Shown in pieces: positions 1 through 64,000 of a stretch of DNA of 64,000 nt (positions within the stretch are counted from its first letter, which is position 1; each line of letters opens with the position of its first letter). The position numbers were made by a program, and so were the translations under genes. The DNA is from a virus (taxonomy: Duplodnaviria; Heunggongvirae; Uroviricota; Caudoviricetes). The notes under the pieces were generated by a model. The model made no database searches and was not told the origin of the DNA. It was given only the letters and a program-made list of their open reading frames with translations. The stretch lies in IMG/VR virus record IMGVR_UViG_3300023371_000005; one strand, written 5' to 3'.

Positions 1-19
1 TCAATTCCGCCAGTTTCCC
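1..19 (-). tRNA. 5' part of a tRNA truncated by the window edge (Leu-type D arm)
   Basis: Minus strand reads GGGAAACTGGCGGAATTGA, like the intact Leu tRNA at 9243-9328. Confidence 0.6.
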
Positions 20-28
20 AAATTTATA

Positions 29-646
29 AACCTGATAAGTTTGCTGACCTTCGTCATACTCCCTATAACCTTCAACCATATTCAATCACCGGGGAGACAA
101 GTCTGAGCCTTCGGGAGCGACCCTAAGCTTCTTGCCCCAGTAGTTCTGACACACCAGAGGCGGCCTTTCCTACCCTATCCCGCAGAGGACTGATTGCCTC
201 TAACTTTCACTCGCCATTCAGAATTGTTTAAGTCTATTAAACCATACTATCTAAACAGCCCAATCTTTCTTCTCGTCGTTGCGATAGAGCTACTCGTACC
301 CTGACCTTACCTTATAGCCGGATTACTCCGACATCAACGCAGACTTCCTTATTGGTGTACCTTGGTCTGGAACAGTCACCAGCTAATCCCTAACAAGGCT
401 TATTCCCCACGGGGGCGTCTATTGCGGAAGCGATAAGACGGTATTTTTGATTGCGGTTATCTTTGCACTCCTCTCCATCCAGGCCCTCCCTTTGGAGGCG
501 GCTCTCTTATGTCACCACAAGAGAATCTACCTATTACCGGCTATCGTCGGTAAGATTGCTTTTCGGACTCCTGGTACCCACAGGCAGGATGAGGATCTCG
601 GCACGATGGTATTCGTTCTTCACCGAGTTGCAAACTTATCAAGGTT
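29..646 (-). ncRNA. Large structured ncRNA, ROOL-like
   Basis: ~16-bp closing helix (630-646 AACCTTGATAAGTTTGC with 29-44 GCAAACTTATCAGGTT), 618 nt, no credible ORF, inside a tRNA array. ROOL rather than GOLLD is judged from size and recalled 3' motifs only. Confidence 0.65.
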
Positions 647-716
647 CATGACAGTCATTAGTCGAAATCGCACTCACCAGGGTTATTCACCGGAGGGTTT
701 CTGTCAGGAGTGCTTC

Positions 717-794
717 AAGGCTCACTTTTTTCTCATACAGTTGGAGCGAGTTGCAGTCGCAAATTTTATGAATAAGAATTGCTGTTTGAGCCTT
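717..794 (-). ncRNA. Wrapper W1 enclosing a Cys(GCA) anticodon arm
   Basis: AAGGCTC-AA-ACAGCAA...GCGA-CTGCAAC-TCGC...GAGCCTT-G. Confidence 0.75.
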
Positions 795-802
795 ATATTT
801 AT

Positions 803-831
803 ATTATAACAAATTTTTTTTGAAAAGTCAA
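803..831 (-). promoter_or_regulatory. Sigma-A-type promoter driving W1 and the ROOL-like RNA
   Basis: TTGACT-17-TATAAT. Near-identical AT-rich promoters at 2002-2030, 2829-2857, 8001-8029, 9758-9785, 10060-10088, 10520-10548, 17133-17161 and others. Confidence 0.85.
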
Positions 832-1135
832 ATTTTTGGTGAAGGGTCATTATTCCCGTTGCCCCTTCGGCCGGTCGCGCAGAACACATTTCGGTTTTTG
901 GCCAGGTTGACCGCAAACCTGCCTCATGTGTTATTACACCAAAGGTCCGCCGTACGCATCGCACCACTCATTATAGGATGGCTACTTTCAAAGCCCACCT
1001 TTGAGGTTTTTCAGAGATTTATACTTGGTTCCCATCCAAGAACTCCTACTTTTGGCAACTCATAGGTTCGACACATTTTCGCATTTCTGGGGCAGCGGCC
1101 GATTAGGAACGTAACGCCATTATCCACTATGAGTT

Positions 1136-1209
1136 TGGCTCCCGCTGATGGACTCGAACCACCAAATGCAGAGTCAGAGTCTGCCGTTTTGCCATTAGAC
1201 TAAGCGGGA
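1136..1209 (-). tRNA. tRNA-Gln(CTG)
   Basis: Cloverleaf, GCAGA-CT CTG AC-TCTGC, CCA. Confidence 0.95.
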
Positions 1210-1221
1210 ATATAAATGTTC

Positions 1222-1284
1222 AAGACTCAGTTTCTGGTAGACAAGTTAAAAGGTTGTTCCAAAATAAATTGCTGTTAGAGTCTT
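1222..1284 (-). ncRNA. Wrapper W2 enclosing a Lys(TTT)-like anticodon arm
   Basis: AAGACTC-TA-ACAGCAA...ACAAC-CTTTTAA-CTTGT...GAGTCTT-G. Confidence 0.7.
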
Positions 1285-1312
1285 AGATGTTGAATGAATA
1301 TAAAAAGGCTTA

Positions 1313-1388
1313 TGGCTGGGGATAAGGGAGTCGAACCCCTACAGACCAGGAGTCAAAGTCCTGCGCGCTACCATTACGCCAATCCCCA
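1313..1388 (-). tRNA. tRNA-Gln(TTG)
   Basis: Cloverleaf, CAGGA-CT TTG AC-TCCTG, CCA. Confidence 0.95.
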
Positions 1389-1396
1389 ATATAAAC

Positions 1397-1505
1397 AAGG
1401 CACTTGAAGTCTATTGTACTACCGATTGTACTATTTTCTAAAATGGCTAGAAAAATGGGACTTGAACCCACAACACATAGAATGTGTAATTGCTGTATGT
1501 GCCTT
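1397..1505 (-). ncRNA. Wrapper W3 enclosing a circularly permuted Trp-like tRNA (possible UCA anticodon)
   Basis: 3' half (TCTAT, T arm, TTTTCTA-G-CCA) precedes 5' half (TAGAAAA, D arm, ATAGA-CTTCAA); all four stems pair. Confidence 0.8.
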
Positions 1506-1662
1506 TTATTTTATATGAACTTTACTTTTTTTACTTTCAAACACTTGGGACAGACATAAACATCATATTGCTGATCAATGACATTTGCTTCTGGGTCCCA
1601 CCATATTCGGACAGTCTTATGAAACTGCCATTCATGCTTACAAAATAAAGACCGTATCCAAC

Positions 1663-1977
1663 TTACCATAAATCCTCCGAATAGAGAGCGTGTGCGTTCT
1701 GGAAACGGTCATCAGAAGCCATTTTCTGCCAAAGCTCCGTGTTAGGAGAAAGCTGGCCAGAGAAATAAGCTGCGCGAGCCGCGTCATATCGATCAAGGAA
1801 TTGATCTTCATCAGTCAAGAAGCCTTGAACCATTGAGGATCGCTCATAATCAATGCGAAGCTGATACATCATTTCCAGCACGTCACAATGCTGGCGACCG
1901 CACATGATTTGAAAATATTCATGACCTTTTGGCTTGAATTTGATTGCGGCTGAAATAATTCTTGGCATCTTCTTCAA
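1663..1977 (-). CDS. Phage hypothetical protein
   Basis: 104 aa downstream of promoter 2002-2030; GFLT...LYSEDLW pattern recalled from phage proteins. Confidence 0.8.
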   Translation of the reverse strand: MKKMPRIISAAIKFKPKGHEYFQIMCGRQHCDVLEMMYQLRIDYERSSMVQGFLTDEDQFLDRYDAARAAYFSGQLSPNTELWQKMASDDRFQNAHALYSEDLW

Positions 1978-2046
1978 TTCCTTTCTTTATCTTATGTATA
2001 TATTATAACATATTTTTTTGAAAAAATCAAAGAAGATTTTTTATGC

Positions 2047-2182
2047 TAGACACATTAATTAAGACATTTGCTTGTTTTACAGACAAGTGAGTTTACCAAT
2101 TTCTCAAACTAACCTAAGGGCGGTTGGTATCGGACTCGAACCGATATTATTCTTAATAGAATAAATTTGCTGTGTGTGTCTA
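2047..2182 (-). ncRNA. Wrapper W4 enclosing a circularly permuted tRNA-Tyr(GTA)
   Basis: Variable arm, T arm and ACCAACC precede GGTTAGT, D arm and CTTGT-CT GTA AA-ACAAG. Confidence 0.8.
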
Positions 2183-2298
2183 TAAATATTTGAGAGTGCG
2201 TTTATTTGAATTGGCCTATCTCTCCACTTTATCGCCTGGACCAATTTGTCTGTTCGCACCAGACGGCTCACTAAGTTTATTTGACTGCCAAAGAAGGC

Positions 2299-2374
2299 TG
2301 GTCGAAATAACAGGACTCGAACCTGTGGCCTCTTCCACCCCAAGGAAGCGCGCTACCATCTGCGCCATATCTCG
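2299..2374 (-). tRNA. tRNA-Pro(GGG)
   Basis: CTTCC-TT GGG GT-GGAAG, CCA. Confidence 0.95.
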
Positions 2375-2463
2375 AAATAAGGCAGGCTGAAAACTACTCC
2401 CTGCCAGTCGGGCACAACTCCGAAGTTTTAGTATGTGCAGTTATGAGATAGTTTGCGTTATGC

Positions 2464-2540
2464 TGGTCCGAGTGGAGAGACTCGAACTCTCGGCCTCGTG
2501 ATCCCAAATCACGCGCTCTAGCCAAACTGAGCTACACCCG
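2464..2540 (-). tRNA. tRNA-Pro(TGG)
   Basis: CGTGA-TT TGG GA-TCACG, CCA. Confidence 0.95.
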
Positions 2541-2550
2541 GATATAAAAG

Positions 2551-2618
2551 GAGGAAGCGTTCTAAACCAACCTAAACTACAGGGCCCATGTTCGGATTTG
2601 AACCGAAGTTTCTTCCTC
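2551..2618 (-). ncRNA. Permuted tRNA-like element without wrapper
   Basis: GAGGAAG, T arm (TTCGG-TTCAAAT-CCGAA), weak acceptor, D arm, CTTCCTC; opened at the anticodon loop. Confidence 0.55.
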
Positions 2619-2619
2619 T

Positions 2620-2696
2620 TGGTGCTCCAGACTGGGATCGAACCAGTGACCTCACGATTATCAGTCGTGTACTCTAACCATCTGAGCTACTGGAGC
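2620..2696 (-). tRNA. tRNA-Ile(GAT)
   Basis: CACGA-CT GAT AA-TCGTG, CCA. Confidence 0.95.
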
Positions 2697-2702
2697 ATAT
2701 TC

Positions 2703-2820
2703 AAGGCAGGTAATTTTTCTGATTCTAACGGGAATTGAACCCGTCTCTTTTTCGTGGAAGGAAAATGTCATATCCAATAGACTATAGAACTTGAAAAAAG
2801 TTATTTGCTGTATCTGCCTT
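2703..2820 (-). ncRNA. Wrapper W5 enclosing a whole tRNA-Gly(TCC) (about 2721-2790, no CCA)
   Basis: AAGGCAG-AT-ACAGCAA...TTTTC-CT TCC AC-GAAAA...CTGCCTT-G. Confidence 0.8.
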
Positions 2821-2969
2821 ATGTATATATTATATCAAAAATTTTTTTGAAAATCAACTGTTGCGGGCCGCCTCAACCGCAACATAAAGCCCACCTAATT
2901 CTGATCCTTTTGGGCCCCATCCCCATATCCAGATTAGCGATTTGTCGCAAGAGTTCTGGAGGACTCTAT

Positions 2970-3046
2970 TGGTACGGGTTGAGGGACTCGAACCCCCGAC
3001 CTACTGGTTCGTAGCCAGGTACTCTATCCAACTGAGCTAAACCCGC
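2970..3046 (-). tRNA. tRNA-Arg(ACG)
   Basis: CTGG-CT ACG AA-CCAG, CCA. Confidence 0.95.
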
Positions 3047-3059
3047 ATATTTGTGCGGA

Positions 3060-3290
3060 TTAGACCGCACGGTTATACTCATCGAGGAACTTCATAAACT
3101 TGTCAGCACTTGCGTGATCAGGGGCAACAACATTTACTTCCTTGCCGAGAATGGTGAACAGAGCCAGAAGACTCTTGGCATCTAACTGACCATAATCAGT
3201 ACCGATGAAAATATTGAAATCCTGCTTACTTGCTAACTCACTGAAACGGAATAAATCTTCCTTGGTTTCAAACTTTACAGGTGTAACCAT
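3060..3290 (-). CDS. HPr-like protein
   Basis: 76 aa with QLDAKSLLAL (HPr Ser46 motif); no GLHARP His15 motif. Confidence 0.75.
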   Translation of the reverse strand: MVTPVKFETKEDLFRFSELASKQDFNIFIGTDYGQLDAKSLLALFTILGKEVNVVAPDHASADKFMKFLDEYNRAV

Positions 3291-3398
3291 CTTGAATTTC
3301 TCCTTTTCTTCAATTTAGGATTCGCGGTGTGCGCCATGGTCGCTTGAACTTAGCCAAGCTTCGACTTCGTAAGGGGCACCGTTACTCTACTCCCTAAG

Positions 3399-3475
3399 TG
3401 GTACGCCAGGAGGGATTCGAACCCCCGACCTACTGCTTAGAAGGCAGTTGCGCTATCCTACTGAGCCACTGGCGC
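3399..3475 (-). tRNA. tRNA-Arg(TCT)
   Basis: ACTGC-CT TCT AA-GCAGT, CCA. Confidence 0.95.
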
Positions 3476-3481
3476 ATATAC

Positions 3482-3559
3482 TAGACAGAAATTACTTTAA
3501 CATTTCTTAAACCCAAAATAAGCGTTTTTAGTAAAAAATATATTTGCTGTGTCTGTCTA
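3482..3559 (-). ncRNA. Wrapper W6 with degenerate cargo (Pro(TGG)-like anticodon arm)
   Basis: TAGACAG-AC-ACAGCAA...CTTAT-TTTGGGT-TTAAG...CTGTCTA-G. Confidence 0.65.
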
Positions 3560-3637
3560 TGGGGTGAGTGACCAGACTCGAACTGGCGATCTCCAGAGCC
3601 ACAATCTGGCGCTTTAACCAACTAAGCTACACCCACC
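3560..3637 (-). tRNA. tRNA-His(GTG)
   Basis: CCAGA-TT GTG GC-TCTGG, G-1, CCA. Confidence 0.95.
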
Positions 3638-3795
3638 ATATCAAAGAGGCATATGAGTGCGGTCTTCTCCCTACTTAGCTCTCCGCATCAGAGAGTACCT
3701 CTTTATCATATCTACCCTGCTACATGGACTATCCGCGTTTATGGCCAACTCTATCCATCTTGCACCGCTTCAACCATACCCCTCGATATGACTTT

Positions 3796-3871
3796 TGGAG
3801 TGGGTAACGGGATTCGAACCCGCGACCTTCTGAATGGCAATCAGATACTCTACCAACTGAGCTACACCCAC
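3796..3871 (-). tRNA. tRNA-Gly(GCC)
   Basis: TCTGA-TT GCC AT-TCAGA, CCA. Confidence 0.95.
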
Positions 3872-4006
3872 ATATGGTATCTCCGTAGCCAGCGCAGGTC
3901 CAGTGCGCTTGTGCCTCACTTTCCTAACCTACTCCCAATATTTGCGGGTATCAACGGCGAAAGAACTTTTCTATCTATATTGGCAAATGGAACCAACTAC
4001 GGAGAG

Positions 4007-4083
4007 TGGTGCGCACTACTGGATTCGAACCAGTGACCCCCTGCTTGTAAGGCAGATGCTCTAACCAGCTGAGCTAAGCGCGC
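4007..4083 (-). tRNA. tRNA-Val(TAC)
   Basis: CTGC-CT TAC AA-GCAG, CCA. Confidence 0.95.
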
Positions 4084-4218
4084 AAATTATAGGCTGTTTA
4101 TCAAATTCCATTTACCTCTGCTTCTGGTATGCTTGTAATCCCCTTTATTATGTTGAGCACTTTAGGTCTCAACCTTTTGGACTCAAACCTTTATCGGGCA
4201 AACTTCGAGGCACCTATA

Positions 4219-4295
4219 TGGAGCCCCGAGTCGGATTCGAACCGACGACCTTTTGATTACTAATCAAATGCTCTGGCCAACTGAGCTATCGGGGC
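4219..4295 (-). tRNA. tRNA-Thr(AGT)
   Basis: TTTGA-TT AGT AA-TCAAA, CCA. Confidence 0.9.
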
Positions 4296-4452
4296 ATATT
4301 CTCCTACGAGAATCTAGAATCGTAATAACTGCCTGGAGTATAACAGAGGGGTTTTAATTTCAATGCAACTCCTACATTCAAGATGTAGTGAGGAACAGCA
4401 CAACCTGCATGACACATTTACTTTCACGCCACTATCCCGCCCCTAAAGACGC

Positions 4453-4540
4453 TGGCGGAGGAGACAGGACTCGAACCTGCACGCCCTTGCGGACGAACGG
4501 TTTTCTAGACCGTGGCAGTACCAATTATGCTTACTCCTCC
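4453..4540 (-). tRNA. tRNA-Ser(AGA)
   Basis: ACGGT-CT AGA AA-ACCGT, long variable arm, G73, CCA. Confidence 0.88.
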
Positions 4541-4714
4541 ATATAATGCGACACTTACTGGCGGCCGCAAGCCCTTGGCGTTAGATGCCTGCGTGATGCA
4601 CCGGGTGAGCTTCTTAGGCGTCCGGGTTACCTACTCTGGCATATGACCTCCATTTTGGCGTGCTCTTTCCTACCTACACTATACATCACTAAGCAAATTG
4701 TACTTCTCTGCTCT

Positions 4715-4804
4715 TGGCGGACGTGGCTGGATTCGAACCAGCGGACCCCTTACGAGGTCGGCTCCTTAGCAGGGAGCTGGATTAAGCCTCTCTCCCACAC
4801 GTCC
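4715..4804 (-). tRNA. tRNA-Ser(GCT)
   Basis: GCTCC-CT GCT AA-GGAGC, long variable arm, CCA. Confidence 0.95.
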
Positions 4805-4822
4805 ATATGAGTAAGATTGCTC

Positions 4823-5845
4823 TTACTCTTTATCTTCTTTTTCCAGAAGATTTATAAAATCCCAAAAAGATAATTTAGGAATAGTTGTATTGAAAGCATA
4901 TTCTACATCTTCTGCATATAATTTTTTCATCATATCATTATATACTTTAGTTAGTAATTGCTCATTGAATTTAGGAATACAATACTTAAAATTTCGATAC
5001 CAATAACGGCATCCCTCTAAACTTTTTTCAAGACCTTTTTGATGGGTATATGCTTCGTAAAAGAAAATATATTGACAGATTAAATTTTCATATCCATACA
5101 CTTCAATAATAGAAGGATGAACACCGTTCGATAAAGCAATTTCAAGAGCATGAACTAAATTATACCCAAGACCATAATTCTCGGTATATTTAAACTCACC
5201 ATTATTTTTACGAGTAATAGAATTTCCATCGAATAATTCAGTTGTAATCGGCTTAGGAAATTCAAATAATTGAGTCTCATTTTTTCGTCGCTCTAATTCT
5301 GCACAAACTAATCGACAAGCTAAATTAAATCCAATATCTTCTGAATAATAATGATCAGAAATGAATCTAATATTATAATTTTTCAGAAAATCCAATCGAT
5401 AAATTTTTCCATGAATTTTATTATGCGCTGGACCAACATAGCCTATTTGACGAGTATCAGAAATACCTTCTCGACCACATGAAAATACTTTAATATCTGG
5501 ATGACGCAAAACCAAATCCATTAGCTGAATAAAATGAGTTGGAAAAGATAATACATCTCCTGCATCCAAAAACATAACATATTCAGTATCACTATGGTCT
5601 AAACCATATTGTCTTGCTTGACCTGGTCCTGAATTTTCAGATAATCGAAATAAAGTTATATCTACAAATGAAGTAAATAATTGAGGAATGTCATCATAGT
5701 TCACTTCGGTAGAACAATCATCAACTATGATAACTTTAATGCCCCAATCAAGGACAGTCTATGCGATTTCACCAATAGATAACAGAGTCGAAATTAAGCC
5801 TGCTCGATTATTATAAACAGGAATAATAATTGATAAATCTTGCAT
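4823..5845 (-). CDS. Family 2 glycosyltransferase (one in-frame TAG read as Gln)
   Basis: Reading through TAG at 5759-5761 restores the N-terminal IIIPVYN...IIVDDCS; later MFLDAGD and YYSEDIGF. Confidence 0.85.
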
Positions 5846-6134
5846 TATATTCCTCCGAAATTTTTCATTAGAAATAGCAGAGTAAAAAACAAACTCACCC
5901 GAGCCTAGATGTAAAAACTCTCTGCTATATAGTAGTTTTTGTTTCTATATATTTCGAGATATATAGAAAAGGATACGTTTCCGGCAGCCACATCGCGCTG
6001 TATATTTTTTATGAGGAGGCATAAAATGAAAAACACAATGACAAAAGTACCACAGAAAGGAAACCAATGATGTGGATCTCCTGATGCCGGTCTTGACGAT
6101 AGGGTTTTGATTATATAGTCTCCTATCCGACTAT

Positions 6135-6211
6135 TGGTGGGCCAGGGCGGGATTGAACCGCCGACACGTGGATTTTCAGTCCACTGCTACTACCTGCTGA
6201 GCTACCGGCCC
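6135..6211 (-). tRNA. tRNA-Phe(GAA)
   Basis: GTGGA-CT GAA AA-TCCAC, CCA. Confidence 0.95.
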
Positions 6212-6217
6212 ATATAC

Positions 6218-6335
6218 AAGACACATTGTTTGTTTTGCAAAATGTTGGACTCGAACCAACGACCTATTGTTTATCAGACAATTGCTCACCCATCTGAGCT
6301 AATCTCGCTACAAAGCTATTTGCTGTGAGTGTCTT
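6218..6335 (-). ncRNA. Wrapper W7 enclosing a whole tRNA-Ile(GAT) (6237-6308, no CCA)
   Basis: AAGACAC-TC-ACAGCAA...ATTGT-CT GAT AA-ACAAT...GTGTCTT-G. Confidence 0.8.
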
Positions 6336-6370
6336 TATGAACACAAACGAAAGGAGAATCATTATGATTC

Positions 6371-6446
6371 TGGTTGCGTGGGGTCGGACTCGAACCGACA
6401 ATCTCTAGCTTATGAGGCTAGTGAGTTACCATTTCTCTACCCCGCA
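6371..6446 (-). tRNA. tRNA(CAT), Met (subtype not resolved)
   Basis: CTAGC-CT CAT AA-GCTAG, CCA. Confidence 0.9.
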
Positions 6447-6447
6447 A

Positions 6448-6521
6448 TGGGTGCAGCCGGAGGATTCGAACCTCGTATCCAGGTTATGAGCCTAGTGTCC
6501 TACCATTAGACGACCACTGCA
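6448..6521 (-). tRNA. tRNA(CAT), Met or Ile2
   Basis: CTAGG-CT CAT AA-CCTGG, CCA. Confidence 0.85.
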
Positions 6522-6692
6522 ATATCTAAGGGGGAGTTTTTTCCGGTCGGAGCCCCCACGACCGCACATGAAAGGAAATGAACCGCAAAGTAGCGGGTGG
6601 CAAAGCGGAGAATATTTTATCGCAACAGTTTGCAACCCATTTTGAGAACTTCTCTTTGGCTATCCAGTACCAACGCGTATGACTGGCGCTTC

Positions 6693-6768
6693 TGGTCCCT
6701 CGAGCTGGACTCGAACCAGCGACATCCCGGGTATGAACCGAGTGCTCTACCAGCTGAGCTATCGAGGG
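6693..6768 (-). tRNA. tRNA-Met(CAT), elongator-like
   Basis: CTCGG-TT CAT AC-CCGGG, CCA. Confidence 0.9.
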
Positions 6769-6964
6769 ATATTGACTAGGTACAGTCCTGCGTTTCCTGT
6801 TTTAAGCCTGACTAACTATTCTAAGGGGGCAGTCCCTTGAATTCCAAAAATCCAGGAGCCTAGTCATCTGGTAAGTAGAGAAACTGTTCTTGAAACCTCA
6901 TGCATTTTTTACAAGGCTTTCAGTTTTTTATAGTCCGGACTGGGTTAGCTCAATCCCTCTACAA

Positions 6965-7041
<77 letters not shown>

Positions 7042-7208
7042 AAATAAATGATGTTGGACAGCTATCCTTTAATATGCTCTTAAGCCCTAGGGTCATATCA
7101 ACACCCAAAGCAGTTTCACCACCAAAACTTGCTACTTAAAAAAGCGATTCTTTCGTCTCCTCTTCCACGCCCAGGTTTTCCGCTACGAGGTACTGGGAAC
7201 ATACCTTA

Positions 7209-7284
7209 TGGCAGCTTCGACGGGGATCGAACCCGCGATCTTCAGTGTGACAGACTGACGAGCACTCCACTGCTCCACGAAGCT
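7209..7284 (-). tRNA. tRNA-Asp(GTC), second copy
   Basis: TCAGT-CT GTC AC-ACTGA, CCA. Confidence 0.9.
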
Positions 7285-7433
7285 ATATTAGTAAGTTTAC
7301 TTTGCTTCCTTATATAGCGTTTTCCACTAAGCCACATATCTAAGGCATCAGTATTGCTCTGCGTATCCCTAGCCGGTGGTAGTTTAACTTACAAATCCAT
7401 GTTAACGCTTTTACATAAAGCGGCCAAGCCGCA

Positions 7434-7509
7434 TGGTGACCCCGCCGGGATTCGAACCCGGATTATCGGCGTGAGAGGCCGACCTCCTAAACCGTTAGAG
7501 GACGGGGCC
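7434..7509 (-). tRNA. tRNA-Glu(CTC)
   Basis: TCGGC-CT CTC AC-GCCGA, CCA. Confidence 0.95.
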
Positions 7510-7784
7510 ATATGTGGCGCCGGTTGCCAGCGCCTTTGGGTGGACCAGGGTCTTTCGACCAGCCCAGGATTGCAGATGATATTCGCGACTATCATTTTAA
7601 CGGGCCTGCTCATTTGTTTTTCTCGCCCGGTTGGTTATAGGTAACACTCTTAAACCACCGCTTTACGTCCCTTACTCGTGCTGCGGCCGCACGCAACCTG
7701 TATTTCTTAGCCCAGTTTAGGCAAAGGTTTCGCCCCGGTATTTCCAGTTTTTTCTGGTTTTCCTTCTCCTGGTGGCTTACCATC

Positions 7785-7861
7785 TGGTGATCCCACGGAG
7801 GCTCGAACTCCGATTTCCACCTTGAAAGGGTGGTGTCCTATGCCGGTTAGACGATGGGACC
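7785..7861 (-). tRNA. tRNA-Glu(TTC)
   Basis: CCACC-CT TTC AA-GGTGG, CCA. Confidence 0.95.
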
Positions 7862-7862
7862 A

Positions 7863-7964
7863 TTATTCTTCATAAAGATAACGAGGGTCTTCCATAGCAT
7901 CATTCCATCCCTGGATTTCTGCCAGTTCATCAGATTGAATCTGAGTAGTGAAATCATCAAACAT
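7863..7964 (-). CDS. 33-aa acidic mini-protein (MFDDFTTQIQSDELAEIQGWNDAMEDPRYLYEE)
   Basis: First ORF after promoter 8001-8029, GAGAGG upstream; below the ORF-track cutoff. Confidence 0.55.
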   Translation of the reverse strand: MFDDFTTQIQSDELAEIQGWNDAMEDPRYLYEE

Positions 7965-8200
7965 ATTTCATTTACCTCTCTTTCTTTATCTTACATAAAT
8001 ATTATAACATATTTTTTTATAAAAATCAAGAAAGATTTTTTAGTTAGAATTGGCGCTAGCAACCAATATTGACGGCATCTTAGGTACCGACGCATAATGA
8101 AGACCATGCATTGAAGCCTACAACTGTTGTACTCGCACCGTTGTCGCGCCTGGTGTATTCTTGTCGATCCCACCTAGGAACCAGGCTCACCGTGAGCCAA

Positions 8201-8279
8201 TGGTGGATCATATCGGATTCGAACCGATCTGATATCCTGTCTGCCAGACAGGTGGCCACCCCAAGCAGCCCCATAACCC
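8201..8279 (-). tRNA. tRNA-Ala(GGC)
   Basis: CCTGT-CT GGC AG-ACAGG, CCA. Confidence 0.88.
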
Positions 8280-8432
8280 ATATAAAAGTGATTTTCAAGC
8301 AACGAGTAAAATCACAACCCCGTTGCGGCCAGTAGAGTTGTCAGCGGTACTCTGCCCATGGCGCTTCCCCGTAAGTACTAGGTCTTTAACTTATACCCGC
8401 AGTGACGGTACCTACTCAAACATCTGCGGTGC

Positions 8433-8519
8433 TGGTGGGGATAGTGGGACTCGAACCCACACGACCTCTCGGCCATCAGATTTTGAGTCTGACACGTCTA
8501 CCGATTCCATCATATCCCC
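8433..8519 (-). tRNA. tRNA-Leu(CAA)
   Basis: TCAGA-CT CAA AA-TCTGA, long variable arm, CCA. Confidence 0.95.
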
Positions 8520-8910
8520 ATGTGGCGGATTTTGATCCGAATTCCGCGAACTCTCATTCAAGAAAAACGCATTTCAGGGTGTGCACCCCCATCCGCAGCA
8601 TCACGGGTCCGGTTTCCATTTCTGGCTGAAGCCGATAACAAATAAATTACCCTCTATTCTTAGCACCCGATGTGGGCCGTTTGCCTCTCTCGGCGGGCAA
8701 CCTGCGAAAGTGTTTCTGGTTGACACATAACCTCCCAGTTTCGTTCAGAAGTTTTAGTTTTAGTCCAAACTTCTAAGCCAACACCCCTGCGAAAAATACT
8801 TGTAAATGACCAAACAACTTTAAGCCCAGTTTATAACAGAGTTATTGTCGTTATCCATAATCATAATAATAACCCCTCACCGGATAACTGGTTATAAAAA
8901 AACCGGAGAT

Positions 8911-9063
8911 TTCCCATACTGGATTCGAACCAGTATCACACCTATTACTTCGTGCGTTCTGCCATTAAACTAATGGGACTTTCATCTACATATGTGTTCC
9001 TTATGGGACTCGAACCCACATCTCTTGCCCTCAAGCCATTCTCCCTACTTAAACTAAAGGAAC
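8911..9063 (-). ncRNA. Two tandem tRNA-like elements with defective anticodon arms (8911-8979, 8996-9063)
   Basis: Acceptor, D and T arms intact; anticodon arms are CAC-N10-GTG and CTTG-AGGG-CAAG; no CCA. Confidence 0.65.
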
Positions 9064-9065
9064 TA

Positions 9066-9142
9066 TGGTGGACCCAACCGGATTCGAACCGGTAACCCCC
9101 TGCTTGCAAGGCAGGCGCTCTCCCAGTTGGAGCTATGAGCCC
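9066..9142 (-). tRNA. tRNA-Ala(TGC)
   Basis: CTGC-CT TGC AA-GCAG, CCA. Confidence 0.95.
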
Positions 9143-9242
9143 AAATATCGCAACTTATTTATGTTCTGATGGAGTTGCCAACCACCCAGACTTTCAATTA
9201 GTAGCCGATAATCTAAAAGAACTGCTCGGTTCCACGAGCGTG

Positions 9243-9328
9243 TGGTGAGGATAGAGGGACTCGAACCCGTCACCCCTTGCGGGACCGGAGCCTAAATCCG
9301 GCGCGTCTACCAATTCCGCCATATCCCC
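9243..9328 (-). tRNA. tRNA-Leu(TAG)
   Basis: CCGGA-TT TAG GC-TCCGG, long variable arm, CCA. Confidence 0.95.
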
Positions 9329-9498
9329 AAATGAGTGCCCCACGAGTTTTATTATACTCTCGACTCTGGGGCCGTAATTGAGAGTGCCATGGCTTATATT
9401 TACGAGAAACTACATGGCTGAAACCTCGGTGGTCCATATTTAGGGAGTACCACAGGCCCGAGTATTATTTTTTGAAAAGGTCTTAATACTTGACCTCT

Positions 9499-9574
9499 TG
9501 GCGAACGGTGAGGGACTTGAACCCCCGACAGGTAGGTTAACAGCCTACTGCTCTACCGACTGAGCTAACCGTCC
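9499..9574 (-). tRNA. tRNA-Asn(GTT)
   Basis: GTAGG-CT GTT AA-CCTAC, CCA. Confidence 0.95.
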
Positions 9575-9808
9575 ATATGTGTTGTAAGGTGAGAACATGA
9601 CAGTGAGTCGATATACTATCAGCTATTCTTCCCATTCCGTGAGAGGTTCTCAAAATACATTTTTCTGCCGATGTTCCTCGCCCCAGGACTTCGCTGATAG
9701 ACGGCCTGGGCACTTCACAAAGGGATACTCTTTGTATTTCCTTTACCTTACATATATATTATAACATATTTTTTTTGAAAATCAAATATGTTATATTTAC
9801 TTAGCTTC

Positions 9809-9990
9809 AAGACGGAGTTTTTTCGATCTTACGCTGCTCTACCAATCTAAGCTACACCCTTCATATCAGGGAACCGAAGTTCCCCTTAGTAGTCACCTAC
9901 GCCACCTTGCCAGGTGAGGGAAGGGTGGTTGGACTCGAACCAACGACCTGCGGCACCACAAGCTAATCTTTGAATCGCTGTTACCGTCTT
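9809..9990 (-). ncRNA. Wrapper W8 enclosing a circularly permuted tRNA-His(GTG)
   Basis: 3' half 9920-9961 precedes 5' half 9832-9862; perfect 8-bp GAAGGGTG/CACCCTTC acceptor. Confidence 0.8.
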
Positions 9991-10102
9991 TTATGGAAAA
10001 GGTTGTGTATGGAGAAAGAAAGTGAACCGTGCATTTCGCTTTCTTTACCTTACATATATATTATAACATATTTTTTTTTGAAAGTCAAAAAGAATTTTTG
10101 AC

Positions 10103-10474
10103 TTAGATTTCAGAGGCTCTTGCCTGAGTCTCTTCCTCTTCTTCCAAAATAAAGGAATGCTGCTCATATTCCTTAGATTCCAGGAAACTCTCTTCTACGA
10201 TGCGTTCATTAGCGCCCTCGCCAGTAGTGACCAAACCCTTGGGGAACTCACCACCGAAGATTTCTTCGGAGAGATCAACCCAGGTGCCATAGGGATAGAT
10301 AGCCTGGTCCACGTAACCCTCGGACAGCTCGCAGACCTCGTCGATATCATAAACACCGCCGCAACAGGCGCAGATGATAGTGTCGCCAAAAGCGATACCG
10401 GTAATCCAAGAGCCGGGTTCATCAATGTCATGGAACATGACCTGAGTAGGAGTATCAAAATGAGGCTTGTTCAT
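10103..10474 (-). CDS. Hypothetical acidic protein
   Basis: Own promoter 10520-10548 and GAAAGG RBS. Confidence 0.75.
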   Translation of the reverse strand: MNKPHFDTPTQVMFHDIDEPGSWITGIAFGDTIICACCGGVYDIDEVCELSEGYVDQAIYPYGTWVDLSEEIFGGEFPKGLVTTGEGANERIVEESFLESKEYEQHSFILEEEEETQARASEI

Positions 10475-10571
10475 AGTATCATTTCCTTTCTCAATCGTCT
10501 TTCTTTATCTTACATAAATATTATAACATATTTTTTTATAAAAATCAAGAAAGATTTTTTATCTAATTTTG

Positions 10572-10646
10572 TGGCAGGGCGACTAGGATTCGAACCTAGA
10601 TACACAGTTTTGGAGACTGTAGTCCTAGCCGTTGAACGATCACCCT
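10572..10646 (-). tRNA. tRNA-Trp(CCA)
   Basis: ACAGT-CT CCA AA-ACTGT, CCA. Confidence 0.95.
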
Positions 10647-10688
10647 GTATTTCGTGCGGGCGTCCCCGCACTATCCGAGTCTTCAAGA

Positions 10689-10775
10689 TTAGATGGCGTA
10701 AATCTCGGCTTCCATCTGAGCCTGCTTGACGAGTTGAGCCCACCAAGCATTCATCATCTTCTGGATCTTCTTCAT
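10689..10775 (-). CDS. 28-aa mini-protein (MKKIQKMMNAWWAQLVKQAQMEAEIYAI)
   Basis: AAGGGGG upstream of ATG, co-oriented with neighbours. Confidence 0.45.
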   Translation of the reverse strand: MKKIQKMMNAWWAQLVKQAQMEAEIYAI

Positions 10776-11009
10776 TGAGAAAAACCCCCTTTTTCAATTT
10801 TATTTGGGAGGCAATGGGATATCGGCACTACCTCCAAAACTCAATTTACGAGTTTGATTTTCTCTAAAATATTTTAGATTCATAAGATAATCTCTTATCT
10901 TGTATATATATTATAACAAATTTTTTATAAAAAATCAAATTTGTCACAATTAGCGAAGTAATATTTTTGAAAAGTCTGTGAGATAAATTGGGCGTTTCCG
11001 CCCAAAGTA

Positions 11010-11324
11010 TCACAGACCGAGACGCCGCATCAAATCATTGACGCGCTCTCTTTCCTCAGTAGTAATTTCTGCTGGCTGGAATGCTCCGGCCGCAACCACT
11101 ACATTAGGAGCATCATCTTCAAAGTTGAAATCTCCAGTAGTGGGATTATCAGAAATTGCCACAGGAACCTTAGGACAGGTCAAAGACAGTGCAATTTGAA
11201 TTCGCTCACCGTTTTCTGTCGCCCACACATACAGTTTTTTGTCGTAAGTTCCAATGAAATCAGAACCGAACGCTTCTTTTATTTTTTGTTCCACATTATT
11301 TTTTGCAATTTGCCCACGAGCCAT
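11010..11324 (-). CDS. Hypothetical protein
   Basis: 104 aa, AGGAG RBS. Confidence 0.75.
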   Translation of the reverse strand: MARGQIAKNNVEQKIKEAFGSDFIGTYDKKLYVWATENGERIQIALSLTCPKVPVAISDNPTTGDFNFEDDAPNVVVAAGAFQPAEITTEERERVNDLMRRLGL

Positions 11325-11337
11325 ATAAATTCTCCTT

Positions 11338-12060
11338 TTACACTAAAAATGTTTCTCCAAAAATCATTTCATAATTCATATTATCATATTCCCAATATGG
11401 AATTCGAACCAATGGAATATTATTTATAATAGCATAATTATTTTTTTCTGCATCTGATGCTTGAGTACGAGACAATTTACTACGCTCCCAATTACTTTCA
11501 TGATAATGTTGTTCACCATCATACTCAACTAGACGAATAATTTTATTACTATTATCTAAAATGGCAAAATCAAAGCGTTTTTGACCTAAATTTTCTGGTT
11601 TATATTCTCTAATATAAGAAATATGATATTCTTCTAAAATATCAATAATTTTTTGTTCACCTTTTGAAATCCTAGAAAAACATCCACAGCTAGTTGTATT
11701 ACCAGTTCGTAAGTCTGATCCACTAATTGATTTTATATTACCACATTCACATTTACAAATCCATTTTATACGACCAAAATTATCCCTTTCTGAGTCCATC
11801 TCAAGAACAGTAAGTTTACCGTAAACATTACCTTTTTCATCTTTAGCTAATGCTTCAAAAACTTTTTCATTTCTCAAGCAACCACAACTTTTCGTTGCTC
11901 CATTTTTGAGACTTAAACCAGCAATGGTTTTTATATTACCACATTCACATTTACAATCCCAGTATGGTCGTTTATGTCGTTTTGATGCTTCTATATTTTT
12001 TGATAAAACAGTAAGTCTATGATAGGTATTACCAACAAGATTTTCACCAGTTTTTGGCAT
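11338..12060 (-). CDS. Putative free-standing homing endonuclease (CxCxCG repeats plus Vsr/PD-(D/E)xK-like domain)
   Basis: Two W.CKCECGN...KSCGC repeats, then RFDF...VEYDGEQH; AT-rich. Confidence 0.7.
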   Translation of the reverse strand: MPKTGENLVGNTYHRLTVLSKNIEASKRHKRPYWDCKCECGNIKTIAGLSLKNGATKSCGCLRNEKVFEALAKDEKGNVYGKLTVLEMDSERDNFGRIKWICKCECGNIKSISGSDLRTGNTTSCGCFSRISKGEQKIIDILEEYHISYIREYKPENLGQKRFDFAILDNSNKIIRLVEYDGEQHYHESNWERSKLSRTQASDAEKNNYAIINNIPLVRIPYWEYDNMNYEMIFGETFLV

Positions 12061-12135
12061 AAAAATATCACTCTCCTTCTATCTTTTATGATTTTTCAGA
12101 TAAAAAGATTGAAAATTTTTACCCAGAACTTTTTA

Positions 12136-13542
12136 TCAAAAATATTTTTTATTCCTTCCGCCTTCATTCCTATTTTCGTAGCAATGAGGACATAAATATG
12201 TTTCAGTTTCTTCACAGTAAATCTTATCTGAGTTGTAATATATGTAATCACACTCTTCGCAGCGGAAACACTCTGTGTCATAACACTGTTGACAGATCAA
12301 TTCTTCATTATCTCCAGCCACATATGCATCATCCACATACATACGACGACCGCAACAAGCGCAATGAGTATAATTTTCATTCTCTTCTACGCCATATGCC
12401 AACTCGCAATTATCACATCGCATTGTTTCTGAATTATCTACCCAGTCTTTGCCGCAATGTAGACAAGGCACAGAACCGCCCACTACAATGGGCTTTTCAA
12501 TCAACTTTCTTACACCGCTTCGGCTCAAAGTATTATTGAAAATCGCATAATAAGGATAGCGATAACAAGTAGAACGAAGAATGTCATTATAATTACGAGC
12601 ATATCTGCCTTCTACAACTACCTCTTGGAGTGGAGCTAAGAATCCGTTGACGATTACATACTGACAATTTAATGCCCGAGGATTGTCCTCAGGATTAGCA
12701 TCATGCGGGACATAACTGTCGATATAGTCATCTTTCCAGTTGAAATACTTATAATAGCCGAATGGATGTTCTTGTTGAATCAGATTATTATAAATATTCA
12801 GTACGGTATCAATTCCACTTTTAGAGCTAAATGGATACTGGCGTCCCGCAAACATGATAGTGCTGTCTTCATGCTCATGAATCAACATACGCCACTTCTT
12901 AGAGTTCCACTTTACAGAACCAAAGTTAGGAAGTTCTGCTTCATCCATGCCTTTGAGATAAACCATAAAGGTAGTGCGGTCAGTCATATAACTCAGATTA
13001 CCAGCACGATATTCTCCATCGAGGGCATGGCAACTGCGCCAGTTATATGTGTTCTCGCTACTGGACAGAAAATCCAAAGGATGAACTGAAAAACATAACT
13101 TACCCTTGATTTTATTCTCTTGGATAAGCTGGCTCGCTGCGTCCTGAATATTTCTCAGGGTTATGGGATTATGTTCAAAATACTTAAATGCCTTCAGTAG
13201 CTTCATTCCCTTTGGAATGTCACTACCTTCACATACATTTACAACTTTATTTTCAAAAAATCCATCCAGATTTTCATCAATAAACTCAGCCAAAACAGGA
13301 TTATTGAAAGTATCATAAACCTGGGTAGCAAAATCAGCTGCCCGACATCTCTTTTCCTTTTCATCCAAAGTAAATTCAATGGGTTCCGGCCATTCATAAA
13401 TCAAACCGCCGAATCTCTCAATAAACTTTTCCTTGGCAAGCTCCCAGTCGTGGAATAGAGCATCCACCTGGGGATCGGGAATTGATTGAGAATAACGAAT
13501 TACTTCGCAGAACTGTTCTTTGATTCTGTCGATTTCTCGCAT
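12136..13542 (-). CDS. Hypothetical protein, HPLDFL...W.SC family, C-terminal CxxC array
   Basis: Paralog of 17163-18758; start moved to the ATG after GGAGG. Confidence 0.75.
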   Translation of the reverse strand: MREIDRIKEQFCEVIRYSQSIPDPQVDALFHDWELAKEKFIERFGGLIYEWPEPIEFTLDEKEKRCRAADFATQVYDTFNNPVLAEFIDENLDGFFENKVVNVCEGSDIPKGMKLLKAFKYFEHNPITLRNIQDAASQLIQENKIKGKLCFSVHPLDFLSSSENTYNWRSCHALDGEYRAGNLSYMTDRTTFMVYLKGMDEAELPNFGSVKWNSKKWRMLIHEHEDSTIMFAGRQYPFSSKSGIDTVLNIYNNLIQQEHPFGYYKYFNWKDDYIDSYVPHDANPEDNPRALNCQYVIVNGFLAPLQEVVVEGRYARNYNDILRSTCYRYPYYAIFNNTLSRSGVRKLIEKPIVVGGSVPCLHCGKDWVDNSETMRCDNCELAYGVEENENYTHCACCGRRMYVDDAYVAGDNEELICQQCYDTECFRCEECDYIYYNSDKIYCEETETYLCPHCYENRNEGGRNKKYF

Positions 13543-14486
13543 ATTACCTCCGCACAAATCTTACAAATTTTCTTATCTTTGGCGGGGTCCTCAATCTCAT
13601 ATGCCTCGCCGCACAAATCGCACCATTCAACATTACCAACGATGCAATCGGGACAGTAGAACTTAGTCTTTCTATCAATGCCGATTACAGGGAATAATTC
13701 ATATTCACTGTATAACTTTTTACATTTACCGCAATGCTGACCATACACTACAGCACTTCTCCACCAACTAGCAGAAGAGAATACCATTTCATCATACTCA
13801 AAATCCGGAATCTCAGTTTCACACAACATCTTCTGGACTTTCGCAATGGTATCATATAATGGAGCAATATGAAGAGTTTCTACTTCACTATGCTCATCTT
13901 CATAACCAACAGACAGATTGACACCACAAATATTCCACTGAGGCATCAAGAAGCTAATGTCAGAGAATGAACCATATGCTTCACAGAAGCCGAAGCTTTC
14001 AACGTAGTCATAGAAGTCTTCATTGAAGCACTCGTAAAATACACAATCGTTAGTACCATGACGATCTAACTGAATCATATATTTCAGATTGGGAATGGGG
14101 CAATCTCTGCTTCCCAATGCAGTTGCTCCTAAACCGCCTTTCTCTTCATCGGTAGTGAAAATAATGGCTGGCCGCAATCCACTCTGGATAATTTTCAAAA
14201 TGGCAAAAATACCAGCTCGGTCATCGGCGCCAAGACCCTGTGGACTCCACAGAACGCCTTTTCGCTGGTCATAATATAAATCAGCTACGGGATTTTTGAA
14301 CACAGTATCCATATGAGCGACCAGCGCAATTGGAATATCTCCAATAGCAACGATATAATCTTTCGTAACGATTACTTTCTCATACTTCTCTTTTAGGTAT
14401 TGTGCCATAGCCTGGTGCAATCCTTTTTGTGTCAACGATACTAAGCGTTCAAATAATCTATAATCTTGATTACTTAGGACTCGCAC
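13500..14486 (-). CDS. M28/M20-like zinc hydrolase with C-terminal CxxC
   Basis: AHMDTV, GADDRAG, TDEEKGG, GYEDEH. Confidence 0.75.
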   Translation of the reverse strand: MRVLSNQDYRLFERLVSLTQKGLHQAMAQYLKEKYEKVIVTKDYIVAIGDIPIALVAHMDTVFKNPVADLYYDQRKGVLWSPQGLGADDRAGIFAILKIIQSGLRPAIIFTTDEEKGGLGATALGSRDCPIPNLKYMIQLDRHGTNDCVFYECFNEDFYDYVESFGFCEAYGSFSDISFLMPQWNICGVNLSVGYEDEHSEVETLHIAPLYDTIAKVQKMLCETEIPDFEYDEMVFSSASWWRSAVVYGQHCGKCKKLYSEYELFPVIGIDRKTKFYCPDCIVGNVEWCDLCGEAYEIEDPAKDKKICKICAEVICEKSTESKNSSAK

Positions 14487-14531
14487 AAAGTATCCTCCTT
14501 CTTTTCTTTATATTATATTATACCATTTTTT

Positions 14532-15335
14532 TTATTTATTGTCAATTGCGGACTCTTTGATGCGCTCACCGTGGACTTTACGCAACTGATCGGCAAACCG
14601 TAGTGCGCTTTCGCACAAATGGCAAGTGCCGGTCTCCATGCAGCGCTGGCCGCAATTCACACGACGAGGACCAAGATCTTCAACAATGGCACGATTATCC
14701 ACATTGAAGTTCAATTCGCTCAACAACAAATTCAAATTGCCAGGCCAAATACCTTTCTGATAAACTTCCAAAAGAACTTCTTCAGTCTTGAGCTTATCAT
14801 CCTTATTGTAGAACTCCATCACTTCAATGAAATCCTCATAATGCTTTACATCTTCTGGACGAATCCAAGGACCGCAGAAGTTCGGAGCATCGGTCATATG
14901 GGTCAGATAACTGGGAACAGCCAAGTTAGGAGTGAAACGAATCGGAGTCTTAGTGATTTTCTTCACCTGCGCCAACTCAAAGCACAAAGGTGCGCCAAGC
15001 ACAATGTAACAAGGGTTCATCGCAATGATCCAACGCAACTCATAATAAGTTGTGATTGGGAAAGGCCAGAACCATTTGACGCCAGCTTCATCCATTTCCT
15101 TTGCCATATGTAAGTTGCTGATAGCTACACAGAATTGTGGGAACTTCTCCTGATACATCTCCCAGGTCTTTTTCTCGATCGGGGCAATTTGACTGTCAAC
15201 TTCTAAAATAATTCTTTTATCTGGAATTTGTTCAACAAAATCCATAATGCGGTCTCTGTCACGATAGGCGACCCGCACTTCATCAGCCTGCTTTAGAATA
15301 GAATAAGGCTGACGACCTGATACACAGTATTTCAC
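14532..15335 (-). CDS. Possible U32-family-like protein
   Basis: WIRPED motif and C-terminal Cys cluster; family assignment from recall only. Confidence 0.4.
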   Translation of the reverse strand: MKYCVSGRQPYSILKQADEVRVAYRDRDRIMDFVEQIPDKRIILEVDSQIAPIEKKTWEMYQEKFPQFCVAISNLHMAKEMDEAGVKWFWPFPITTYYELRWIIAMNPCYIVLGAPLCFELAQVKKITKTPIRFTPNLAVPSYLTHMTDAPNFCGPWIRPEDVKHYEDFIEVMEFYNKDDKLKTEEVLLEVYQKGIWPGNLNLLLSELNFNVDNRAIVEDLGPRRVNCGQRCMETGTCHLCESALRFADQLRKVHGERIKESAIDNK

Positions 15336-15488
15336 TTATATCATCTCCTTTATAATAATTATATCAATTTTTTTCTTCTTTTTCAACTTTTGGAGGAAAA
15401 AATTTCTAAGTCGACTTTTCGTTTGGGGCTGTCGGTTCATGCGCCCAGGGCCGGCCGGAGCAGGCTAATGAAAAAATGGTGGAGGATT

Positions 15489-15779
15489 TTACTCCTCCAC
15501 CTTCATGTGATAATCCATAGAGCCCCATCCGCCGTTCGCCCATCCAGAAGTTAGAGGCTTACAGCAGTATCTGTAAAAAGCTCCCATTGCAGTTCCTCGG
15601 CCATGAGAATACTTCATAACCTTTTCATTGTTTACATATACGCTACCCCATTCCTTAGGATTCTCTTGGATAACCCTGTCACAGAACTCGGTTAGCATCA
15701 TCGGAGACGTAACAGAGATATTGTAAGTGGTAGTTGCATCACCATTATCTCTGACACGGACGAAATTTACACCTTTCAT
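15489..15779 (-). CDS. Hypothetical protein
   Basis: 96 aa, AGGAGG RBS. Confidence 0.7.
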   Translation of the reverse strand: MKGVNFVRVRDNGDATTTYNISVTSPMMLTEFCDRVIQENPKEWGSVYVNNEKVMKYSHGRGTAMGAFYRYCCKPLTSGWANGGWGSMDYHMKVEE

Positions 15780-15808
15780 ATTTCCTCCTTTATATGCGGC
15801 CGCCCCGG

Positions 15809-16561
15809 TCAGCCGATTGCTGAACCGGGTTCGCGCAATAAATATTTTGATGTTTTAGGTTGAAGCATTTCCAAAGTTATATTATCTAATTCAGTATAAG
15901 GAATGCGAATAATTGGAATGCTATGTTGATGACAATATTGATTTTTTATTTGATCATGTTCTCTCGTTTTTATAAACTTTTCTTTGTTATCATATACTCC
16001 ATTACCTTGGATAAAATGTTGTCTACCATCATATTCAATAATATAAGAATTATTTACATAAAAATCAAATCTAGCAGGGTTTTTAGTATCCTCGAATACT
16101 AAATCACTAAAACGCTTTTCTTGAATAAAAGGAATGTTATTCTGCTCTAATATTTCTTTTATTTTTCGACTACCTTTTGATTCAACTAAGCACCCACATG
16201 ATTCTTGATGATGAAGATTGTCAGTCTGAATAATGGCATTTTCATTACCGCATAAATTACAGCGACAACGCCATTTATGTCTTTCTTGTCCTTTACTTCC
16301 CATGATAGACTCTAGTACAGTAAAGTTTCCAATGGTTTGTCCAACTAAATTTTTTGTAGAAGCTTCACTAGTTCTTATTTTTTGGTAACATCCACAACTT
16401 TTAGTTTTTCCATTCCGTAAAGACGCTCCTTTTACTATAGTCATTTTTCCGCACTTACATTTACATAGCCACTGGGCTCGTCCAGAAGCATCATTCTAGG
16501 CTCGGTCTATAACTTCTAAAAATTCATATATATTTCCACGTTCGTCAATTATTTTTGACAT
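15809..16561 (-). CDS. Second homing-endonuclease-like protein (one in-frame TAG)
   Basis: Reading through TAG at 16496-16498 restores the first WLCKCKCG repeat; RFDF...IEYDGRQH. Confidence 0.7.
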
Positions 16562-16655
16562 AAAATCAACTCCTTCTAATATATATGAAAAAGAGGGATA
16601 GAAATCTATCCCTCTTTGACCAAAATTATGCGACTTTACTGACAGTTGTCCGCGA

Positions 16656-17072
16656 TTAGTCTCGAGCAATCAATCGGTAAGCCATAACCTTTCTTGCCTT
16701 AGAGCCCGCGCTGGCAGGAATGGTAACCTGAGTCTTTTCAGCGGTCTCTGCTTCAACCAGCTTGTTCAAGCGATACTGAACCTTGGAAACGGTGGCATCA
16801 GCATTGGTTTCCGCAACAGCGGCAGCGATATCAGCGATGACCTGGAACTCATCGGTCAGAACAGCCTCGACCTGATCCATCAGAACATCAGCCTCAGCCT
16901 TCTTGGCAGCGGCACGCTCCTTAGCCTTAGCGGCCTTGGCGTCCAGAGAAGCGATCTCCTTTTCACAGAAAGCCACAACAGTGGCGGCGTCGAACTTGCA
17001 GGAGCCGGTCTCGAAAGTCTCCTTGATAGCCTCATACATCTCACGCTTAGTAATCTTTTCCATAGTTTTCAC
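16656..17072 (-). CDS. Probable winged-helix DNA-binding protein
   Basis: Distant paralog of 32342-32734 and 35368-35745. Confidence 0.6.
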   Translation of the reverse strand: MKTMEKITKREMYEAIKETFETGSCKFDAATVVAFCEKEIASLDAKAAKAKERAAAKKAEADVLMDQVEAVLTDEFQVIADIAAAVAETNADATVSKVQYRLNKLVEAETAEKTQVTIPASAGSKARKVMAYRLIARD

Positions 17073-17162
17073 CTTATACCTTTCAAAATTTTTTTATTTC
17101 TTGTGTAAGGATTTCCTTTACCTTACATATATATTATATAATATTTTTTTTGAAAAATCAAA

Positions 17163-18758
17163 TTAGAGTTTTTCGATTAGAGCATCCCGCTCTTCTTCCG
17201 TAGAAGCATTGCGGATTGCCACCAACAAATCTACGGTTCGATAATCCAGGTCAACACCCAGAGCATCTTCGTCAATATTGCGAAGGTCAAACGCAAGACG
17301 CTCGATACCGTATTCGTCCTTTACGAGAAGAACCTCGCCATATTCTTTCTTATAGCAACCATGCTGATAGCAGTAGTTACAGATGGAGATATAGTATCTC
17401 CAATTATCGAATGTTTCTACTCCTGGCATTTGGATGTAGATGTGGCGCATATCAGATTCACTGGTGTGATCATCACAGCACTCACATCTTTCCAACTCAT
17501 TGTAGTAGCAATACTCACAATAGAGTCTTCCATCTCCGCCAGTATAGCACTCTCCACCGGACCATTCGCCGCAGTGAGAGCAATAGAAGTAACCATTACA
17601 ACGGCGGCAACGCACGTCGCAAGGATCAACTTCTTTTGGCTCAATAACCTCTCCGCATCCAGTGCAGATTGCGGGTCCAGACACGTTGAGATAGAACCGA
17701 TCATTCTTGGCGAAATACTCAGGTGCCACATAAGCCAAACGCTGATTATAAATATCATTATACATATAATCCATATTCAGACTTACATAAACCCGGTTAC
17801 CGCCAAAGACATTATTCTTGAAATTCTCAATCTGGCAAGTCTCTTCTGCGTAGGGGCCATAAGGCTTACAAGGAGTCATCAGCTCCCGCAACCACTTGAT
17901 AGTAGTTCCCTGGAGGACGTCGCTGTTATAAGGATATTGGCGATTACCAAGAATCATTTCCGGAGAAACCACATACAACTGGCGCCAACGCTTGTTGTTC
18001 CAGGTATCTCCGTTATATTCCAAAGACATAGGTTCCTTAGCTTCCACATAGGCGATAACAACGCAGGGAGAGTTCATCATTTCGATGGTTCCCAGTCGAT
18101 AATCGCCCGGCTCATCCATCCAGCTCATACAGGAACCCCAGTTAGAAGCATTATCGCTCATGGTCAAAAAGTCCAGAGGATGAATACTCAAACACAGATT
18201 ACCTCTAATCTGCTTCTGGTTCAGAACCTGGGAGTGAGCCTGTCGGAAAGCCTCATAGTGCTCAGCGCAGTTAAGAGCTTCGGCAATCTTACCAAGCATC
18301 TTACTGGCCTTACAGTTCTGGTTGACCTGCAAGGGGCGACCAGTCACGGTAAAAATTGCCGGAATGGTAATAGCAGGTCCGTCATAAATATTTTTTACCA
18401 GCATCGCGTAGTCATCTACGAAACGCTTCATGTTGTAATATTCATCGGTATAGGGAGGAAATACTGTCCTTATACGATTCTTGAATTCATTTCGGAAGAG
18501 AGCAGCAACAGGACAGCCATAGCGCAGAGTGTCTTCCATCTCTTCTTCCATGTCTTCACAAGGCTTATCAAAACAAACAGCCTTTTTGATGATAAAGTTT
18601 TCACCAAAAGCCTCGTAGAAAGGCTGTTTAGCAGTATCCCAATAACGAAGGAAATAGTTCATTTCCTCACGGGGGAGAGGGCTTCCTCCGCTATAAAGAT
18701 CCAGGTATTTCCACAGCGTGTCAACATCAACAGTTGGCAACTTATCATACAAACTCAT
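17163..18758 (-). CDS. Hypothetical protein, HPLDFL...W.SC family, CxxC array
   Basis: 531 aa; LSIHPLDFLTMSDN..WGSC, GDYRLG. Confidence 0.75.
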   Translation of the reverse strand: MSLYDKLPTVDVDTLWKYLDLYSGGSPLPREEMNYFLRYWDTAKQPFYEAFGENFIIKKAVCFDKPCEDMEEEMEDTLRYGCPVAALFRNEFKNRIRTVFPPYTDEYYNMKRFVDDYAMLVKNIYDGPAITIPAIFTVTGRPLQVNQNCKASKMLGKIAEALNCAEHYEAFRQAHSQVLNQKQIRGNLCLSIHPLDFLTMSDNASNWGSCMSWMDEPGDYRLGTIEMMNSPCVVIAYVEAKEPMSLEYNGDTWNNKRWRQLYVVSPEMILGNRQYPYNSDVLQGTTIKWLRELMTPCKPYGPYAEETCQIENFKNNVFGGNRVYVSLNMDYMYNDIYNQRLAYVAPEYFAKNDRFYLNVSGPAICTGCGEVIEPKEVDPCDVRCRRCNGYFYCSHCGEWSGGECYTGGDGRLYCEYCYYNELERCECCDDHTSESDMRHIYIQMPGVETFDNWRYYISICNYCYQHGCYKKEYGEVLLVKDEYGIERLAFDLRNIDEDALGVDLDYRTVDLLVAIRNASTEEERDALIEKL

Positions 18759-18858
18759 TTGCTTTTTACCTCTTTTTCATATCTTGTATATATATTATAC
18801 AAAATATTTTATAAAAAATCAAGTAAGCTCCTCTGCTCCAAGCAGAGGAGCCTTATGA

Positions 18859-20040
18859 TTAGTTATGGTTGCCGCAGTTACCACCGCAGTTGCACTCATG
18901 TGCGGGTGCGGGATTGAAGGCGCCCATCATCATGGCCAGAGCCATGGGATCAACGTTCTCCTTGCCCATCAGACAGTAGAACATCATGGGGTTCATGGTA
19001 TTCATGCCGCCGTTAGCCATCACCATGAAGGGCAGCAGCTCCTTCATGTCGTTGTTCTCATCGCCCAGGGCCATCAACATCCACATATTACCAAAGGGGT
19101 TCTCGGCAGTTGCCTCACCGCTGAACATACCGCCCAGCAGGTTGATAACCTTGGTGGCGAAGTGGAAACCGAAGGGGGAACGGGTCAGCATGATCTCCTT
19201 GCGCTCACCGACCACAGGGTCGACCGCAAACAGAGCCTTCTTATCTTCGGAAATGCCCACAACGAACATGGGAACATTCTGGTGGACAATGGTATCGCCG
19301 ATAGCGATGTCCTTGATAGCGACAGGCATCTTCCAGATGTACTTGGCGCCGTCGAAGTTCAGAACGTCAACGTCGACGATCTCATCATTTTTGGCATCGT
19401 AGGACACGAAAGTGCCGGTCTTATTCTTGATGGCCAGGCCATACATGGACATTCTCACAACAGCGGGATTGACAGGACCGAAATCAAAATTGAAACCCTT
19501 CATAGTAGTATTCTCCTTTTTATCTTCTTCGTTTGTATTGATTTTACTTTCCAGAGCGGCGACACGCTCTTCAATGTGATTGACGGCGGAAATGTCCGCC
19601 TTGGTGTTTAAGCCCATGATTTCCACAGTGGGCTCGGTGTGGTCGGAAGCAATGATACCGACCTTGGCTTCACTCAAAGCCTTTTTCATGTCTCCTTCAA
19701 ACGCGCCCCTTATTACTTCGTCGCGCCAGTTGGGGGCAGGGTAATAGGAGGAGTAGTATCCATCTTCGTATCTTTCCCAGTCCATACAGTAATCATCCAT
19801 CATAAATTGTCCGAAACTATTGTCGTCGGCCTCAAAGTGATGAACCGTATTACCTAGGATAATATCGACACCCCAATTGTCCCACTCAACGAGAACATCC
19901 TTGACGGGCTCGGAGGGATGTGTCATTTGTCGCCACATATTATATGGCATCTTCTGCAGAACTTTTTCATCGACGAGCTTGGAGAAGTCACCCATGATGA
20001 TCTGCAGTTCGTGAAAAGTCAATTCATATGACCTTACCAT
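18859..20040 (-). CDS. Hypothetical protein with Met-rich C-terminus
   Basis: 393 aa, followed by terminator 18825-18853. Confidence 0.75.
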   Translation of the reverse strand: MVRSYELTFHELQIIMGDFSKLVDEKVLQKMPYNMWRQMTHPSEPVKDVLVEWDNWGVDIILGNTVHHFEADDNSFGQFMMDDYCMDWERYEDGYYSSYYPAPNWRDEVIRGAFEGDMKKALSEAKVGIIASDHTEPTVEIMGLNTKADISAVNHIEERVAALESKINTNEEDKKENTTMKGFNFDFGPVNPAVVRMSMYGLAIKNKTGTFVSYDAKNDEIVDVDVLNFDGAKYIWKMPVAIKDIAIGDTIVHQNVPMFVVGISEDKKALFAVDPVVGERKEIMLTRSPFGFHFATKVINLLGGMFSGEATAENPFGNMWMLMALGDENNDMKELLPFMVMANGGMNTMNPMMFYCLMGKENVDPMALAMMMGAFNPAPAHECNCGGNCGNHN

Positions 20041-20324
20041 CTCTTTGCGACCTCTTTCTCAATATATTCTATCTCTGCATCAGTCAAGCAATCGAGAGAA
20101 TAACCAAAAATCTGCCGAGCGAGACTACGCTGAACCTCGTAATCATTAGGATCAGGGCATGCCGCCAGGGCATTGATATAATCTTCAATCTCTTGCTGAT
20201 GAAAAGCATACGCAGAAAAAGCGACATTTGTCACTTTGTTACGATGATCGGGTGCCCATAAATCATACGGGCAATCATCTCTTACACAGGGGTTATCCCC
20301 GCAAGTCCAACTCATACACGCCAC
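20034..20324 (-). CDS. Hypothetical protein
   Basis: Overlapping operon packing. Confidence 0.65.
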   Translation of the reverse strand: MACMSWTCGDNPCVRDDCPYDLWAPDHRNKVTNVAFSAYAFHQQEIEDYINALAACPDPNDYEVQRSLARQIFGYSLDCLTDAEIEYIEKEVAKRW

Positions 20325-20623
20325 CTCGTCTGACTAGATTCCCACAGAAGATCAAAGGCTTCTGCATAAGTGTATCCCTCTGGAGCGATAGCAAAACCGC
20401 CGACATAGCCAAACAGCCAATCTACCAGAGCATCGTCCAGCTTTTCAGCGGGGCCGACATAATCGATCAGGCAGAAACCCCGGATATCGTAAGTCTCGGT
20501 ATGAGGCTTACCCAGCTTTTCCAGAAGGAAGCGGGCATTCTCAAAGGTCTCGCCCTCTTCAGTGGCGAACATAGAATCATGGTTGTCATCATCCAGGGCC
20601 AGAACACGAATTACCTTATCCAT
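20312..20623 (-). CDS. Hypothetical protein
   Basis: AGGAGG RBS. Confidence 0.7.
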   Translation of the reverse strand: MDKVIRVLALDDDNHDSMFATEEGETFENARFLLEKLGKPHTETYDIRGFCLIDYVGPAEKLDDALVDWLFGYVGGFAIAPEGYTYAEAFDLLWESSQTRWRV

Positions 20624-20633
20624 AATTTCCTCC

Positions 20634-20915
20634 TTAGCGATAAAAGTCGGCGGGCTTCAGTCCGTTGCAGAAGTAATCCATCAGATCCAGAGTGTTACTG
20701 TAATCACACTCGCCGCACTCGATATCAATATCCAGGCAGGCGGTAGGAAACTCCTTTTTCAGCTCATTGAATGCATTGCACAGAGTGGCAACCAATTCAT
20801 TGTAGCGAGCCTCCTTACGAGCATTACGCTCTTTGACGATTGCGGCTTCCATCTTCTGGAGCTCTTCAAAAGTCAGACCGGAAAAATCGTATTCCATAGT
20901 ATCAATTCCTTTCAA
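20634..20915 (-). CDS. Hypothetical protein
   Basis: Conserved GAAAGGAATTGATACTATG leader inside the ORF start. Confidence 0.7.
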   Translation of the reverse strand: MKGIDTMEYDFSGLTFEELQKMEAAIVKERNARKEARYNELVATLCNAFNELKKEFPTACLDIDIECGECDYSNTLDLMDYFCNGLKPADFYR

Positions 20916-21141
20916 AGTGAGTACAAGGTGGATTCACGCACCACCTCTTGAATTCTCGCGGCTAACCTCCCTAATTTCTGTGGCGCTACGGTTGCCTTAG
21001 CGCGGGGACGATGCCCCAGGGTTTTCACCCCTCTACAGCTCATTACAGCGTGTAGTAGGCCGGGTTTTGAAGTTTTTCCTTACTTGTAAGGTTTTCTTCC
21101 TTTACCTTACATATATATTATATCATATTTTTTTTGAAAAA

Positions 21142-22308
21142 TCAATTAGCGACCGTATTGCTGCGAATATGGCTTGCTGCGACGGCCGCAGCATCCCTCA
21201 GTTCAACATACATCTTCCGCAGGTTGTTGTATTCCTCTTCATTTGCCTTGAGCTGGCGCTGCAGGATATCGACATCAGATTCCAGTCGACGAGTCTGGTC
21301 TTCCCAATACTCGGCATTGGCATGGTTGCTGGCAGACTGCTCATATAGAGCATCGTAAGAGTTCTTCATTCTCTTGGCTTCTTCCTCAGCCGCCAGAGCT
21401 TCATGATGGAACTGCTTTGCCAGGTCGACATTGTCAGAAGCGATGCGCTTCCAACGCTCTACCTCTTCCTGCAGGCTCTGAATTACGGCTTCGTAATTGA
21501 TGATGGTGCTCTTCTGATCATTGGCCACCTGAGCCCACTCTTCATTCTTATTTCGCAGCCACTCAACCTGCTTTTCCAGTTCGTCGATTCGACAGTCACG
21601 CTCCATCAGTTCCAGATGCAGGTCTTCGGCTTCGGTTCGAGCAGTGTCTCGTTCATTGCGAGCATTCACCACCATATCAGCCAGTTCGGAAGTGGCGCGG
21701 ACGGCGATGTCATTGGTCTTATCCTTCTCAGCCATGCGAGCGCGCAGACGCTCATTTTCAGCGATGGTGATATTCCGATCAGTCTTCAGCTCCTGGATTT
21801 CAGTAGCCATCTCGGCAATGGTGCGGTTGGCTTCATCAACTTCCTGACCCAGGTCTTCACGGAACTCCTGCAGATTGGCGATGGTTTGCTTAGCAGTATC
21901 CAGCTCATATGCAGCATCTTCAGCTCGCTTTTCCGCACGGTCAACCTGCATCCGCAGACCACGGTTTTCGCGCTGAAGCTCTTCAATCTGCTTGTGGAGC
22001 ATATCCCAGCCCATCTCACGCAGAGTTGCGTTCTTCTTGGCGATTACCAGAGCATCTTCTGCATCCTTGCGAGTGGTTTCACTGGCCTCGATCTGGTCAT
22101 TCAGCTCCTGAATCAGAGCTGCTTGCTGATCTCGTTTGGTAATCAGGTCCAGAATCTTGCCCTGATCTTCAGCGTGCCAGCCTCTATACAGAGCCAGGTC
22201 ATGGCGCATATCTTCCATTTCTTTCAGCATGGAAGAATACTTGTCAGCGGTCAGCATCACAGTAGGCTTCTTAAAATTTACTTTTACCTTCATTGAGTGT
22301 TCCTCCAT
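21142..22308 (-). CDS. Long coiled-coil protein
   Basis: 388 aa, E/K/Q/A/L heptad-rich; own promoter at about 22.35 kb. Confidence 0.75.
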   Translation of the reverse strand: MEEHSMKVKVNFKKPTVMLTADKYSSMLKEMEDMRHDLALYRGWHAEDQGKILDLITKRDQQAALIQELNDQIEASETTRKDAEDALVIAKKNATLREMGWDMLHKQIEELQRENRGLRMQVDRAEKRAEDAAYELDTAKQTIANLQEFREDLGQEVDEANRTIAEMATEIQELKTDRNITIAENERLRARMAEKDKTNDIAVRATSELADMVVNARNERDTARTEAEDLHLELMERDCRIDELEKQVEWLRNKNEEWAQVANDQKSTIINYEAVIQSLQEEVERWKRIASDNVDLAKQFHHEALAAEEEAKRMKNSYDALYEQSASNHANAEYWEDQTRRLESDVDILQRQLKANEEEYNNLRKMYVELRDAAAVAASHIRSNTVAN

Positions 22309-22422
22309 AACTTTGTTTCATTTCTCTCTCAACCTTACATATATATTATATCATATTTTTTTATAAAAATCAAAAAAGCCTCTCTGCGCTAGGAGGCTTC
22401 TTATTATAACGATAATCAGATA

Positions 22423-22806
22423 TTATTCTTTCTTTCCGATTAGCTCTTCACGCACACCATATTCCAGCAGACGAACTGCTCGTTTATGTGCTGCAATAAG
22501 CTCGTCCGCAGGCCTGCCACTCAGATCTTCCACAATCTGACGCAGGATAGCATTTTCGCTCTTGGCTTCGATCGCGGCGTTCATGAACTTATTACTTTCC
22601 GCGGTAATGCGGAGAGCCGCAGCTTCTTTTTCTCGATGAATCATATTCTGATCATCCAGCTGCTTCTGGAGTTCTTTATTCTTTTTATCGGACTCCAGCC
22701 AGCTGTGGCGGTAATGAGAAACGTCCTGTTCAGCTTCATCCAGATCACAGACATATTGGGCAATTTCTCGCTCATGACGAGCCTTGGTCATAAAAAACAT
22801 ATTCAC
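22423..22806 (-). CDS. Hypothetical coiled-coil protein
   Basis: AGGAG RBS. Confidence 0.7.
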   Translation of the reverse strand: MNMFFMTKARHEREIAQYVCDLDEAEQDVSHYRHSWLESDKKNKELQKQLDDQNMIHREKEAAALRITAESNKFMNAAIEAKSENAILRQIVEDLSGRPADELIAAHKRAVRLLEYGVREELIGKKE

Positions 22807-22812
22807 TCCTCC

Positions 22813-23241
22813 TTACAGATGATCCAGCTCTTCCAGATACTCGGCCTCAGAGATTTCTACAATCTCACAGCCGCACTCCTGGTAGTACATTTCTTCATAC
22901 TCTTCTTCGTCTTCGTAGCCGAAGGTTTCATAGTCAGCCGGGTCGAACCATTCGGCAGCGCAGTCAGCCATCAGATCGTCGGGTAAGCCGGAAGCGAGAA
23001 CCTCATGTTCGCTCTCACCCTTGGCGACCGCAGTCAGCTCCTCACCACAGTAAGGAGTATAAGCACGTAAACGGAAATACTTCATTTTCTTTTCCTCCTT
23101 CTTAGGAGCCCACATAGCTTGGACTGCCTTTTCAATAGCTTCTTTCATTTCTTCAGAGAGGGGAGGTTTTCCCATTCCCACAATAATCACAGGCCCATGA
23201 AAACTCATTCCTCTACCTCCACGATAAAGTCCAGGCCGCAA
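22813..23241 (-). CDS. Hypothetical acidic protein (internal start at 23085 possible)
   Basis: AGGAGG precedes the internal ATG. Confidence 0.6.
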   Translation of the reverse strand: MRPGLYRGGRGMSFHGPVIIVGMGKPPLSEEMKEAIEKAVQAMWAPKKEEKKMKYFRLRAYTPYCGEELTAVAKGESEHEVLASGLPDDLMADCAAEWFDPADYETFGYEDEEEYEEMYYQECGCEIVEISEAEYLEELDHL

Positions 23242-23486
23242 TCATCACACCAGAACTCAGCTTCATTGCCGAAGCCACTCAGCAGGATACAGGTCTTGCC
23301 GCACTCGGGACAGTTGGCATAGGGCGGATATTGGCGCACTTCACCCAGGTCCTGAATATGGATACTGTCCAACAGGAAACCCCAGTCCTGCAAGAAACTC
23401 AGAAGTTCTTGCTGACCTTTATCCAGGTCCATGGTGACTTCGCGTTCACCATCTTCATTGTAAAACCCGAAGCATCTCTTAGCCAT
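23205..23486 (-). CDS. Small Zn-ribbon protein
   Basis: CPECG...CDDC; promoter at about 23.54 kb. Confidence 0.7.
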   Translation of the reverse strand: MAKRCFGFYNEDGEREVTMDLDKGQQELLSFLQDWGFLLDSIHIQDLGEVRQYPPYANCPECGKTCILLSGFGNEAEFWCDDCGLDFIVEVEE

Positions 23487-23593
23487 AACTTTTACCAGCC
23501 CTTTCCTCTCTCTTTATCTTACATAAATATTATATCATATTTTTTTATAAAAATCAAAAAACCTCCTGTGAACCAGGAGGTTTGATAATTGTG

Positions 23594-23779
23594 TTATTTG
23601 ATTGATCCAATCGTGATGGCGGTCGCGCAACCAAGAGGGCAAAGGATAATGCACAGGATCATAACATCCCAAGCACATTCCAACAGAGCAATGAAAATGC
23701 CTATGCCGCAAACGCAGGCTATTACAATGCTTAGAATGAAGATGAAATTGAGAATCAGACGGGCAAAGAATTCTTTCAT
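23594..23779 (-). CDS. Small membrane protein
   Basis: Two hydrophobic segments. Confidence 0.65.
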   Translation of the reverse strand: MKEFFARLILNFIFILSIVIACVCGIGIFIALLECAWDVMILCIILCPLGCATAITIGSIK

Positions 23780-23827
23780 TAGTTGATTTTCCTTTCTTAT
23801 TTTTGTATAATTTATTTAGAAAAGAAA

Positions 23828-24199
23828 TCAATCGCAGAAGCAATCTGCGTCGTCATCATCATATATGCCATCTTCATCTTCTTCATCAAGGAGGACACCA
23901 TCATGAACGGGAATTACCTTATAAGTAATCCAACCTTCGACTTCTTCAGTCATGCGATCATCAACATCCTCGGGATCAACCTGTTCGATGTCGCCATCAT
24001 ACAGTTCATCAGCAATTTCCTGGCGCATGGAATCCCAGGTATAAAGGCCATGATAGCCGCCATAGGATTCATACTCTTCCATTGCCAGTTCACGAGCATA
24101 CTGCTCAGCGTCAGCATGATCAATGAACTCATCGGTGCAATGATAGTGAGCACCGCCAAAACCACCGGACAAACCGGCATAAATCTTAAACTTGGGCAT
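23828..24199 (-). CDS. Hypothetical acidic protein
   Basis: Operon packing. Confidence 0.7.
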   Translation of the reverse strand: MPKFKIYAGLSGGFGGAHYHCTDEFIDHADAEQYARELAMEEYESYGGYHGLYTWDSMRQEIADELYDGDIEQVDPEDVDDRMTEEVEGWITYKVIPVHDGVLLDEEDEDGIYDDDDADCFCD

Positions 24200-24560
24200 A
24201 TCTTACATCCTCTCCGACTACAGGGCAGTCACGCCGCACACATTCCACGACTACCTTAGGCCATGTGTCTAATTCAGAACCGTCTTCAAATGCGATGGTC
24301 CAAACGGGACATTCACCGCACCACTGGCAAGGGCGCACAGTGCGGGCGGCAATGCGCTCGATAGTATGGACCGCCGCATAATTACCAGCAAAACCAATGC
24401 CAGCCATCGCCGCAGTTAGTTCGCTCTTGGGCTTATCGTTGAACGCTTTTTTCCATTCTTCAGAGCCGATGCATTTGATCATCTGCTCCATGAACTCATC
24501 TCGATAAACGAGAACCTTATCCTTCTCCATAGAAGTTATCTCCATGCAGAGTGAAGTCAA
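24186..24560 (-). CDS. Hypothetical protein
   Basis: Operon packing, CxxC. Confidence 0.65.
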   Translation of the reverse strand: MTSLCMEITSMEKDKVLVYRDEFMEQMIKCIGSEEWKKAFNDKPKSELTAAMAGIGFAGNYAAVHTIERIAARTVRPCQWCGECPVWTIAFEDGSELDTWPKVVVECVRRDCPVVGEDVRYAQV

Positions 24561-24948
24561 TGGTATTCAGCTTGGCAATATCCTCCGCAGGATAGAACCA
24601 ACCATTCCACTTGCTTTCGGAGGCCGCAATCACTTTTTCGTAGGCTTCGTTATAAGTATTGACCTTGTCGTAATAGTCGTATCGCACATATTCATTATCA
24701 GAATATACAACGGTATTGTAATACAGCATCAGGTCGTCATAACGAACAGTCAGATAATTCAGGTCGCTCTTGGCCGCGGCGTTCAGGGCGATGCAGAAGA
24801 TAGCAAAGATGATTGCGACAACCAATGCACCACTGACGATACCCTTAGCGAGCTTAGTGGGATGAAGCCAAATAGAGATGGCTGCGACAGTCATTACTAC
24901 GATTGCGCCCAGTAGAATAAAAAAAGGAATCATATTCAATCTCTCCAA
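24517..24948 (-). CDS. Membrane protein
   Basis: Two N-terminal TM-like segments. Confidence 0.65.
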   Translation of the reverse strand: MERLNMIPFFILLGAIVVMTVAAISIWLHPTKLAKGIVSGALVVAIIFAIFCIALNAAAKSDLNYLTVRYDDLMLYYNTVVYSDNEYVRYDYYDKVNTYNEAYEKVIAASESKWNGWFYPAEDIAKLNTIDFTLHGDNFYGEG

Positions 24949-25409
24949 TTCGTTTTTTGATTTTTACAACCGCAACCTTCTTGTTTGCGGCAGAATGTAT
25001 TTGTATCCAGACCATCTTCATTGAAGCACTCGCACTTGGCGCAGGTTGCCATGACTCGCTTCGGATTCATGATCTGTGTCTGCATAATCATATTGCCTTG
25101 TCGCACTTCATGCATGATGAATGGTGGCTCTTGGCAGGTATGATCGGTCTGGAAGTAGCAAACATTTGCGCGGGTGCAGGTTTCGCATGGGGTTGCGCTG
25201 AGACAGTTGCGGCAAATGATATGAGTATTGCCATCTTGATCGTAATCAATGATTGGCTGGCTCATGATGATGTTGCCGCAAAGAGCGCATTTAGTTATCG
25301 TGGTTGAGAAGATGGGGCATCCCGGTGTTTCGACCGGCATTTCTCGTCCAAAGACAGGACACTTCCCGTCTTGAAGCGCCTTATAGGCGCACTCGCCGCA
25401 AATTTTCAT
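24936..25409 (-). CDS. Cys-rich protein
   Basis: Many CxxC motifs. Confidence 0.7.
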   Translation of the reverse strand: MKICGECAYKALQDGKCPVFGREMPVETPGCPIFSTTITKCALCGNIIMSQPIIDYDQDGNTHIICRNCLSATPCETCTRANVCYFQTDHTCQEPPFIMHEVRQGNMIMQTQIMNPKRVMATCAKCECFNEDGLDTNTFCRKQEGCGCKNQKTNWRD

Positions 25410-25627
25410 GCTGTCAACATCTCCTTGAAAAATTCCATCTTATCATCGGGGATCTCAAAGTAGGAATCGAATGCTTGAATATCAATGCGCACTGACCCGG
25501 GAAATTCATCTTCAATTTCATGGCAGGCTTCAGCAATAGAATTTGCAAAAGTGAAGCCATTATAGTGTTTTATAACATCTGTCTCGTAGAAATATACTGT
25601 ATAGAGAATCGCGTATGCCTTGCCCAT
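25406..25627 (-). CDS. Hypothetical protein
   Basis: ATGA overlap with the downstream gene. Confidence 0.65.
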   Translation of the reverse strand: MGKAYAILYTVYFYETDVIKHYNGFTFANSIAEACHEIEDEFPGSVRIDIQAFDSYFEIPDDKMEFFKEMLTA

Positions 25628-25830
25628 TACTTTACACCATTCTTTCTGATAGACTCTTCCATCAAATCCATCAAGCGATTGAAATAAATGGAAGCCATAG
25701 TTTCATCGTCAGCCTGATACTTGTTGGTGCTGTCGTCCAGCCAGGTGATAACGATCTTGTCGCCATCAAGACCAATGTCTTTGATGTTTTTGACATTGAT
25801 ACCCCAGTTCTTATTTACTCTTGCAATCAT
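25627..25830 (-). CDS. Hypothetical protein
   Basis: GGAGG RBS. Confidence 0.65.
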   Translation of the reverse strand: MIARVNKNWGINVKNIKDIGLDGDKIVITWLDDSTNKYQADDETMASIYFNRLMDLMEESIRKNGVK

Positions 25831-25833
25831 TGG

Positions 25834-26268
25834 TTATACCTCCTTCCGGCATACTCCGTAGATGTCTACGGGTTCGTTGTCATAGTCGCAGAGGAAACAA
25901 TTCAGAATCTCATCGTAGAAACAATGAGCACAGAGTTCACAACTGCGCTGGTCGTCGGGGATTTTGAGGATACAATCCCGACGAATAATCTTGGCGAGAG
26001 CAGGATCTTGCTTCTTTACATCACTCCAACGCTCCCAGTGATACTCGGGGTTGTCGGTGATGTCGCCGGTAATATCGTAAATGCGGCCTTCGATTTCAGT
26101 TGCGAAGTGATTGGCCACCTGGTCATACATGATGGGGCAGTGGAGCGATCCGAAGCGATGCCGCAGAATAACTGTGAAGTGAAAGCACATTCCATTGGAA
26201 AATGCATTTTCTGCGCCCAAGTCTCGGAACTGCTTGATGAAATCGAGGATCAGTTCTTGTTTAGTCAT
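25834..26268 (-). CDS. Hypothetical protein
   Basis: GGAGG RBS. Confidence 0.7.
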   Translation of the reverse strand: MTKQELILDFIKQFRDLGAENAFSNGMCFHFTVILRHRFGSLHCPIMYDQVANHFATEIEGRIYDITGDITDNPEYHWERWSDVKKQDPALAKIIRRDCILKIPDDQRSCELCAHCFYDEILNCFLCDYDNEPVDIYGVCRKEV

Positions 26269-26273
26269 AACGA

Positions 26274-26525
26274 TTACCTCCGCTGAATACCGGTTTTGAG
26301 GATGGGTAAAGAAGGAGAACGATGGAGAACCCAGTATGCTTCATCCAGTTTCCCTTGGTTTTCCTTAGCAGTGCCGGTGATAGGATAAGTAATGCTCTGG
26401 CCTTTGTATTCGATACTGACGACGGCATACTCGGGATTGATAGCTTCACAGATTTCAATGGATTCAATGAAGTCCATGTTGAAATCCCGTCCCGCAATAC
26501 GAATGAAATTACGATAACGATTCAT
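26274..26525 (-). CDS. Hypothetical protein
   Basis: GGAGG RBS. Confidence 0.7.
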   Translation of the reverse strand: MNRYRNFIRIAGRDFNMDFIESIEICEAINPEYAVVSIEYKGQSITYPITGTAKENQGKLDEAYWVLHRSPSLPILKTGIQRR

Positions 26526-26526
26526 A

Positions 26527-26796
26527 TTAGAAACCTCCTGCGAAATTCAAACAGATGTGATGAAGGTGACGATTTTCGATCCAAGCGAAAGATACGGATG
26601 CGCCGGAATTATCGGGGTAGGGATCAACGATCTCATTCCACTGGAAGAGAGGATCTTCATATTCCAAATTTTCAAAGTATTCTTCAACGACATGAAGGGC
26701 GTCTTTGGTATATTCTTTGGAAGACACAAGATGGTCTACCTGCTCGCAGATGTTATATACTTCATCTTCAATAACAGACGGGGTGAAGCCTACCAT
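26527..26796 (-). CDS. Hypothetical protein
   Basis: GGAGG RBS. Confidence 0.7.
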   Translation of the reverse strand: MVGFTPSVIEDEVYNICEQVDHLVSSKEYTKDALHVVEEYFENLEYEDPLFQWNEIVDPYPDNSGASVSFAWIENRHLHHICLNFAGGF

Positions 26797-27070
26797 AATT
26801 CTTTTACCTCCTGGCGTATTATTCAGTCTTACTCAGTAAGATTTTGTATTACGCTCGGTACACGGAATTTTACTTTTCTGACGGAGCGCATTACCTTTTC
26901 TTTTACTATCTTTTCCTTTACTTTACATATATATTATATCATAAAATTTTTACAAAATCAATTAAGATACAATTAATTAGAATATAAATGTAATACGTTG
27001 TAATACAGTGTAGGACAACGTAATACAATTTTTCTTTCCTAATTTTCAATAATCATACGGAGGTGATTAT

Positions 27071-27208
27071 ATGACCGTTATTACTGTAAGACTTGATGAT
27101 ATTGAAAAGCAATTATTACAGCAATATGCAGAAGATGAAGATCTATCTGTGTCATAGATTATAAGACGTCTAATAAAAGAATTTTTAGACGAGAAAGTTA
27201 GAAACTAA
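27071..27208 (+). CDS. Ribbon-helix-helix (CopG-like) DNA-binding protein (one in-frame TAG)
   Basis: MTVITVRLDD...DLSVS[TAG]IIRRLIKEF; Gln gives the typical SVSQIIR helix; GGAGG RBS. Confidence 0.75.
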
Positions 27209-27223
27209 AAAGGAGCTTGTGAA

Positions 27224-27403
27224 ATGCCAAATTCAAAAGTAAAAATTGTATACTCTTTAAGAATCCATATTGGTTTACAACAATTAGGATTTTCTTATAT
27301 AACAGAAATGAAGAATCCCAAGAATCCGCATCTGAATTGTTGGGTGTATCAAGAGACTCCCGCACTTCTGAAAGCGTTTGACTCCTTGGTAAAGGAGGGG
27401 TAA
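27224..27403 (+). CDS. 59-aa hypothetical protein
   Basis: AGGAG RBS; stop abuts the next start. Confidence 0.65.
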   Translation: MPNSKVKIVYSLRIHIGLQQLGFSYITEMKNPKNPHLNCWVYQETPALLKAFDSLVKEG

Positions 27404-27792
27404 TGATGAGCGCTATTGAAACATTTGTGGTTCACAAAGAATGGTTAGATAGTATTGCTGGATTACCCTGTGAGACTCAGGATAGAATCATTGCGGAGTT
27501 CGTTCGATATGGCTGTGGACTGGACCCTGCGCACCCTGAGGACGCAATCGCGCAGTCTTTTGTGAATATTTTGAAAAATAGAATTGATTATAGTAAGGAT
27601 CAATATGCAAAGAAAGTTGCAATGGGAAAAACTGCTGGGGCTAAGAAGAAAATTGATGACAGACAAATTTATGAGTTGGCGCAAGAAGGAAAAACTGCAA
27701 CTGAAATTGCAACAATTTTGAATATATCTAAATCTTCTGTTGACCACAGTGATGGTTGGAGAAAGAGAAGAGAAAACGAATTTGTATTTTGA
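27403..27792 (+). CDS. Replication-initiator/replisome-organiser-like protein with C-terminal HTH
   Basis: N-terminus (HKEWLDSI..LP...IIAEFVRYG) resembles phage replisome-organiser domains from recall; HTH ATEIATILNISKSSV. Confidence 0.55.
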   Translation: MMSAIETFVVHKEWLDSIAGLPCETQDRIIAEFVRYGCGLDPAHPEDAIAQSFVNILKNRIDYSKDQYAKKVAMGKTAGAKKKIDDRQIYELAQEGKTATEIATILNISKSSVDHSDGWRKRRENEFVF

Positions 27793-27793
27793 T

Positions 27794-27955
27794 TTGCAAA
27801 ATTTGTTGCAAAGTTGCAAAAATTGTAACAATATATTCGTGCAAAGTTTGCATTTTGCATTGCATTGTACAAATCTAACTTATAACTTACAAATGCAACA
27901 ATTTTGCAAATTGAATTGCAATTTTGCAACTTAATTTTTGCAATAAATTGCAAAA
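27794..27955. repeat. AT-rich TTGCAA/TGCA array (candidate iterons)
   Basis: About 13 TGCA cores (8 full TTGCAA) in ~160 bp, followed by a GC hairpin at 27961-27983. Confidence 0.7.
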
Positions 27956-28005
27956 ATTTTAGGGGACCCCTCCGGGGATCCCCATCATAAAGGAGATAAT
28001 GGAGA

Positions 28006-28233
28006 ATGATATATCAAAGACCGAAAGGTAATGTAAGATTTGCTTATGGTAGATTTGATGATTTACCATATGGAGCCGAAGAAGTAAAGATATTTATGGT
28101 ACCTGGGGATCCAGTATTATATGTAGTACCAATTGGAGATATTCCATATGCGTATGAGAAAAATGAACCAGAAATTCCAATGTCAGATAGGCAGTGTGAG
28201 GAGTTATTGGATTATTTTAGAGAGTACGTATAA
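28006..28233 (+). CDS. Hypothetical protein
   Basis: GGAG RBS. Confidence 0.65.
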   Translation: MIYQRPKGNVRFAYGRFDDLPYGAEEVKIFMVPGDPVLYVVPIGDIPYAYEKNEPEIPMSDRQCEELLDYFREYV

Positions 28234-28543
28234 TCTTTATTTGATTTTATAAAAAAATATTGTTATAATTATTATAGTATAAAAGAAAAGGTGGAAAAGG
28301 TTATATGATGCTTGTAGATGAAGGTTATCTTCATGACAATACTATCGTGCGCATCGGGGAAGAGATGGGAATCTTTAGAAAACCCGATGAAAGCAAAGTA
28401 GAATATGTCATGAGGGTCATTCAAGAACTTCAATTCAAAAAGCCCTAAGTAGGGGTATTCAAAAAATGAATTGAAAAAATGAAATGAAAACCGAGGAACA
28501 AAATAAAAAATGAAATGAAAATCCGATTGAAAGGAAAAGTAAA

Positions 28544-28999
28544 ATGGTTTTTAGCTATAATAATTTAATGTCTGCCGCAAAGTCTGGTCAGAGACTTGGT
28601 AAGTGGAAGGATTTGCCGGTCTTTTCTTGTGATAGAATGGGACTGGCGCAAAAAGGCAATGGTGCTTATTATGTCGTCTATGATGATGACAATGCTTTCG
28701 TGAAGAAGAGCGGTTCTATGTGGTTCAGATTTGGTTATCTGGATAAGGAAGGCTCTGTTCATGAGGACACTAAGCGAGAATATTTCCCCATCCGCACAGA
28801 GAAGGACAAGGAAGTCTTCTATTATAATGAGAAGAAAGCTACAGTGGAGTTTGCGCCTGTACCGACCGTACATACTACTGCTTCTTCTGGAACTACGACT
28901 GCGGATGTGAAACTGGAGATTGACGTTGAGGGAACCTTGAAGAAGGCGAGGGAAATGACTATTGAAGATTTGCTCGCAGGATTCAACTACGGACTCTAA
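28544..28999 (+). CDS. Hypothetical protein
   Basis: 151 aa; terminator at 29093-29118. Confidence 0.7.
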   Translation: MVFSYNNLMSAAKSGQRLGKWKDLPVFSCDRMGLAQKGNGAYYVVYDDDNAFVKKSGSMWFRFGYLDKEGSVHEDTKREYFPIRTEKDKEVFYYNEKKATVEFAPVPTVHTTASSGTTTADVKLEIDVEGTLKKAREMTIEDLLAGFNYGL

Positions 29000-29092
29000 G
29001 TGGACTCGCTTCTGGAATAAAGTATTTCCGATCGTTGAGTGGTTAGAAGATTTGGGGGAGCTTATTGTGCTCTTGGATGATATATTTGATTA

Positions 29093-29118
29093 AGGAGGAC
29101 TTCGGTCCTCCTTTTTTT
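29093..29118 (+). terminator. Intrinsic terminator
   Basis: AAGGAGGAC-TTCG-GTCCTCC followed by T7. Confidence 0.75.
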
Positions 29119-29331
29119 GTTGCTTTTGGAAGAGAATTGTGAGATTGTTCTGGCCGATCGGCCCCTGGACTATCCGATCGCTTTTCCTCGTCACCGTTAC
29201 CGTTGGGGCATAAAAAAATCCACCCTCATTTTCAGAGGGTGGGTTCTAAAATTATCTTAGCGTAGCTCTTCTCTTGGTAGTTGTAGCTTAGTCAGAAATC
29301 ATCTTATGAGAATTTCTTCACAACGAGAATC

Positions 29332-29814
29332 TTACTTCATAATTTGAGCCAAAAATTCCTTTAGAGCTTCATCATCGCTCTTGGCGTGAATGGTGGCGGA
29401 ACGCTTCTTAGGATTTAGACCAACCAGCTTATCCTCGGGGATAGCATCGATTGCGGTCTTCAGTTCCTTCATTGCGCCCATCAGGGCGAAAGTCTGATCC
29501 AGGGCCTCAACCAGAGTGTCCAGGTCATCGTCAGTGATTTCCATCTCATCCATGGCGGTGTTGCCAGTCAGATCAGCGTAATCACGGAACAGGTCGACCA
29601 TCTTCAGACCCAGATCCTTTTTCTTTGCGGCCAGCTCCACCTTGGCGACACGCTCTGCCTCGGCCTTACGGGCGGCCTCCTGCTCAGCACAGAAGTCAGA
29701 CATTGCGGCGTTCATGGCATCTGCCATGGCCTGACCAATTGCATTGATATCCTGACCATTGCGCAACTGGTCCAGGAAATAGTTCTTATCATAAACCATT
29801 GGTATATACCTCAC
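29332..29814 (-). CDS. Hypothetical protein
   Basis: Own promoter at 29.84-29.87 kb, GAGG RBS. Confidence 0.75.
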   Translation of the reverse strand: MRYIPMVYDKNYFLDQLRNGQDINAIGQAMADAMNAAMSDFCAEQEAARKAEAERVAKVELAAKKKDLGLKMVDLFRDYADLTGNTAMDEMEITDDDLDTLVEALDQTFALMGAMKELKTAIDAIPEDKLVGLNPKKRSATIHAKSDDEALKEFLAQIMK

Positions 29815-30388
29815 ATTTCTTATTTATTGTACTTATATTATATCAAAAAATTTTATAAAAATCAAATCCGATCGGCGCTTTCTGCGTTCTCCGAACGCAG
29901 ATTGGATTTTTTATAAAAAAAATGTTATAATAAAAAAAAAGAACATTTTTACCGATCGGGACTTTCAATTCAATGTTTCGCCATATGAGAATTCCCGATC
30001 GGCCCTCCGGGGTGGGGTGCTAGATTTCGGGAGAACGGGGCATATGCGGAAGTCGCTAGAAGTAGCAGAAAAATTCCATATGGGGTATACCGATCGGAAA
30101 ATCGGGCCCTGACCTCCGTTCAGGGCCCGTTGAACCACACCCTTATTATACCACAAGTCGAGGTATTTGTCAACCCCTAAATCAAAAAAAAATCGACTGA
30201 TTTCTCAGTCGATTTCTAAACAGCCATCCCAATGGAAGTGCGCCGTCACATGGAGGCTTGCACCGCACTCGGGGCAGATTGTGTAGGAAGTGCCGGTGAC
30301 AAAATCGCCGTTGTCTTCCAGATCGTCGAACTCGTCCACATCAAAGGACGCACCGCAGTAAGGACATTCACCCATTTTTCATACCTCC

Positions 30389-30577
30389 TTAGCAATCATA
30401 GGTGTAGCAACCTTCGTAGGGGTCGAAGCCGAAGTCATCGTCAATGTCTTCGGGTTCGTAGTCATCGTCGTACTCACAGGGGGCGGGAGTGCCATCATCG
30501 GGATAGTGGCAACGGGGGTATTCTTCGTCCTCGTCCTTCCAGTAGTAACCGCAATTAGAATCAGCACAGGTAGCCAT
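30389..30577 (-). CDS. Small Cys/Asp-rich protein
   Basis: AGGAGG RBS, own promoter. Confidence 0.65.
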   Translation of the reverse strand: MATCADSNCGYYWKDEDEEYPRCHYPDDGTPAPCEYDDDYEPEDIDDDFGFDPYEGCYTYDC

Positions 30578-30654
30578 TTTGTTTTCCTCCTTGTTTGATT
30601 TTCTTTATTATACCATGTCGGGGGGCATTTGTCAAGCCCCCCGACAACTTTTTT

Positions 30655-31269
30655 TTAGAAAGGCAGTTCGTCTGCCAGTCCGGCAACCTCATTCCATTCC
30701 TCGACAATCGCAGGAATATCGATGAAAGGACGGCTTGCCATGTAGTCCGCCATGTGGACACATCTGTCCACATTGGTAAAGGGTCTGTCCTCTTTCTCGG
30801 TAGACCACTGACCCATGTGAGCGCAGACAGCGTTCAGAAGCAGAAAATGGGGTTCGCCGTAACCAGTGACCAGACAGTAATCACGGAAAGCAGTCGCCGC
30901 ATTTCTGGCGTGATTCTTGTACTCGGCCTTGTCGAAACCATCCAGACCATACTTGACAGTATCGTGAATGATACAGGCGACAATGACGAAATCCTTGTAT
31001 TCTTCCTTCATGTATGCGTAAGAACTCATGCGGAGCAGTTCTTCGGCGAACATGACAACCGCCTTGGTGTGGCGAACCAGACCGCCAACGCCCTGGGACA
31101 TCTTGGGGTGATACTTGCCAGAACTGGAAGCACCGTCTGTCCAGAAGTAGTCGGGAACTCGGTCGATCAGGTATCCCTTGACCGCCATGCGGAGATCCTC
31201 GTCCAGGATGAGGGACAGTTCCCTCTCAAAAAGCTTGATGTTCTTCATGGGTATCAATTCCTCTCTCAT
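30655..31269 (-). CDS. HD-domain phosphohydrolase
   Basis: GKYHP...GGLVRHT, IHD, HMGQW, HMAD. Confidence 0.85.
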   Translation of the reverse strand: MREELIPMKNIKLFERELSLILDEDLRMAVKGYLIDRVPDYFWTDGASSSGKYHPKMSQGVGGLVRHTKAVVMFAEELLRMSSYAYMKEEYKDFVIVACIIHDTVKYGLDGFDKAEYKNHARNAATAFRDYCLVTGYGEPHFLLLNAVCAHMGQWSTEKEDRPFTNVDRCVHMADYMASRPFIDIPAIVEEWNEVAGLADELPF

Positions 31270-31295
31270 TTGATGTACTCATTATAGCATAGGAT

Positions 31296-31487
31296 TTAGA
31301 GTTTGTCAAGTACTTTTTTAGAAAATTCTGTGTATTCAATACACATTTTCAAAGTATCTTTTTCAACTGTCACACGCACAGAACTAACAAGGGGATTTTG
31401 TATCATCAGTTCGCCGGCCATTTTCTTGACCTCTGAATAGGGGATACCCTTACCAATTTCAATTCTAGCCATTGTTTTTCCCTCCAT
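31296..31487 (-). CDS. Hypothetical protein
   Basis: Co-oriented small ORF. Confidence 0.5.
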   Translation of the reverse strand: MEGKTMARIEIGKGIPYSEVKKMAGELMIQNPLVSSVRVTVEKDTLKMCIEYTEFSKKVLDKL

Positions 31488-31873
31488 GGTTCTGGGTTAC
31501 CCCAGAACCACAAAATTTTTGCCGTAGTGGTCGTGAACGCCTTCTTCTACATTGTAGGTGATGGACAGTTCATCCATGTAAATGACCTTGGAATCACCAA
31601 AACCGAGTTCTTCCATGGTCTGAAGCTGGCGGAGCAGTTCACTAACAGTAATGCACTTTTTATTCATGGGGGTTACCTCCTCTTGATTTATAATACAATT
31701 ATACCACCGATTCCGGGAAAATCAAGTTGGAGTATTGCACAAAAAATGCGCCCCAAAAATTGTTGGAGTTGGTTATTTTGCCGAAAAACCGGCCCGCGCG
31801 CACGTAAAGGGCCGGCCGAAATTTGTGCAAATTGCACAAAAACGAAGAAAAACCGGGATTTTTCCCGGTTTTT

Positions 31874-32242
31874 CTAACTTTTTGCCTTTCTTTTTGCGAT
31901 TAAAGTCAATTCGTAGGCATTTTCACCAATTTTGAAGCTAATTTGACGAGTTTTGTTGGTGATTTCCACTGAAACGTAGCCTTTTTCCGCTAAAAAGTGG
32001 GCGATTTCCGCAATTACAGCCTCTTTTTCCGGATTTTCGGTGGGTTTTCGTGCGGATTTGGTGGTTTTTGGCGATTTTGTGTCCGCATTAGCGTTTTTCA
32101 TAGCCAGTTTGTGTGCTTCTGGACTCAAATCAAAGTCCATTTGCTCTCCCCTGTCGATGCATTTATCATCGGCAAGAATGGCTTCGGCTTCGCTTCTGGA
32201 ACACTTGAGAGAACGCATGATGCGTTCGATTTGGCTATCCAT
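31874..32242 (-). CDS. Hypothetical protein, paralog of 34932-35288
   Basis: Shared DK.IDRGE motif and C-terminus. Confidence 0.75.
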   Translation of the reverse strand: MDSQIERIMRSLKCSRSEAEAILADDKCIDRGEQMDFDLSPEAHKLAMKNANADTKSPKTTKSARKPTENPEKEAVIAEIAHFLAEKGYVSVEITNKTRQISFKIGENAYELTLIAKRKAKS

Positions 32243-32341
32243 GGTGGTTGCCCCCTTTCCTTACTTAGTATAGCACATTTGGGGGGATTTGTCAAGAGGA
32301 AAGTTTGGGGGAGAATTTCTCCCCCTCTCCCCTCTCTCTGG

Positions 32342-32734
32342 TTAGACCAGAGAGAAGAAAGCCTTTCTCTTGTCCTCGGTTCTCTTGACCTGGCCTGCAT
32401 CAACCATCTGGCGAACCAGAGCGGACATTCTCTGGTTGGTCATGGTGTCAGGCAGGTTGGGAACCTTTTTCAGCAGTTCGGACACGGTGAACAGCTGATT
32501 GGGATTGGCTTCCATCACAGCCAGAACACCGGCCTTGATGGTTGCGTTGGCTTCCTGCTGAGCGGTGGGCTTCTTCTCAGCGGAGTTCTTCTTGGCCAGC
32601 AGTTCCTGCTCGTGGGCGATGAACTCAGCCAGCATGGGGTTGTTGGCGACTTCGGGGATGTTCGCAATCATAGCGAACTTCTGAGCCTTGGTCAGCTTGG
32701 TGGATGCGGAAGCGGAAGAAGTAGTGTTAGCCAT
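32342..32734 (-). CDS. Winged-helix-like DNA-binding protein
   Basis: TVSELLK...TNQRMSALVRQMVDAGQV; close paralog of 35368-35745. Confidence 0.7.
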   Translation of the reverse strand: MANTTSSASASTKLTKAQKFAMIANIPEVANNPMLAEFIAHEQELLAKKNSAEKKPTAQQEANATIKAGVLAVMEANPNQLFTVSELLKKVPNLPDTMTNQRMSALVRQMVDAGQVKRTEDKRKAFFSLV

Positions 32735-33092
32735 AGTATCAATTCCTTTCGGTTTTAGCGACTTGAACCTGTCGATGATTTATTCTGTAAGAGGTGTTCC
32801 TCTTTACATTCTTATTATAGCACATTCGGCTCGGTTTGTCAAGAACTTTTTTTCTTTTTTTTTCTTGACCTTGGAGGGTTGCCCCTCTCTTTTTGTACCC
32901 TCATTGTATCACATCTTGGGCGGTTTGTCAAGAGGTTTTTTCAACTTTTTTTTTCGCTCGGCTCGCTCTGTCCTGCGTTGTTGCCTGTCCCTCACTGACA
33001 AGGGTATTATACCATAGCCAGAAGCGGATTGCAATAGGCAAAGTATACAAAATCGGGAGAAATAATTTGTGCATTTTTTTCGCATTTTCCTC

Positions 33093-33215
33093 TTGACAAA
33101 TTGCTGGGGGTATGGTATAATGGAAATTCTGCCCGGGCACACTCGCGCCCGGGCCGCCGAAATGTCAATTGGTAATTTTGCACAAAAAAGTGAGGGTTGC
33201 CCCTCACTCATTTTT
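33093..33215 (+). promoter_or_regulatory. Promoter/GC-hairpin/terminator unit
   Basis: TTGACA-17-TATAAT, GCCCGGG hairpin, then a terminator-like hairpin; similar units at 36416-36513 and 40570-40667. Confidence 0.7.
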
Positions 33216-33645
33216 GAATGACCGTTTCCAGATTGATTCCGGCGCTGACTTCTTCCCAGTTCTCCACATTGTCAACATGGACAACCTTGTGACAGCCATT
33301 GACCATCATCAGAGAATAGGTTGCGTTCTCATAACCGCACAGAACCTGGACAACCTCTTTGCCGATTGCCATGCCGAAGCCGGCTTCCCATGCCGTACCA
33401 GAGTCGGAATACATACCGAAGTTGAGAACCATGACCACATCACAGTCATGGATGGCTTCAATGTCCATTTCAAAGACACGCTTTGCCCAGTCAGAGTTCG
33501 GCAAGTCCCATGCGTTGGGAACTTCATGCTCCTGGGGTACATGAACCGGATAACCTGCGGAGCGCAGACGAGAGATGGTTTCCTTGTAGACTACCAATTC
33601 AGTAGCATTGAAGAACGGCGAAGCCAGATAGATTTTCTTTTTCAT
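33208..33645 (-). CDS. Nucleoside 2-deoxyribosyltransferase family protein
   Basis: IYLASPFF, DIEAIHDCD, DSGTAWEAG. Confidence 0.85.
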   Translation of the reverse strand: MKKKIYLASPFFNATELVVYKETISRLRSAGYPVHVPQEHEVPNAWDLPNSDWAKRVFEMDIEAIHDCDVVMVLNFGMYSDSGTAWEAGFGMAIGKEVVQVLCGYENATYSLMMVNGCHKVVHVDNVENWEEVSAGINLETVIQK

Positions 33646-33701
33646 AGTGTTCAGTTCCTTTCCTTTTTGTATTCTCATTATACCATGAGAAAAGGCTTTT
33701 G

Positions 33702-34046
33702 TCAAGCCTTTTCTACTCGGTAGAAGAAAAATTTATTGACAATTCTTTTTGCCTTTTTGTCGTGGCAAAAATAAATACTTCCGAACAGATGTGTGGAATC
33801 GTCCATCAATTTGAGATTTTGAATTGCTTCCAATTTCACAGGCTTGCTTACATTGCGGAAGAGTTTCCAGAAGAAAACGAATGGGAAAAGCAGGATTTCC
33901 AGAATAATTTCCAGAATACCAGTGATGAGCAGATAGGGAAGCTGGATGAAGTTCATCCATCTCTGGCCCCACAGTTCTTCGTGAATGAAAGACAGGATAA
34001 TGTATCCGGCAAGAATACCTAATAAGAAATTCAACATTTTACACAC
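33702..34046 (-). CDS. Membrane protein
   Basis: Two TM-like segments, GAGG RBS. Confidence 0.65.
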   Translation of the reverse strand: MCKMLNFLLGILAGYIILSFIHEELWGQRWMNFIQLPYLLITGILEIILEILLFPFVFFWKLFRNVSKPVKLEAIQNLKLMDDSTHLFGSIYFCHDKKAKRIVNKFFFYRVEKA

Positions 34047-34101
34047 CTCATTTGTTTTTCTTTATTATAGCATGAATTGGGGGTTTTGTCAACCCCCAAT
34101 T

Positions 34102-34428
34102 TTACGGAAGTTCATCGGGATAGCAGAAGCATTCCCATGCGATACTCTCCCAAGTTTCCATACACTTGGAAGTGTTGCACAGCCAGATCGTGACAAAGAA
34201 AGTATTGACAACAGGCAGACCAATCATCAAAGCGCACTGGATGAGACTGATGAAAGTCTTTGCCCAGTTCGTAGGCTGTTTGACCCTGACCATGCCCTTG
34301 GCCTTGCACTCCTTAAAAGTGGGAATCATAGCCAGACTGGCGAACACGAACAGATACAGGAAAGCCAGAATTGCGCTTGCGACATAGACCCAGAAGAAAA
34401 TTTCTAACATAACATTTACCTCACTCAT
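34102..34428 (-). CDS. Membrane protein
   Basis: TM-like segments, own promoter. Confidence 0.65.
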   Translation of the reverse strand: MSEVNVMLEIFFWVYVASAILAFLYLFVFASLAMIPTFKECKAKGMVRVKQPTNWAKTFISLIQCALMIGLPVVNTFFVTIWLCNTSKCMETWESIAWECFCYPDELP

Positions 34429-34482
34429 TTAATTTTCTTTATTATAACATAGGTTTGCGAATTTGTCAAGAGTTATTTTGTA

Positions 34483-34695
34483 TCAAAGGGACATTTTCTG
34501 TCCCCAGATACAACGCTCAAAGGCAGGCTTGTAGACATTGTTCCAAATGAACTCCATCTCGTTGTAAGCTTCTCTGTCCTCCACAATCATTGCGTAGAAC
34601 TGAACTGCTCCGAACGCCTGATGAATCCACAGTTCTTTGCCGTCCTTCTGGCACTGAGCCAAAAGCCAATCGATGTGCTGTTTCAGTTTATCCAT
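34483..34695 (-). CDS. Hypothetical protein
   Basis: Start set at the ATG after AGGAGG. Confidence 0.7.
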   Translation of the reverse strand: MDKLKQHIDWLLAQCQKDGKELWIHQAFGAVQFYAMIVEDREAYNEMEFIWNNVYKPAFERCIWGQKMSL

Positions 34696-34931
34696 GGTGA
34701 TTACCTCCTTGATTTGTACCCTAATTATAGCATAGGTTTCGGGATTTGTCAAGGGGTTTTGCAAAAATAATTTTTGCAAGAAAAATTGCTGAAATAGGGG
34801 GTTAGTAGCGAAATGCCGGGCGCCACACTCGTCAGCGCCCGGCCATTATACCACATTCTTTTGAAAATGTCAAGCATTATTTTTTCGTCAAAATGCACAA
34901 AAAATCTGTCCGCGCTGGGCGGACAGATTTC

Positions 34932-35288
34932 TCAGGAGCGGGGACACGCAAGGGTGACTTTGTACTTCGTGCCGTTGTGGGTGAACAGGAACTCACGCTC
35001 GGCATTGGTGACATTGAACTCGGTGATTCCCAGTCCATTCAGACCTTCCATCATTGCGGAACACAGCTCTGCCTTTTCCGGCTTGGCTTTCTTCTCTCTT
35101 TTGGTGGTGGTCTGCTTGCGGTCTGCCTGTCGTGCTTTCTTTGCGCCCGCTTCCAGTTCGGGGTCAAGCTCAAACAACTTTTCGCCCCTGTCGATTCGCT
35201 TGTCTTCGTCCATCAGTTCGATGGCTTCCTCACGGCTGATGTTCAGCGACTTCATCAGCTTCTGGATTTTCTCTTCCATCGGGGTCAT
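34932..35288 (-). CDS. Hypothetical protein, paralog of 31874-32242
   Basis: EDKRIDRGEKLF. Confidence 0.75.
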   Translation of the reverse strand: MTPMEEKIQKLMKSLNISREEAIELMDEDKRIDRGEKLFELDPELEAGAKKARQADRKQTTTKREKKAKPEKAELCSAMMEGLNGLGITEFNVTNAEREFLFTHNGTKYKVTLACPRS

Positions 35289-35367
35289 CTCCTTTCTGTA
35301 CTAAGTATAGCACAGATTGCTGGATTTGTCAAGGGGAAATTTTGGGGGAGTTTCCTCCCCCATCGGG

Positions 35368-35745
35368 TTACGCAATGGCGAAGAACGCCTTGCGCTTGTC
35401 CTCGGAGCGGACAACCTGACCCGCATCGACCATCTGACGGACGAGTGCGCTCATGCGCTGATTGGTCATGGTGTCGGGCAGACCGGGCACTTCCTTGAGC
35501 AGTTCGGACACGGTGCGCTTCTTGCCGTCAGCCAGAACCTCCAGAACGGCGGTCTTGATTACGGCATTTGCCTCCTGCTGGGCAGTGGGCTTCTTGTCGG
35601 CGGAGTTCTTCTTTGCCAGAAGCTCAACTTCGTGGGCGATGAACTCGGACAGCATGGGGTCAGCCTTGACGGCGGGCAGTTCAGCCAGAATGGCGAACTT
35701 CTGAGCCTTGGTCAGACGAGCGGAAGAAGAAGTAGTGTTAGCCAT
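35368..35745 (-). CDS. Winged-helix-like DNA-binding protein
   Basis: Close paralog of 32342-32734 (MANTTSSS start). Confidence 0.7.
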   Translation of the reverse strand: MANTTSSSARLTKAQKFAILAELPAVKADPMLSEFIAHEVELLAKKNSADKKPTAQQEANAVIKTAVLEVLADGKKRTVSELLKEVPGLPDTMTNQRMSALVRQMVDAGQVVRSEDKRKAFFAIA

Positions 35746-36516
35746 AGTATCGATCTCCAATCTTGCGGTAGGTCGCAACCCAAATTTGATTTATCTGTAA
35801 GAGGTGTTCCTCTTTACATTCTTATTGTATCACATCTTGAGCCAGTTGTCAAGAGGTTTTTTGAATTTTTTTTTGGCTTTCACTCCACCTAGTCCCTAAT
35901 ACAGCCTCGGGATTGGTTCACATTTATATTCCGCACAACGGAGCGACCGTGCGGTCGAGGACTTTGTCGTCATGGTCTGACACGACTCTCGTGGGTCTTG
36001 TCTCAACGACTTCTGCCATGCTTCCCTCTTTTGTACCCTTATTATAACACATCTTGGGGAGTTTGTCAAGAGGTTTTTTTTCAGATTTCCTTCTGTTCGG
36101 TCATCTTGTGGTCACTTGCTCCGCAAGCCCTACCGCCTCCGACCACGGCTAACCTCTTGACTTCTCTTACATTGTATCACAACTTGGGGGATTTGTCAAG
36201 GGGTTTCTTGAAGTTTCTTCAAGAAAGTTGCGTGCCGGAAGGTTGGGTCGTACACAGCCTCTGCCAACAGTTCGACGCCTAGCGTGGGTTTCCCAACTCC
36301 CGAGGCGTTCCCTCCCCTTGACACCAATACTATACCACATCTGCCCCCAGATTGCAATTGGCAAAATACACAAAATCGGGAAAAATAATTATTTATTATT
36401 TGTGCAATTTTCCTCTTGACAAATTGGCTGGCGGTGTGGTATAATAAAATTTCGGCGCCCATCAACCGTGGGCGCCGCGCCGAAAAAGCCACCCCAAAAA
36501 TGGGGTGGCTTTCGTA

Positions 36517-36945
36517 TCAGCTGGGCAGACCTCCGCCCATAACCTGAATCACCTTCAAAACCATGTCCTCGGCTGACATACACTCTTCGGGTTCCTCGGG
36601 GGGCAGGAGTTCGGCTTTCTGCTGTTCGGCCAGGGCGGACATGACCTCGAAAATGTTGGGGATGATTTCTCGCTCGACCTCGAGTTCGGGTTCGGGGATG
36701 GGTTCCTCGTCCTGTTCCCAGAGGTGCTTCATCAGCACCCCCAGAATCATCAGAGAGAACTCGTCCGTGGCGAACTGGTCGGGGTGGTTCACCAGAGCCA
36801 GAACCTCGCCGGTGTAGCCGTCGCACACATGGGCATGATTGCCGTTCGTGTCAGCTCTCAGCAGTTCCAGGATTGCGATTTCGGGGTCGTCAGTCTTGAC
36901 AGTGACCTCAGCGTCGGAGTAAAAAACAGAGATTACATACTTCAT
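36517..36945 (-). CDS. Hypothetical acidic protein
   Basis: Own promoter and leader. Confidence 0.7.
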   Translation of the reverse strand: MKYVISVFYSDAEVTVKTDDPEIAILELLRADTNGNHAHVCDGYTGEVLALVNHPDQFATDEFSLMILGVLMKHLWEQDEEPIPEPELEVEREIIPNIFEVMSALAEQQKAELLPPEEPEECMSAEDMVLKVIQVMGGGLPS

Positions 36946-37044
36946 AGGTATCAGTTCCTTTCCTTTGTTGTACCAACATTATAACATGGATTAGTTGGTT
37001 TGTCAAGAGGTTTTTGAAAAATTTTTTTTAGGGGATGGGGCGGA

Positions 37045-37725
37045 TTACTCCGCCCACTTGGGGAAACACTTGTTGTATTCCTTGCCCTTGGCATCCCAGC
37101 AATGCACATTCTTGGTGAACTTCTTGTGTGTCCGCAGACAGCGGACAAAAATCTGCATTTCAATCATGGCATCAGCCAGAGCCGTGTGTTCCTCGATGAA
37201 GTCGGGGTCGTTAGTGATGAACGCATACACGGCTTCCGCAGTGGTCGCACAAGTGTTCTTGCTTCTGGACTGGAAGCCATTTGCACGGCAAAACTTGGCA
37301 TAGCCTTTCTGGTGGCAGATGGTCTGGGTTGCCATCAACCAAAGGTCGATGAACTCGAACTCCTCAGCCAACGCACGGCAGGCAGTTTTGGTAAGGTCGA
37401 AAGCGGAATTGTAAGCACAGATGTACTTGACGCCGTAGAAGTGGCACAGATTGGAAACAATGCTGACTGCCTCGGCTTCGGTAGTCACCGCAGACATTTC
37501 ACCGCTTGCCAGTCTCTTGGCATAGATGGGGAAGTTCTTCTTGGCATAGTCATCGTTGCGGATTTCCTCATAGTGTTCCATCACCAGAAGATTGGTGGTT
37601 GCGAAGATGTTACCCTCTCTGTCATGGATGGTACAGCCGACATTGTACATTCCGGAGGGAGTGGAAGCACCGCCTACAGTCTCGGTGTCCAGAGTACAGA
37701 AAATTGTCTTATTCATTGGTATCAA
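37045..37725 (-). CDS. DEDDh 3'-5' exonuclease
   Basis: LDTET, AYNSAFD, HTALAD. Confidence 0.85.
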   Translation of the reverse strand: MIPMNKTIFCTLDTETVGGASTPSGMYNVGCTIHDREGNIFATTNLLVMEHYEEIRNDDYAKKNFPIYAKRLASGEMSAVTTEAEAVSIVSNLCHFYGVKYICAYNSAFDLTKTACRALAEEFEFIDLWLMATQTICHQKGYAKFCRANGFQSRSKNTCATTAEAVYAFITNDPDFIEEHTALADAMIEMQIFVRCLRTHKKFTKNVHCWDAKGKEYNKCFPKWAE

Positions 37726-37784
37726 TTCCTTTCCTTTGATGAACTTATTGTATCACAAAATAGCCGGTTTGTCAAGGGATTTTT

Positions 37785-38234
37785 TTAGAATCCCTGACAC
37801 ATTTTTTCCAGCTTCGCCCAGTTGACGGAGAAGACATTGCGGAAACCCTCAAACTCCATCTCGGCGTAGTCCATGAAGTTCCGCAGTTCAGAGTAGCAGG
37901 GCAGATGGCCATCGAACCGCAGACCGAACTCACGAGCCAGCTTCTTGCACCACAGTTCATCCAACTGGTCTTCGGTGAACTTCTCGTGGGTCTTGGGGTT
38001 GATAACCACACGGACTTCCTTGTGGTAGGTAGTCTTCTCAGTGCGGACGACCTGCACCAGACCATACTCCCGGGCAGTTTCCAGACAGACGGAAGCGGAA
38101 TAGGGATAGCGACCATCGGAGAAGCGGTCACGAACCTCATTGAACTGCTTCTTGGTGAACTCAACAGGCAGAGCCTTGAAGGTTTCACGAGTCTTGGGAG
38201 CCAGTGCCATCATAGAAGAGAAATTGTGTGCCAT
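37785..38234 (-). CDS. Hypothetical protein
   Basis: GAGG RBS, own promoter. Confidence 0.7.
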   Translation of the reverse strand: MAHNFSSMMALAPKTRETFKALPVEFTKKQFNEVRDRFSDGRYPYSASVCLETAREYGLVQVVRTEKTTYHKEVRVVINPKTHEKFTEDQLDELWCKKLAREFGLRFDGHLPCYSELRNFMDYAEMEFEGFRNVFSVNWAKLEKMCQGF

Positions 38235-38695
38235 AATATTTTACCTCATTTCATTTATTTGGTGGGGCTTACCATCGTTTCCCTCACCTTGTATTTGTAT
38301 TATAGCATAGATTGTTTGGTTTGTCAAGAGGTTTTCTCAAAAAATTCCGGACTTTTTTGATTATCTCCGATACTTCTTGCCTCAAAAGACCTGTTTTAGA
38401 TTGTTGCCCCAGCTCATTCCTTGTACCCTCGGGCAAGGACTATGTCAGTCCGCAACTTCTCTCTTTCCGCTTTCTCTTGGCGATTTTCTCCGTCGAGGTT
38501 CCCCTCTTGACACAGTCATTGTACCACAGATTTTGGGATTTGTCAACTCGTTAAAATACACAAATAATCGCCGAAAATAAATGCCTAGGTTGGTTATTGT
38601 GCCAAATTCGGCGCGCCTGGACCGTGGGCGCGCCGCCGAACTTTTGTGCAAAATGACGAAAAATCCCTTTCCATTTCTGGAAAGGGATTCCAAAA

Positions 38696-39067
38696 TCAAA
38701 TCACATTGAAAAGGACAATCTTTTCGGGAATGTCCTTCCACTCGTTCCGACCGACCTGGATGCGGAGGGTGCGTCCGGTGATGAACTCAGTGCGCTGGAC
38801 TGCGCCGACCTTGACCAGCTTCCGCACATTCTGAGAAATCAGCTGAACAGTGGGAGCATGATACTCGGGGTTGTACTTCTCCATCGGGTAGCCGTAAGAC
38901 TCCCATCTCTTTCTGCCGACTACCTCGGCAATCTGTGTGGCAGTAGCACCGCACTCGCCGAAACCAGATAAGGCGCTCAGAATGTCGGACAGGTACTTGT
39001 ATCTTTTTCGGTTCTCACGGGTAGAACACTCAGCGACAGCAACATGGGCAAGATTAGGATTATTCAT
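38696..39067 (-). CDS. Hypothetical protein, possible winged helix
   Basis: ATATQIAEV...ISQNVRKLVKVGAV; conserved leader. Confidence 0.65.
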   Translation of the reverse strand: MNNPNLAHVAVAECSTRENRKRYKYLSDILSALSGFGECGATATQIAEVVGRKRWESYGYPMEKYNPEYHAPTVQLISQNVRKLVKVGAVQRTEFITGRTLRIQVGRNEWKDIPEKIVLFNVI

Positions 39068-39142
39068 AGTATCAATTCCTTTCAGTTCTCTTTTGTTGTA
39101 ATTATTGTATCATAGGTTTTCGGATTTGTCAAGAGGAAATTC

Positions 39143-39583
39143 TCAGATTTCTCTGAGAATTTCCATGATGTTCTGTACATCGTGGGGGATGCCAGTCCAT
39201 CCAGTTCTGTTCCGTTCCTCATCATCGAACAGAATGTCGAGAGGGGTTCGGCAGAACATTTCCTTAGGAGTGCCATAGGGAACGATGTTGATTTCATCCC
39301 AATGGACGGAGGGCAGATGTTCCGCAAGCCAGACCTTTTTGACTTCGGTAACTCTTGCGTTGTACTCTTTGCTTCCGCTCTTGGAAGTCCAGGAGATAAC
39401 GGAGAGCCGATAGCCTTGCTTCTGGAGTGCGTTCAGCTTGCGAGCCAGAGCGGAGAGGTTCAGCAGAGGTTTTGCGATTGCGTAGGGAGTGGTATCTTCA
39501 GCTTCCAGATAGGGGAGCCAGTTCTTGACACCGTAGAGGTCAGCGATTGTGCCGTCCATGTCGAAGTTAATTGTAACAGTCAT
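39143..39583 (-). CDS. HAD-superfamily (5'-nucleotidase-like) phosphatase
   Basis: FDMDGTIAD, ILFDD. Confidence 0.85.
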   Translation of the reverse strand: MTVTINFDMDGTIADLYGVKNWLPYLEAEDTTPYAIAKPLLNLSALARKLNALQKQGYRLSVISWTSKSGSKEYNARVTEVKKVWLAEHLPSVHWDEINIVPYGTPKEMFCRTPLDILFDDEERNRTGWTGIPHDVQNIMEILREI

Positions 39584-39633
39584 TTGATTCAGTTCCTTTC
39601 CTTTTTTGTACCTTAATTATAACACGGAATACC

Positions 39634-39834
39634 TCATTTGTCAAGAGGTATTCCAACAATTTTTCTGATTTCTTCATCTTTTTTGTAGTGTGTGAAAGAC
39701 TTGTCAAAGCAACATTCCACGATCCACAAATCATCTCCGGTGGAGTAGTTCACGACTTTCCACATTGTACCATGTTCGGGGAACACCAGACCGCACCGCA
39801 CATGAGTCAGGGATCTACATTTAATTTTATCCAT
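39634..39834 (-). CDS. Hypothetical protein
   Basis: GAGG RBS, own promoter. Confidence 0.55.
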   Translation of the reverse strand: MDKIKCRSLTHVRCGLVFPEHGTMWKVVNYSTGDDLWIVECCFDKSFTHYKKDEEIRKIVGIPLDK

Positions 39835-39889
39835 TTATCTCACCTCTTGATTATTGTATCATAGTTTGGAGATTTTGTCAAGCCCTTTT

Positions 39890-40450
39890 TTAGTAGGGCT
39901 TGGCAACTCTCTTTGCTTCCTTGGGGTCAATCAGAACACCAACAAAGCGGTCATTCAGCTGATAGGCTTCTTCATACTTGCCGATGAAATAAGCACGCAT
40001 CCGACTTTCACAGGCGATTGTGGCGGAGAGGTTGTGGCAGGGTTCGCACATTACAACTTCAAGCCGAACTTTTGCACCTGCCAACTTTTCATACTCGGCG
40101 ACTTCCTGCTGAAATCTTTCCTGCGGTTGTTCGCTTGTACCAATCTTGCTTGCGTACAGCAGACCAGATTCCACAAAGTACACATGGAGCAGATAGCAAG
40201 CAGAGCCGAACACTTCCCGCACCTTCCAATCAATGTAATGCTTGGTGTGGTTGGTTCTACCTCTTCCGCACTTAAAAGCGACCTTGTCTTTTTCCTTGAC
40301 GGTGAACCGCTTCATCCATGCTTCATACTGATTTGCCTTGTAAGCGGTCAGAACTGCTTTCCATGCCTTCTGGATGTGTCCTGCGGACAAGCCTGCGTTC
40401 TTACGGCGATTGTATTCTTTTACCAGACCCTCAAAAATAACCTCATTCAT
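39890..40450 (-). CDS. Possible GIY-YIG/T5orf172-like nuclease
   Basis: CYLL...SKIGTSEQPQERF...ACESRMR. Confidence 0.5.
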   Translation of the reverse strand: MNEVIFEGLVKEYNRRKNAGLSAGHIQKAWKAVLTAYKANQYEAWMKRFTVKEKDKVAFKCGRGRTNHTKHYIDWKVREVFGSACYLLHVYFVESGLLYASKIGTSEQPQERFQQEVAEYEKLAGAKVRLEVVMCEPCHNLSATIACESRMRAYFIGKYEEAYQLNDRFVGVLIDPKEAKRVAKPY

Positions 40451-40664
40451 TTTGTGTTCCTCTTTCCGGGTTGCCCCTTGATTTATAAGCCTAGTATACA
40501 CTATAAATCACGATTTGTCAAGCATTATTTTGGGATTTTTCAAAAAAAGTTTTTTGTGCAAATTGCCTATTGACAAATTGGCTGGGCTGTGGTATAATGG
40601 AAATAACGCGCCGGCTGGGTCGTGGGCGGCGCGCCGAAAAATAAAGTGAGAATTTCTTCTCACT

Positions 40665-40847
40665 TTACAGCTTGGTTCCAGAAGGTGACCGGAAAATCAT
40701 TTCAGTTTTCTTGTATGTGATTTCTGCGGTGGCTCCGCAACCACATTTGAATTTGCGATACAGCTGATGGGAAGTTTCTCCCTCGTAAACTACCTTGAAC
40801 TGTGCGGTGCTTCCGCAATTAGGACATCTCTCAACCATTATTATCAT
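40665..40847 (-). CDS. Small Zn-ribbon protein
   Basis: CPNCG...CGCG. Confidence 0.6.
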   Translation of the reverse strand: MIIMVERCPNCGSTAQFKVVYEGETSHQLYRKFKCGCGATAEITYKKTEMIFRSPSGTKL

Positions 40848-40894
40848 TTCCTTTCCTTTTGTTGTACTTATTATACCATGTAATTGGGGATTTG

Positions 40895-41173
40895 TCAATC
40901 CCCAATTTCACAACATTCGTAAGTATTTTGCGGGATGATGCAGTCCATCACATCAAACTTCTGTGCGTTGCCATGAATGAGATAGACATGAGCATTGGGA
41001 AACTCCCTCTGAATGTCTTCCAGATAATTGTAGAAGCCATTACACAGTTGTTCAAACCGTTCCTGTCTTTCGTCAATGCGTTCCTCGCACATCTGAGCGA
41101 GTGCCCGCAACTGTTCTTTGTTCATGTTTTTGACATTGTCGCAGAGGTCTGCGAATCTAACTGGATTCAACAT
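40895..41173 (-). CDS. Hypothetical protein
   Basis: Start after GAAAGGAG. Confidence 0.65.
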   Translation of the reverse strand: MLNPVRFADLCDNVKNMNKEQLRALAQMCEERIDERQERFEQLCNGFYNYLEDIQREFPNAHVYLIHGNAQKFDVMDCIIPQNTYECCEIGD

Positions 41174-41402
41174 GGTATCATTCTCCTTTCTTGAACTTCT
41201 GGCGATTGTATCGCTTGCCACTTTCTACCTTGCTTCCTCTCTTGCGGAAGTTCAGCCACTGCTGAAGTTCTTCGCCCTCTTTCTTGAATACTCGGCGATC
41301 CAGTTCCTTTTTCTTCTTTGCCATTGTTGTCAACTCCTTTGTTTTTCTATAAATATTATAACATACTTTTTATTTATTGTCAAGGGGAATTTTTCATTCC
41401 CC

Positions 41403-41717
41403 TTACATTCTCAGCAGAAACGCATACTTTTCATTGTTCTTGCGGACTCTGTTCTTCAATGCCACAGGCATCTTTTCATTGTAGTAGAAGGAAGAAACCT
41501 GAGCCATCGTTCCCATGTATCCGGTGATGAGGGTATCATCCTTGACTACCAAAATGATTCCGGTATCAGTCAGCTTTCTGGTTGCGTATTCGCCATGCCG
41601 GTAGCTTGTCTGTTCTCTGATGATTTCATTGAATCCCAGATGTTGGATGCAAGCGGTGAGTCTGTCAATCCGTTCTTCCTTAGCGTGGTAGGTCATTTCA
41701 AATCTCATAGTAGCCAT
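41403..41717 (-). CDS. Hypothetical protein
   Basis: AGGAG RBS, own promoter. Confidence 0.7.
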   Translation of the reverse strand: MATMRFEMTYHAKEERIDRLTACIQHLGFNEIIREQTSYRHGEYATRKLTDTGIILVVKDDTLITGYMGTMAQVSSFYYNEKMPVALKNRVRKNNEKYAFLLRM

Positions 41718-41803
41718 TGTTTTTATCTCCTTTTGTTTTCCTTTTTTGTACCTTTATTATAACATGAGTTTCGGGATTTGTCAAGGGGTTTTTTATTTAT
41801 TTT

Positions 41804-41983
41804 TCAAAACCCCATCAGACAGAACAGAATCATAACAACCAGACCTGTGAGGGTCAGACCCAAGGCCGCAAGGAAGTTTTCAAACATTTGCTTGTAATTC
41901 TTGCGATTGTCCACAGGACACCAGTCTGCGTAATAGATGTTCCGGCAGATGCGGAAGCGGATGTATTTGAACAGTTTCTTCAT
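41804..41983 (-). CDS. Small membrane protein
   Basis: Start after GAGGAG; C-terminal TM segment. Confidence 0.6.
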   Translation of the reverse strand: MKKLFKYIRFRICRNIYYADWCPVDNRKNYKQMFENFLAALGLTLTGLVVMILFCLMGF

Positions 41984-42050
41984 GGCTCTTGGCTCCTCTC
42001 TTTTGTTGTCTTCATTATAACACAAAAGAGGCTTGTTGTCAAGCCCCTTT

Positions 42051-42332
42051 TTAGAAAATTCTAATAATTTCATCGTCGTAAATGTCATTTGTACCCATGT
42101 CATCAAACTCAATCCAGACCTGCTGCCCCAGTTCGAAGGATTCTCCCTCTTCCAGTTCCCAGACCCAGACCTCGCCAGAAGCATCCTCAAAAGCAACAGC
42201 CTCTGCATTGACTTCGCACACAGTAGCACTTACTTCATTAGCATCACTGTAGAGACAGTCTACGAGCATCCATCCGCACACCATAGCCAGAGCCAGCATT
42301 CCTACGCACAGTACTTTTCTAATCATTGTCAT
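42051..42332 (-). CDS. Small exported/membrane-anchored protein
   Basis: Start after AGGAG; N-terminal hydrophobic segment. Confidence 0.6.
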   Translation of the reverse strand: MTMIRKVLCVGMLALAMVCGWMLVDCLYSDANEVSATVCEVNAEAVAFEDASGEVWVWELEEGESFELGQQVWIEFDDMGTNDIYDDEIIRIF

Positions 42333-42490
42333 TATCTCCTTCGTTGTTTGTACCTGTATTGTATCATGAATTATGGGATTTGTCAATCGTCAAAATACAC
42401 AAAAGAATTGCGTTTTTTATTTGCTGAGTTGTGCATTTCGCCGAAGTCTAGGCAGGTGGCGGTCGTGTGCGGAGACAAGTAAAGGTCTGC

Positions 42491-42709
42491 TTATTTGCAG
42501 ACCTTCATGATTAGTCTCTCATAGCTTAGTCCTGCCACAGCACACAGAGACCGCAGGTTCTCTTTGACGTACAGCTTCTCTGCATAGGCAAGTGTGCCCT
42601 TCGGCTTGTCCATCATGCGCATGATGTAGTTGTACTGATAGGTCTCGCGCAGGCTAGGCTTGCGCTCTGTGATGATGTCGAGCATCTTGTTGATGGCTGT
42701 CTTGTTCAT
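42491..42709 (-). CDS. Hypothetical protein
   Basis: AGGAGG RBS. Confidence 0.7.
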   Translation of the reverse strand: MNKTAINKMLDIITERKPSLRETYQYNYIMRMMDKPKGTLAYAEKLYVKENLRSLCAVAGLSYERLIMKVCK

Positions 42710-42723
42710 TGTGTGTGCCTCCT

Positions 42724-42891
42724 TTACTTGATGGTGATGGTGGTGTGCTTGGTGTACTTGCTAGTCTTTACATCTACGATGGTATCCTGGTAGGCTCTGT
42801 TGCTGATGCTGTGGAACTCTACGGTGGTGTTCTTGTCTTCTACCTTGTTCAGCAGAGCGATCAGTTCAGCGACGGTCATGGTGTTCTTCAT
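42724..42891 (-). CDS. 55-aa hypothetical protein (MKNTMTVAELIALLNKVEDK...)
   Basis: AGGAG RBS; below the ORF-track cutoff. Confidence 0.65.
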   Translation of the reverse strand: MKNTMTVAELIALLNKVEDKNTTVEFHSISNRAYQDTIVDVKTSKYTKHTTITIK

Positions 42892-43063
42892 AGTGTGTAT
42901 CTCCTTTACTCTTGGGTTGTGTCCCTCTCTCTTTGTGTCTTTATTATAACATTACAGGAGTTATTTGTCAAGCTTTTTTTTATTATTTTACACACTTTTT
43001 TTTCTACAGCCTAGCCCTACGGGCCAGTTAGGGAGCCTGTGGGTCGTGGTCGGTGGCTACTCC

Positions 43064-43435
43064 TTACAGAGTAGCCATTACCTTAGCAAGCTCTTCAGTA
43101 CTCATGCTCTTGTAGTGTTCCATGATAGCCTTGAGCATCTTGTTGCGCTTAGTCTCTTCTTCTCTCTCTGTGTTGCGCTGTGCTCTGTACTCGTCACGCT
43201 CAGCCTCTGTGTCGAACCACGTGTACTGTCCGTAGAGGTAGCCAACCTTCTTGCCCTGTGCGGTGTAGATGTTGATGATGCCTTTGTTGTTGTTGATGTA
43301 CATGACCTCGGACCAACCACCTTCGTTGTGGATGTCATAGATGTTACGCTTGGGGATGTTGTGGGCTTCGATGTAGTCCTTGGTGTAGAGCTTCTGTCCG
43401 TTGATGTGGTACAGTTCGTTTACGTTGTGCATCAT
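43064..43435 (-). CDS. Hypothetical protein, first gene of the early block
   Basis: AGGAG RBS; promoter at about 43.49-43.52 kb. Confidence 0.75.
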   Translation of the reverse strand: MMHNVNELYHINGQKLYTKDYIEAHNIPKRNIYDIHNEGGWSEVMYINNNKGIINIYTAQGKKVGYLYGQYTWFDTEAERDEYRAQRNTEREEETKRNKMLKAIMEHYKSMSTEELAKVMATL

Positions 43436-43873
43436 AGTGATTATCTCCTTTACTTTGTGAGGTGTGTTCCTCTGTTTTTTGTAGCTTTATTATAACACAC
43501 GGGTGAGAGTTTGTCAAGGGGTTTTAGGAAATTTTTTTATTATTTTTTTTCTTTGGAATGTGGCAAAATTTTCTCGAACCTCTCAAGATAACGCAAAATC
43601 GGCTCTGCGCGCACGTCGCCGAGCCGAGCAATTAGGGGGTGCTTTGTAGGGGGTGGGTATCTGTCATGTGTCAGAGAGTTTAGAGACATGGACAATAGAC
43701 TCTGTATTTTCTGCCGGATGAAAAACCGGGGGTGTATTTCGGGAAAAACTTTTTTTTCGATAGGCCAAAACTTTTGCGCTGGGCAATACAATCTTGAAAT
43801 CAATTTTCAATTTCGGAATACGATTCTGGGATAAAAAAAAGGAGAACGGTATTTTACCATTCTCCTCAAATTT

Positions 43874-44377
43874 TTACTGGCGCGCAAATGTGACTGCCGT
43901 CGCACTGGTTGGGTCGGCGCAATTGCTTGTAACATATGTAATTGTATCGTTCATAACGCTCCAATTAGCCTCTGTGTTTCCCAAGATTCGTCTCAATACT
44001 TCCTCGTCCAATGTTACACTGAAGGAGTCCCCTGGCATCGCGTAGGCAGAGGCCGCCGCAAGCGTCTCTTCTTCTCTTGGATCTTCAAAGACAGTATTCA
44101 TTCTGGCAAAATAGTGCCAAACATATCCATATCTATCTTCGCAAGTTCCAATGTAGTCGCAATCCATCCAAACCTCGTCCGGTAAATCCCAACCGGTACC
44201 CCAGGCCACAATATCCCAACTTCTCTTGGCGTGGCGATTATTGCCATCCAAATCTACAACACCCCAGACCGTTGGTAAATTATCCTGGAGTCCTACATGC
44301 AGCCAATCAATAACATGGTCATTGATAGTCACAACTTCGCCATCTCTTGGCAGTCTATACTTATAAATTTTCTGCAT
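43874..44377 (-). CDS. Hypothetical protein
   Basis: Operon packing. Confidence 0.7.
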   Translation of the reverse strand: MQKIYKYRLPRDGEVVTINDHVIDWLHVGLQDNLPTVWGVVDLDGNNRHAKRSWDIVAWGTGWDLPDEVWMDCDYIGTCEDRYGYVWHYFARMNTVFEDPREEETLAAASAYAMPGDSFSVTLDEEVLRRILGNTEANWSVMNDTITYVTSNCADPTSATAVTFARQ

Positions 44378-44615
44378 TTTGCTTTTCCCTTTCAGCCTCA
44401 GTTGCTTCTTTATCCAATCTTACACATAAAAACCAGCTATTGTCAATAAAAGCAGTAAAATATTCTACTCTATCGCCAATTTCAATTTGGAACTTATTTC
44501 TCAAATGCGCCGGGATGATAATTCGACCAGAACCGTCAACCTTGTAATTCATGTTCTCAGGAATCAACTGAACACCATTAATCCATCCGCTTTGTGGCAT
44601 TGGTACAACCTCCAT
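44361..44615 (-). CDS. AbrB/MazE/SpoVT-family DNA-binding protein
   Basis: KVDGSGRIIIPAHLRNKFQIEIGDRVEY. Confidence 0.85.
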   Translation of the reverse strand: MEVVPMPQSGWINGVQLIPENMNYKVDGSGRIIIPAHLRNKFQIEIGDRVEYFTAFIDNSWFLCVRLDKEATEAEREKQNAENL

Positions 44616-44889
44616 TCTTATAGAAAATACACATCATGCTACAGTTTCCATCGCCTGTTTCGCACGGACTGTAACCATATTGTTCTATTAGATCCAGAAT
44701 GTGCGGACAGCGCTCCACAAACATCCGGAAGTAATCATATCCATACATATCTAAAATGCGGCGAGCCTTATAAAAATCTCGTTCTCGTCTGTAATCCTCG
44801 GTCATTGGATACCATGCGGCCGACATACGCTCACGAGATCCTTCCCACATTTCTTCCACTTCTAATAAAATACTTACCCACTTATCCAT
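44578..44889 (-). CDS. Hypothetical protein
   Basis: Operon packing. Confidence 0.6.
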   Translation of the reverse strand: MDKWVSILLEVEEMWEGSRERMSAAWYPMTEDYRRERDFYKARRILDMYGYDYFRMFVERCPHILDLIEQYGYSPCETGDGNCSMMCIFYKNGGCTNATKRMD

Positions 44890-45661
44890 CCTTAAGCTCC
44901 TTAGCTTTCACAACATTTTCCAAGAGAGCCAATCGTGTCAATAAACCAACACCTCCGGGGACTGGAGTTACATTGCGCCCCTCGGTATTGTAACAATCTC
45001 CAACTAGCTTTCCATCTACAAAATTTATGCCCACATCGACAACTGGAACATGAATTGGATAACAATTCAAAAATCCCGGTTTGCCGACGGCGCTTACAAT
45101 CAAATCACTACTATACAAATGATTTGACAATTTGGAATGACTATGACACAAGGTGACCGTTGCGTCCCTATCAGTCATCATTTTTGCGAGAGGCTTACCG
45201 ACAATATCACTTCTGCCGATAATCATGACTTCTTTACCTTCAAAATTGAAACCACAATAATCCAAATAATTCATAATTCCAAGAGGAGTTGCGGGTTGGA
45301 ATAAACTATCACATCTAAATCCATCCACATCTTTTTCTCTGGGGATTGCGGCCTGCGCGACCTTGACGCGGATATGGGGCGGGAGTGGTAGTTGCACTAT
45401 GACGCCGTCATAAAATTCAACCATATGCTCTAATTGGTCATCTAATTCAAATTCAGTGGTTTCTGTGGGATAAAAATAAGTGTGTGCGGTGATGCCGATT
45501 TCATCACAATCTTTCATCTTATTTCTAATATAACGATTTGATGCTTCATTCTCACCAACTTGGACAATTGCTAGGGTGGGAGGAAATTCCATTTTAGAAA
45601 CTTTTTCCTTCAACTCTTGTTTGCGTTCATTTACATAACTCTTAATATCCTTTAGCTCCAT
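44882..45661 (-). CDS. folD: Methylenetetrahydrofolate dehydrogenase/cyclohydrolase
   Basis: YIRNK, IVQLPLP, KDVDG, IIGRSDIVGKP, TPVPGGVG. Confidence 0.95.
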   Translation of the reverse strand: MELKDIKSYVNERKQELKEKVSKMEFPPTLAIVQVGENEASNRYIRNKMKDCDEIGITAHTYFYPTETTEFELDDQLEHMVEFYDGVIVQLPLPPHIRVKVAQAAIPREKDVDGFRCDSLFQPATPLGIMNYLDYCGFNFEGKEVMIIGRSDIVGKPLAKMMTDRDATVTLCHSHSKLSNHLYSSDLIVSAVGKPGFLNCYPIHVPVVDVGINFVDGKLVGDCYNTEGRNVTPVPGGVGLLTRLALLENVVKAKELKDG

Positions 45662-45866
45662 CGTCGCTCCATCCTTCCGGTAAAAAACAATCTAAAAGTG
45701 CCTCAAGCACATTTGCGGCCGCGAATATTGGGCCACCAATAATGAAAATCAATCCTACTGCCAATCTATCACCTTCCGATAAATCTTTACACAAAGGTGC
45801 ATATTCAATCATTGCCAGGAGCGACATAACAGCCCATAAAATGGTAATCACTATCGTTTGTGCCAT
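45642..45866 (-). CDS. Small membrane protein
   Basis: Two TM-like segments. Confidence 0.6.
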   Translation of the reverse strand: MAQTIVITILWAVMSLLAMIEYAPLCKDLSEGDRLAVGLIFIIGGPIFAAANVLEALLDCFLPEGWSDDGAKGY

Positions 45867-46147
45867 ATATATCCTTCCTTCGGAGTATACTCAGAAGTTA
45901 CACTAAGATTATCGTAGGTATTTTTTGGCACTCTTGAAGTCCAAAAATAAAAAGCCGTTGCGGCGACCGTTATAAACATCCATAAGATTATTGTAATCTC
46001 CACTCTTACACTCCTTTTATTATTTTCTTATAATTATTATATCAAAAAATTTTTTCTTTGTCAAGTTTCTTGTCCGAGGTCAAAACCTGTTTATCAAAAA
46101 ATATTCTCTTTCATAAATAAAAAGTGTCAAAATTTTTCCGGAAAAAC

Positions 46148-46176
46148 TTGACAATGAAAAATTTTTCTGGTATAAT
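46148..46176 (+). promoter_or_regulatory. Promoter of the morphogenesis operon
   Basis: TTGACA-17-TATAAT with TG; divergent from a minus-strand promoter at about 46.04-46.06 kb. Confidence 0.8.
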
Positions 46177-46206
46177 AATATCAATGAGACTGGAGGTAAG
46201 ATAATC

Positions 46207-47259
46207 ATGTTGAAATTAGATTATACTTTAGAATCTCCAGAAGAGAGAAGAGAATTGGTTGAAAAAATTCTAGCTGAAACCCCTAATCCCTCAGAGGCGT
46301 ATCTAGAAACTTTAGCTGATTATCTAGTTCTCTGTATGGAGAAACAAGAGAAAAAGGAGCGCAAACTATTAACTGATAACCGTATGGCTACAGTCAATAA
46401 GCGAGAAACTTCTTATGAAGGTCTTGTTTCCCAGCTAGAGAATGGCGAAGACGGCATTTATAATATGATAACTAATAATAAGAATACGATTTTCCAGCCA
46501 AAAGTAATGATAACTAAACAAGATGTAGAAGAAATACCCGGTATGTAGCAATTGCGCGACGCCATCAAAATGTGGGAAACAAAATTAAAGAGTGCCTCCG
46601 GGCGAGAAGCATTTATTATTAAGAGTACAATTATTGAATTGCGAAAAGATCAATATGTTTTGAAGAACGCTTATCGTAAACCAATTGTACCAACTAAAAT
46701 CACTCGTTCAAGACACGATATTCCTTTAGATGATGATTTCTGGTTTGATGACGAAGGCTATATTGTTCCAGAGGGTGTTTCTTTATGTAATCCAAAAGTA
46801 GTCTCAGCAATTCTTTGTAACTACTCCTTATGTAAACAAGAAAGTTGGGGAGAGTTTGAAAAAGATTTATGGTACTTGATGGATGACTTTGACAGAGTTG
46901 CGGATGCTGCTTTGAAAAATTATCCATTGTATGAACGAATTGTTGAGTATAAAATTGATGGATTACAAAATATTGATATTCAAGAAAAAATCCAAATGGA
47001 GTTTGGGATCAAGCATAGTTTGGAATATATCTCAAGTTTATGGCGTAATAAAATTCCAAAGATCATTGCGTCCGAGGCGGAAGATAGACTCTTAAATTGG
47101 TACTTCATGAATGAAATGAAGGGCAAATACAAAAAGTGCAGTCGTTGCGGGCAAGTCAAATTAGCTCACAATAAATACTTTAGTAAAAATAAGACAAGCC
47201 GAGATGGTTTTTATAGCATTTGCAAATGCTGTAGAAATGCGAAGGCCAAAAGCGTGTAA
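46207..47259 (+). CDS. Hypothetical protein with HTH-like segment and C-terminal Zn finger (one in-frame TAG)
   Basis: ORFs 46207-46548 and 46552-47259 are in one frame, separated only by TAG 46546-46548. Confidence 0.75.
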
Positions 47260-47303
47260 TTCCTCGCTGCTATTTTCATATTTTGTAAAGGAGGAATTTA
47301 TAT

Positions 47304-48503
47304 ATGGCCCAAGAATCTTATTACTGTGAAAAATGTAATAGAACAATGGCGGCCGACCAGTTCTACGGTACTAATAATTTAGAAAAATATCCTGATGGTA
47401 AATTGCGCATTTGTAAGAAATGTATGACAATGCACGTAGACAATTTCAATCCGGATACTTATTTATGGATTTTACAAGAATGCGATGTTCCATATATTCC
47501 AGAAGAATGGAATAAATTATTGGCATCATATGGTAAAGACCGCAGTAAACTGACTGGTCTGTCAATTATTGGTAGATATCTATCAAAAATGAAATTGAAG
47601 CAATTCCGAGATTATCGCTGGGAACACACCGAGCATCTTCAAGAAGTTGCGAATAAGAAAATTGAAGAGACGATGAAGCGTCAAGGATATGACGCAGTTG
47701 AAATCGCTCAAGCTGTCGCTCAGGCGACTGTCCCCGTCCCGCAGGGCATCATCGAACAACCAAAGTATGAAGAACCTAATCCATTCTTGGCATCTGGTGA
47801 AGAAGATTATTTTTCAGAGCAAAATGGTGGTCAAGATGACTTTGTTGATGATTTGACTGAAGAGGATAAAACCTATTTGCGTTTGAAATGGGGAAAAACT
47901 TATAAACCCGAAGAATGGGTTCGATTAGAACAGCTATATGAAGAAATGATGGCATCATATGATATTCAAGGTGCCGGACACATCGATACACTAAAATTGG
48001 TATGTAAGACATCTCTAAAGGCGAATCAATTAATCGACATTGGCGATATTGAAGGCTTCCAAAAGATGAGCAAAGTTTATGATAGTTTGATGAAGTCTGG
48101 TAAGTTCACCGCACAACAGAATAAAGCTGAAAGTGGTGACTTCGTTGATTCAATTGGCGAACTAATTGAAATGTGCGAAAAACAAGGATATATTGAAAGA
48201 TATTATATTGAATCTCCAAAAGATAGAGTTGATATGACAATTGCGGATATGCAGAGATATACTAAAACTCTGGTTGAAGAAGAAACCAATTTGTCAATCA
48301 TGGTTGAAAAGGCTCTACGTGATATTGAGAAAGAAGATAAGGCTGAAGCTGAAAATACTGAAGATACAATTATCGATGATATTGATTTGAGTCTTGAGGA
48401 TTTGGAAAAGACCTTGAAAGATCAAGATTATGTGGATTTCCAAGACTTCTTAGATGAAGAAGCTGAAGCTGACTCTGATTACTTGAATCGAGGTAGACGG
48501 TAA
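47304..48503 (+). CDS. Zn-binding protein upstream of TerL (possible small terminase)
   Basis: CEKC...CKKC; stop overlaps the TerL start. Confidence 0.55.
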   Translation: MAQESYYCEKCNRTMAADQFYGTNNLEKYPDGKLRICKKCMTMHVDNFNPDTYLWILQECDVPYIPEEWNKLLASYGKDRSKLTGLSIIGRYLSKMKLKQFRDYRWEHTEHLQEVANKKIEETMKRQGYDAVEIAQAVAQATVPVPQGIIEQPKYEEPNPFLASGEEDYFSEQNGGQDDFVDDLTEEDKTYLRLKWGKTYKPEEWVRLEQLYEEMMASYDIQGAGHIDTLKLVCKTSLKANQLIDIGDIEGFQKMSKVYDSLMKSGKFTAQQNKAESGDFVDSIGELIEMCEKQGYIERYYIESPKDRVDMTIADMQRYTKTLVEEETNLSIMVEKALRDIEKEDKAEAENTEDTIIDDIDLSLEDLEKTLKDQDYVDFQDFLDEEAEADSDYLNRGRR

Positions 48504-50242
48504 TGGCTTTACAAGATTTACTTGATTTATCAACATCCCGGAGAAAGATTGGTCTTTCTCCGGAACGTGTTGAGGCTGTTATGCCTACAATACGAAAGTA
48601 CATAGCCTTTTGGAGAGAATATCCTGATTTATTCGTTGACTTTATGGTACGTGGAACTAGTACCGAAGTAAAAGATGGAGAATTCTGTTTTTATTTCTAT
48701 CAAAGAGTTTTCCTTCGTTGCGTTATGAGATATTAGTATGTGTATGCGGTTTTTCCTCGTGCATATTCTAAATCTTTCTTGACTGTTATGGCATTGATGT
48801 GCCGTTGTATTTTATATCCCAATGCTCACTTGTTTGTCACTTCTGGTGGTAAGGAGCAGGGTGCTTCTATTCTACAAAGTAAAGTAGAAGAAATTTGTAA
48901 ATTGATTCCCAGCTTTGAAAGAGAAATTGACTGGGGACGAGGTAAGACTTTAACTGGTAAAGATAAAGTCCGATATGTATTTAAGAATGGTTCTGTTCTG
49001 GATAACCTTGCGGCCCGTGAATCTACGCGTGGTCAGCGTCGTCATGGCGGCGTAATGGAGGAATGTGTTGGTATTGATGACCAAATCCTTCGCGAAGTTA
49101 TTATCCCTGTTATGGCTATCTCTCGTCGTGCGAAAGATGGTACTACTAATGAAAAAGAACCTTTGAATAAATCTCAGATTTATATTACAACTGCTGGATA
49201 TAAAGGAACTTATCCATATGATAGATTGATTGGTTTCTTGGTTCGTATGGTCACTCAGCCCGATCGCTGTATTGTGCTTGGTGGTACTTGGAGAACGCCA
49301 GTGGCAATGGGATTACAGAGTAAAACATTCATTACCGACCAGAAGAATGAAGGTACTTATAATGAAGCCTCTTTCGAGCGTGAGTATGAGTCTAAGTGGT
49401 CTGGTACTGTTGAAGATGCATTCTTCAATGGAGAACATTTTACTCGTAATAGAAAATTATTACAACCTGAATATGAACATTCCGGAAGGTCTGCGGCCGG
49501 CGCTTATTATGTGCTATCAGTCGACGTAGGTCGTAAGGGATGTGATTCTGTTGTTTGTGTATTCAAGGTGACGCCGCAGGCGCAAGGCCCTGCTATCAAG
49601 TCTTTGGTAAATATTTATACAATGGCTGATGAACACTTTGAAGATCAAGCAATTAAGCTGAAAAAACTGTTCTATAAGTATAAAGCTAGAACTCTCGTAA
49701 TCGACGGTAATGGTGTTGGTTTGGGTCTAATTGATTATATGATTAAATCTTAGAATGATGAAAATGGAGACTTCTATCCTGACTTTGGCGTTCAAAACGA
49801 CGATGAAGGTTATTATAAAAAGTATAGAACAGCTAATACTGAATATGATGCTATGTATATTATCAAGGCAAATGCGCCAATCAATACAGAGTGTCACGCA
49901 AACGCACAAAGCCAACTTGCGGCCGGTAAGGTAAAATTCTTGATTGATGAAAGAACAGCAAGAGAAAAATTACTGGGAACCGCAAAAGGTTAGAAAATGA
50001 AGCCTGAGGAAAGGGCAGAATACCTTCAACCATTTACCCTAACTTCCATATTGAAAGAGGAAATGATGAATTTGCGTGAAGAAAATGAAGGCATAAATAT
50101 CATTTTGAAACAAGCAAATCGTGGAATTAGGAAGGATAAGTTTTCTGCGTTTGAATATGGTTTGTATTATATAAAACAAGAAGAAGATAAAAAGAAGAAG
50201 AAAAAGAGATTTAACGCTGCTGATTGGGCGTTTTATAATTAA
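48503..50242 (+). CDS. terL: Terminase large subunit (3 in-frame TAG)
   Basis: FPRAYSKS, RGQRRHGGVMEE, LSVDVGR, VIDGNGVG; TAGs at 48734, 49751, 49991. Confidence 0.92.
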
Positions 50243-50253
50243 GGAGGGTTGAC

Positions 50254-50610
50254 ATGAGAGCATCTCGCGGTGAGATTAAGATTGAAGAAATCTTAAAAGA
50301 AGCTGAGCTTACTTTTAAGATGGAATATATCTTCCCTGACTTAAAGAGCCCCAATGGTCGCCCTTTAAGATTTGATTTTGTCGTTTTTGATGATGATGGT
50401 AAAATTGATTTTATTATTGAATATCAAGGAAAACAGCACTATGAACCAAGTGCGAAGTTCGGTGGTAAAAAAGGATTTTATCAACAGCAATACAATGATA
50501 ATCAAAAGCGACGCTTTTGTGCTTTACATGATTTTCGTTTAATTGAAATACCATATACAGATGAAAACTTGATCTCTTATGACTATATCATGAAATTAGC
50601 AGGATATTAA
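50254..50610 (+). CDS. Vsr/PD-(D/E)xK-like nuclease domain protein
   Basis: LRFDF...IEYQGKQH; matches the C-terminal domain of 11338 and 15809. Confidence 0.7.
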   Translation: MRASRGEIKIEEILKEAELTFKMEYIFPDLKSPNGRPLRFDFVVFDDDGKIDFIIEYQGKQHYEPSAKFGGKKGFYQQQYNDNQKRRFCALHDFRLIEIPYTDENLISYDYIMKLAGY

Positions 50611-50624
50611 AAGGAGGTGGAGTT

Positions 50625-52223
50625 TTGGATAAGTTAACTAGACAAGAAGAAATTCGTGCCAAAGGTTTTGACATGGGTGGAACTACCTATGGTAAAATTA
50701 AAATTGGAACTAAAACACTTGAAGATGCCGTTTTGAATTTAGGTTCAATTCAAAAGGAAACTAGAAACATCATCAATAAAGGCGTTATTTATCGTGCGCT
50801 TGCGGATAATGATGTTGAGAAGTTAAGAGAGATTTCTAATTACTTCTATAAGACCAGCGGTATCTATCAAAGAGTATGTAATTATTTCGCTACTATGTAT
50901 CGTTATGATTGGTATGTTGTTCCAGAAGTATACGATGAAAGTATCAAAGAAGAAAAGATTGTTGGAGATTTCCATAAGGTCTTGAACTTCTTAGATAATT
51001 CATATGTCAAAAAAGTTTGCGGTGATATGGCTCTTGGCGTTATCAAGAATGGCGCTTATTATGGATATATCGTTCCCACCTCAAAAGGAATTATTATTCA
51101 AGAGTTGCCTGTAAATTATTGCCGTTCTCGTTTTAGTTTGAATAATTTACCAACTGTTGAGTTCAATATGAAGTTTTTTGATGTTATGTTCCCAGATACT
51201 GGATACAGAATGAAAGTATTGAATTTGTTCCCAGAAGAGTTCAAGAAGGGATATGCTGCTTACAAGAGTGGTAAGTTACTTCCTGAAAGTCCATGGGATA
51301 GAGATAGTGGTTGGTATTTGTTGGACCCAGAGAAAACCGTGAAATTTAGTTTTAGTAATGGTGGATTCGGCGGTGTCGATTTACCATTATTTATCAATGC
51401 GATTCCTCTTATTTTGGATTTGGATGCGGCTCAGGATTTGGATCGTAGAAAGCAAATGCAAAAGTTATTGAAAATTGTAGTTCAGAAACTCCCATTAGAT
51501 AAAAATGGTGATTTGATTTTTGACGTCGATGAAGCAAGAGATATTCATAATAATGCTGTTTAGATGTTGAAGCGTGCGGTTGGTGTTGACGTATTGACTA
51601 CTTTCGCTGATATTGAAAGTATTGATATGTCTGATAAGAATACTACTACTACTCAAGATGACTTGATGAAAGTTGAGCGTAGTGTATATAATGCTTTTGG
51701 TGTTCCGCAAAGTTTATTTAACTCTGATAGTAATTTAGCAATGAATTTATCTGTGCTAAATGATGAAGGTGCGGTCCGCACCTTGTTGCTACAATTTGGT
51801 GTTTTCTTTGATAGACTAACACAGAATTTTGGTGCGAATAAAAAGAAATACAATTTTAGATTCTATATGCTTGAGACTACTCAGTATAACTACAAAGAGT
51901 TGTCTAAGATGTATAAAGAATGTGTTCAGTTAGGATATTCTAAGATGTTGCCTCAAATTGCTTTAGGCCATTCTCAGAGTGCTATCTTGAATACTGCTTA
52001 CTTTGAAAATGAAGTTTTACATTTGAGTGAAGTTATGATTCCTCCGCTGATGTCTTCTACTATGAATATGCAAGACTTAAAGGGCAATTCTAATCAAACT
52101 CAAACTAACAAAACTCAAACTAAATCAGGAGGATAGTCTTCTGAGAAGTCTGCGGGCCGACCGGAGAAACCAGACAATCAAAAGAGCGATAAGACTATCC
52201 AAAATAAAGAATCTATGAGCTAA
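50625..52223 (+). CDS. Portal protein (2 in-frame TAG)
   Basis: Position after TerL; TAGs at 51561 and 52134; 532 aa ending GRPEK...KESMS. Confidence 0.8.
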
Positions 52224-52234
52224 GGAGGAGCAAG

Positions 52235-53761
52235 ATGCATACAAGTATTAAGTTAGATACACCTGTTGAGTTTATCAACATTACTCCTCTCAATCCTTTG
52301 ATTTCTAAATGTCAGATTAAGGTGTGCTACGTAAGCGATGAACCAAATCGTAACCGTAGTATCATCACCAAAGAAGTTGCAAAGCAAATGGCTAATTCAT
52401 TGCCAGGATGCCCTATCGTTGGTTTTTATAATGAAGATAAGGGCGACTTTGAGGAGCACAATCGTATCATTGATATTTCCAATGGAAAGTTCGAGATCAA
52501 GGATACTACTCGCCCATACGGTTTCGTTGATTTGAGTGCGAAAGTTTGGTTCCAAAAGTTCTTGGATGATGGAATGACTGAGCGAGAGTATATGATGACT
52601 GAGGGCTGGTTATGGACCGGCCAATATCCAGAGTGCCGCAGAATCCTGGCACATGGAAATAATCAATCCATGGAATTGGATGAAGGTACATTAGATGCTC
52701 ATTGGTCAAAAGATGGTAATGGAGATCCCAAATTCTTTATTATCAATGAAGCAATTATTTCAAAACTTTGTACTCTTGGTGAAAGTAATGAACCCTGCTT
52801 CGAGGGTGCCAACATTACTGCACCTACCATTCAATTCGCTTTTGAAGATGGCTTTAAAGAGCAACTATTCTCTATGATGAACGAATTGAAAGAATATTTG
52901 AATAAAGGAGGAGAAAAAGTGTTTACTAGATATGCTGTTGAAATCGGTGACGCTTTATGGACCGCTCTTTATAGTCGCGTTGAAGATGCTTACGTTATTG
53001 AGAGCGTATGTGAAGATGGTGAGCAGAAGTTCGCTGTTGTTACTGCCGATGATAAGTATTACCGTTTAGATTTCTCCATCGCTGAAGACGGCGTAATTGA
53101 GTTCGCTGCTGAACCTGTTTTGATGGAAGAGTATACTCCATCTGAAGAGCCTCAGTTTGATCCTGTCGCTGTTGATGAATATGCCAAGTCTAAGAAGGCC
53201 GCCAAGAAGGATGAAGATGATGACGAGCCTGAAAAGAAAGATGGCGAAGGCGAGGAAGAAAAGTGCCCTAAGTGCGGCAAGCCTAAGTCTGAGTGTGAAT
53301 GCGAAGACGAAGATGACGACGATAAAAAGAAAAAGGGCAAGAAAGAAAAATACAATCTTGATGAAATTCAAGAATATGTAGAGCTAAGCTCCAAATATTC
53401 TGACTTGGAGACTAATTATAATGCTGCTCAGGAAAAAATCGCTGACCTAGAAGCTCAGATTGGTGAGTTGACTGCATTTAAGAAGTCCATTGAAAAGGCA
53501 GAAAAAGAGAAAATGATTGACAGTTTCTATATGCTGTCTGATGATGACAAGAAGGATGTTATTGAGAACATCGATACTTATTCTCTGGATGATATTGAAG
53601 CTAAGCTATCAATTATTTGTGTTCGCAACAAGGTCAGTTTCAACCTTGATGATGATAAGAACAATGGCGTAACCACCTATAATTTGGATGGTGGAGTTCC
53701 TGCGGACGAGACTGTTCCCGCTTGGATTAAAGCCTTGCGTTCTGTTGCGAGTGAAATGTAA
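52235..53761 (+). CDS. Prohead protease/scaffold-like protein
   Basis: Between portal and capsid genes; acidic low-complexity and coiled-coil C-terminus. Confidence 0.6.
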   Translation: MHTSIKLDTPVEFINITPLNPLISKCQIKVCYVSDEPNRNRSIITKEVAKQMANSLPGCPIVGFYNEDKGDFEEHNRIIDISNGKFEIKDTTRPYGFVDLSAKVWFQKFLDDGMTEREYMMTEGWLWTGQYPECRRILAHGNNQSMELDEGTLDAHWSKDGNGDPKFFIINEAIISKLCTLGESNEPCFEGANITAPTIQFAFEDGFKEQLFSMMNELKEYLNKGGEKVFTRYAVEIGDALWTALYSRVEDAYVIESVCEDGEQKFAVVTADDKYYRLDFSIAEDGVIEFAAEPVLMEEYTPSEEPQFDPVAVDEYAKSKKAAKKDEDDDEPEKKDGEGEEEKCPKCGKPKSECECEDEDDDDKKKKGKKEKYNLDEIQEYVELSSKYSDLETNYNAAQEKIADLEAQIGELTAFKKSIEKAEKEKMIDSFYMLSDDDKKDVIENIDTYSLDDIEAKLSIICVRNKVSFNLDDDKNNGVTTYNLDGGVPADETVPAWIKALRSVASEM

Positions 53762-53788
53762 TAAAAACTAATAAGGAGGAAAATAGAA

Positions 53789-54607
53789 ATGCTTAGAGAA
53801 TTATTGAAGAAGCATATTAAGTCTCAGGCAGAGTTCGTAGAAGTCGGCTACGGTCAGGTTGAACCCAACCACCTAAGCGCTCAGAGAACTGCTCAGATTT
53901 ATGCTCAGTTGCCTGCTGATCCTGCTATTAAGGTTCTAGAGCAGGGACAGTTTGTTAAGTATGACTATGCAGCTGGCCTTGTAAACTTTACTGGTGCAGG
54001 CGAGTGGATGCTTGTTTATAACGAAATCAAGTTGTATCGTGAGCATCAGTTAGATTGCGAGTTCGCAATGTTAAAAGACAATTATCAGGCTCGTGTTTAT
54101 AGCCCATTGGATCACACCAAGCCTGAGGAGATGTACGGTCCTACCCGTTTCATGAACGGCGTAAGAGAGCGTTATAATCCTACTACCGGCGCTTTCGAGC
54201 AGTTGGATGAAATCAAGAATCCTGAGACTGGCGAAGTTGCTGATTACAGCGTTATTTCTAGCGTACATGACTACTATGAGATGAACGACATCAACAATCC
54301 TGAAATCGAGGGAGACGCTCGTAAGAGATTGTTCATGAAGTTGCGTGATTACCAGGAGAAGATGATGCCCGCAGGTACTACTATGGTTCCTCGTGTATTC
54401 AAGACTAATGTTGGTGACCACTACACTACCAACCTAATCCATGCTGAACCCGGCTCTTTGAAGGAGTTCGATCTATTGGCTCCTCGTGCTGCCGATGGTA
54501 TCTTAGAGCCTGTTGCTGATGCTTCTGGCGATATGGTATGGCAGGTTGCTAAGGTTTACACTATGCCTGACCACCAGCCTGGTGTCAAGGTTATTAGAAT
54601 TAAGTAA
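53789..54607 (+). CDS. Head structural/decoration protein
   Basis: Immediately before the capsid gene, strongly biased codons, no TAG. Confidence 0.6.
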   Translation: MLRELLKKHIKSQAEFVEVGYGQVEPNHLSAQRTAQIYAQLPADPAIKVLEQGQFVKYDYAAGLVNFTGAGEWMLVYNEIKLYREHQLDCEFAMLKDNYQARVYSPLDHTKPEEMYGPTRFMNGVRERYNPTTGAFEQLDEIKNPETGEVADYSVISSVHDYYEMNDINNPEIEGDARKRLFMKLRDYQEKMMPAGTTMVPRVFKTNVGDHYTTNLIHAEPGSLKEFDLLAPRAADGILEPVADASGDMVWQVAKVYTMPDHQPGVKVIRIK

Positions 54608-54626
54608 TTGAAAGGAGAGAAGTATA

Positions 54627-55766
54627 ATGGCTTTAGATAAGAAAAATTTAGTACAGCTGGCAAAGACTGTAGCAAAAGCTGACCCTTCTGCTCCTGTTTC
54701 TTACAGCTTCAATGGCGAAAGTTTTAACTATGAGACTCTAAATGAGACTCTACGCCGTGAATTCAATGAGATTGCTGGTACTTACGCTTTGTATCGTGAG
54801 AACAAGCACCTGATCTTCGCAGTTATCGAAGAGACTATGGACGAGGTTCTGCCTAAGAAGGTTGAGCAGGCTTATATGCAGTTTGCTGAGACCAAGCAGT
54901 TCGCTCAGGGCGACAAGCCTATTTTCCGTCGTAAGAGAGACGTTCGTCAGCGCGCTAAGCAGTTCGTAACTCGCGTTGGTCTAGCAGGTATTTACGAAGT
55001 CTTCAAGCTAGGTCCTAGTGAAGAAGAGAGCTTCGAAGTCCGCACTAGCGCCATCGGTGGAGCTGCTCAGATCGGCTTCGAAGAGTTCTTGGATGGACGT
55101 GTTGACTTCGCTGAAGTAACTAATATCGTCATGGAAGGCATGAACGAGTTGATCATGAAGGAAGTTGGTCATGCACTAGCTGCTTCTATCAATCAGTTGC
55201 CTCCTGCTAATATCGCTGTTGTTAATGGTTTCGACGAGCAGGAATTCGATCGCTTGTTGGTTATCGCTTCTGCTTACGGTGAGCCTACCATTTACTGCAC
55301 TTACGAGTTTGCCGTAAAGATGGTTCCTACCGAGGGTTGGAGATACACTGAGTCCATGAAGCAGCAGTTGTGGGATACTGGTCACTTGGCTACTTACAAG
55401 GGACGTAAGGTTGTTATTCTACCCCAGGGCTTAGAGGATGAGACCAATATGCGCAAGGTAATCAATCCTGGTTACTGCTACATCATCCCCGCTGGTGCTG
55501 ACACCAAGCCTGTGAAGATTGCTTTCGAGGGTAATACCATTGTTGACGAGTTCAATAACTATGACCGTTCTCGTGATATTCACGTCTATAAGAAGGTCGG
55601 CGTTCTAGCTATGTTGGCTAACAACATCTGCGCTTACGCTGATGCTAGCTTGTTGGGTCAGATGGATATTGCTGGCTCTGTTTGGGATAGCACTGCTTAT
55701 GTAAGTGAAGTTAAGGCTTATGCTGAGTCCACTTACAATCCTAACTACGAGTTCCCAAAGGTTTAA
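54627..55766 (+). CDS. Major capsid protein
   Basis: 379 aa, strong codon bias, head-module position, followed by terminator 55789-55830. Confidence 0.8.
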   Translation: MALDKKNLVQLAKTVAKADPSAPVSYSFNGESFNYETLNETLRREFNEIAGTYALYRENKHLIFAVIEETMDEVLPKKVEQAYMQFAETKQFAQGDKPIFRRKRDVRQRAKQFVTRVGLAGIYEVFKLGPSEEESFEVRTSAIGGAAQIGFEEFLDGRVDFAEVTNIVMEGMNELIMKEVGHALAASINQLPPANIAVVNGFDEQEFDRLLVIASAYGEPTIYCTYEFAVKMVPTEGWRYTESMKQQLWDTGHLATYKGRKVVILPQGLEDETNMRKVINPGYCYIIPAGADTKPVKIAFEGNTIVDEFNNYDRSRDIHVYKKVGVLAMLANNICAYADASLLGQMDIAGSVWDSTAYVSEVKAYAESTYNPNYEFPKV

Positions 55767-55854
55767 TTTAATATAAAATAATTAGTTTAGAGGGGGAAGA
55801 GGGGATATCCCCACTTCCCCCTATTTTTTATTATGAGAAAAAGGAGATAATACA

Positions 55855-56439
55855 ATGGCTATTTTTAATGTAAAGAACAGAGGTGCTAGTTGGGTCACCT
55901 ATAAGATTCCAGAAGACGGAATCCGCAGAAGTTTTGCTCCCGGCGAAGTAAAGAAAGTTAGCGATGTTGAATTGGAAAAGCTAACTTATCAGCCTGGTGG
56001 TATGGTTATTCTTTCCCAGTTCCTTCAGATTCAAGACGAAGTTGCTCTAAGAAATTTGAATATTCGTACTGAGCCTGAGTATCATATGAGCGAAGCAGAT
56101 GTTGCTGCTTTGATTAGAACTGGTTCTTTAGATGCTTTCTTAGATGCTCTTGATTTTGCTCCAGCTGGAGTTATTGATTTGATCAAGAAGTTGAGCTTGG
56201 AAATTCCTCTAATGGATTTGGGTAAGAGAAAGGCTTTGAAAGATAAGACTGGTCTTGATGTCGATGCTGCTCTAAAGAACAGAGAAGCTGAGAAGGAAGA
56301 CGAGAATGGTGGAAATACCATCCTAAAGCAGACTGAGCGTAGAGTGAAGACTGAGGAAGTCGCTCCTGGTCGTCGTACCACTACTCCTAAGTACAATATT
56401 ATTAAGACAGAGCCAGCAGCTGATAAAGCTACTGAATAA
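55855..56439 (+). CDS. Virion-associated hypothetical protein
   Basis: Follows the capsid gene. Confidence 0.7.
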   Translation: MAIFNVKNRGASWVTYKIPEDGIRRSFAPGEVKKVSDVELEKLTYQPGGMVILSQFLQIQDEVALRNLNIRTEPEYHMSEADVAALIRTGSLDAFLDALDFAPAGVIDLIKKLSLEIPLMDLGKRKALKDKTGLDVDAALKNREAEKEDENGGNTILKQTERRVKTEEVAPGRRTTTPKYNIIKTEPAADKATE

Positions 56440-56461
56440 TAAAATATAAGGAGGCAATTAT

Positions 56462-57040
56462 ATGACATTATTTTCGTCTGTCTATAATCGCTTTCTTGGA
56501 CAAGTTACCGATGACCTCTATCTAGAGCTCACTCCAGAAGATACATTAAGAGATTTACAAAATCTTTTGCTTAATGCAATTCCGGGTTTTGAATTTCCTA
56601 GACAAAATCTTTATGATTATACTCTTAATTTGACAGAAAAGCTGGAAAGTGATGTAACCCCTGATGAATTTATTTTAGGTACTATCTGGGGTAATTTAGA
56701 TGGAGAATTATTAGAAACTCCTAAAGTCCTAGTAGATAATTCACATTTTAATGTTGAACTTACTGCTGAGGAAATTAATATCTTGGCGCTTTTAATGAAA
56801 CAAGGTTGGGTTCAGCGTCAAGTAACTTCAATTGAAAATACTCGTATGAAATATAGTGGAAGCGATTTTAAAATGACTTCTCAAGCTAATCATTTATCTA
56901 AGTTATTAGCTTTGTTAGAAGAGAGTCGAAGAGATTCTTTCCATATGCAAAGACTATATAAGCGTCGTAAATTTACGGCCGATGGTAAATATGCCTCCAA
57001 CTGGGGCAGTTTAATGGAGACTAGTGCTCTTGATTACTAA
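56462..57040 (+). CDS. Probable head-tail adaptor/neck protein
   Basis: Synteny only. Confidence 0.55.
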   Translation: MTLFSSVYNRFLGQVTDDLYLELTPEDTLRDLQNLLLNAIPGFEFPRQNLYDYTLNLTEKLESDVTPDEFILGTIWGNLDGELLETPKVLVDNSHFNVELTAEEINILALLMKQGWVQRQVTSIENTRMKYSGSDFKMTSQANHLSKLLALLEESRRDSFHMQRLYKRRKFTADGKYASNWGSLMETSALDY

Positions 57041-57335
57041 GTATGGTTTTGAATTTCGTGTGTATGATATTGAAGTAAATGTTCGTCGCTTAACCAACCA
57101 ATTATGGAAGCTAATTCCAATGCGCGAACACGAAGAAGATTGGCTGAAACAATTAGATACAGTAACTATTGAGATTGCGGGACTGAATGAAATTTTTACA
57201 GGCCCGCAATTTTTACAGATGTTATGTAAATTAGAGGGATTAAAGACCTAGGAAACAGAATTTGAGCTATATCGCAAAACTGTGTTTGAATGCATTAGTT
57301 TATTGTAGGAGCTAAACCATGGCATCAGGTTATGA
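57024..57335 (+). CDS. Hypothetical protein (2 in-frame TAG)
   Basis: TAGs at 57249 and 57306; ends at TGA overlapping the next start. Confidence 0.65.
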
Positions 57336-58365
57336 TTTAAGTAGTCAAATCCCTTTTAGATTGATGAAAGGCCGATTAGGAGTTTATGATAAAAGAAAGT
57401 TTGATCCAAAGAAGAGTGGGGTTGATGGAGTTCTTCATCAATCAGCTCGTATGGGACAAGCTGGCGGTAATCTATAGCAAGAGCGAATGATTAAAGATAA
57501 ACGTCGTTCTTTAGACCATGCGGTTTGGTATTCTTATCAAGGTGCAAAAGTTATTCCTGTAGATGCGAGCGATCGGACGCCGATCCGCGCACTTATCAAT
57601 CCGAATAAGTTGAAAATGGATTATGATGATAAAATTATTTCAGTGGGCTATGAATATAACTTTGCTCCTGGAACGGTTTTTGAGTGGGTTGGTACAGGAA
57701 CTTATTGGATTGTACAATTACAAGATTTAACTGAATTAGCTTATTTTCGTGGAGATATAAGAAGATGCCGTTATGAAATTGCTTGGGAAGATGAAAACGG
57801 TAAGCATAAAACTTATGCGGCTGTTAGAGGTCCCGTTGAAACGAAAATCAATTATATTCAAAAGCATGGAATAAGTGTTGATACTCCTAATCTTTCGCTG
57901 AATCTTTATTTACCATTAAATGAAGATACAAAAAATTATTTCAAACGTTATTCTAAATTTTATTTGTAGAATGATGATACTTGTTGGCGTGTTGAAGCTC
58001 TTGATTGGATTTCTACTCCTGGTATTTTAGAGATTGCCGCAGTTGAATATTATGCAAATGAATTTGAAGATGATGTTGAAAATGGTGTTGTAGATGGATT
58101 AATTGAAGAAATTCCAGATCCAAATGTAGCTGGTGGTAAGATTATTGGTGATACCTTCATTAAAATTAGACAACCTGCTGTGTTTAAATTTGATGGTAAT
58201 ATTGGAGCAGTCTGGGAAGTGGATAAAAAATATCCTGTGACCTTAGATATTGATAAAGATGATCCTCGTATAGTAGTAGTTACCTGGGAAGGATCATTCA
58301 GCGGTTAGTTTGAATTGAGATATTCAAAATATAGTAAGACTATTGTAGTAGAATCTCTATTTTAA
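57319..58365 (+). CDS. Probable head-closure/neck protein (3 in-frame TAG)
   Basis: GGNL[TAG]QERMIKDK; TAGs at 57475, 57967, 58306. Confidence 0.7.
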
Positions 58366-58391
58366 GAACTAAGAGTAAAAGGAGTGTTTAT

Positions 58392-58982
58392 ATGAAAATT
58401 GAAACTTATACATATCCTAAGTCTAGTTTTTTAGCTTTAGAAAAGGATATGGGTATTATTGTTTAGATGATTATGAAAAATGATCGTTTAAAGAAAATGC
58501 TTTATTACACAACCAAGGATTGTTTAGATAGACCAAAACTAACTAAAATGTAGACCAATAGTTTATTTGGAGAGCAAATAAAAATTGTTCCAAAATTATA
58601 TATAGATCATTCTGTATTAAATTATATTATCGTTAGTTTTGATAATTTTGTACCAAATCGTACTAATCCAGAATTTAGAGATAATATTATTGAATTTGAT
58701 ATTATTTGTCATTATGATCAATGGCATATGAAAGATTTTGAATTGCGTCCATATAAAATTGCAGCAGAATTAGATTCTATGTTTAGTGAATAGCATTTAA
58801 CTGGCATTGGTAAATTAGAATTTAATGGTGCTAATCAAATTTTACTTACCGATGAATATGCTGGTTTATGTATTACTTTTAGAGCAATCCATGGAGAAGA
58901 AGATAAAAAATTTATGCCGAATCCAATGGATGAAGAGGCATTTATTGAGAACTTTAATGCAATTTTTAATGAGGATAAATAA
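58392..58982 (+). CDS. Probable tail-completion protein (3 in-frame TAG)
   Basis: Absent from the ORF track; a continuous 196-aa frame when TAG is read as Gln; GGAG RBS. Confidence 0.7.
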
Positions 58983-58984
58983 TT

Positions 58985-59710
58985 ATGGATACTAGATTAG
59001 CTCTAATGTGTGGAGCTGATTATCCAGTTCCAGAATTATAGATTACAGTTCATTAGCCTCAAATAAAAGAAATTGCATATATTGGGGAGACAGATTTTTT
59101 CTCAGGAGTTCAATGTTTGTGTTTGAATAAATCTATGTTTGTAAAGGACGAAAGTGATTTACTCAATACGAGCAACTTTTAGATATTTATGACGATAATG
59201 TCAGAAAAAGAAGCGGCAGATAAAAAAAGAGCTGTTTAGCAAGTTTGTTCTTTGTTTTTTCCAAAACATAGATTGCTGATGACACCACGCTCTGTGCTAT
59301 TAAGTGATGGCTCAGCAAATATTCAAATTGATGAAACTAACTTTGAATTTTTACAAAATGCTATATCAACTATTTGCTGTTTAAAAACTGGCCCTATGGA
59401 TCAGACAACTTTCAATCCCGCAGATGCTAAAGCGAGAGAGATCGCTGAAAAACTTATGCGAGGACGTTAGAGAGTTGCGGCTCAAAAGGGCGAAACTAAC
59501 ACAAGTATATTTAGCCAATATCTTTCAATCATTACTGTAGGACTACATTCAATGTCTCTACAAGACGCGACTGAATTGACCATGTTCCAATTATACGATT
59601 TAGTTGAAAGATATATGCTATATATTAATTGGGATATGGATATTCGGTCTCGGTTGGCTGGCGCAAAGCCGGATTCTTAGCCGGATAACTGGATGAAAAA
59701 TATCCACTAA
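58985..59710 (+). CDS. Tail-associated hypothetical protein (6 in-frame TAG)
   Basis: 241-aa frame, e.g. TVH[Q]PQIKEIA, RGR[Q]RVA, DS[Q]PDNW. Confidence 0.75.
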
Positions 59711-59733
59711 TATTTTTAAGGAGGATACTACCT

Positions 59734-60786
59734 ATGAAATTTGGCGTTCGCGAAATTTGTGATGTCGTTCTAAAGGCAAAGGCCGCTCAGAAGGTTGGTA
59801 ATAAAGTCTTCTATAAGAATGAGCCTGTTATTTATTTCGACACTTTGAAGACTTCCAGCATGGAAGGTACTGCTACTACTTCTTACGCACAGGGCGGTCG
59901 TGGTAACTCTCGTCTAATCGCTTGGGAAGGTGAGAGAACTGTTACTTTCACTATGGAAGATGCATTGATCTCTCCCGCTGGCTTCATGATTCTATCTGGT
60001 GCTGGCTTGGTTGAGGCTACTTCTAAGAACACTCTAAAGGTTCACACTACTGAGCAGACTAATAAGGTTAGAGTTGAAGGTACTGAAGTTCAGATTGTTT
60101 TGACTCAAAAGCCTTACGTTGGTAAAATGAATGCTGATGGTGCTTTAGTTGGTGCTCATGAAGATTTAATTTATGTTATGAAGTTAGATAATGGCGAAGT
60201 TGCTACTGAACCATATATTCCTGATCACAATGCTGTTACCGCTGTTGTCTTTGATGAAGAGAGCGATTGGTATGCACCTATGGCTGATGGTACTTCTGAA
60301 GACGAGGCCGATGGTTGGATGATTGTATTGAATGGTGCCGCTGTCACTGGCGCAAGACCTTCTCGTGAAGCTAACCCTGGTTTTGATGAAGTAAATGTAT
60401 TTGCTAACGAAGATGTCGTATTGGTCGACTATTATGTTGAACACGCATCTGCCGCACAGCAGATTGAGATTACTCCCGACAAGTTCGGTGGTAACTACTA
60501 CTTAGAGGCTTCTACTCTATTCCGTGATACTAACGGTGTTGATATGCCTGCTGAGTTCATCATTCCTAACTGCAAGATTCAGTCTAACTTCACTTTCACC
60601 ATGGCTTCTTCTGGTGATCCATCTACTTTCACCTTCACCATGGACGCATTCCCAGACTACACTCGCTTCGATCCTACTAAGAAGGTTCTAGCTGCTATCC
60701 AGATCATCCAGACTGGTAACGCTGCTGAAGTCGGAGCACGTACTCGTACTTCTCACGATCCTGCTCACGAGAAGTATTTGATGTAA
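59734..60786 (+). CDS. Major tail (tube) protein
   Basis: 350 aa, biased codons, no TAG, followed by terminator 60808-60842. Confidence 0.7.
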   Translation: MKFGVREICDVVLKAKAAQKVGNKVFYKNEPVIYFDTLKTSSMEGTATTSYAQGGRGNSRLIAWEGERTVTFTMEDALISPAGFMILSGAGLVEATSKNTLKVHTTEQTNKVRVEGTEVQIVLTQKPYVGKMNADGALVGAHEDLIYVMKLDNGEVATEPYIPDHNAVTAVVFDEESDWYAPMADGTSEDEADGWMIVLNGAAVTGARPSREANPGFDEVNVFANEDVVLVDYYVEHASAAQQIEITPDKFGGNYYLEASTLFRDTNGVDMPAEFIIPNCKIQSNFTFTMASSGDPSTFTFTMDAFPDYTRFDPTKKVLAAIQIIQTGNAAEVGARTRTSHDPAHEKYLM

Positions 60787-60870
60787 TTTACAATTAAATA
60801 ACTTTTTAGGGGAGAGATAAGAAATTATCTCTCCCCTTTTTTGTTTTATCCGGAGAGAAAGGAGAAAATA

Positions 60871-62196
60871 ATGGGTATTGGTAGTGAATTTGCTAGAAGA
60901 AATATTATTGAAGGATATGCCGATAAAAATCCTTTTTGGGACCCTTATAGCGGAACTCCATAGTATTCTTTATTAAACCAAGTTTCAGTGCCAGATAACA
61001 CTGCAATTAGAAACTATTAGATTGCAAAAATTCGTGAATGTGAAAATGCAATAATGGATTCTAAATTTAAAAACTTAGATGGTTTGGGTAAAGAAAATTT
61101 TCAAACTGTAATAGATTCATTTGAAGGAGACGAAGCAGATAGAATCAATGAAATGATAGAGCACTTTGTCACGACAATGAATAGATTTTATTGGGCAAGT
61201 AAAGATGAATAGAAAAGTCAAAATGCATGGAAATATTTACAAAATGCTTTAAAAGCCTTAGAAAAATCATTAACTGAATTAATGACTGAATTAAACATTT
61301 CTTCTGTAAATGAATTTGGAAATCAAACTGTAATGGGAGCAACTCTTGAAAAAGTTCAAACTGCATTAAATGCTTGCGGCATTACTTCATTTGATAGTGG
61401 TGTTGTAAATGAATTTTTAAAAAATGTAAATCAAATGAAGGGTGATACATTAGAAGAATTAGGTGTTGCTTTTTTTAGAAAATTAAAGATCCCAAATATT
61501 GAAAGTATTCGTTTAGGTAGTGTTTATTTAAATACAGATGGTAGAAAAGGTAGACATAGAGGTTAGTTAATTCAAGACTTAATTGCTTTTGATATTACTA
61601 GTCCAGATATTTTAAATGATATAGAGGTTGAATATCGTCCAGTAGGATCTGATAAATATATAAAAGCTCCTTTGTCTAAATTATTTTAGGATATAGAAGC
61701 CGCCAATGGTCAAAATAAATAGATTTCAATCACAGATGAGACTTATGACGTACTTACTAATTTACAATCTATTAATATTCAGGCTAAGTCTGGTAAGAAT
61801 CAGTTGCCATGGAACTAGAATGCTTCTACAAGTGTTTCTATTGGCGAATATGGTGAAGATAATTTAGATATATCAGTACGAAGAACTTTTTAGTTATTGA
61901 GTACTTTAAATGATGCTGAAAATGAAAAATAGCCTTGGGTTGTAAAAGATAGCAGTCCTGACTACAATGCCTTAGCAAATTACGGTCTTGCTACTGTTAT
62001 GCATAAAGTTTTACATTTATCAGAAGAGGGCAACCAGTATGTTTTAACTCCTTACGGCTTTATGACATTCTCTAAAAGAATGGAACAGCTATTAAAAACT
62101 GAAAATTATATTGCTTTAATTCAAGGTAATGTTGTTCTAGAAGGCGATAAGACTATGACTGATAAGCGTAAGGTTGGTATTACCAAAGGAAATTAA
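60871..62196 (+). CDS. AT-rich hypothetical protein, possible nuclease fold (9 in-frame TAG)
   Basis: Continuous 441-aa frame with GAAAGGAG RBS; IQDLIAFD...NIQAKSG. Confidence 0.7.
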
Positions 62197-62199
62197 AAT

Positions 62200-62228
62200 T
62201 TGACTCGCTCAAATTTTTTTGATATAAT
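62200..62228 (+). promoter_or_regulatory. Internal sigma-A-type promoter
   Basis: TTGACT-17-TATAAT. Confidence 0.75.
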
Positions 62229-62258
62229 ATATAAAAAGAGATAAAGGAGTGTTTATAA

Positions 62259-62798
62259 ATGGCAAAAATTCCATTTTCTAAACTTGATATGAAAATCAAT
62301 TCTCGTGATTTTGTTATGTGTCACGAAAATTCAAAGGGAGAAGTTATCCAGTATGAAGTAAAAAACTATCTTCCTATTAAAGAAAAAATGGATTTAGTTT
62401 CTCGTATTATTAATCAGTCTACTGATGATAATGGTTTCTATAATCCTATGAGAGTAAAGTTATATACTACTTTAGAAATGGTATATACTTATACTAATTT
62501 AACTTTCACTCCAAAGCAGAAAGAAGATCCTTTTAAATTGTATGATTTATTAGTAAGTACCGGTTTATATAATGATATTACTAGTCATATTTGTACTGAA
62601 GATTTAGAGGAATTGGAAGGAAGTATTTGGGATACTATTAAAAGTATTTATAATTATCGTAATTCTGCTATGGGTATTTTAGAAAATATTACTGCAGATT
62701 ATAGTAATTTAAATTTAGATGCAACTGAAATTCAGAGTAAGTTAGCTGATCCAAATAATATGGCTTTATTAAAGGATGTATTGGCTAAATTGGGCTAA
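62259..62798 (+). CDS. Probable tail assembly chaperone
   Basis: Directly upstream of the tape measure gene. Confidence 0.55.
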   Translation: MAKIPFSKLDMKINSRDFVMCHENSKGEVIQYEVKNYLPIKEKMDLVSRIINQSTDDNGFYNPMRVKLYTTLEMVYTYTNLTFTPKQKEDPFKLYDLLVSTGLYNDITSHICTEDLEELEGSIWDTIKSIYNYRNSAMGILENITADYSNLNLDATEIQSKLADPNNMALLKDVLAKLG

Positions 62799-62922
62799 TT
62801 ACATTTATTAACCTATCTAGATTTTCAATCTATTTAGGAATAATCGCCGGTTAGATTATTTCAATCTAACCGGCTTATTTTTATTTTGCAAAATAAAAAT
62901 TGGAGAGAAAGGAGTATTTTAA

Positions 62923-64000
62923 ATGGCTAAACAGTTAAATGTAGATTTGCGATTTACGGCAAGTAATACACAAGCTAAACAGCAAATCCAAGATTTACAA
63001 AGTGCTTTAAATAATTTAATGACTACTGCAAGTAAAAATACCACAGGCCTTGGTATTACTAAAGATATAGCTTAGGCAACTAATGAAGTCGCTAAATTAT
63101 AGGCAATGTTAGAGTCTTCTAAAAATGCATCTGGTGGTTTAGATTTAGGTAAATTTAATCAGAGCTTAAGTTAGGGACAAACAAAAATTTCTGATTATGC
63201 CAGAACTCTAAGTTCTTTAGGTCCATAGGGAGATCAAGCTTTTGCTAAATTAGCAAAAGCAATTATTAACGCTGAAGTTCCTTTAAAAAGAACAAATAGT
63301 GTATTAAAAGAATTTAAAACTTCTCTTATGAATACTGCTAGATGGCAATTGTCTTCTAGTATGTTACATGGTTTTATGGGAGCGGTACAATCTGCCTATG
63401 GTTACGCGCAAGATTTAAATGAATCTTTAAATAATATTCGTATTGTTACTGGAGCAAATATTGATGAAATGTCACGATTTGCAAAAGAAGCTAATGCGGC
63501 AGCTTAGGCTTTAAGCACAACTACTACAGAATATACTAACGCTTCTTTGATTTTTTATCAATAGGGTTTAAGTGATGAAGAAGTTGCCAAGAGAACAGAA
63601 GTAACTGTAAAAATGGCAAATGCCGCAGGTGAAAGTGCTTAGAAAATTTCTGATCAATTAACTGCTGTTTGGAATAACTTCTATGACGGTTCCAAATCTT
63701 TGGAATATTATGCTGATGTTATGACTGCTCTTGGTGCAGCAACTGCATCTAGTACTGATGAAATTGCAGGCGGTTTAGAAAAGTTTGCGGCAATTGGTTA
63801 GACTATTGGTTTAAGTTATGAATATGCTGCTTCTGCATTAGCAACTATTACTTCTAACACTCGTCAAAGTGAAGAAGTTGTTGGTACTGCATTAAAAACT
63901 ATTTTTGCACGTATTCAAGGTTTAAATTTAGGTGAAACTCTTGAAGATGGAACTTCTTTAAATAAATATTCAGAAGCTTTATCAAAAATTGGAATTAGCA
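62923..64000 (+). CDS. Tape measure protein, 5' part (8 in-frame TAG within the window)
   Basis: Ala/Ser/Gln-rich; LNNIRIVTG, IFYQ[Q]GLSD, VGTALKTIFARIQ; absent from the ORF track. Confidence 0.85.

What the first reader, a model, noticed from the sequence alone, without database searches (positions are those of the whole stretch)
29..646. ~620-nt ROOL-like giant RNA inside the tRNA array
Seen: a ~16-bp helix joins 630-646 to 29-44, the interior is hairpin-rich with no credible ORF, and it lies downstream of promoter 803-831 and wrapper W1. Established: ROOL (~580 nt) and GOLLD (~800 nt) RNAs occur near tRNAs in Firmicutes phages and are reported to form RNA-only multimeric cages of unknown function. 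Inference: co-transcription with the wrapped tRNA-like RNAs hints at a shared role in storing or protecting RNA cargo.
Basis: partly seen in the sequence, partly recalled or inferred. Interest (0 to 1): 0.72.

Follow-up and report, generated by a model that had tools for sequence, protein, structure and literature searches.

The report
ROOL cage RNA in phage tRNA array
The stretch is a complete gene for a ROOL RNA, a known large phage non-coding RNA that builds RNA-only cages and whose job is unknown, sitting with its own promoter inside a roughly 39-tRNA array of an uncultivated gut- or rumen-type phage, so it is a clear but ordinary new member of a known family.

Summary
Confirmed. Window 651→26 (minus strand) matches the Rfam ROOL model RF03087 end to end, at 323 bits against a threshold of 99 (E 1e-73).

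- **Closing helix:** It has 16 pairs and one bulged U.
- **Fold support:** I aligned it with 14 other phage ROOLs from IMG/VR. The consensus fold has 129 pairs, 105 of them with compensatory changes. The window keeps 123 of 128.
- **Cage bridge:** the loop-junction complementarity that cryo-EM showed to be a bridge between cage subunits is present (GGUG/CACC) and covaries.
- **Transcription unit:** a near-consensus promoter (831→803), one of 13 copies of a phage promoter cassette, starts a transcript that reads a small Y-RNA-like "wrapper" W1, a conserved 55-nt leader, then ROOL.
- **3' end:** six nt after ROOL a conserved tRNA-Leu-like RNA begins. RNase P probably cuts the ROOL 3' end there (inferred).
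- **Position in the array:** an identical IMG/VR contig shows ten more tRNAs downstream, including a CUA suppressor. ROOL therefore lies inside the array.

Cage formation is inferred from homology, and its subunit number is open. Function is unknown, and the "RNA cargo" idea is untested. Expression could not be checked.

Verdict: a new member of a known kind, of modest interest.

The parts
803..831 (-). Sigma-70/SigA-type promoter with extended -10 (TTGACT, 17 nt, TGtTATAAT). The predicted transcription start is near 796.
   Evidence: 11 of 12 positions, TG present. It is one of 13 copies of a 56-nt promoter cassette, all on the minus strand within 1-26 kb (family D1). Similar promoters stand upstream of many ROOL homologues.
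717..793 (-). W1: a small 'wrapper' RNA with a terminal stem GGCUCA/UGAGCC and an ACAGCAA box. It is the first product of the transcription unit and lies upstream of ROOL.
Evidence: Sequence read. The box lies 134 nt before the ROOL 5' end. Sub-threshold YrlA hits elsewhere in the array fit that reading.
652..706 (-). Conserved 5' leader directly before ROOL, with GAAUA and UUUCGACU invariant in three phages. It lies outside the Rfam model and its role is unknown.
   Evidence: homology with L010/L030 runs to 699 and with L006 to 679. A fold from three sequences was inconclusive.
26..651 (-). ROOL RNA gene, 626 nt, full length.
   Evidence: Rfam RF03087: 323.2 bits against a gathering score of 99.1, E 1.3e-73, model 1-574/574. 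The window keeps 123 of 128 consensus pairs.
630..646 (-). P1 5' strand. It pairs with 29-44 to form the closing helix.
   Evidence: All 11 scored P1 pairs show compensatory changes among homologues (helix 1).
29..44 (-). P1 3' strand.
560..581 (-). 22-nt insertion relative to the Rfam consensus, in the P3 junction. L010, L006 and L012 share it.
   Evidence: Insert columns. The shared sequence is visible in alignment A1, columns 70-100.
512..515 (-). GUGA tetraloop capping the 10-bp hairpin 525-502. By order along the chain it is probably L5 of the published P2-L5 tetraloop/receptor contact.
   Evidence: G137, G139 and A140 are invariant. The naming is my inference from the CASP16 description (10.1101/2025.04.15.649049).
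377..380 (-). GGUG in the hairpin loop CUGGUGA. It is complementary to CACC at 354-357. In solved ROOLs this pairing is a kissing-loop bridge between cage subunits.
   Evidence: 80% paired; CG:7/UA:6 at the third pair; slid controls 18-50%. Published as bridge B4 (PMC12286853) and as J11/9-L11' (PMC12990946).
354..357 (-). CACC in the junction, partner of the GGUG loop.
405..415 (-). Short apical hairpin, CCCC-CGU-GGGG. It is probably the P10 (Wang numbering) / P7 (Kretsch numbering) element whose length sets the hexamer or octamer state.
   Evidence: Homologues fall into a short and a long class. The role comes from PMC12990946. The assignment is by position only.
215..284 (-). Variable linker of about 70 nt, with no conserved sequence or length. 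It corresponds to the disordered loop inside published cages.
   Evidence: Alignment A1, columns 410-490. The Rfam model treats it as a 55-column unpaired loop plus an insert. Described in PMC12286853.
143..170 (-). 28-nt insertion in the variable side branch of the long 3' arm.
   Evidence: Insert columns. The length is highly variable among homologues (columns 540-620).
116..120 (-). UCGCU loop of the long 3' hairpin, the family consensus loop. In solved ROOLs this loop kisses its own copy across the two half-shells.
   Evidence: Seven of 15 sequences have UCGCU, five have UAGCU and three differ. Role from PMC12286853 (bridge B6) and PMC12990946 (L15-L15'').
1..19 (-). Start of a trailing tRNA-Leu-like RNA that begins 6 nt after ROOL. 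It has an acceptor stem UGGGAAA/UUUCCCA followed by CCA, a Leu-type D arm, a T arm and a large insert in the anticodon region. It continues beyond the window edge as L055:583-736.
   Evidence: L055 is 100% identical to window 1-601. Fold. The element is conserved after ROOL in L010 and L022, with acceptor-stem covariation. Rfam calls the L010 copy a tRNA at 33.3 bits, starting 7 nt after ROOL.

Best explanation
Window 651→26 (minus strand) is a functional gene for a ROOL RNA of an uncultivated large phage of Firmicutes type.

**Transcription (inferred from sequence).** Host RNA polymerase starts at the phage promoter 831→803. It reads through a small Y-RNA-like RNA (W1) and a conserved 55-nt leader, then the 626-nt ROOL. 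It continues into a tRNA-Leu-like RNA and further tRNAs.

**3' end (inferred).** RNase P cutting at the 5' end of the abutting tRNA-like RNA most likely makes the ROOL 3' end, six nt after P1.

**Fold (shown by model match and covariation).** The RNA folds into the family's 16-helix architecture with several multi-helix junctions.

**Assembly (inferred from homology to solved ROOLs).** Copies then join into a closed, hollow, RNA-only cage of six or eight subunits. The expected contacts are the GGUG/CACC loop-junction kissing contact within a half-shell, GNRA-type loops docking into helices, and the UCGCU loop across half-shells. The ~70-nt variable linker would point inward.

**Role.** What the cage does is unknown. 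Its placement under an early-type promoter, among about 39 tRNAs and tRNA mimics, points to a role in the phage's takeover or protection of the translation/RNA machinery.
For: - **Family match:** full-length RF03087 hit, 323.2 bits against GA 99.1, E 1.3e-73, and no other large-RNA family matches here.
- **Homologues:** 14 homologues from IMG/VR phage contigs are all full-length ROOL hits of 265-341 bits.
- **Covariation:** an independent MAFFT + RNAalifold consensus has 129 pairs, 105 with compensatory changes. Cells paired are 92.5%, against 69.4% when shuffled and 39-43% when slid; 0 of 500 shuffles reach the observed value.
- **The window itself:** it keeps 123 of 128 consensus pairs.
- **Cage bridge:** the kissing-loop complementarity is present and covaries.
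- **Promoter:** 11 of 12 positions with TG. It belongs to a 13-copy phage cassette, and like promoters precede many homologues. In five of them the predicted start falls at the ROOL 5' end.
- **tRNA context:** 29 tRNAs lie upstream and 10 downstream, all on the same strand. Of the 55 ROOL loci tallied (a few of them duplicates), 36 hold tRNAs, all on the ROOL strand.
- **tRNA abutment:** a tRNA or tRNA-like RNA starts 5-9 nt after ROOL in L002, L008 and L010/L030, and in the window it starts 6 nt after.
- **Cage formation and its contacts:** PMC12286853, PMC12990946.
Against: - There are no expression data.
- The window's trailing tRNA-like RNA has no Rfam hit, and its fold is not significantly better than shuffles (z -1.8). 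Only homology to L010 and L022 supports it.
- A tRNA within 15 nt of ROOL is seen in a minority of loci, so tRNA-guided end formation is not general.
- The UCGCU loop can form only two Watson-Crick pairs with itself, whereas a 4-bp kiss is reported for the E. faecalis ROOL.
- The apical hairpin is of the short class, so the subunit number cannot be read from sequence.
- I did not compare it directly with the solved ROOL sequences.
- Part of the sequence invariance in my homologue set is circular. The set was fished with an 18-nt ROOL motif.
Confidence: 0.9

Rival explanations
1. ROOL here works together with the neighbouring wrapper/Y-RNA-like and tRNA-like RNAs. The cage would store, shield or deliver these RNAs or tRNAs, perhaps with the phage's Ro60-like protein, and co-transcription would reflect one functional module.
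For: W1 and ROOL share one promoter. A conserved tRNA-Leu-like RNA follows ROOL at 6-7 nt in three distinct loci. ACAGCAA boxes lie 24-74 nt after ROOL in L010/L030, L022, L024/L059 and L011, and upstream of it in L006. That is far more than the roughly 2% expected per 320-nt flank. A review raises 'inhibited storage' of an embedded tRNA for GOLLD (PMC12990946).
Against: These arrays are packed with tRNAs and small RNAs, so adjacency is expected without any joint function. Many ROOLs have a promoter starting right at their 5' end with no wrapper, and 19 of the 55 loci tallied show no tRNA at all. Solved cages were empty apart from their own linker (PMC12286853). No base complementarity between ROOL and W1 was looked for or found.
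Confidence: 0.12
2. The sequence is a ROOL relic: recognisable by homology but no longer expressed or assembled.
For: There are no expression data. It has two insertions relative to the model and a few non-canonical pairs.
Against: It has full model coverage and 96% of consensus pairs intact. Its score lies within the range of the other phage ROOLs, 265-341 bits. It has a near-perfect promoter. The sequence is identical in two other IMG/VR contigs from other samples (L055 and L041). Close relatives share the 22-nt insertion in the P3 junction.
Confidence: 0.03
3. The region is protein-coding: the 120-aa plus-strand ORF 447-809 or the 66-aa ORF 451-651.
For: The ORFs exist.
Against: There is no Pfam match even at E 0.1. 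The 120-aa ORF runs antisense through the promoter and W1. The pattern of change among homologues is paired-base compensation, not codon-wise. All surrounding genes are on the minus strand.
Confidence: 0.01

Closest known systems
ROOL RNA (Rfam RF03087; Weinberg et al. 2017, PMC5737381; solved as octamer or hexamer cages: env-120, E. faecalis, L. salivarius; PMC12286853, PMC12990946)
   Same: Full-length model match, the same helices and junctions with covariation, the same conserved motifs, the kissing-loop complementarity, a variable inner linker, and a phage setting beside co-oriented tRNAs.
   Different: - It is 626 nt, against a family mean of 581 nt. The extra length comes from a 22-nt insert in the P3 junction and a 28-nt insert in the 3' arm.
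- Its G+C is 48%, while the Rfam consensus sequence reads A+U-rich.
- A conserved 55-nt leader and a conserved trailing tRNA-Leu-like RNA flank it in its subclade.
- It shares its promoter with a Y-RNA-like small RNA.
- Its oligomer state is unknown.
GOLLD RNA (Rfam RF02032, the accession printed)
   Same: A large ornate phage RNA in tRNA arrays that forms RNA-only cages. A related contig (L006) carries both a ROOL and a GOLLD in one array.
   Different: A different sequence and fold. The window has no GOLLD match at gathering threshold.
tRNA-punctuated processing of polycistronic transcripts by RNase P and RNase Z (general bacterial and organellar principle; my own knowledge)
   Same: tRNA or tRNA-like RNAs abut ROOL ends within 0-9 nt in several phages. 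They would supply ready-made cleavage sites.
   Different: This has not been shown for ROOL. It is seen in a minority of loci. The window's 5' end has no abutting tRNA.

Membership tests
ROOL RNA (RF03087) | Covariance-model score at or above Rfam's gathering threshold (99.1 bits) | tested here: met
   323.2 bits, E 1.3e-73.
ROOL RNA (RF03087) | Complete architecture: closing helix P1 enclosing about 16 paired regions and several multi-helix junctions | tested here: met
   Model 1-574/574 matched with no truncation. The window keeps 123 of 128 pairs of an independently derived consensus fold.
ROOL RNA (RF03087) | Helices supported by compensatory base changes among homologues | tested here: met
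   105 of 129 pairs covary; 0 of 500 shuffles reach the observed values; slid controls give 39-43% paired against 92.5%.
ROOL RNA (RF03087) | Conserved loop-junction complementarity (a pseudoknot in the 2017 model, an inter-subunit kissing loop in the cryo-EM structures) | tested here: met
   GGUG (380-377) with CACC (357-354). 80% of cells paired, CG:7/UA:6 covariation.
ROOL RNA (RF03087) | Family-conserved nucleotides (AAUAGA, UAUAAG, GAGUAGC, UUCUGAAUG, GUGAAAGUU, CUCAGAC, GAAUA, CGAAGG) | tested here: met
   All are present and lie in invariant or nearly invariant columns. UUCUGAAUG and GUGAAAGUU were the bait for collecting homologues, so their invariance in my set is circular. The Rfam alignment shows them independently.
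ROOL RNA (RF03087) | Unconserved linker of variable length at the fixed position that faces the cage interior | tested here: met
   Window 215-284. Length and sequence vary freely among the 15 sequences.
ROOL RNA (RF03087) | Phage or prophage context, often beside tRNAs | tested here: met
   PHROG virion and other phage families in the window. 29 + 10 co-oriented tRNAs. 36 of the 55 ROOL loci tallied hold tRNAs, none on the opposite strand.
ROOL RNA (RF03087) | Self-assembly into a closed homo-oligomeric RNA cage | not testable with these tools
   Inferred from PMC12286853 and PMC12990946. It needs in vitro transcription plus mass photometry or cryo-EM.
ROOL RNA (RF03087) | Made as a discrete, abundant RNA | not testable with these tools
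GOLLD RNA (RF02032) | Covariance-model score at or above the gathering threshold | tested here: not met
   No GOLLD hit in the window at gathering threshold, nor in 1-1200 at E up to 1.

The most novel reading that the evidence does not exclude
In this phage lineage ROOL is not a lone gene. It is the centre of a conserved three-part RNA unit: a small Y-RNA-like RNA or leader, then ROOL, then a tRNA-Leu-like RNA with a large anticodon-region insert. The unit is made as one precursor and cut by RNase P. The cage would act together with these tRNA mimics, and perhaps with the phage's Ro60-like protein, to hold or shield RNA during infection.
Probability: 0.12. Interest if true: 0.7.

Novelty: new member of a known kind. 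Interest (0 to 1): 0.3.

Why it matters
ROOL is one of the largest bacterial and phage non-coding RNAs. Since 2025 it has been known to build RNA-only cages larger than a ribosome, yet nobody knows what it is for.

This copy adds no new kind of thing, but it offers a well-defined setting in which to ask the question. It has a mapped promoter and a predicted precursor with processing sites. Its neighbours are about 39 tRNAs, tRNA mimics and a suppressor tRNA, in a phage that recodes TAG. It also has a set of close relatives for comparison, including a 402-kb phage contig with two ROOL copies and a contig with both ROOL and GOLLD.

If the recurrent ROOL + tRNA-like pairing reflects function, it would be a first concrete lead to a substrate or partner.

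Tried and rejected
- **Whole genome:** none is held for this window.
- **Named phages:** a nucleotide search of window 1-1200 against INPHARED found nothing.
- **Rfam structure line:** I projected it onto the window and got 27 non-canonical pairs out of 151. The cause was a one-base register shift in a few helices of the model's structure line (the long 3' hairpin and the second closing helix), not a defect of the sequence. The RNAalifold consensus gives the right register, 123 of 128 canonical. I therefore used the RNAalifold structure for the counts.
- **Trailing region:** an Rfam search of L055:560-1120 at E up to 10 gave only noise. The fold z-score was -1.8.
- **5' leader:** a consensus fold from three sequences gave too little data to judge.
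- **Recoding:** reading TAG or TGA as sense in 25-47 kb did not open long frames there. That region seems to hold short early genes. It has no bearing on ROOL.
- **Coding reading:** the plus-strand ORFs have no family match.
- **Not done:** direct comparison with the solved ROOL sequences (env-120, E. faecalis, L. salivarius), since no tool here serves RNA chains. My helix names follow their order along the chain as described in the papers and are not verified against the deposited models.

Full report
**What is there.** A scan of the whole window against Rfam 15 gives one large-RNA hit: ROOL (RF03087) on the minus strand, 651→26. It scores 323.2 bits against a gathering score of 99.1, with E 1.3e-73, and covers model positions 1-574 of 574 without truncation (alignment). 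RNA 6-22 (window 646-630) pairs with RNA 608-623 (window 44-29) as 4 bp, a bulged U, then 12 bp (sequence). It is the family's closing helix P1. The minus strand carries only a 33-aa ORF. The 120-aa and 66-aa plus-strand ORFs have no Pfam match even at E 0.1.

**Homologues and covariation.** I fished IMG/VR with an 18-nt ROOL motif and obtained 59 loci. nhmmer with the window's RNA ranked them. Two contigs from other samples (L055, L041) are 100% identical to window 1-601 and 1-354. Fourteen further full-length homologues, 65-78% identical at best, are each full-length ROOL hits of 265-341 bits. A MAFFT alignment of the 15, folded by RNAalifold without reference to Rfam, gives 129 pairs, of which 105 show compensatory changes.

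| Measure | Value |
|---|---|
| Cells paired, observed | 92.5% |
| Cells paired, 3' letters shuffled | 69.4% |
| Cells paired, partners slid by 1-3 columns | 39-43% |
| Shuffles reaching the observed value, any measure | 0 of 500 |

The window obeys 123 of 128 of these pairs. One caveat applies. The two motifs used as bait are invariant by construction. The covariation elsewhere is not affected.

**A technical wrinkle.** I projected the Rfam structure line onto the window and got 27 non-canonical pairs out of 151. These cluster in a few helices where the model's structure line is one base out of register. Infernal flags only negatively scoring mismatches, which is why its own NC line shows few. 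The RNAalifold register is the right one.

**Anatomy, in window coordinates on the minus strand.** Helix names follow the order along the chain in the published descriptions. They are my assignment and are not checked against the deposited models.
- P1: 645-630 with 44-29.
- P2: 627-597.
- P3: 595-587 with 476-469. This junction holds a 22-nt insert (581-560) shared with L010, L006 and L012.
- Three hairpins inside P3: 553-534 (loop GAUA), 525-502 (loop GUGA) and 498-485.
- Second closing helix: 467-443 with 86-57.
- P8/P9: 437-426 with 348-306.
- Short apical hairpin: 415-405.
- Long hairpin: 399-359, with loop CUGGUGA.
- GUAA-capped hairpin: 332-317.
- Helix 297-285 with 214-203, enclosing the unconserved ~70-nt linker (284-215).
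- Hairpin 201-184.
- Long 3' arm: 183-89, with a 28-nt insert (170-143) and loop UCGCU (120-116).
- GAAG-capped hairpin: 56-45.

**Cage determinants.** Cryo-EM showed that ROOLs form closed D4 octamers (env-120, E. faecalis) or hexamers (L. salivarius). Kissing loops and A-minor contacts hold them together, and a disordered linker sits inside (PMC12286853, PMC12990946; CASP16 description in 10.1101/2025.04.15.649049).
- The best conserved bridge is a hairpin loop pairing with a junction of the neighbouring chain. In the window it is GGUG (380-377) with CACC (357-354). Across the 15 sequences it is 80% paired, with CG:7/UA:6 at its third pair, against 18-50% in slid controls.
- GNRA-type loops (GUGA, GUAA) are in place.
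- The self-kissing loop of the 3' arm is UCGCU. This is the family consensus and allows a GC/GC core. Five relatives have the fully palindromic UAGCU.
- The apical hairpin, whose length is reported to decide between hexamer and octamer, is of the short class here: 4 bp plus a triloop.

I therefore infer cage formation with fair confidence but leave the subunit number open.

**Transcription unit.**
- **Promoter.** It lies at 831→803 and reads TTGACT, 17 nt, TG-n-TATAAT. It is one of 13 copies of a 56-nt cassette, all on the minus strand in the first 26 kb. The copies stand before tRNA blocks and before protein genes. ROOL thus belongs to that promoter class, read by the host polymerase.
- **W1.** The transcript would begin with W1 (793→717; stem GGCUCA/UGAGCC, ACAGCAA box). 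An earlier follow-up read W1 as a Y-RNA-like handle RNA (e1-5428110). Sub-threshold YrlA hits elsewhere in the array fit this.
- **Leader.** A 55-nt leader follows (706→652). It is conserved in L010/L030 and L006 and lies outside the Rfam model. A three-sequence fold is inconclusive.
- **Relatives.** Many have a similar promoter. In five, its predicted start falls at the ROOL 5' end.

**The 3' side.** The window ends 25 nt after ROOL, but L055 continues it. Six nt after ROOL an acceptor-like strand begins (window 19→13). It closes with UUUCCCA-CCA about 150 nt later, around a Leu-type D arm, a large insert and a T arm. The same element follows ROOL in L010 and L022, with compensatory changes in the acceptor stem. 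Rfam calls the L010 copy a tRNA at 33.3 bits, starting 7 nt after ROOL.

Normal tRNAs or long tRNA-likes start 5-9 nt after ROOL in L002 and L008. They abut its 5' end in L002 and L036. RNase P is therefore the likely maker of the ROOL 3' end here. This is an inference. Tight abutment is seen in a minority of loci, and the window's copy has no Rfam hit of its own. No intrinsic terminator follows ROOL.

**Wider context.** Upstream lie 29 tRNAs. Downstream in L055 lie a PD-(D/E)XK nuclease gene and ten more tRNAs, including one with anticodon CUA. That matches the TAG-to-Gln recoding of late genes noted earlier (e1-5428121). Of the 55 ROOL loci tallied (a few of them duplicates), 36 hold tRNAs, and every one of those tRNAs is on the ROOL strand. 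PHROG families and a virion protein 43% identical to large Enterococcus phages mark the window as a large Firmicutes-type phage. It may come from gut or rumen: the closest records include human faecal phages.

**Verdict.** This is a new, typical member of a known family, in the family's known kind of place. The idea that ROOL and the wrapper RNAs share a cargo-related role remains a speculation. The recurrent adjacency is a lead, not evidence. Expression, ends and assembly remain to be shown experimentally.

Noticed in passing
L055:583-736 (continues window 19→1, minus strand): A tRNA-Leu-like RNA with a ~70-nt insert in the anticodon region and a 3' CCA. It is conserved directly after ROOL in three distinct loci (window/L055, L010/L030, L022), with acceptor-stem covariation. 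The L010 and L022 copies carry the ACAGCAA box, while the window copy has AUCCGCAAU at that place.
   Followed up: partly
L055:4633-4707: A suppressor-type tRNA with anticodon CUA, which reads UAG, about 4 kb downstream of ROOL in the same array. It fits the TAG-to-Gln recoding noted for the late genes of this phage.
   Followed up: partly
window 777-832, 1976-2031, 2803-2858, 7975-8030, 9732-9787, 10034-10089, 10494-10549, 10884-10939, 17107-17162, 18768-18823, 21091-21146, 22319-22374, 23503-23558: Thirteen copies of a 56-nt promoter cassette on the minus strand (TTGAYW, A/T-rich 17-nt spacer, TGnTATAAT, then ATATGTAAGG). Stretches of 47-50 nt are nearly identical in other IMG/VR phage contigs (L010, L022, L030, L041, L055).
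   Followed up: partly
L022:7982-8394 and L030:6246-6837 (both from IMGVR_UViG_3300032167_000002, 402 kb): One 402-kb phage contig carries two different ROOL copies, 78% and 76% identical to the window's. Each is followed by the tRNA-Leu-like element.
   Followed up: partly
L006:7558-8229 and L006:12269-12780: A related phage contig carries both a ROOL (296 bits) and a GOLLD (152.8 bits, just above the gathering score of 150) 4 kb apart in one tRNA array.
   Followed up: no
window 9804-9972 and 1394-1505 (minus strand): Sub-threshold matches to the Y-RNA-like family YrlA (43.7 and 31.7 bits; gathering score 69) between tRNAs. They fit the tRNA-mimic small RNAs described by other follow-ups.
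   Followed up: no
L055:740-1080: About 340 nt of G+C-rich, ORF-free, hairpin-dense sequence between the trailing tRNA-like RNA and a PD-(D/E)XK nuclease gene (L055:1103-1474; PDDEXK_5, E 4e-16). It has no Rfam match and may be a further structured RNA.
   Followed up: no
window 7531-7566 (minus strand): A DUF3800-XI RNA motif hit above threshold (47.6 bits against 37.8), next to tRNA-Glu.
   Followed up: no
window 26000-44000: About 18 kb with few long frames in code 11. Reading TAG or TGA as sense does not open long frames either. Overlapping frames of similar length occur on both strands, with a strong T-over-A skew. These are probably many short early genes plus repeated non-coding modules.
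   Followed up: partly
L055:1 and L041:1 (window 601 and 354): Two independent IMG/VR contigs of the same phage both begin inside ROOL, so assemblies from two samples broke within this gene.
   Followed up: no

Follow-up and report, generated by a model that had tools for sequence, protein, structure and literature searches.

A family of small phage RNAs with a common covarying handle, linked to the gene for a Ro60-like protein

Handle-bearing elements in a phage tRNA array

The stretch of DNA analyzed here (the window) comprises 64,000 nucleotides from a virus of the Caudoviricetes and contains eight matches to a wrapper motif, AGRCNNNNACAGCRA, every one of which lies on the minus strand between positions 716 and 9990; shuffled windows, by comparison, yield a mean of 0.10 matches and a maximum of one. 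In each of the eight copies the motif is answered by a perfect 7-bp complement followed by a G. The box within the 5' sequence reads ACAGCGA in W8 and ACAGCAA in the other seven copies. These elements, along with two predicted promoters, are as follows.

716..794, minus strand: W1, 79 nt; AAGGCUC-AA-ACAGCAA ... GAGCCUU-G; irregular hairpin cargo
803..831, minus strand: sigma-70-type promoter before W1, predicted by consensus match only; TTGACT-17-TATAAT with TG, 11/12 matches
1221..1284, minus strand: W2, 64 nt; AAGACUC-UA-ACAGCAA ... GAGUCUU-G; short irregular hairpin cargo
1396..1505, minus strand: W3, 110 nt; handle and tRNA-like domain in YrlA order
2046..2182, minus strand: W4, 137 nt; handle and permuted tRNA-like domain
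2702..2820, minus strand: W5, 119 nt; handle enclosing an entire tRNA-Gly(UCC)-like unit at 2720-2791
2829..2857, minus strand: sigma-70-type promoter before W5, likewise a consensus match only; 10/12 matches, with TG
3481..3559, minus strand: W6, 79 nt; UAGACAG-AC-ACAGCAA ... CUGUCUA-G; irregular hairpin cargo
6217..6335, minus strand: W7, 119 nt; handle enclosing an entire tRNA-Ile(GAU)-like unit at 6236-6308
9808..9990, minus strand: W8, 183 nt; AAGACGG-UA-ACAGCGA ... CCGUCUU-G; YrlA-like tRNA mimic

W1 is the first element past a promoter and has a ROOL RNA directly downstream, W2 is flanked by two tRNA-Gln genes, and the 5' end of W6 abuts the CCA end of tRNA-His, with tRNA-Arg beginning 5 nt past the W6 3' G. 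Ahead of both W1 and W5, the end of the -10 box is 8 nt from the element's stem, such that the predicted start falls at approximately the first base of W1 and, similarly, W5 begins at approximately the predicted +1. Weak evidence that such elements are transcribed comes from contigs of animal gut metatranscriptomes that span W2, W3, W5, and W6 of related phages, these contigs being assembled sequence in which discrete RNAs and RNA ends are not discernible.

The cargo enclosed by the handle varies considerably. A permuted order (T arm, acceptor hairpin, D arm) is found in W3, W4, and W8. In W3 these parts follow an anticodon-type stem, and the acceptor hairpin encodes G-CCA-UUU; among W3 orthologues the 5-bp anticodon-type stem covaries (AUAGA/UCUAU, ACAAA/UUUGU, ACUAA/UUAGU). 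In W4 the anticodon arm (GUA) is intact and is accompanied by a long helix of the variable type; the acceptor hairpin of W8 bears a 57-nt insert. The whole tRNA-like units of W5 and W7 have neither an encoded CCA nor the ATAT leader seen in free tRNAs. Orthologues with an identical stem are present for W2 in L033 and for W8 in both L033 and L035, and W6 also has orthologues in L033 and L035.

Covariation of the handle independent of its cargo

Contig L011 is identical (100%) to window positions 1-3641 and extends 14 kb more, adding three wrapper copies that lie outside the window in the same phage genome and bringing the total for this genome to 11 copies across ~20 kb of tRNA array. A related 402-kb record contains 20. 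In all, 430 unique copies of the 5' motif were collected from more than 100 contigs of large gut and rumen phages and from some bacterial genomes. For the analysis of covariation the 3' side of the motif was specified solely as NNGYCUWG, so that circularity was avoided. A 3' motif was found for 398 of the 430 copies, and in 373 of these 398 the two free stem positions are both paired, versus a mean of 105 and a maximum of 126 when partners were permuted. All four Watson-Crick pair types are seen at stem positions 6 and 7, and the box is ACAGCAA in 97% of 292 copies. What is conserved is a core of seven loop nucleotides and a 7-bp stem; the interior varies, from a 36-nt element to ~400 nt, and no core common to the interiors was found across elements of this size range.

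Together these data support the wrapper as a modular RNA element that covaries independently of its cargo. The wrappers are a common handle on a large family of small phage RNAs, a family that is apparently undescribed so far. A sequence-only reading of the same DNA had already described eight covarying wrappers, the deviant box of W8, and three classes of cargo (permuted tRNA, whole tRNA, and anticodon arm alone), all of which are borne out here. Its start coordinates fell 1 nt short because the 3' G had been left out.

Linkage to a gene encoding a Ro60-like protein

Conservation of the wrapper sequence points to a protein partner, and the distribution of the elements suggests a candidate. 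DUF2828 is encoded in 29 of 31 motif-bearing genomes versus none of 14 controls, and among 401 sampled Actinobacteria it is present in one, a Mycolicibacterium that is itself motif-bearing. Of 23 phage genomes, 17 have their nearest element at most 6 kb upstream of the gene and on its strand, the distance being ~500 nt or less in seven of those 17; many phages place between one and six elements on the gene strand, 26-500 nt ahead of the gene. In a reciprocal test of 70 loci picked by the protein and having 3 kb or more of sequence ahead of the gene, complete elements were identified at 49, with none in the sequence fetched at the remaining 21. All 93 of these elements are upstream and share the strand of the gene, with none downstream and none on the opposite strand. 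With a looser definition of the element, 134 are on the gene strand versus seven on the other, and no element is seen in the fetched sequence at 20 of 80 protein-picked loci. Mycolicibacterium sp. S2-37 has three elements 1.1 kb from the gene and no tRNA within 8 kb, and in two distant phages, FelixO1 and mycobacteriophage Faith1, unannotated hairpins with the ACAGCAA handle adjoin the same gene, on its downstream side. In the phage genome studied here, the DUF2828/DUF7788 gene is outside the window, on the same strand, ~10.5 kb beyond the window start; it is ~6.3 kb past the last element and hence not adjacent, the copies being 6-20 kb away. As elements and tRNA arrays are frequently located in one and the same region, the linkage could be partly regional. 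No description of a pairing between handle RNAs and this protein was found in the literature.

At the level of sequence, the protein matches only DUF2828 and DUF7788 in Pfam: it has no match to Pfam TROVE (PF05731), a domain also not found in 43 of 44 phage records or in five bacterial genomes, and a profile of the protein family retrieved no Ro60 when searched against PDB sequences. An AlphaFold2 model of this phage's protein (pLDDT 94.1, pTM 0.93) nevertheless resembles Ro60. The 13 best matches of the model in a Foldseek search of the PDB are all Ro60/TROVE proteins, and alignment to Xenopus Ro with VIA-align covers 419 residues at a Z of 20.4, versus ~10 for proteins matched in the vWA domain only. 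As modeled, the protein has a TROVE-type ring of helical repeats ahead of a vWA domain, which contains a MIDAS site with an invariant DxSxS motif; the predicted structure shows the Ro60 fold along the full length of the protein. RNA genes beside the gene for a Ro60-shaped protein therefore resemble a phage Ro/Y-RNA particle.

Similarity to Y RNAs

A permuted tRNA-like layout and an internal CCA have been described for YrlA, a Y RNA in which the sequence GNCGAAN0-1G near the 5' end has been proposed as the Rsr-binding site; in Mycobacterium smegmatis, YrlA is cleaved by RNase P and CCA is added (Chen et al. 2014, PMC4201824). In the Thermus phage phiLo, Y-like RNAs with an end stem and a bulge motif are encoded upstream of a phage Ro60 gene (PMC12135203). 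The elements described here share several characteristics with RNAs of Ro60 (Rsr). Each is a small RNA in which a stem formed by the 5' and 3' ends sits beside a conserved loop motif, and the variable module beyond it is often a tRNA mimic, either permuted like YrlA or with the normal order of Yrn1 from Deinococcus radiodurans. Some of the acceptor-like hairpins encode CCA, and several RNA paralogues occur per genome. Additionally, as with Ro60 and YrlA/YrlB and with Yrl1/Yrl2 of phiLo, the RNA genes adjoin, on the same strand, a gene for a Ro60-fold protein composed of a ring and a vWA domain.

This likeness extends to direct alignment in three copies. Against the full Rfam model of YrlA (RF02553), W8 scores 43.7 bits (E 3.5e-7), W10 (on L011) 40.8, and W3 31.7, the W3 alignment covering model positions 1-114 of 114; all three are below the gathering score of 69 bits, and the remaining copies have no YrlA match at E<=1 in the Rfam scan. 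In W3, W8, and W10 the wrapper stem aligns to the closing helix of YrlA, the presumed Ro-binding site. The sequence-only reading had left undecided whether an orphan Rfam motif was involved: the wrapper as such is absent from Rfam 15, and only these three sub-threshold matches tie it to a described family.

Differences from known Y RNAs are equally apparent. The conserved 5' sequence is not the GNCGAAN0-1G of YrlA, the handle here being WAGRCNN-NN-ACAGCAA...NNGYCUW-G rather than GNCGAA(N)G, and the linked gene encodes a DUF2828/DUF7788 protein lacking a TROVE sequence match, unlike known Ro60. A YrlA RNA would be expected within ~4 kb of a TROVE-domain Ro60 orthologue encoded on the same strand; the same-strand linkage seen here is to a DUF2828 protein whose Ro60 fold is predicted. 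In contrast to YrlA, 11 copies are strewn through the tRNA array of this phage, and YrlA scores are sub-threshold. The modules further include entire tRNAs in some elements and plain hairpins in many; the T arm precedes the D arm in 71 of 292 elements, and thus in a subset of the family only, while ~39% of elements are without any tRNA feature.

Taken together, the covarying handle, the linked gene, and the modeled fold of its product suggest that the elements are probably Y-RNA-like partner RNAs, in which a common protein-binding handle is combined with exchangeable tRNA-mimic modules. Each W would be a small non-coding RNA of ~60-180 nt, transcribed inside the phage tRNA array, with ends that are probably set either by a promoter, as for W1 and W5, or by processing of the flanking tRNAs, as for W6 and W7. 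The two ends would pair as the 7-bp stem WAGRCNN/NNGYCUW, leaving a G unpaired after it, and the 5' strand would continue to the ACAGCAA box in an internal loop; stem and box would form the handle and serve as the putative binding site of the phage Ro60-like protein. The interior, whether YrlA-type tRNA mimic, whole CCA-less tRNA, or plain hairpin, may act as an effector module, as in Y RNAs, and could tether the ring protein to enzymes of tRNA handling or of RNA decay and repair, or alternatively gate access of the protein to RNA substrates. As the phage has its own tRNAs, surveillance of tRNA or other RNA during infection would be the likeliest job.

Alternative explanations

Most elements sit between tRNAs, as would be expected if the stem and ACAGCAA were a processing signal of the tRNA array, recognized by an endonuclease of host or phage origin or by a ligase circularizing the cargo; indeed, the ends of W6 and W7 must come from cleavage, since both abut tRNA ends. 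Such a signal is an unlikely account of the elements. Elements without a tRNA array occur in Mycolicibacterium and Faith1, the elements track the Ro60-like gene and not tRNAs, and 25 of 27 tRNAs called by ARAGORN have no wrapper; furthermore, W1 and W5 are at predicted transcript starts and therefore have nothing upstream to remove. Circularized cargo of W3-type orthologues would give no 7-nt anticodon loop, the residues forming the notional loop being CUUCAA, UUAA, or AAG, and in W4-type orthologues the loops are GUA, GAU, or CCA. Small ribozymes, such as the theta and hammerhead types, are found near tRNAs in gut phages, and the motif, too, is conserved, structured, and near tRNAs in such phages. 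That the handle is itself a small self-cleaving or self-ligating ribozyme is, however, the least probable of the explanations considered here: cmscan of window positions 1-11000 returned no match to Rfam ribozyme families at E<=1, conservation is confined to the small stem-and-loop core while interiors share none, and tight linkage to an RNA-binding protein of Ro60 fold makes a ribozyme the less simple account. The suggestion, made from sequence alone, of a circularization signal or ribozyme finds no support here, nor does maturation of permuted tRNAs: the loops of W3 and W4 orthologues vary, the layout is known from YrlA, and ordinary tRNAs lie nearby.

Perfect acceptor stems, an internal CCA encoded in W3-type copies, and the intact anticodon arms of W4, W5, and W7 would suit permuted or clamped tRNA genes that give rise to decoding tRNAs, the wrapper merely stabilizing a precursor. 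This is very improbable given the many elements devoid of tRNA features and the anticodon loops that are missing or unconserved among orthologues. The wrapped whole tRNAs, moreover, lack the CCA and ATAT leader that free tRNAs have, and normal tRNAs with the same anticodons (Gly-UCC, Ile-GAU, Tyr-GUA) exist; ordinary tRNA-Tyr, Cys, and Lys and a CUA suppressor are encoded just outside the window. In red and green algae, permuted tRNA genes, which mature via a circular intermediate, likewise place the T-arm half before the D-arm half and have a helix joining the RNA ends. They differ in that the elements here have no bulge-helix-bulge and no conserved anticodon loop after notional joining, and in that the same wrapper also encloses RNAs other than tRNA. 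Finally, the many phages with elements closely upstream of the gene, on its strand, are consistent with a role of the elements as cis-regulatory leaders or operators, by means of which the Ro60-like protein would regulate the operon that encodes it. This role on its own is distinctly unlikely: the 11 copies here extend over ~20 kb of tRNA array and are 6-20 kb off the gene, some have predicted promoters of their own and others are flanked by tRNAs that processing removes, and the elements of FelixO1 and Faith1 are downstream of the gene. Autoregulation could, however, exist alongside the partner-RNA role.

Comparison with the vault

The eukaryotic vault consists of a shell of major vault protein (MVP), the protein TEP1 (TROVE and vWA among other domains), and vault RNAs. 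The Rfam Vault family has no match in window positions 1-11000, and vault RNAs have no sequence motif in common with the W handle. In the analyzed stretches of FelixO1, Faith1, and KVP40, no MVP was seen among the genes annotated beside the Ro-like gene, and of 80 protein-picked loci only 15 have MVP near the Ro60-like gene. Relatives of the present phage, however, belong to a clade of large gut phages in which a full-length MVP gene follows the TROVE-fold/vWA gene by ~170-500 nt, and small end-stem RNAs are encoded upstream of the latter. The likeness to the vault thus comprises MVP, a TROVE-fold/vWA protein, and small RNAs, brought together here by gene adjacency alone. It is doubtful, if conceivable, that handle RNAs, the TROVE-fold/vWA protein, and phage MVP form one particle in the large gut and rumen phages of the clade to which this genome belongs; such a particle would be a viral counterpart of the vault, enclosing or shielding tRNA-like RNAs or RNA-repair reactions during infection.

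A conserved RNA handle around variable cargo

The eight elements designated W1 to W8, located on the minus strand between 716 and 9990, share a handle composed of an end stem (WAGRCNN/NNGYCUW), an ACAGCAA box and a 3' G. Inspection of the sequence alone had proposed that these elements are copies of one motif whose stem varies but always pairs, and each part of that proposal is borne out by counting. Specifically, AGRCNNNNACAGCRA occurs eight times, always on the tRNA strand, where 0.10 occurrences are expected, and each of the eight copies has, 64-183 nt downstream, a 7-bp complement without mismatch and then a G. Covariation of the stem was evaluated using 430 unique 5' motifs, 398 of which have a 3' motif: both free positions pair in 373 of these 398, compared to a mean of 105 and a maximum of 126 with permuted partners. 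As the 3' side was defined by NNGYCUWG only, this test is not circular. The pairs used are A-U, G-C, U-A and C-G at stem position 6 and C-G, G-C, U-A, A-U and U-G at position 7, while positions 1 and 4 change in concert. All handle statistics are regular-expression counts with permutation controls, an approach chosen because the cargo is too variable to align by reference for a covariance model.

Beyond the stem, conservation is limited to the 3' G, ACAGCAA and, ahead of the 3' strand, a short run rich in A. An eighth base pair forms in 56% of copies where 43% would be expected. A general second helix directly after ACAGCAA was considered and rejected, its count of 131 lying barely above that of shuffled controls (113, maximum 126).

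The motif extends well beyond this phage. Scanning viral contigs for the pattern identified at least 117 stretches that carry it, a related 402-kb record contains 20 copies, and 23 nearly complete phage genomes of 120-240 kb contain two to seven copies each, almost all on one strand, where a reversed control pattern is found zero times or once. It is also observed on bacterial genome contigs, mostly phage-like contigs from metagenome-assembled genomes of gut Clostridia, and in two bacterial isolates, Mycolicibacterium sp. S2-37 and Moryella indoligenes. A literature search found no paper on this RNA family.

A Ro60-like protein encoded beside the handle RNAs

A canonical Ro60 partner, of the TROVE family, was considered and rejected, because the Pfam TROVE domain was found in only one of 44 phage records and in none of five bacterial genomes that bear the motif. 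The sole match is weak (E 3.8e-5) and lies in a 396-aa open reading frame of the motif-bearing phage record L153 (G042:C1:246-467), which has a DUF2828 gene as well.

In Mycolicibacterium sp. S2-37, a tandem array of three elements is situated 1.1 kb from a gene encoding a 492-aa DUF2828 and DUF7788 protein with weak vWA matches, and no tRNA is found within 8 kb of this locus. DUF2828 is encoded by 29 of the 31 genomes that bear the motif (25 of 26 if only nearly complete phage records are counted) and by none of 14 control genomes; among 401 sampled Actinobacteria, the one genome encoding it is the motif-bearing Mycolicibacterium. The phage under study encodes such a protein on L011, an IMG/VR contig of the same genome that is identical to window positions 1-3641 and extends 14 kb beyond.

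Partner gene of the same phage
L011:14206-15717, array's strand: Ro60-like gene, 503 aa, about 10.5 kb past the window start

Between the Ro60-like gene and the tRNA array, L011 carries genes for an EcoRI-type adenine methylase and a GmrSD-N/HNH nuclease (11694-14083, plus strand), which may represent a mobile insert that parted the RNAs from the Ro60-like gene. The nearest element lies less than 6 kb upstream of the gene, and co-oriented with it, in 17 of 23 phage genomes, at a distance of about 500 nt or less in seven of them. A reciprocal test was performed on 80 viral loci picked by protein alone (42-100% identity), of which 70 have at least 3 kb of upstream sequence. Complete elements are found at 49 of these 70 loci, and there 93 elements lie upstream on the gene strand with none downstream and none on the opposite strand; a looser element definition gives 134 vs. 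7. Hairpins with an ACAGCAA handle, their stems differing slightly in sequence from those of the window, are also found, unannotated, just 3' of the gene in FelixO1 (four) and in Faith1 (three).

The DUF2828/DUF7788 protein, as modeled, has the Ro60 fold. While a single-sequence prediction was unusable (pLDDT 41), the AlphaFold2 model that replaced it, built from a 118-sequence alignment, reached a pLDDT of 94.1 and a pTM of 0.93. The 13 best PDB matches returned by Foldseek are all Ro60/TROVE proteins, matched over the full length (E 5e-8 to 3e-5), and include those of Xenopus, human, Deinococcus radiodurans (Rsr) and the Thermus phage phiLo. VIA-align gave a Z score of 20.4 over 419 residues at 4.2 A, compared to approximately 10 for proteins whose match covers only the vWA domain, and the MIDAS motif DxSxS is invariant. 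Searching PDB chains by sequence and by profile found no Ro60, and the relation indicated by the model is visible by fold only. The family comprises 9,742 clusters at 50% identity and is present in 710 catalogued phages; 'Ro-like RNA binding protein' is an existing label in some mycobacteriophage records.

Resemblance to Y RNAs and the nature of the cargo

Ro60 and its Y RNAs form a conserved particle of ring protein and small RNA that is a human autoantigen, and the mechanism of this particle, an old puzzle, is known in only a few bacteria. In a permissive Rfam search, YrlA (Y RNA-like) was matched over its whole length by W8 (43.7 bits), W3 (31.7 bits) and W10, a further copy from the same genome on L011 (40.8 bits), all short of the 69 bits set as gathering score. 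The wrapper stem aligns with the closing stem of YrlA in these matches. The sequence-only reading had described such cargo as a permuted tRNA; the order stands, and it is the known layout of YrlA, namely T arm, acceptor-like hairpin and D arm. The tRNA mimicry of YrlA has been described (Chen et al., 2014; PMC4201824), and YrlA of Mycobacterium smegmatis is cut by RNase P and receives CCA (PMC4201824), which fits the G-CCA-U(n) encoded in W3-type acceptor hairpins. W5 and W7 instead resemble D. radiodurans Yrn1, in which the tRNA-like part is in normal order and the Ro-binding stem occupies the acceptor position.

Among 292 elements, a sample biased to T-loop copies because the scans demanded a T loop, a tRNA signature is lacking in 39% of cargoes and limited to a T loop in another 30%, while permuted cargo makes up 24% and whole tRNAs 6.5%. 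It is very improbable that the tRNA-containing elements mature into decoding tRNAs and that the wrapper merely stabilizes a precursor. Three W3 orthologs retain a 5-nt variable loop as well as an anticodon-type stem whose 5 bp covary, but their wrapper link reads CUUCAA, UUAA or AAG, and thus the anticodon loop is not conserved; W4 orthologs carry GUA, GAU or CCA. Furthermore, wrapped whole tRNAs lack both an encoded CCA, which is present in 24 of 30 tRNA-model matches, and the ATAT leader. L011, which carries three additional motif copies, also encodes ordinary tRNA-Tyr, tRNA-Cys and tRNA-Lys together with a CUA suppressor, so that the phage has sources of those tRNAs other than the wrapped cargoes. 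Just past this tRNA-Lys, at L011 9192-9281 (plus strand), part of the OLE RNA model (positions 436-595 of 616) is matched at 52.9 bits, against a gathering score of 50.

We propose instead that the handle would be the binding site for the Ro60-like ring and that the variable interior would serve, by analogy with Y RNAs, as a tethering, gating or mimicry module; phage precedent for a Ro60/Y RNA arrangement exists in phiLo (PMC12135203). Handle RNAs and DUF2828 proteins would then constitute a much larger sister system to Ro60/Y RNAs, with a sharply defined and readily mutated RNA handle and with up to 11 partner RNAs in a single genome, their modules ranging from hairpins to complete tRNAs. As the system is present in culturable phages (FelixO1, KVP40, Listeria phages and mycobacteriophages), RNA binding and function are directly testable. 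For annotation, it would account for 'permuted' or 'clamped' tRNA-like genes in phage arrays that are otherwise classed as aberrant tRNAs.

A vault protein neighbor

Of 26 such phage genomes, 13 encode the shoulder domain of major vault protein (MVP_shoulder), mostly 2.4-4.5 kb downstream of the Ro-like gene. In L218, a related phage, tRNAs and W elements are followed on one strand by the Ro-like gene (5992-7521) and MVP (7693-10185), after which come genes for a cyclic-phosphate processing receiver (cREC_REC) and then a calcineurin-like metallophosphoesterase (both genes within 10503-12229, plus strand), placing the Ro-like/MVP pair in an RNA-end-repair context. MVP lies less than 6 kb away at 15 of the 80 protein-picked loci, co-oriented every time, and is therefore a clade-specific neighbor outside the core. 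The first preprint on phage MVPs found no TEP1 in these phages by BLAST (bioRxiv 10.1101/2023.11.10.566534); the Ro-like linkage provides an initial genetic lead as to why certain phages have a vault shell protein.

Setting and expression of the array

The window derives from a large gut or rumen phage.

Features of the array
1-10,700, minus: tRNA array, 29 tRNAs by ARAGORN
26-651, minus: ROOL RNA, 323 bits, directly downstream of W1 and under the promoter at 831-803
4823-5848, minus: family-2 glycosyltransferase gene inside the tRNA array, with an in-frame TAG
7531-7566, minus: DUF3800-XI RNA match, 47.6 bits (gathering score 37.8), between tRNA-Glu genes

Strong sigma-70-type promoters are predicted to drive the array, and from such promoters W1 and W5 would start at approximately +1. 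The 5' end of W6 directly adjoins the CCA of tRNA-His and its 3' end lies 5 nt ahead of tRNA-Arg, such that tRNA processing would free it. Metatranscriptome contigs from animal gut, which report presence only and not ends, strand or levels, cover W2, W3, W5 and W6 and lend weak support to expression of the W RNAs. These contigs leave 5056-5729 uncovered, an imperfect silent control, as the glycosyltransferase gene may be missing from relatives; this gene has no relatives among viral contigs, making it useless as an anchor, and no cover by RNA-library contigs. Megablast of the array against catalogued phages returned a tRNA-sized match only.

Most tRNA genes of the window have ATAT immediately before position 1, and this conserved leader may indicate a preference in processing. 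Two tRNA-like genes on the minus strand, at 8910-8979 and 8995-9063, were missed by ARAGORN and score 40.8 and 38.6 bits with the Rfam tRNA model; both have odd anticodon arms and no encoded CCA. Between 3637 and 4714 (minus strand), successive tRNAs are separated by spacers of 130-170 nt with no open reading frame and no Rfam match, which may be further structured RNAs, and RNA-library contig depth is high across 3371-4381. In four metatranscriptome runs from animal gut, no other feature approaches the contig depth of the ROOL RNA.

What the first reader, a model, noticed from the sequence alone, without database searches (positions are those of the whole stretch)
2047..2182. Permuted tRNA-Tyr(GUA) opened between anticodon arm and variable arm
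Seen: variable-arm hairpin ATTCT-ATTA-AGAAT, T arm ATCGG-TTCGAGT-CCGAT and ACCAACC-G-CCC come first, then GGTTAGT, a Tyr-type D arm and CTTGT-CTGTAAA-ACAAG. The break point differs from W3 and W8, so permutation is not tied to one position. No ordinary tRNA-Tyr is present in this window. Inference: this may be the phage's Tyr tRNA or a decoy.
Basis: partly seen in the sequence, partly recalled or inferred. Interest (0 to 1): 0.78.

Follow-up and report, generated by a model that had tools for sequence, protein, structure and literature searches.

The report
Phage tRNA mimic with swappable anticodon
The "permuted tRNA-Tyr" is really there, but it is most likely a sealed tRNA look-alike and not a working tRNA: related phages keep its fold while changing its anticodon among eight triplets, and it probably docks on a Ro60-shaped ring protein, in an RNA family I could not find described.

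Summary
Minus-strand 2047-2182 holds a whole tRNA body in the order variable arm, T arm, acceptor stem closed by a 7-nt loop, D arm, GUA anticodon arm. An 8-bp terminal helix with an ACAGCAA motif (the "handle") clamps it.

It is not the phage's Tyr tRNA. A canonical tRNA-Tyr lies 3 kb away, just beyond the window. The element has G73, no CCA and no BHB. About 21 orthologues keep the fold (18 of 27 pairs covary among the 8 aligned) and the CU-NNN-AA loop but carry eight different anticodons. Ile GAU is commonest, and the closest relatives have GAU and CCA.

The handle occurs at least 13 times in this tRNA island. The phage encodes a DUF2828 protein that folds like Ro60. In bacteria, handle arrays sit just upstream of DUF2828, often beside WYL and RtcB genes.

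Best reading: a Y-RNA-like partner of a Ro60-like ring. Unlike YrlA, it keeps an intact, exchangeable anticodon arm, probably as bait for anticodon-directed host enzymes. Binding, expression and function are inferred, not shown. The scan has noted this family, and this element, on other DNA before.

The parts
2175..2182 (-). 5' arm of the terminal (handle) helix
   Evidence: 7-bp helix fully paired in 8 homologues, 2 pairs with two-sided change
2167..2173 (-). Conserved unpaired ACAGCAA motif; presumed binding site for the DUF2828 (Ro60-like) protein
   Evidence: invariant in alignment; 8 stem-flanked copies in the window, all minus strand within the tRNA island; binding is inferred
2149..2162 (-). 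Long variable-arm hairpin (tRNA positions 44-47)
   Evidence: hairpin kept with changed sequence in nearly all orthologues
2129..2145 (-). T arm (5 bp, canonical T loop); the base before it is U48, Levitt partner of A15
   Evidence: A15:U48 versus G15:C48 covary across orthologues
2108..2128 (-). Acceptor stem written 3' strand first and closed by a 7-nt loop; G73, no CCA, A5.C68 mismatch
   Evidence: 6 of 7 pairs covary; loop 3-8 nt and no CCA in 0 of 17 parsed orthologues; N73 takes all four bases
2089..2105 (-). D arm of class-II type (3-bp stem, GG in loop)
2071..2087 (-). Anticodon arm, loop CU-GUA-AA; triplet exchangeable across orthologues
   Evidence: all 5 pairs covary, loop frame CU-NNN-AA invariant, 8 different triplets
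2047..2054 (-). 3' arm of the terminal helix
2829..2857 (-). Sigma70-type promoter match that would drive the unit (handle-Gly element, tRNA-Ile, two tRNA-Pro, this element); the next promoter match starts at 2030
   Evidence: 10 of 12 consensus, extended -10; function inferred
1397..1505 (-). Sister handle RNA (T, closed acceptor with G-CCA, D)
717..794 (-). Sister handle RNA with Cys(GCA)-like anticodon stem-loop
1222..1284 (-). Sister handle RNA with Lys(UUU)-like anticodon loop
2703..2820 (-). Sister handle RNA with unpermuted CCA-less Gly(UCC) body
3482..3559 (-). Sister handle RNA, short cargo, starting right after the CCA of tRNA-His
6218..6335 (-). Sister handle RNA with unpermuted CCA-less Ile(GAU) body
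9809..9990 (-). Sister handle RNA, permuted body with a structured insert in the acceptor loop

Best explanation
The element is a small non-coding RNA made of two modules. One is a constant handle (terminal helix plus ACAGCAA) shared by at least 13 RNAs of this phage's tRNA island. The other is a complete L-shaped tRNA mimic whose acceptor end is sealed by a short loop. SHOWN: the anatomy, its covariation, the exchange of anticodons, a separate canonical tRNA-Tyr, the genomic coupling of handles with DUF2828, and the Ro60 fold of the predicted DUF2828 model. INFERRED: the RNA is cut from a polycistronic pre-tRNA and binds the phage's Ro60-like DUF2828 ring through the handle, as Y RNAs bind Ro60 (about 0.8). 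It is neither ligated at 43/44 nor used for decoding (about 0.9). Its job is to present a correctly shaped elbow and anticodon loop that cannot be charged, as bait or competitive substrate for host enzymes that read anticodon loops. Anticodon nucleases of defence or stress systems are the likeliest target, which would explain why the triplet keeps changing while the loop frame is fixed (about 0.45 for this last step).
For: Same handle on cargos that cannot be tRNAs (bare anticodon stem-loops or none). Orthologues at the same genomic slot in the two closest relatives have GAU and CCA on the identical anticodon stem. 21 distinct sequences, some nearly identical: GAU 9, GUA 3, UAA 3, UGA 2, CCA, GAA, CUC, CGU, all with loop CU-NNN-AA. 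Two 124-nt copies differ at about 5 places, one being the anticodon, UGA versus UAA. The discriminator does not follow the anticodon: GAU copies have U, G, A or C at 73. Phage DUF2828 model: the 13 Foldseek hits at E<=0.001 are all Ro60/TROVE (best 1e-8); VIA Z 17.2, rmsd 4.7, 364 aligned to Xenopus Ro60-RNA. DUF2828 is in 12 of 12 and 18 of 18 complete records with handles and in 0 of 30 control virus records. Starting from the protein, two or more handles lie near it in 59 of 80 bacterial and 51 of 80 viral loci, against 0 of 53 and 0 of 30 control loci. Bacterial context is WYL regulator (36 of 67), handle array, DUF2828, RtcB (34 of 67), parallel to rtcR-rsr-yrlBA-rtcBA (PMC7790460, whose authors raise YrlA as a competitive inhibitor of an anticodon nuclease).
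Against: No binding or expression data. RNA-run contigs neither show nor exclude transcription. The YrlA Ro60-binding motif GNCGAA is absent, and DUF2828 shares only 11-17% identity with solved Ro60s. In this phage the gene is 12.6 kb from the element, further than the 4 kb typical of YrlA. The anticodon arm is optional: the variable-arm subtype lacks it in some relatives (L246-L248, L261). No target nuclease has been identified. Part of the co-occurrence in phages reflects shared descent. The three GUA copies were found with GUA-biased patterns.
Confidence: 0.62

Rival explanations
1. Same RNP, but the tRNA body is only a stable scaffold or tether (for example to PNPase or an RNA ligase, as in RYPER). 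The anticodon triplet drifts or is swapped by recombination with tRNA genes, and the loop frame is held by folding or A37 modification rather than by a decoy role.
For: Anticodon arm absent in many handle RNAs of the same order (51 of 62 permuted cargos). Y RNAs act as tethers (PMC4201824; PMC12135203). An Rnl2-type ligase domain passes the cut-off in 2 of 5 related genomes. Nearly all loops have A36 or U36 before A37-A38, the usual substrates of i6A and t6A (own knowledge).
Against: All five anticodon-stem pairs covary and the 7-nt loop frame is invariant in 21 sequences, more than a passive hairpin needs. Many sister RNAs carry only anticodon stem-loops.
Confidence: 0.2
2. The acceptor loop is opened by host RNase P and 3' trimming, and CCA is added. 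This gives a two-piece tRNA held by the handle that can be aminoacylated or can engage synthetases, EF-Tu or T-box leaders, as M. smegmatis YrlA is cleaved and CCA-tailed.
For: 7-bp acceptor with G1-C72 in most copies. [quoted passage not shown] Sister subtypes encode CCA in the loop (19 of 51).
Against: 0 of 17 parsed copies of this subtype encode CCA, loops are as short as 3 nt, N73 is unconstrained and acceptor pairs do not track the anticodon. A5.C68 mismatch in 4 of 8.
Confidence: 0.1
3. A genuine circularly permuted tRNA gene: the handle marks a new excision and ligation site at 43/44, a phage or host enzyme circularises the RNA, and RNase P, RNase Z and the CCA enzyme release a working tRNA-Tyr.
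For: Reordered, it is a complete cloverleaf called tRNA-Tyr. Known permuted genes need not encode CCA and have 1-74 nt spacers (PMC3978253). RNA ligase domain in some relatives.
Against: No BHB at the junction; 43/44 is not among junction types I-IV (PMC3978253). No EndA or RtcB found in five related genomes. Canonical tRNA-Tyr present. G73. Orthologues put Ile, Trp, Phe, Glu and Thr anticodons on a long-variable-arm body. The distance from handle to the supposed junction varies among orthologues.
Confidence: 0.04
4. A decayed rearrangement of a tRNA gene with no function.
For: Modest single-sequence folding z-score; absent from several related genomes.
Against: Compensatory changes in all five helices and Levitt-pair covariation across about 21 sequences.
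Confidence: 0.02

Closest known systems
YrlA-type bacterial and phage Y RNAs bound by Ro60/Rsr (Rfam RF02553; Chen et al. 2014, PMC4201824; phage phiLo Ro60 with Yrl RNAs, PMC12135203)
   Same: Order V, T, closed acceptor, D inside a terminal helix; Levitt-pair covariation; several RNAs per locus; linked to a ring protein of Ro60 fold and, in bacteria, to RtcB.
   Different: Keeps a full anticodon arm, which YrlA lacks. Motif is ACAGCAA, not GNCGAA. Partner is DUF2828+DUF7788, not Pfam TROVE. RF02553 does not hit this element and reaches only 43.7 and 31.7 bits (cut-off 69) on two sisters. Regulator in bacteria is WYL-type, not RtcR.
Circularly permuted tRNA genes of red and green algae, a nucleomorph and Thermofilum (Soma 2014, PMC3978253)
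   Same: 3' half precedes 5' half with a short spacer across the acceptor end; reordering gives a full cloverleaf.
   Different: No BHB; junction 43/44 rather than 20/21, 37/38, 50/51 or 59/60; no splicing endonuclease found; identity elements do not match the anticodon; a canonical gene for the same tRNA exists.
Bacterial tRNA-Tyr(GUA)
   Same: GUA anticodon, A37-A38, long variable arm, G1-C72, class-II D arm.
   Different: G73 instead of A73 (identity rule from own knowledge), no CCA, sealed acceptor, no special sequence likeness to the phage's own tRNA-Tyr.
Dictyostelid Class I RNAs (Kjellin et al. 2021, PMC7919456)
   Same: Short stem joining 5' and 3' ends, AAG start, unpaired conserved motif next to the 5' arm with C6, C9, A10, A11, variable interior.
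   Different: Eukaryotic, 42-65 nt, no tRNA-like cargo, reported partner is an RRM protein. T3 of the motif is missing in this copy and Rfam gives no hit. A lead only.

Membership tests
Circularly permuted tRNA genes | 3' half encoded before 5' half; reordering gives a full cloverleaf | tested here: met
Circularly permuted tRNA genes | BHB motif at the junction of the termini | tested here: not met
   none in this element; 2 of 8 homologues give one stray match each, at different places, neither at the junction
Circularly permuted tRNA genes | tRNA-splicing endonuclease available | tested here: inconclusive
   PF01974 absent from 5 near-complete related genomes, controls rang; this phage's own whole genome is not held; bacteria lack EndA (own knowledge)
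Circularly permuted tRNA genes | Product is a coherent tRNA (acceptor identity matches anticodon) | tested here: not met
   G73 with GUA; A73 with CCA; all four bases at 73 with GAU; long variable arm with class-I anticodons
Circularly permuted tRNA genes | Circular intermediate and mature ligated tRNA in vivo | not testable with these tools
   only contigs were available; no back-joint across the element in two RNA runs, which proves nothing
YrlA / bacterial Y RNA | tRNA-like domain in the order V, T, closed acceptor, D, with Levitt pair | tested here: met
YrlA / bacterial Y RNA | Terminal helix joining 5' and 3' ends | tested here: met
YrlA / bacterial Y RNA | GNCGAAN0-1G motif near the 5' end | tested here: not met
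   absent in 8 of 8
YrlA / bacterial Y RNA | Score above Rfam RF02553 gathering threshold | tested here: not met
   no hit at 2047-2182 at E up to 10; sisters below cut-off
YrlA / bacterial Y RNA | Ro60 orthologue encoded nearby on the same strand | tested here: inconclusive
   no Pfam TROVE, but a DUF2828 protein of Ro60 fold lies 12.6 kb downstream on the same strand; within about 1 kb of handle arrays in bacteria
YrlA / bacterial Y RNA | Physical binding to the Ro60 ring | not testable with these tools
   no protein-RNA tool
tRNA-Tyr | GUA anticodon, G1-C72, long variable arm | tested here: met
tRNA-Tyr | A73 discriminator and free CCA end | tested here: not met
   G73 then CCC inside a closed loop
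Dictyostelid Class I RNA | Terminal stem plus 11-nt motif (T3, C6, C9, A10, A11) | tested here: inconclusive
   4 of 5 positions match by inspection against PMC7919456; no Rfam hit

The most novel reading that the evidence does not exclude
Handle RNAs and the Ro60-like DUF2828 ring form an undescribed, reprogrammable tRNA-decoy system. Phages (and gut bacteria, beside WYL and RtcB genes) display unchargeable tRNA mimics and bare anticodon loops on a protein ring and swap the anticodon to match whichever tRNA-cleaving defence their host carries, or use cleavage of the loop as a signal for RNA repair.
Probability: 0.3. Interest if true: 0.88.

Novelty: new variant of a known kind. Interest (0 to 1): 0.6.

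Why it matters
If right, it adds a second Y-RNA-like branch that is in no catalogue I could search, and gives DUF2828 an RNA partner. It also supplies a natural series of tRNA mimics that differ mainly in the anticodon. That series makes an open question directly testable: what the tRNA-like domain of bacterial Y RNAs is for, and whether it soaks up anticodon nucleases. It also warns that permuted-looking tRNAs in phage genomes need not be tRNA genes. A true permuted tRNA in a phage would have been a first, but the evidence is against it.

Tried and rejected
Idea that handle RNAs supply the tRNAs missing from the window (Tyr, Lys, Cys, Gly-UCC): rejected, all four are present as ordinary genes in the overlapping contig L118.

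Pfam TROVE as partner: not found in five records. Sequence search of the DUF2828 protein against PDB: no hit; only the fold search linked it to Ro60.

EndA, RtcB, CCA-adding enzyme and T4 Rnl1 in five related genomes each: not found. The Rnl1 search had no positive control. This phage's whole genome is not held.

Pattern scan for further Tyr copies: mostly ordinary tandem tRNAs. L024 and L031 were false parses and were dropped.

Reads: only contigs. RNA runs gave no full cover of the element and no circularising joint; this is not evidence either way.

Literature: no paper found with ACAGCAA plus phage tRNA, DUF2828 as an RNA-binding protein, or permuted tRNA in phages. Burroughs and Aravind 2016, which may treat DUF2828 under ROT/TROVE, was not held, so prior mention of the protein link cannot be excluded.

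Complex prediction was not used because it cannot score RNA.

Full report
OBSERVATION. The window is part of a large gut or rumen phage genome: a tRNA island of 29 ARAGORN genes and a ROOL RNA, with structural genes further right. Reordered, ARAGORN calls it tRNA-Tyr(gta). The sequence is identical in IMG/VR contig L118 and over 2067-2181 in a contig from an independent DNA run, so it is not a mis-assembly.

IT IS ONE OF A FAMILY. The stem plus ACAGC(A/G)A arrangement occurs eight times in the window, always on the tRNA strand inside the island and nowhere else in 64 kb. At least five more lie in the 14 kb by which L118 extends the window. The cargos differ: permuted bodies, unpermuted bodies without CCA, bare anticodon stem-loops, or nothing tRNA-like. 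The terminal module is therefore the constant part and the tRNA body is cargo. A promoter match at 2857-2829 would transcribe the element together with tRNA-Ile and two tRNA-Pro genes. In one close relative the element starts immediately after the CCA of tRNA-Pro(GGG), which suggests release from a polycistronic precursor (inferred).

IT IS NOT THE PHAGE'S TYR tRNA. First, L118 carries a canonical CCA-ending tRNA-Tyr(GUA) about 920 bp beyond window position 1; three relatives have one too. Second, the orthologues at the same slot in the two closest relatives keep handle, variable arm, T arm, D arm and the identical anticodon stem but read GAU and CCA. Third, a covariance model searched over about 90 records brought the set to 21 distinct sequences, some nearly identical: GAU 9, GUA 3, UAA 3, UGA 2, and one each of CCA, GAA, CUC and CGU. 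The GUA copies came from GUA-biased patterns, so Tyr is a minority state. Every loop is CU-NNN-AA. None of the 17 parsed copies encodes CCA, the acceptor loop is 3-8 nt, and base 73 does not follow the anticodon. Two 124-nt copies differ at about five places, one of which turns UGA into UAA. Fourth, there is no BHB at the junction, 43/44 is not a known junction type (PMC3978253), and five related genomes show no EndA or RtcB. Lack of an encoded CCA would not by itself exclude maturation, since algal permuted tRNAs gain it later. The decisive points are the incoherent identity and the redundancy.

THE FOLD IS UNDER SELECTION. In eight aligned homologues 97.7% of cells pair and 18 of 27 pairs change on both sides, in all five helices, with 0 of 500 shuffles as high and slid controls at 31-46%. 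The structure was derived from these sequences, so the percentage paired is partly circular; the two-sided changes are not. The Levitt pair alternates between A15:U48 and G15:C48. A tRNA-like L shape with a proper anticodon arm is kept while acceptor identity and anticodon are free.

THE PARTNER. Pfam TROVE is absent, but DUF2828 is present in 12 of 12 complete virus records found through the motif, in 18 of 18 complete relatives chosen by capsid, all of which also match the handle pattern, and in 0 of 30 control virus records. This phage's copy is at L118:14206-15717, same strand, 12.6 kb downstream. Its model (pLDDT 74.8) matches only Ro60/TROVE structures at E<=0.001 and Xenopus Ro60-RNA at Z 17.2 over 364 residues, rmsd 4.7. 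Starting from the protein instead, two or more handles lie nearby in 59 of 80 bacterial and 51 of 80 viral loci, over 90% on the gene's strand, against 0 of 83 control loci. In Ruminococcus, Butyrivibrio and related genomes they form arrays just upstream of the gene, with a WYL regulator in 36 and RtcB in 34 of 67 loci. This mirrors the Salmonella rtcR-rsr-yrlBA-rtcBA operon, which is induced by tRNAs cut in the anticodon loop (PMC7790460).

MECHANISM. Most likely the RNA is trimmed out of the tRNA transcript, binds the Ro60-like ring through the handle, and displays an unchargeable tRNA shape. YrlA has the same V, T, closed acceptor, D order (PMC4201824) but no anticodon arm; this subtype keeps one and keeps changing its triplet. 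That pattern fits bait for anticodon-reading host proteins, most plausibly nucleases that cut tRNA during defence or stress. Binding (about 0.8), non-decoding (about 0.9) and the decoy role (about 0.45) are all inferred. Rivals: a scaffold or tether whose triplet is incidental (0.2; the anticodon arm is missing in 51 of 62 permuted cargos); RNase P opening to a two-piece tRNA as in M. smegmatis YrlA (0.1); a true permuted tRNA gene (0.04); a relic (0.02).

COMPARISON AND NOVELTY. It works like a YrlA-type Y RNA but fails membership on the GNCGAA motif and the Rfam score, and its partner is DUF2828 rather than TROVE. It fails membership of permuted tRNA genes on BHB and identity. The handle resembles the stem plus 11-nt motif of dictyostelid Class I RNAs (PMC7919456), a lead from earlier scan notes that I only partly checked. 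I found no paper describing the family, although one relevant review was not held. The scan's own notes record the family in many genomes and this element in another window. My reading was stated before I looked, and every claim above was tested here. Verdict: real, conserved, not a Tyr tRNA gene; a new variant of Y-RNA-like tRNA mimic with an exchangeable anticodon; interest 0.6.

Noticed in passing
window 46207-62196 (+); L118:7673-7747: Late genes open up under genetic code 15 (TAG read as Gln), e.g. 48503-50242, 50625-52223 and 60841-62196; a CUA-anticodon tRNA lies in L118 and in relatives.
   Followed up: partly
window 1397-1505 (-): Sister element with an apparent UCA anticodon: the UCA loop is absent in two close relatives, while the acceptor loop G-CCA plus U-run is kept. 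It is a candidate for RNase P opening, not a suppressor.
   Followed up: partly
window 9809-9990 (-); L264 near 3095; L266 near 1835: A conserved two-hairpin insert of about 57 nt sits in the acceptor loop of a handle RNA, and in relatives it appears in different handle RNAs. By eye it might be a small ribozyme or processing signal; untested.
   Followed up: no
L025 and L334: A second subtype, with the anticodon arm 5' of the T arm, also swaps anticodon on an identical stem (GUA versus GCA).
   Followed up: partly
L118:7817-7912: A further handle RNA with a Tyr-like CU-GUA loop and a T arm in the same phage.
   Followed up: no
L407-L473: Gut Firmicutes and two Promethearchaeota (Asgard) contigs carry handle elements just upstream of DUF2828; in the Firmicutes often with WYL, RtcB, and in a few loci RlaP or NADAR neighbours.
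   Followed up: partly
window 26-651 (-): Full ROOL RNA, 323 bits.
   Followed up: no
window 4219-4295 and 4453-4540 (-): tRNAs with A34, Thr(AGU) and Ser(AGA), conserved in two relatives.
   Followed up: no
window 8910-8979, 8995-9063 and 7531-7566 (-): Two degenerate tRNA-like Rfam hits not called by ARAGORN, and a partial DUF3800-XI RNA hit.
   Followed up: no
window 2182-2298: A 117-nt stretch between tRNA-Pro(GGG) and the element is missing in contigs of two other DNA runs, leaving the element next to the tRNA as in relatives.
   Followed up: no
L118:10536-10802 and 11694-14083: ParE/RelE-like protein, EcoRI-type methylase and GmrSD-HNH nuclease lie between the tRNA island and the DUF2828 gene.
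   Followed up: no
G005 (402 kb; L264, L265): The record holds two tRNA islands and two DUF2828 genes and looks like two related phage genomes joined end to end.
   Followed up: no

What the first reader, a model, noticed from the sequence alone, without database searches (positions are those of the whole stretch)
9809..9990. Permuted tRNA-His that keeps the His-specific 8-bp acceptor
Seen: the 3' half (TTGTGGT-GCCGC-AGGTC, T arm, CACCCTTC; 9920-9961) precedes the 5' half (GAAGGGTG, D arm; 9832-9862), separated by a ~57-nt linker with two hairpins. Established: G-1:C73 is the HisRS identity element. Inference: its perfect retention suggests selection for synthetase recognition even though a canonical His tRNA exists at 3560-3637.
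Basis: partly seen in the sequence, partly recalled or inferred. Interest (0 to 1): 0.78.

Follow-up and report, generated by a model that had tools for sequence, protein, structure and literature searches.

The report
Phage Y-RNA-like tRNA-His mimic
The "permuted tRNA-His" is real as a shape, but it is one member of a large family of phage small RNAs that join a tRNA look-alike with a sealed acceptor end to a constant handle, most likely for a Ro60-like ring protein, and its 8-bp "His" acceptor is the family norm, not proof of selection for the histidine synthetase.

Summary
Observation confirmed. On the minus strand, 9990-9808 holds a complete, circularly permuted tRNA-His(GUG) cloverleaf. 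Its 8-bp acceptor is capped by a 57-nt linker with three hairpins, not two.

It is not a stray rearrangement. It matches Rfam YrlA (bacterial Y RNA, a known tRNA mimic with this T arm - capped acceptor - D arm order) at E 3.5e-8, below the gathering score. It scores 85 bits against a model built from 20 phage relatives without it.

All carry one handle: a 7-bp terminal helix, 2 nt, ACAGCRA, and a short second helix. The handle enters the anticodon stem between nt 29 and 30.

Handle-bearing phage records almost always encode a DUF2828/DUF7788 protein (12 of 13 complete records, against 0 of 14 controls). Its model hits only Ro60 structures at the top. Two relatives lie beside true TROVE Ro60 genes. 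None lies in this window.

The HisRS inference is weak:
- 75% of family members can form an 8th pair, of any type.
- A near relative has GUG with U x U at that position.
- The positional orthologue in the closest related phage record reads GGG.
- The acceptor does not co-vary with the resident tRNA-His.

Still, 3 of 6 His-like lineages have C73/G-1, and the closest orthologue encodes C73-CCA. RNase P opening into a split tRNA-His mimic therefore stays possible. Earlier follow-ups in this scan reached the same family reading for W3 and W4 of this window.

The parts
10060..10088 (-). sigma-70-type promoter of the W8 unit (TTGACT, 17 nt, TG-TATAAT)
   Evidence: 11 of 12 matches. The same promoter is repeated before neighbouring units (10548-10520, 9785-9758) and occurs more than 40 times in relative G001.
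9993..10046 (-). leader: hairpin 10046-10015 and conserved stretch CCATACACAACCTTTTCCAT 10012-9993
   Evidence: The conserved stretch is shared with L156 and L096. Function unknown.
9984..9990 (-). P1 5' strand AAGACGG of the handle
   Evidence: Pairs perfectly with 9815-9809. Eight such handles lie in the window, with covarying stems. 6 of 7 P1 pairs covary in 20 relatives.
9975..9981 (-). conserved bulge motif ACAGCGA (family consensus ACAGCRA), 2 nt after P1
   Evidence: Invariant ACAGC.A in 20 relatives. Candidate protein-binding site, by analogy with the GNCGAA/CGAA bulge of Y RNAs (PMC4201824, PMC12135203).
9966..9968 (-). P2 5' strand (GAU), pairs with AUC 9827-9825
   Evidence: Compensatory change in L156 (GAC/GUC) and CGAU/AUCG in L096.
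9953..9963 (-). anticodon-like hairpin: G30 C31, loop UUGUGGU (GUG at 34-36), G39 C40
   Evidence: The loop differs in one base from the resident tRNA-His loop UUGUGGC.
9945..9952 (-). nt 41-43 (CGC, pairs with GCG 9834-9832) and variable loop AGGUC
   Evidence: All three pairs covary in the family (helix 3: 100% paired).
9928..9944 (-). T arm GUUGG UUCGAGU CCAAC
   Evidence: V loop plus T arm is identical over 22 nt to that of W7 (6236-6308).
9920..9927 (-). acceptor 3' strand CACCCUU + C73
   Evidence: 8 Watson-Crick pairs with 9862-9855. Two double compensatory changes and one G-U in L156.
9863..9919 (-). 57-nt linker: CCU, hairpin H1 9916-9903, H2 9900-9889 (GUGA loop), H3 9885-9868 (UUCG loop), GAUAU
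   Evidence: Apart from two 1-nt indels and one compensatory pair in H3, identical to L156. The longest capping insert of 59 family members (median 4 nt).
9855..9862 (-). G-1 + acceptor 5' strand AAGGGUG
9836..9852 (-). D arm GCUU AGAUUGGUA GAGC
9832..9834 (-). nt 27-29 (GCG), closing the composite anticodon stem
9808..9831 (-). 3' side of the handle: UAA, P2 3' strand, A-rich strand GAAAAAACU, P1 3' strand CCGUCUU (9815-9809), invariant G 9808

Best explanation
W8 is a phage-encoded small RNA of the Y-RNA / YrlA kind. It is a tRNA mimic, not a decoding tRNA. It has its own sigma-70-type promoter inside a tRNA array. It folds into two modules. The first is a handle: a 7-bp terminal helix P1, an asymmetric bulge carrying ACAGCGA, and a short helix P2. 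The second is a full tRNA-shaped body whose acceptor end is sealed, here by a 57-nt three-hairpin insert. Its anticodon hairpin is displayed intact because the handle enters the anticodon stem between nt 29 and 30. Inferred: the handle docks on a Ro60-like ring protein. That protein would be the phage DUF2828/DUF7788 protein, expected elsewhere in this phage's genome, or the host's Rsr. Also inferred: the tRNA-like body engages tRNA-binding enzymes or tethers a nuclease such as PNPase, as shown for bacterial and Thermus-phage Y RNAs. The GUG loop and the C73:G-1 pair make this copy a tRNA-His look-alike within a family that also imitates tRNA-Pro, Lys, Thr, Asn and Leu. The 8-bp acceptor itself is the family's usual hairpin length. 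Shown here: fold, family membership, covariation, and the co-occurrence with the protein. Not shown: binding, processing, and biological role.
For: - Rfam YrlA hit over 9804-9972(-): 43.7 bits, E 3.5e-8, all 114 model positions.
- Family model R1, built from 20 phage relatives without W8, gives 85.3 bits over all 128 positions, with the linker as a 56-nt insertion in the capping loop.
- In the 20 relatives, 97.6% of cells are paired and 22 of 29 pairs change on both sides. No shuffle out of 500 reaches this, and slid controls pair at about 40%.
- Eight handles with covarying P1 lie in the window. The same handle occurs in many IMG/VR phage contigs.
- DUF7788 (with DUF2828) is found in 21 of 26 handle-bearing phage records, and in 12 of 13 that are at least 90% complete. 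In tRNA-bearing control records it is found in 2 of 49, and in 0 of 14 complete ones. The only control with an R1 hit of 60 bits or more is one of those two positives.
- An AlphaFold model of the G003 protein (pLDDT 73) has Ro60/TROVE structures as its 13 best PDB matches, full length, including Thermus phage phiLo Ro60.
- Family members lie beside true TROVE genes on the same strand: L217 about 850 nt upstream, L111 about 400 nt downstream.
- Literature: YrlA RNAs have the T - capped acceptor - D order and are substrates of TruB, DusA and RNase P (PMC4201824). Phage Ro60 binds phage Y-like RNAs and host PNPase (PMC12135203).
Against: - No TROVE or DUF2828/DUF7788 gene lies in the 64-kb window. 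The rest of this phage's genome could not be searched.
- The Rfam score is below YrlA's gathering score (43.7 against 69).
- The canonical GNCGAAN0-1G motif is replaced by ACAGCGA.
- TROVE is absent from 12 complete handle-bearing relatives.
- The protein-RNA link is co-occurrence only, and the related phages are not independent samples.
- The fold match to Ro60 has only moderate TM-scores (0.32-0.45).
Confidence: 0.72

Rival explanations
1. Split tRNA-His mimic, an extension of the first reader's idea that is compatible with the main reading. RNase P cuts 5' of G-1. The linker is trimmed back to C73-CC, and the CCA-adding enzyme completes the end. This gives a two-piece RNA, held together by the handle and the tertiary fold, that presents G-1:C73-CCA and a GUG loop. 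HisRS, or another tRNA-His-specific factor, then charges it or is sequestered by it.
For: - All His identity elements are present.
- C73 is followed by CCU in W8 and by CCA in L156.
- U lies at -2, before the expected cut.
- N73-CCA follows the 7-bp stem in 11 of 59 family members, against about 1 expected.
- M. smegmatis YrlA, the one YrlA with a 7-bp acceptor, is cut by RNase P and gains CCA in vivo (PMC4201824).
- 3 of 6 xUG lineages carry C73/G-1, against 17% background.
- In L228 the anticodon hairpin is 10/11 identical to the resident tRNA-His.
Against: - The 8th pair is the family norm and of any type.
- L311 has GUG with U x U, and L408 and L212 have AUG with A73.
- Discriminator bases of Pro-, Lys-, Thr-, Leu- and Ile-like members do not systematically fit their loops. 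Only 8 of 17 matched the resident tRNA, and the extraction was partly unreliable.
- The linker is more conserved than the acceptor stem and has one compensatory change. That suggests a function of its own, not a discarded spacer.
- No transcript data.
Confidence: 0.12
2. Decoy or sensor for host tRNA-targeting defences. The displayed anticodon hairpin serves as bait for anticodon nucleases or tRNA-modifying enzymes, with the ring protein protecting or presenting the RNA.
For: - The anticodon hairpins are faithful copies of real tRNA loops, with U33 and a purine at 37. Examples are UUCGGGA, UUUGGGA, UUUUUAA and UUUGUAA, identical over 11 nt to the resident tRNA-Pro in L216 and L206.
- The triplet varies between positional orthologues while the body is kept: GGG in L096, GUG in L311 and W8.
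- The location is in phage tRNA arrays.
Against: - No defence or nuclease partner was identified.
- W3-type members of the same family lack the anticodon hairpin altogether.
- The evidence is purely comparative.
Confidence: 0.12
3. True permuted tRNA gene. The precursor is circularised or ligated at nt 29/30, the handle and linker are removed, and a working tRNA-His results, as for the permuted tRNA genes of the red alga Cyanidioschyzon merolae.
For: - The in-silico un-permuted sequence is a perfect tRNA-His cloverleaf.
- A linker joins the acceptor ends, as in algal permuted genes (my own knowledge of that system).
Against: - There is no bulge-helix-bulge motif at the junction. P2 is flanked by a 2 x 3 internal loop and by a large asymmetric loop.
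- RtcB ligase occurs in only 1 of 26 related phage records.
- A canonical tRNA-His with CCA lies at 3560-3636.
- Family members carry many different 'anticodons', mismatched discriminators, or no anticodon arm at all.
- The invariant ACAGCRA handle argues for a retained functional module, not an excised one.
Confidence: 0.03
4. Decaying by-product of recombination between tandem tRNA genes: a pseudogene without function.
For: - It lies in a dense tRNA array where recombination is plausible.
- Its V loop and T arm are identical to W7's.
Against: - It has its own consensus promoter.
- All helices are kept by compensatory changes in L156.
- Covariation is strong across 20 relatives from many phages.
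Confidence: 0.01

Closest known systems
YrlA-type bacterial and phage Y RNAs (Rfam RF02553; Chen et al. 2014, PMC4201824)
   Same: The order of elements is the same: 5'/3' terminal stem, conserved bulge, then T arm, capped acceptor-like stem and D arm. It is a tRNA mimic with conserved D and T loops. There is a significant covariance-model match. Relatives of W8 lie next to Ro60 (TROVE) genes on the same strand. In M. smegmatis a 7-bp acceptor makes the RNA an RNase P and CCA-adding substrate.
   Different: It scores below Rfam's gathering score. The bulge motif is ACAGCRA, not GNCGAAN0-1G. It has an extra outer helix P1 and an intact 7-nt anticodon-like hairpin that is not paired with the 3' strand. 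There is a 57-nt three-hairpin insert in the acceptor cap. No TROVE gene lies in the window. The associated protein in most relatives is DUF2828/DUF7788, not Pfam TROVE.
Thermus phage phiLo Ro60 with its Y-RNA-like RNAs Yrl1 and Yrl2 (PMC12135203; PDB 9KOP, 9L5Y)
   Same: A phage-encoded Ro60-type ring protein binds phage-encoded RNAs built as a 5'-3' stem around a bulge with a short conserved motif. The complex recruits host PNPase. phiLo Ro60 is the top structural match of the DUF2828/DUF7788 model.
   Different: The phiLo RNAs were picked by a CGAA motif, and the passages read do not describe them as tRNA cloverleaves. The protein here is of a different Pfam family, and its binding to these RNAs is untested.
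Permuted tRNA genes of Cyanidioschyzon merolae and other algae (from my own knowledge; not retrieved here)
   Same: The 3' half is encoded upstream of the 5' half, with a linker between the acceptor ends.
   Different: Those mature into working tRNAs through a bulge-helix-bulge motif, the splicing endonuclease and a ligase. None of these features was found here, and the break point carries a conserved handle.

Membership tests
YrlA / bacterial Y RNA (Rfam RF02553) | Match to the Rfam covariance model at or above its gathering score (69 bits) | tested here: not met
   43.7 bits, E 3.5e-8, full model 1-114, with a 60-nt insertion in the acceptor cap. Significant, but below the curated cut-off.
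YrlA / bacterial Y RNA (Rfam RF02553) | tRNA-like module in the order T arm - closed acceptor-like stem - D arm, with tRNA-type T and D loops | tested here: met
YrlA / bacterial Y RNA (Rfam RF02553) | GNCGAAN0-1G motif near the 5' end, at the terminal stem | tested here: not met
   The sequence there is AAGACGG-UA-ACAGCGA-UU. It shares only CGA, and most relatives have ACAGCAA.
YrlA / bacterial Y RNA (Rfam RF02553) | Encoded within about 4 kb of a Ro60 (TROVE) gene on the same strand | tested here: not met
   No TROVE-like frame in the 64-kb window. Met for family members L217 and L111 in other phages.
YrlA / bacterial Y RNA (Rfam RF02553) | Bound by Ro60/Rsr | not testable with these tools
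   Needs pull-down or EMSA.
ACAGCRA-handle phage RNAs (family defined in this scan; model R1) | 7-bp terminal helix, 2 nt, ACAGCRA, and G after the 3' strand | tested here: met
   AAGACGG / CCGUCUU, UA, ACAGCGA, G 9808.
ACAGCRA-handle phage RNAs (family defined in this scan; model R1) | Full-length match to a model built from other members | tested here: met
   85.3 bits, E 6.6e-19, positions 1-128.
ACAGCRA-handle phage RNAs (family defined in this scan; model R1) | Same genome encodes a DUF2828/DUF7788 Ro60-like protein | tested here: inconclusive
   Absent from the window, and the rest of this genome is not held. Present in the closest relative G001 and in 12 of 13 complete relatives.
Functional bacterial tRNA-His | Contiguous cloverleaf read 5' to 3' with a free acceptor end | tested here: not met
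   ARAGORN finds nothing in the native sequence and calls tRNA-His only after in-silico un-permutation. The acceptor is capped by 57 nt.
Functional bacterial tRNA-His | G-1:C73 pair and GUG anticodon in a 7-nt loop | tested here: met
Functional bacterial tRNA-His | 3' CCA end | tested here: not met
   C73 is followed by CCU, internal to the RNA. L156 has CCA, also internal. All free tRNAs checked carry CCA (tRNA-His).
Permuted tRNA genes (Cyanidioschyzon type) | 3' half upstream of 5' half, acceptor ends joined by a linker | tested here: met
Permuted tRNA genes (Cyanidioschyzon type) | Bulge-helix-bulge motif at the precursor termini, with a splicing endonuclease and ligase to circularise | tested here: not met
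   The junction is a 2 x 3 internal loop, a 3-bp P2 and a 14 x 9 loop. RtcB occurs in 1 of 26 related records. The endonuclease was not searched for.

The most novel reading that the evidence does not exclude
W8 and its orthologue L156 are opened in the linker by RNase P and 3' trimming. The product is a two-piece tRNA-His look-alike, held on a Ro60-like ring by the ACAGCRA handle. It presents G-1:C73-CCA and a GUG loop, and it is charged by, or titrates, HisRS or another tRNA-His-specific host factor. More broadly, the family would be a set of isotype-specific split tRNA mimics that phages use to manipulate tRNA-recognising enzymes.
Probability: 0.12. Interest if true: 0.85.

Novelty: new variant of a known kind. 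Interest (0 to 1): 0.6.

Why it matters
Y RNAs that mimic tRNA are known in bacteria and in a few phages. What the tRNA module does is still open.

This locus belongs to a large phage family, and I found no description of it in the literature held here. The family has four distinguishing features:
- It swaps the canonical Ro60-binding motif for ACAGCRA.
- It displays an intact, isotype-like anticodon hairpin.
- It often encodes N73-CCA inside the sealed acceptor loop.
- It tracks a DUF2828/DUF7788 protein of no known function, whose model looks like Ro60.

If the link holds, it gives a function to a widespread domain of unknown function. It also supplies many natural variants for testing what tRNA mimicry by Y RNAs is for. 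Variants with His-, Pro-, Lys-, Thr- and Asn-like loops, and with capped or extended acceptors, can be compared.

For annotation, such loci should not be called permuted or suppressor tRNAs.

Tried and rejected
- The whole-genome search of the window's own genome was not available.
- blastn of the region against INPHARED phages found no match.
- The search for related loci with the neighbouring 123-aa and 293-aa ORFs found no relatives. The 240-aa ORF did give 28 loci.
- The first pattern, T loop ... D arm, mostly caught adjacent tRNAs.
- The metagenome scan for GUG-type members returned almost only real tRNA-His genes and one relative, L311.
No expression or processing evidence was therefore obtained.
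- A profile of phage Ro60 proteins shows no relation to the window's 473-aa and 531-aa paralogues (hhalign probability 0.1). It found nothing in the six-frame translation of the window.
- RtcB is not associated with the family: 1 of 26 records.
- The test of whether each mimic's discriminator matches the resident tRNA with the same anticodon gave 8 of 17. My extraction of N73 was unreliable for some tRNAs, so I draw no conclusion from it.
- MAFFT of W8 with a single short-looped relative misaligned everything 3' of the T arm. The structural alignment came from the covariance model instead.
- The RNAfold minimum-free-energy structure pairs GCUUGUG with CGCAGGU and disrupts the D arm. I rejected it in favour of the covariation-supported fold, although that fold's computed energy is higher (-42.5 against -62.5 kcal/mol).
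- R1 hits below about 55 bits in control phages are mostly tRNA junctions or other Y-like RNAs. I did not count them as members.

Full report
WHAT IS THERE

The window opens with a dense tRNA array on the minus strand. ARAGORN tRNAs, and there is a ROOL RNA at 26-651. The rest of the window encodes phage proteins: terminase, portal and virion proteins.

The finding lies between tRNA-Trp and tRNA-Asn and has its own consensus promoter: TTGACT at 10088, 17 nt, TG-TATAAT ending at 10060.

- The anticodon loop, variable loop, T arm and acceptor 3' strand with C73 (9963-9920) precede a 57-nt linker (9919-9863).
- After the linker come G-1, the acceptor 5' strand and the D arm (9862-9836).
- The eight acceptor pairs are all Watson-Crick.
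- The linker forms three hairpins, not two. Two of them are capped by GUGA and UUCG tetraloops.
- The break is not in the anticodon loop. G30 C31 precede the loop and pair with G39 C40. C41 G42 C43 pair with G27 C28 G29, which follow the D arm. The two RNA ends therefore leave the anticodon stem between nt 29 and 30.

Joined in silico, the halves give a sequence that ARAGORN calls tRNA-His(GTG), with a perfect 5-bp anticodon stem. The native order gives nothing.

WHAT IT IS

A permissive Rfam scan matches 9804-9972(-) to YrlA, the bacterial Y RNA. The score is 43.7 bits with E 3.5e-8, over the whole model, with the linker treated as a 60-nt insertion. That is below the gathering score of 69.

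YrlA RNAs are known tRNA mimics built in this order: terminal stem with a Ro60-binding motif, T arm, closed acceptor-like stem, D arm (PMC4201824). The 'permutation' is therefore the normal topology of a known RNA class.

Outside the tRNA-like body, W8 has a 7-bp terminal helix (AAGACGG/CCGUCUU), 2 nt, ACAGCGA, and a 3-bp second helix. The same handle, with covarying helices, occurs eight times in the window's array and in many IMG/VR phage contigs.

THE FAMILY

Pattern scans gave about two dozen distinct RNAs with the same body plan. I aligned twenty of them and counted pairs:
- 97.6% of cells are paired.
- 22 of 29 pairs change on both sides.
- No shuffle out of 500 reaches the observed values, and slid controls pair at about 40%.
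- P1, the 27-29:41-43 helix, the T stem, the acceptor stem and the D stem all covary.

A covariance model built from these twenty, without W8, scores W8 at 85.3 bits over its whole length. The same model finds 72 distinct members in the loci held.

THE CLOSEST RELATIVES

The 402-kb record G001 is a close relative with two tRNA arrays.
- One array carries L156, the orthologue of W8. It has the same GUG loop, an 8-bp acceptor with C:G at the end, and a 59-nt linker.
- Between W8 and L156 the acceptor has two double compensatory changes and one G-U. P2 has a compensatory change, and so does hairpin H3.
- Apart from two single-base indels and that one compensatory pair in H3, the linker is otherwise identical.
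- The linker is thus conserved better than the stems around it. This argues that it has a function of its own.

The other array of G001 has, at the corresponding place, L096. It has the same handle, a GGG loop, a 7-bp acceptor and a 9-nt cap. A metagenome relative, L311, has the L096 body with a GUG loop and U x U at the 8th position.

THE HIS QUESTION

Evidence against reading the 8-bp stem as a retained HisRS identity element:
- Among 59 distinct members with a sound acceptor, 44 can form an 8th pair of any type.
- C:G occurs in 10 of them, beside Pro-, Leu-, Ile- and Thr-like loops.
- GUG and C73:G-1 are uncoupled in L311.
- The W8 and L156 acceptors (AAGGGUG, AGGGGCG) do not follow the resident tRNA-His acceptors (GUGGGUG, GUGAGUG).

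Evidence in its favour:
- The loops of the family are faithful copies of real anticodon loops: UUNGGGA, UUUUUAA, UUUGUAA, UUGUUAA, UUGUGGU. In some phages they are identical over 11 nt to the resident tRNA.
- A separate lineage (L228:3498, L244:5794) has a hairpin 10/11 identical to its resident tRNA-His, and again C73:G-1.
- L404 has GUG with C73 and G-1.
- Altogether, 3 of 6 xUG lineages carry C/G, against 17% overall. This is suggestive but not significant.
- L156 encodes C73-CCA and W8 encodes C73-CCU. N73-CCA follows the 7-bp stem in 11 of 59 members, where about one is expected by chance.
- M. smegmatis YrlA is cut by RNase P and receives CCA in vivo. Opening of W8 into a two-piece tRNA-His mimic therefore remains a live minority reading.

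THE LIKELY PARTNER

Pfam TROVE is absent from the window and from 12 complete handle-bearing relatives. It does lie next to family members in two phage fragments, on the same strand: about 850 nt from L217, which has an ACAGCAA handle, and about 400 nt from L111.

A profile of these phage Ro60 proteins picked up weak vWA matches in relatives. These proved to be DUF2828 + DUF7788 proteins of 470-600 aa.
- DUF7788 is present in 21 of 26 handle-bearing records, and in 12 of 13 that are at least 90% complete.
- It is present in 2 of 49 tRNA-bearing control phage records, and in 0 of 14 complete ones.
- The one control with a strong R1 hit is one of the two positives.
- In two short fragments the gene and the RNA lie 1.6-3 kb apart on the same strand.
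- An AlphaFold model of the G003 protein (pLDDT 73) has Ro60/TROVE structures as its 13 best PDB matches over its full length. Thermus phage phiLo Ro60 comes first.
- phiLo Ro60 binds phage Y-like RNAs and recruits host PNPase (PMC12135203).
- I found no paper on DUF2828 in phages or on this handle.
- The window itself has no such gene. In G001 the single copy lies at one end of the contig, and one of the two tRNA arrays runs to the other end. So in this phage it may lie outside the window.

MECHANISM, WITH ITS STATUS

Shown: the fold, its conservation, family membership and the genomic association.

Inferred: the handle docks on a Ro60-like ring, either the phage DUF2828/DUF7788 protein or host Rsr. 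The tRNA-shaped body, with its displayed anticodon hairpin and sealed acceptor, engages tRNA-recognising proteins or tethers a nuclease.

W8 cannot decode as it stands, for three reasons:
- The acceptor is closed.
- There is no terminal CCA.
- A helix projects from the anticodon stem.

A true permuted tRNA gene is unlikely. There is no bulge-helix-bulge motif, RtcB occurs in only 1 of 26 relatives, and the handle is invariant. A pseudogene is excluded by the covariation.

VERDICT

W8 is a new variant of a known kind. It is a YrlA-like phage Y RNA with a new handle, an intact anticodon hairpin, an exceptionally long acceptor insert, and a probable DUF2828/DUF7788 Ro60-like partner. Earlier follow-ups in this scan reached the same family-level reading for W3 and W4 of this window. 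I re-derived that reading independently here.

Noticed in passing
window 1396-1505 (-), and loci L232, L057:12355-12479, L156:2044-2153, L311:683-809, L217:1900-2013 and others: In 11 of 59 distinct family members the capping loop starts with N73-CCA directly after a 7-bp acceptor-like stem (about 1 expected by chance). This is either a remnant of CCA-encoding tRNA genes or a pre-formed 3' end exposed by cleavage.
   Followed up: partly
window 6236-6308 (W7 cargo) and 9928-9949 (W8): W7, an unpermuted tRNA-Ile-like cargo in the same kind of handle, and W8 share an identical 22-nt variable loop plus T arm. This suggests recent recombination or a common origin of the cargoes.
   Followed up: no
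window 9993-10012 (-): The leader stretch CCATACACAACCTTTTCCAT, between the promoter and P1, is conserved in L156 and L096 but absent in L311, where P1 follows the promoter closely. Function unknown.
   Followed up: no
window 10060-10088, 10520-10548, 9758-9785 (-): Each tRNA or small-RNA unit has its own near-consensus promoter with the same extended downstream sequence (ATATATGTAAGGTAAAG). The relative G001 has more than 40 copies spread over 400 kb.
   Followed up: partly
window 26-651 (-) and 7531-7566 (-): A ROOL RNA (323 bits) and a DUF3800-XI RNA match (47.6 bits, above the gathering score) lie in the same tRNA array.
   Followed up: no
window 8910-8979 and 8995-9063 (-): Two weak Rfam tRNA matches (40.8 and 38.6 bits) that ARAGORN does not call. 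They may be degenerate or unusual tRNAs.
   Followed up: no
window 12136-13557 and 17163-18758 (-): Two paralogous Cys-rich proteins (473 and 531 aa, 30% identical, both phrog_18912, no Pfam family), with many conserved CxxC pairs in the C-terminal half. They are unrelated to Ro60 by profile comparison.
   Followed up: partly
L228:3498-3640 and L244:5794-5933: A separate lineage of handle RNAs has loop UUAUGGU (anticodon AUG), C73:G-1 and a 15-18-nt cap. Its anticodon hairpin is 10/11 identical to the resident tRNA-His about 200 nt downstream.
   Followed up: partly
G001 (IMGVR_UViG_3300032167_000002), about 0.4-31 kb and 199-240 kb: The closest relative has two diverged copies of the whole tRNA / ROOL / handle-RNA array. 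One carries the long-linker GUG form and the other the short-loop GGG form, at corresponding places. Only one DUF7788 gene was found.
   Followed up: partly
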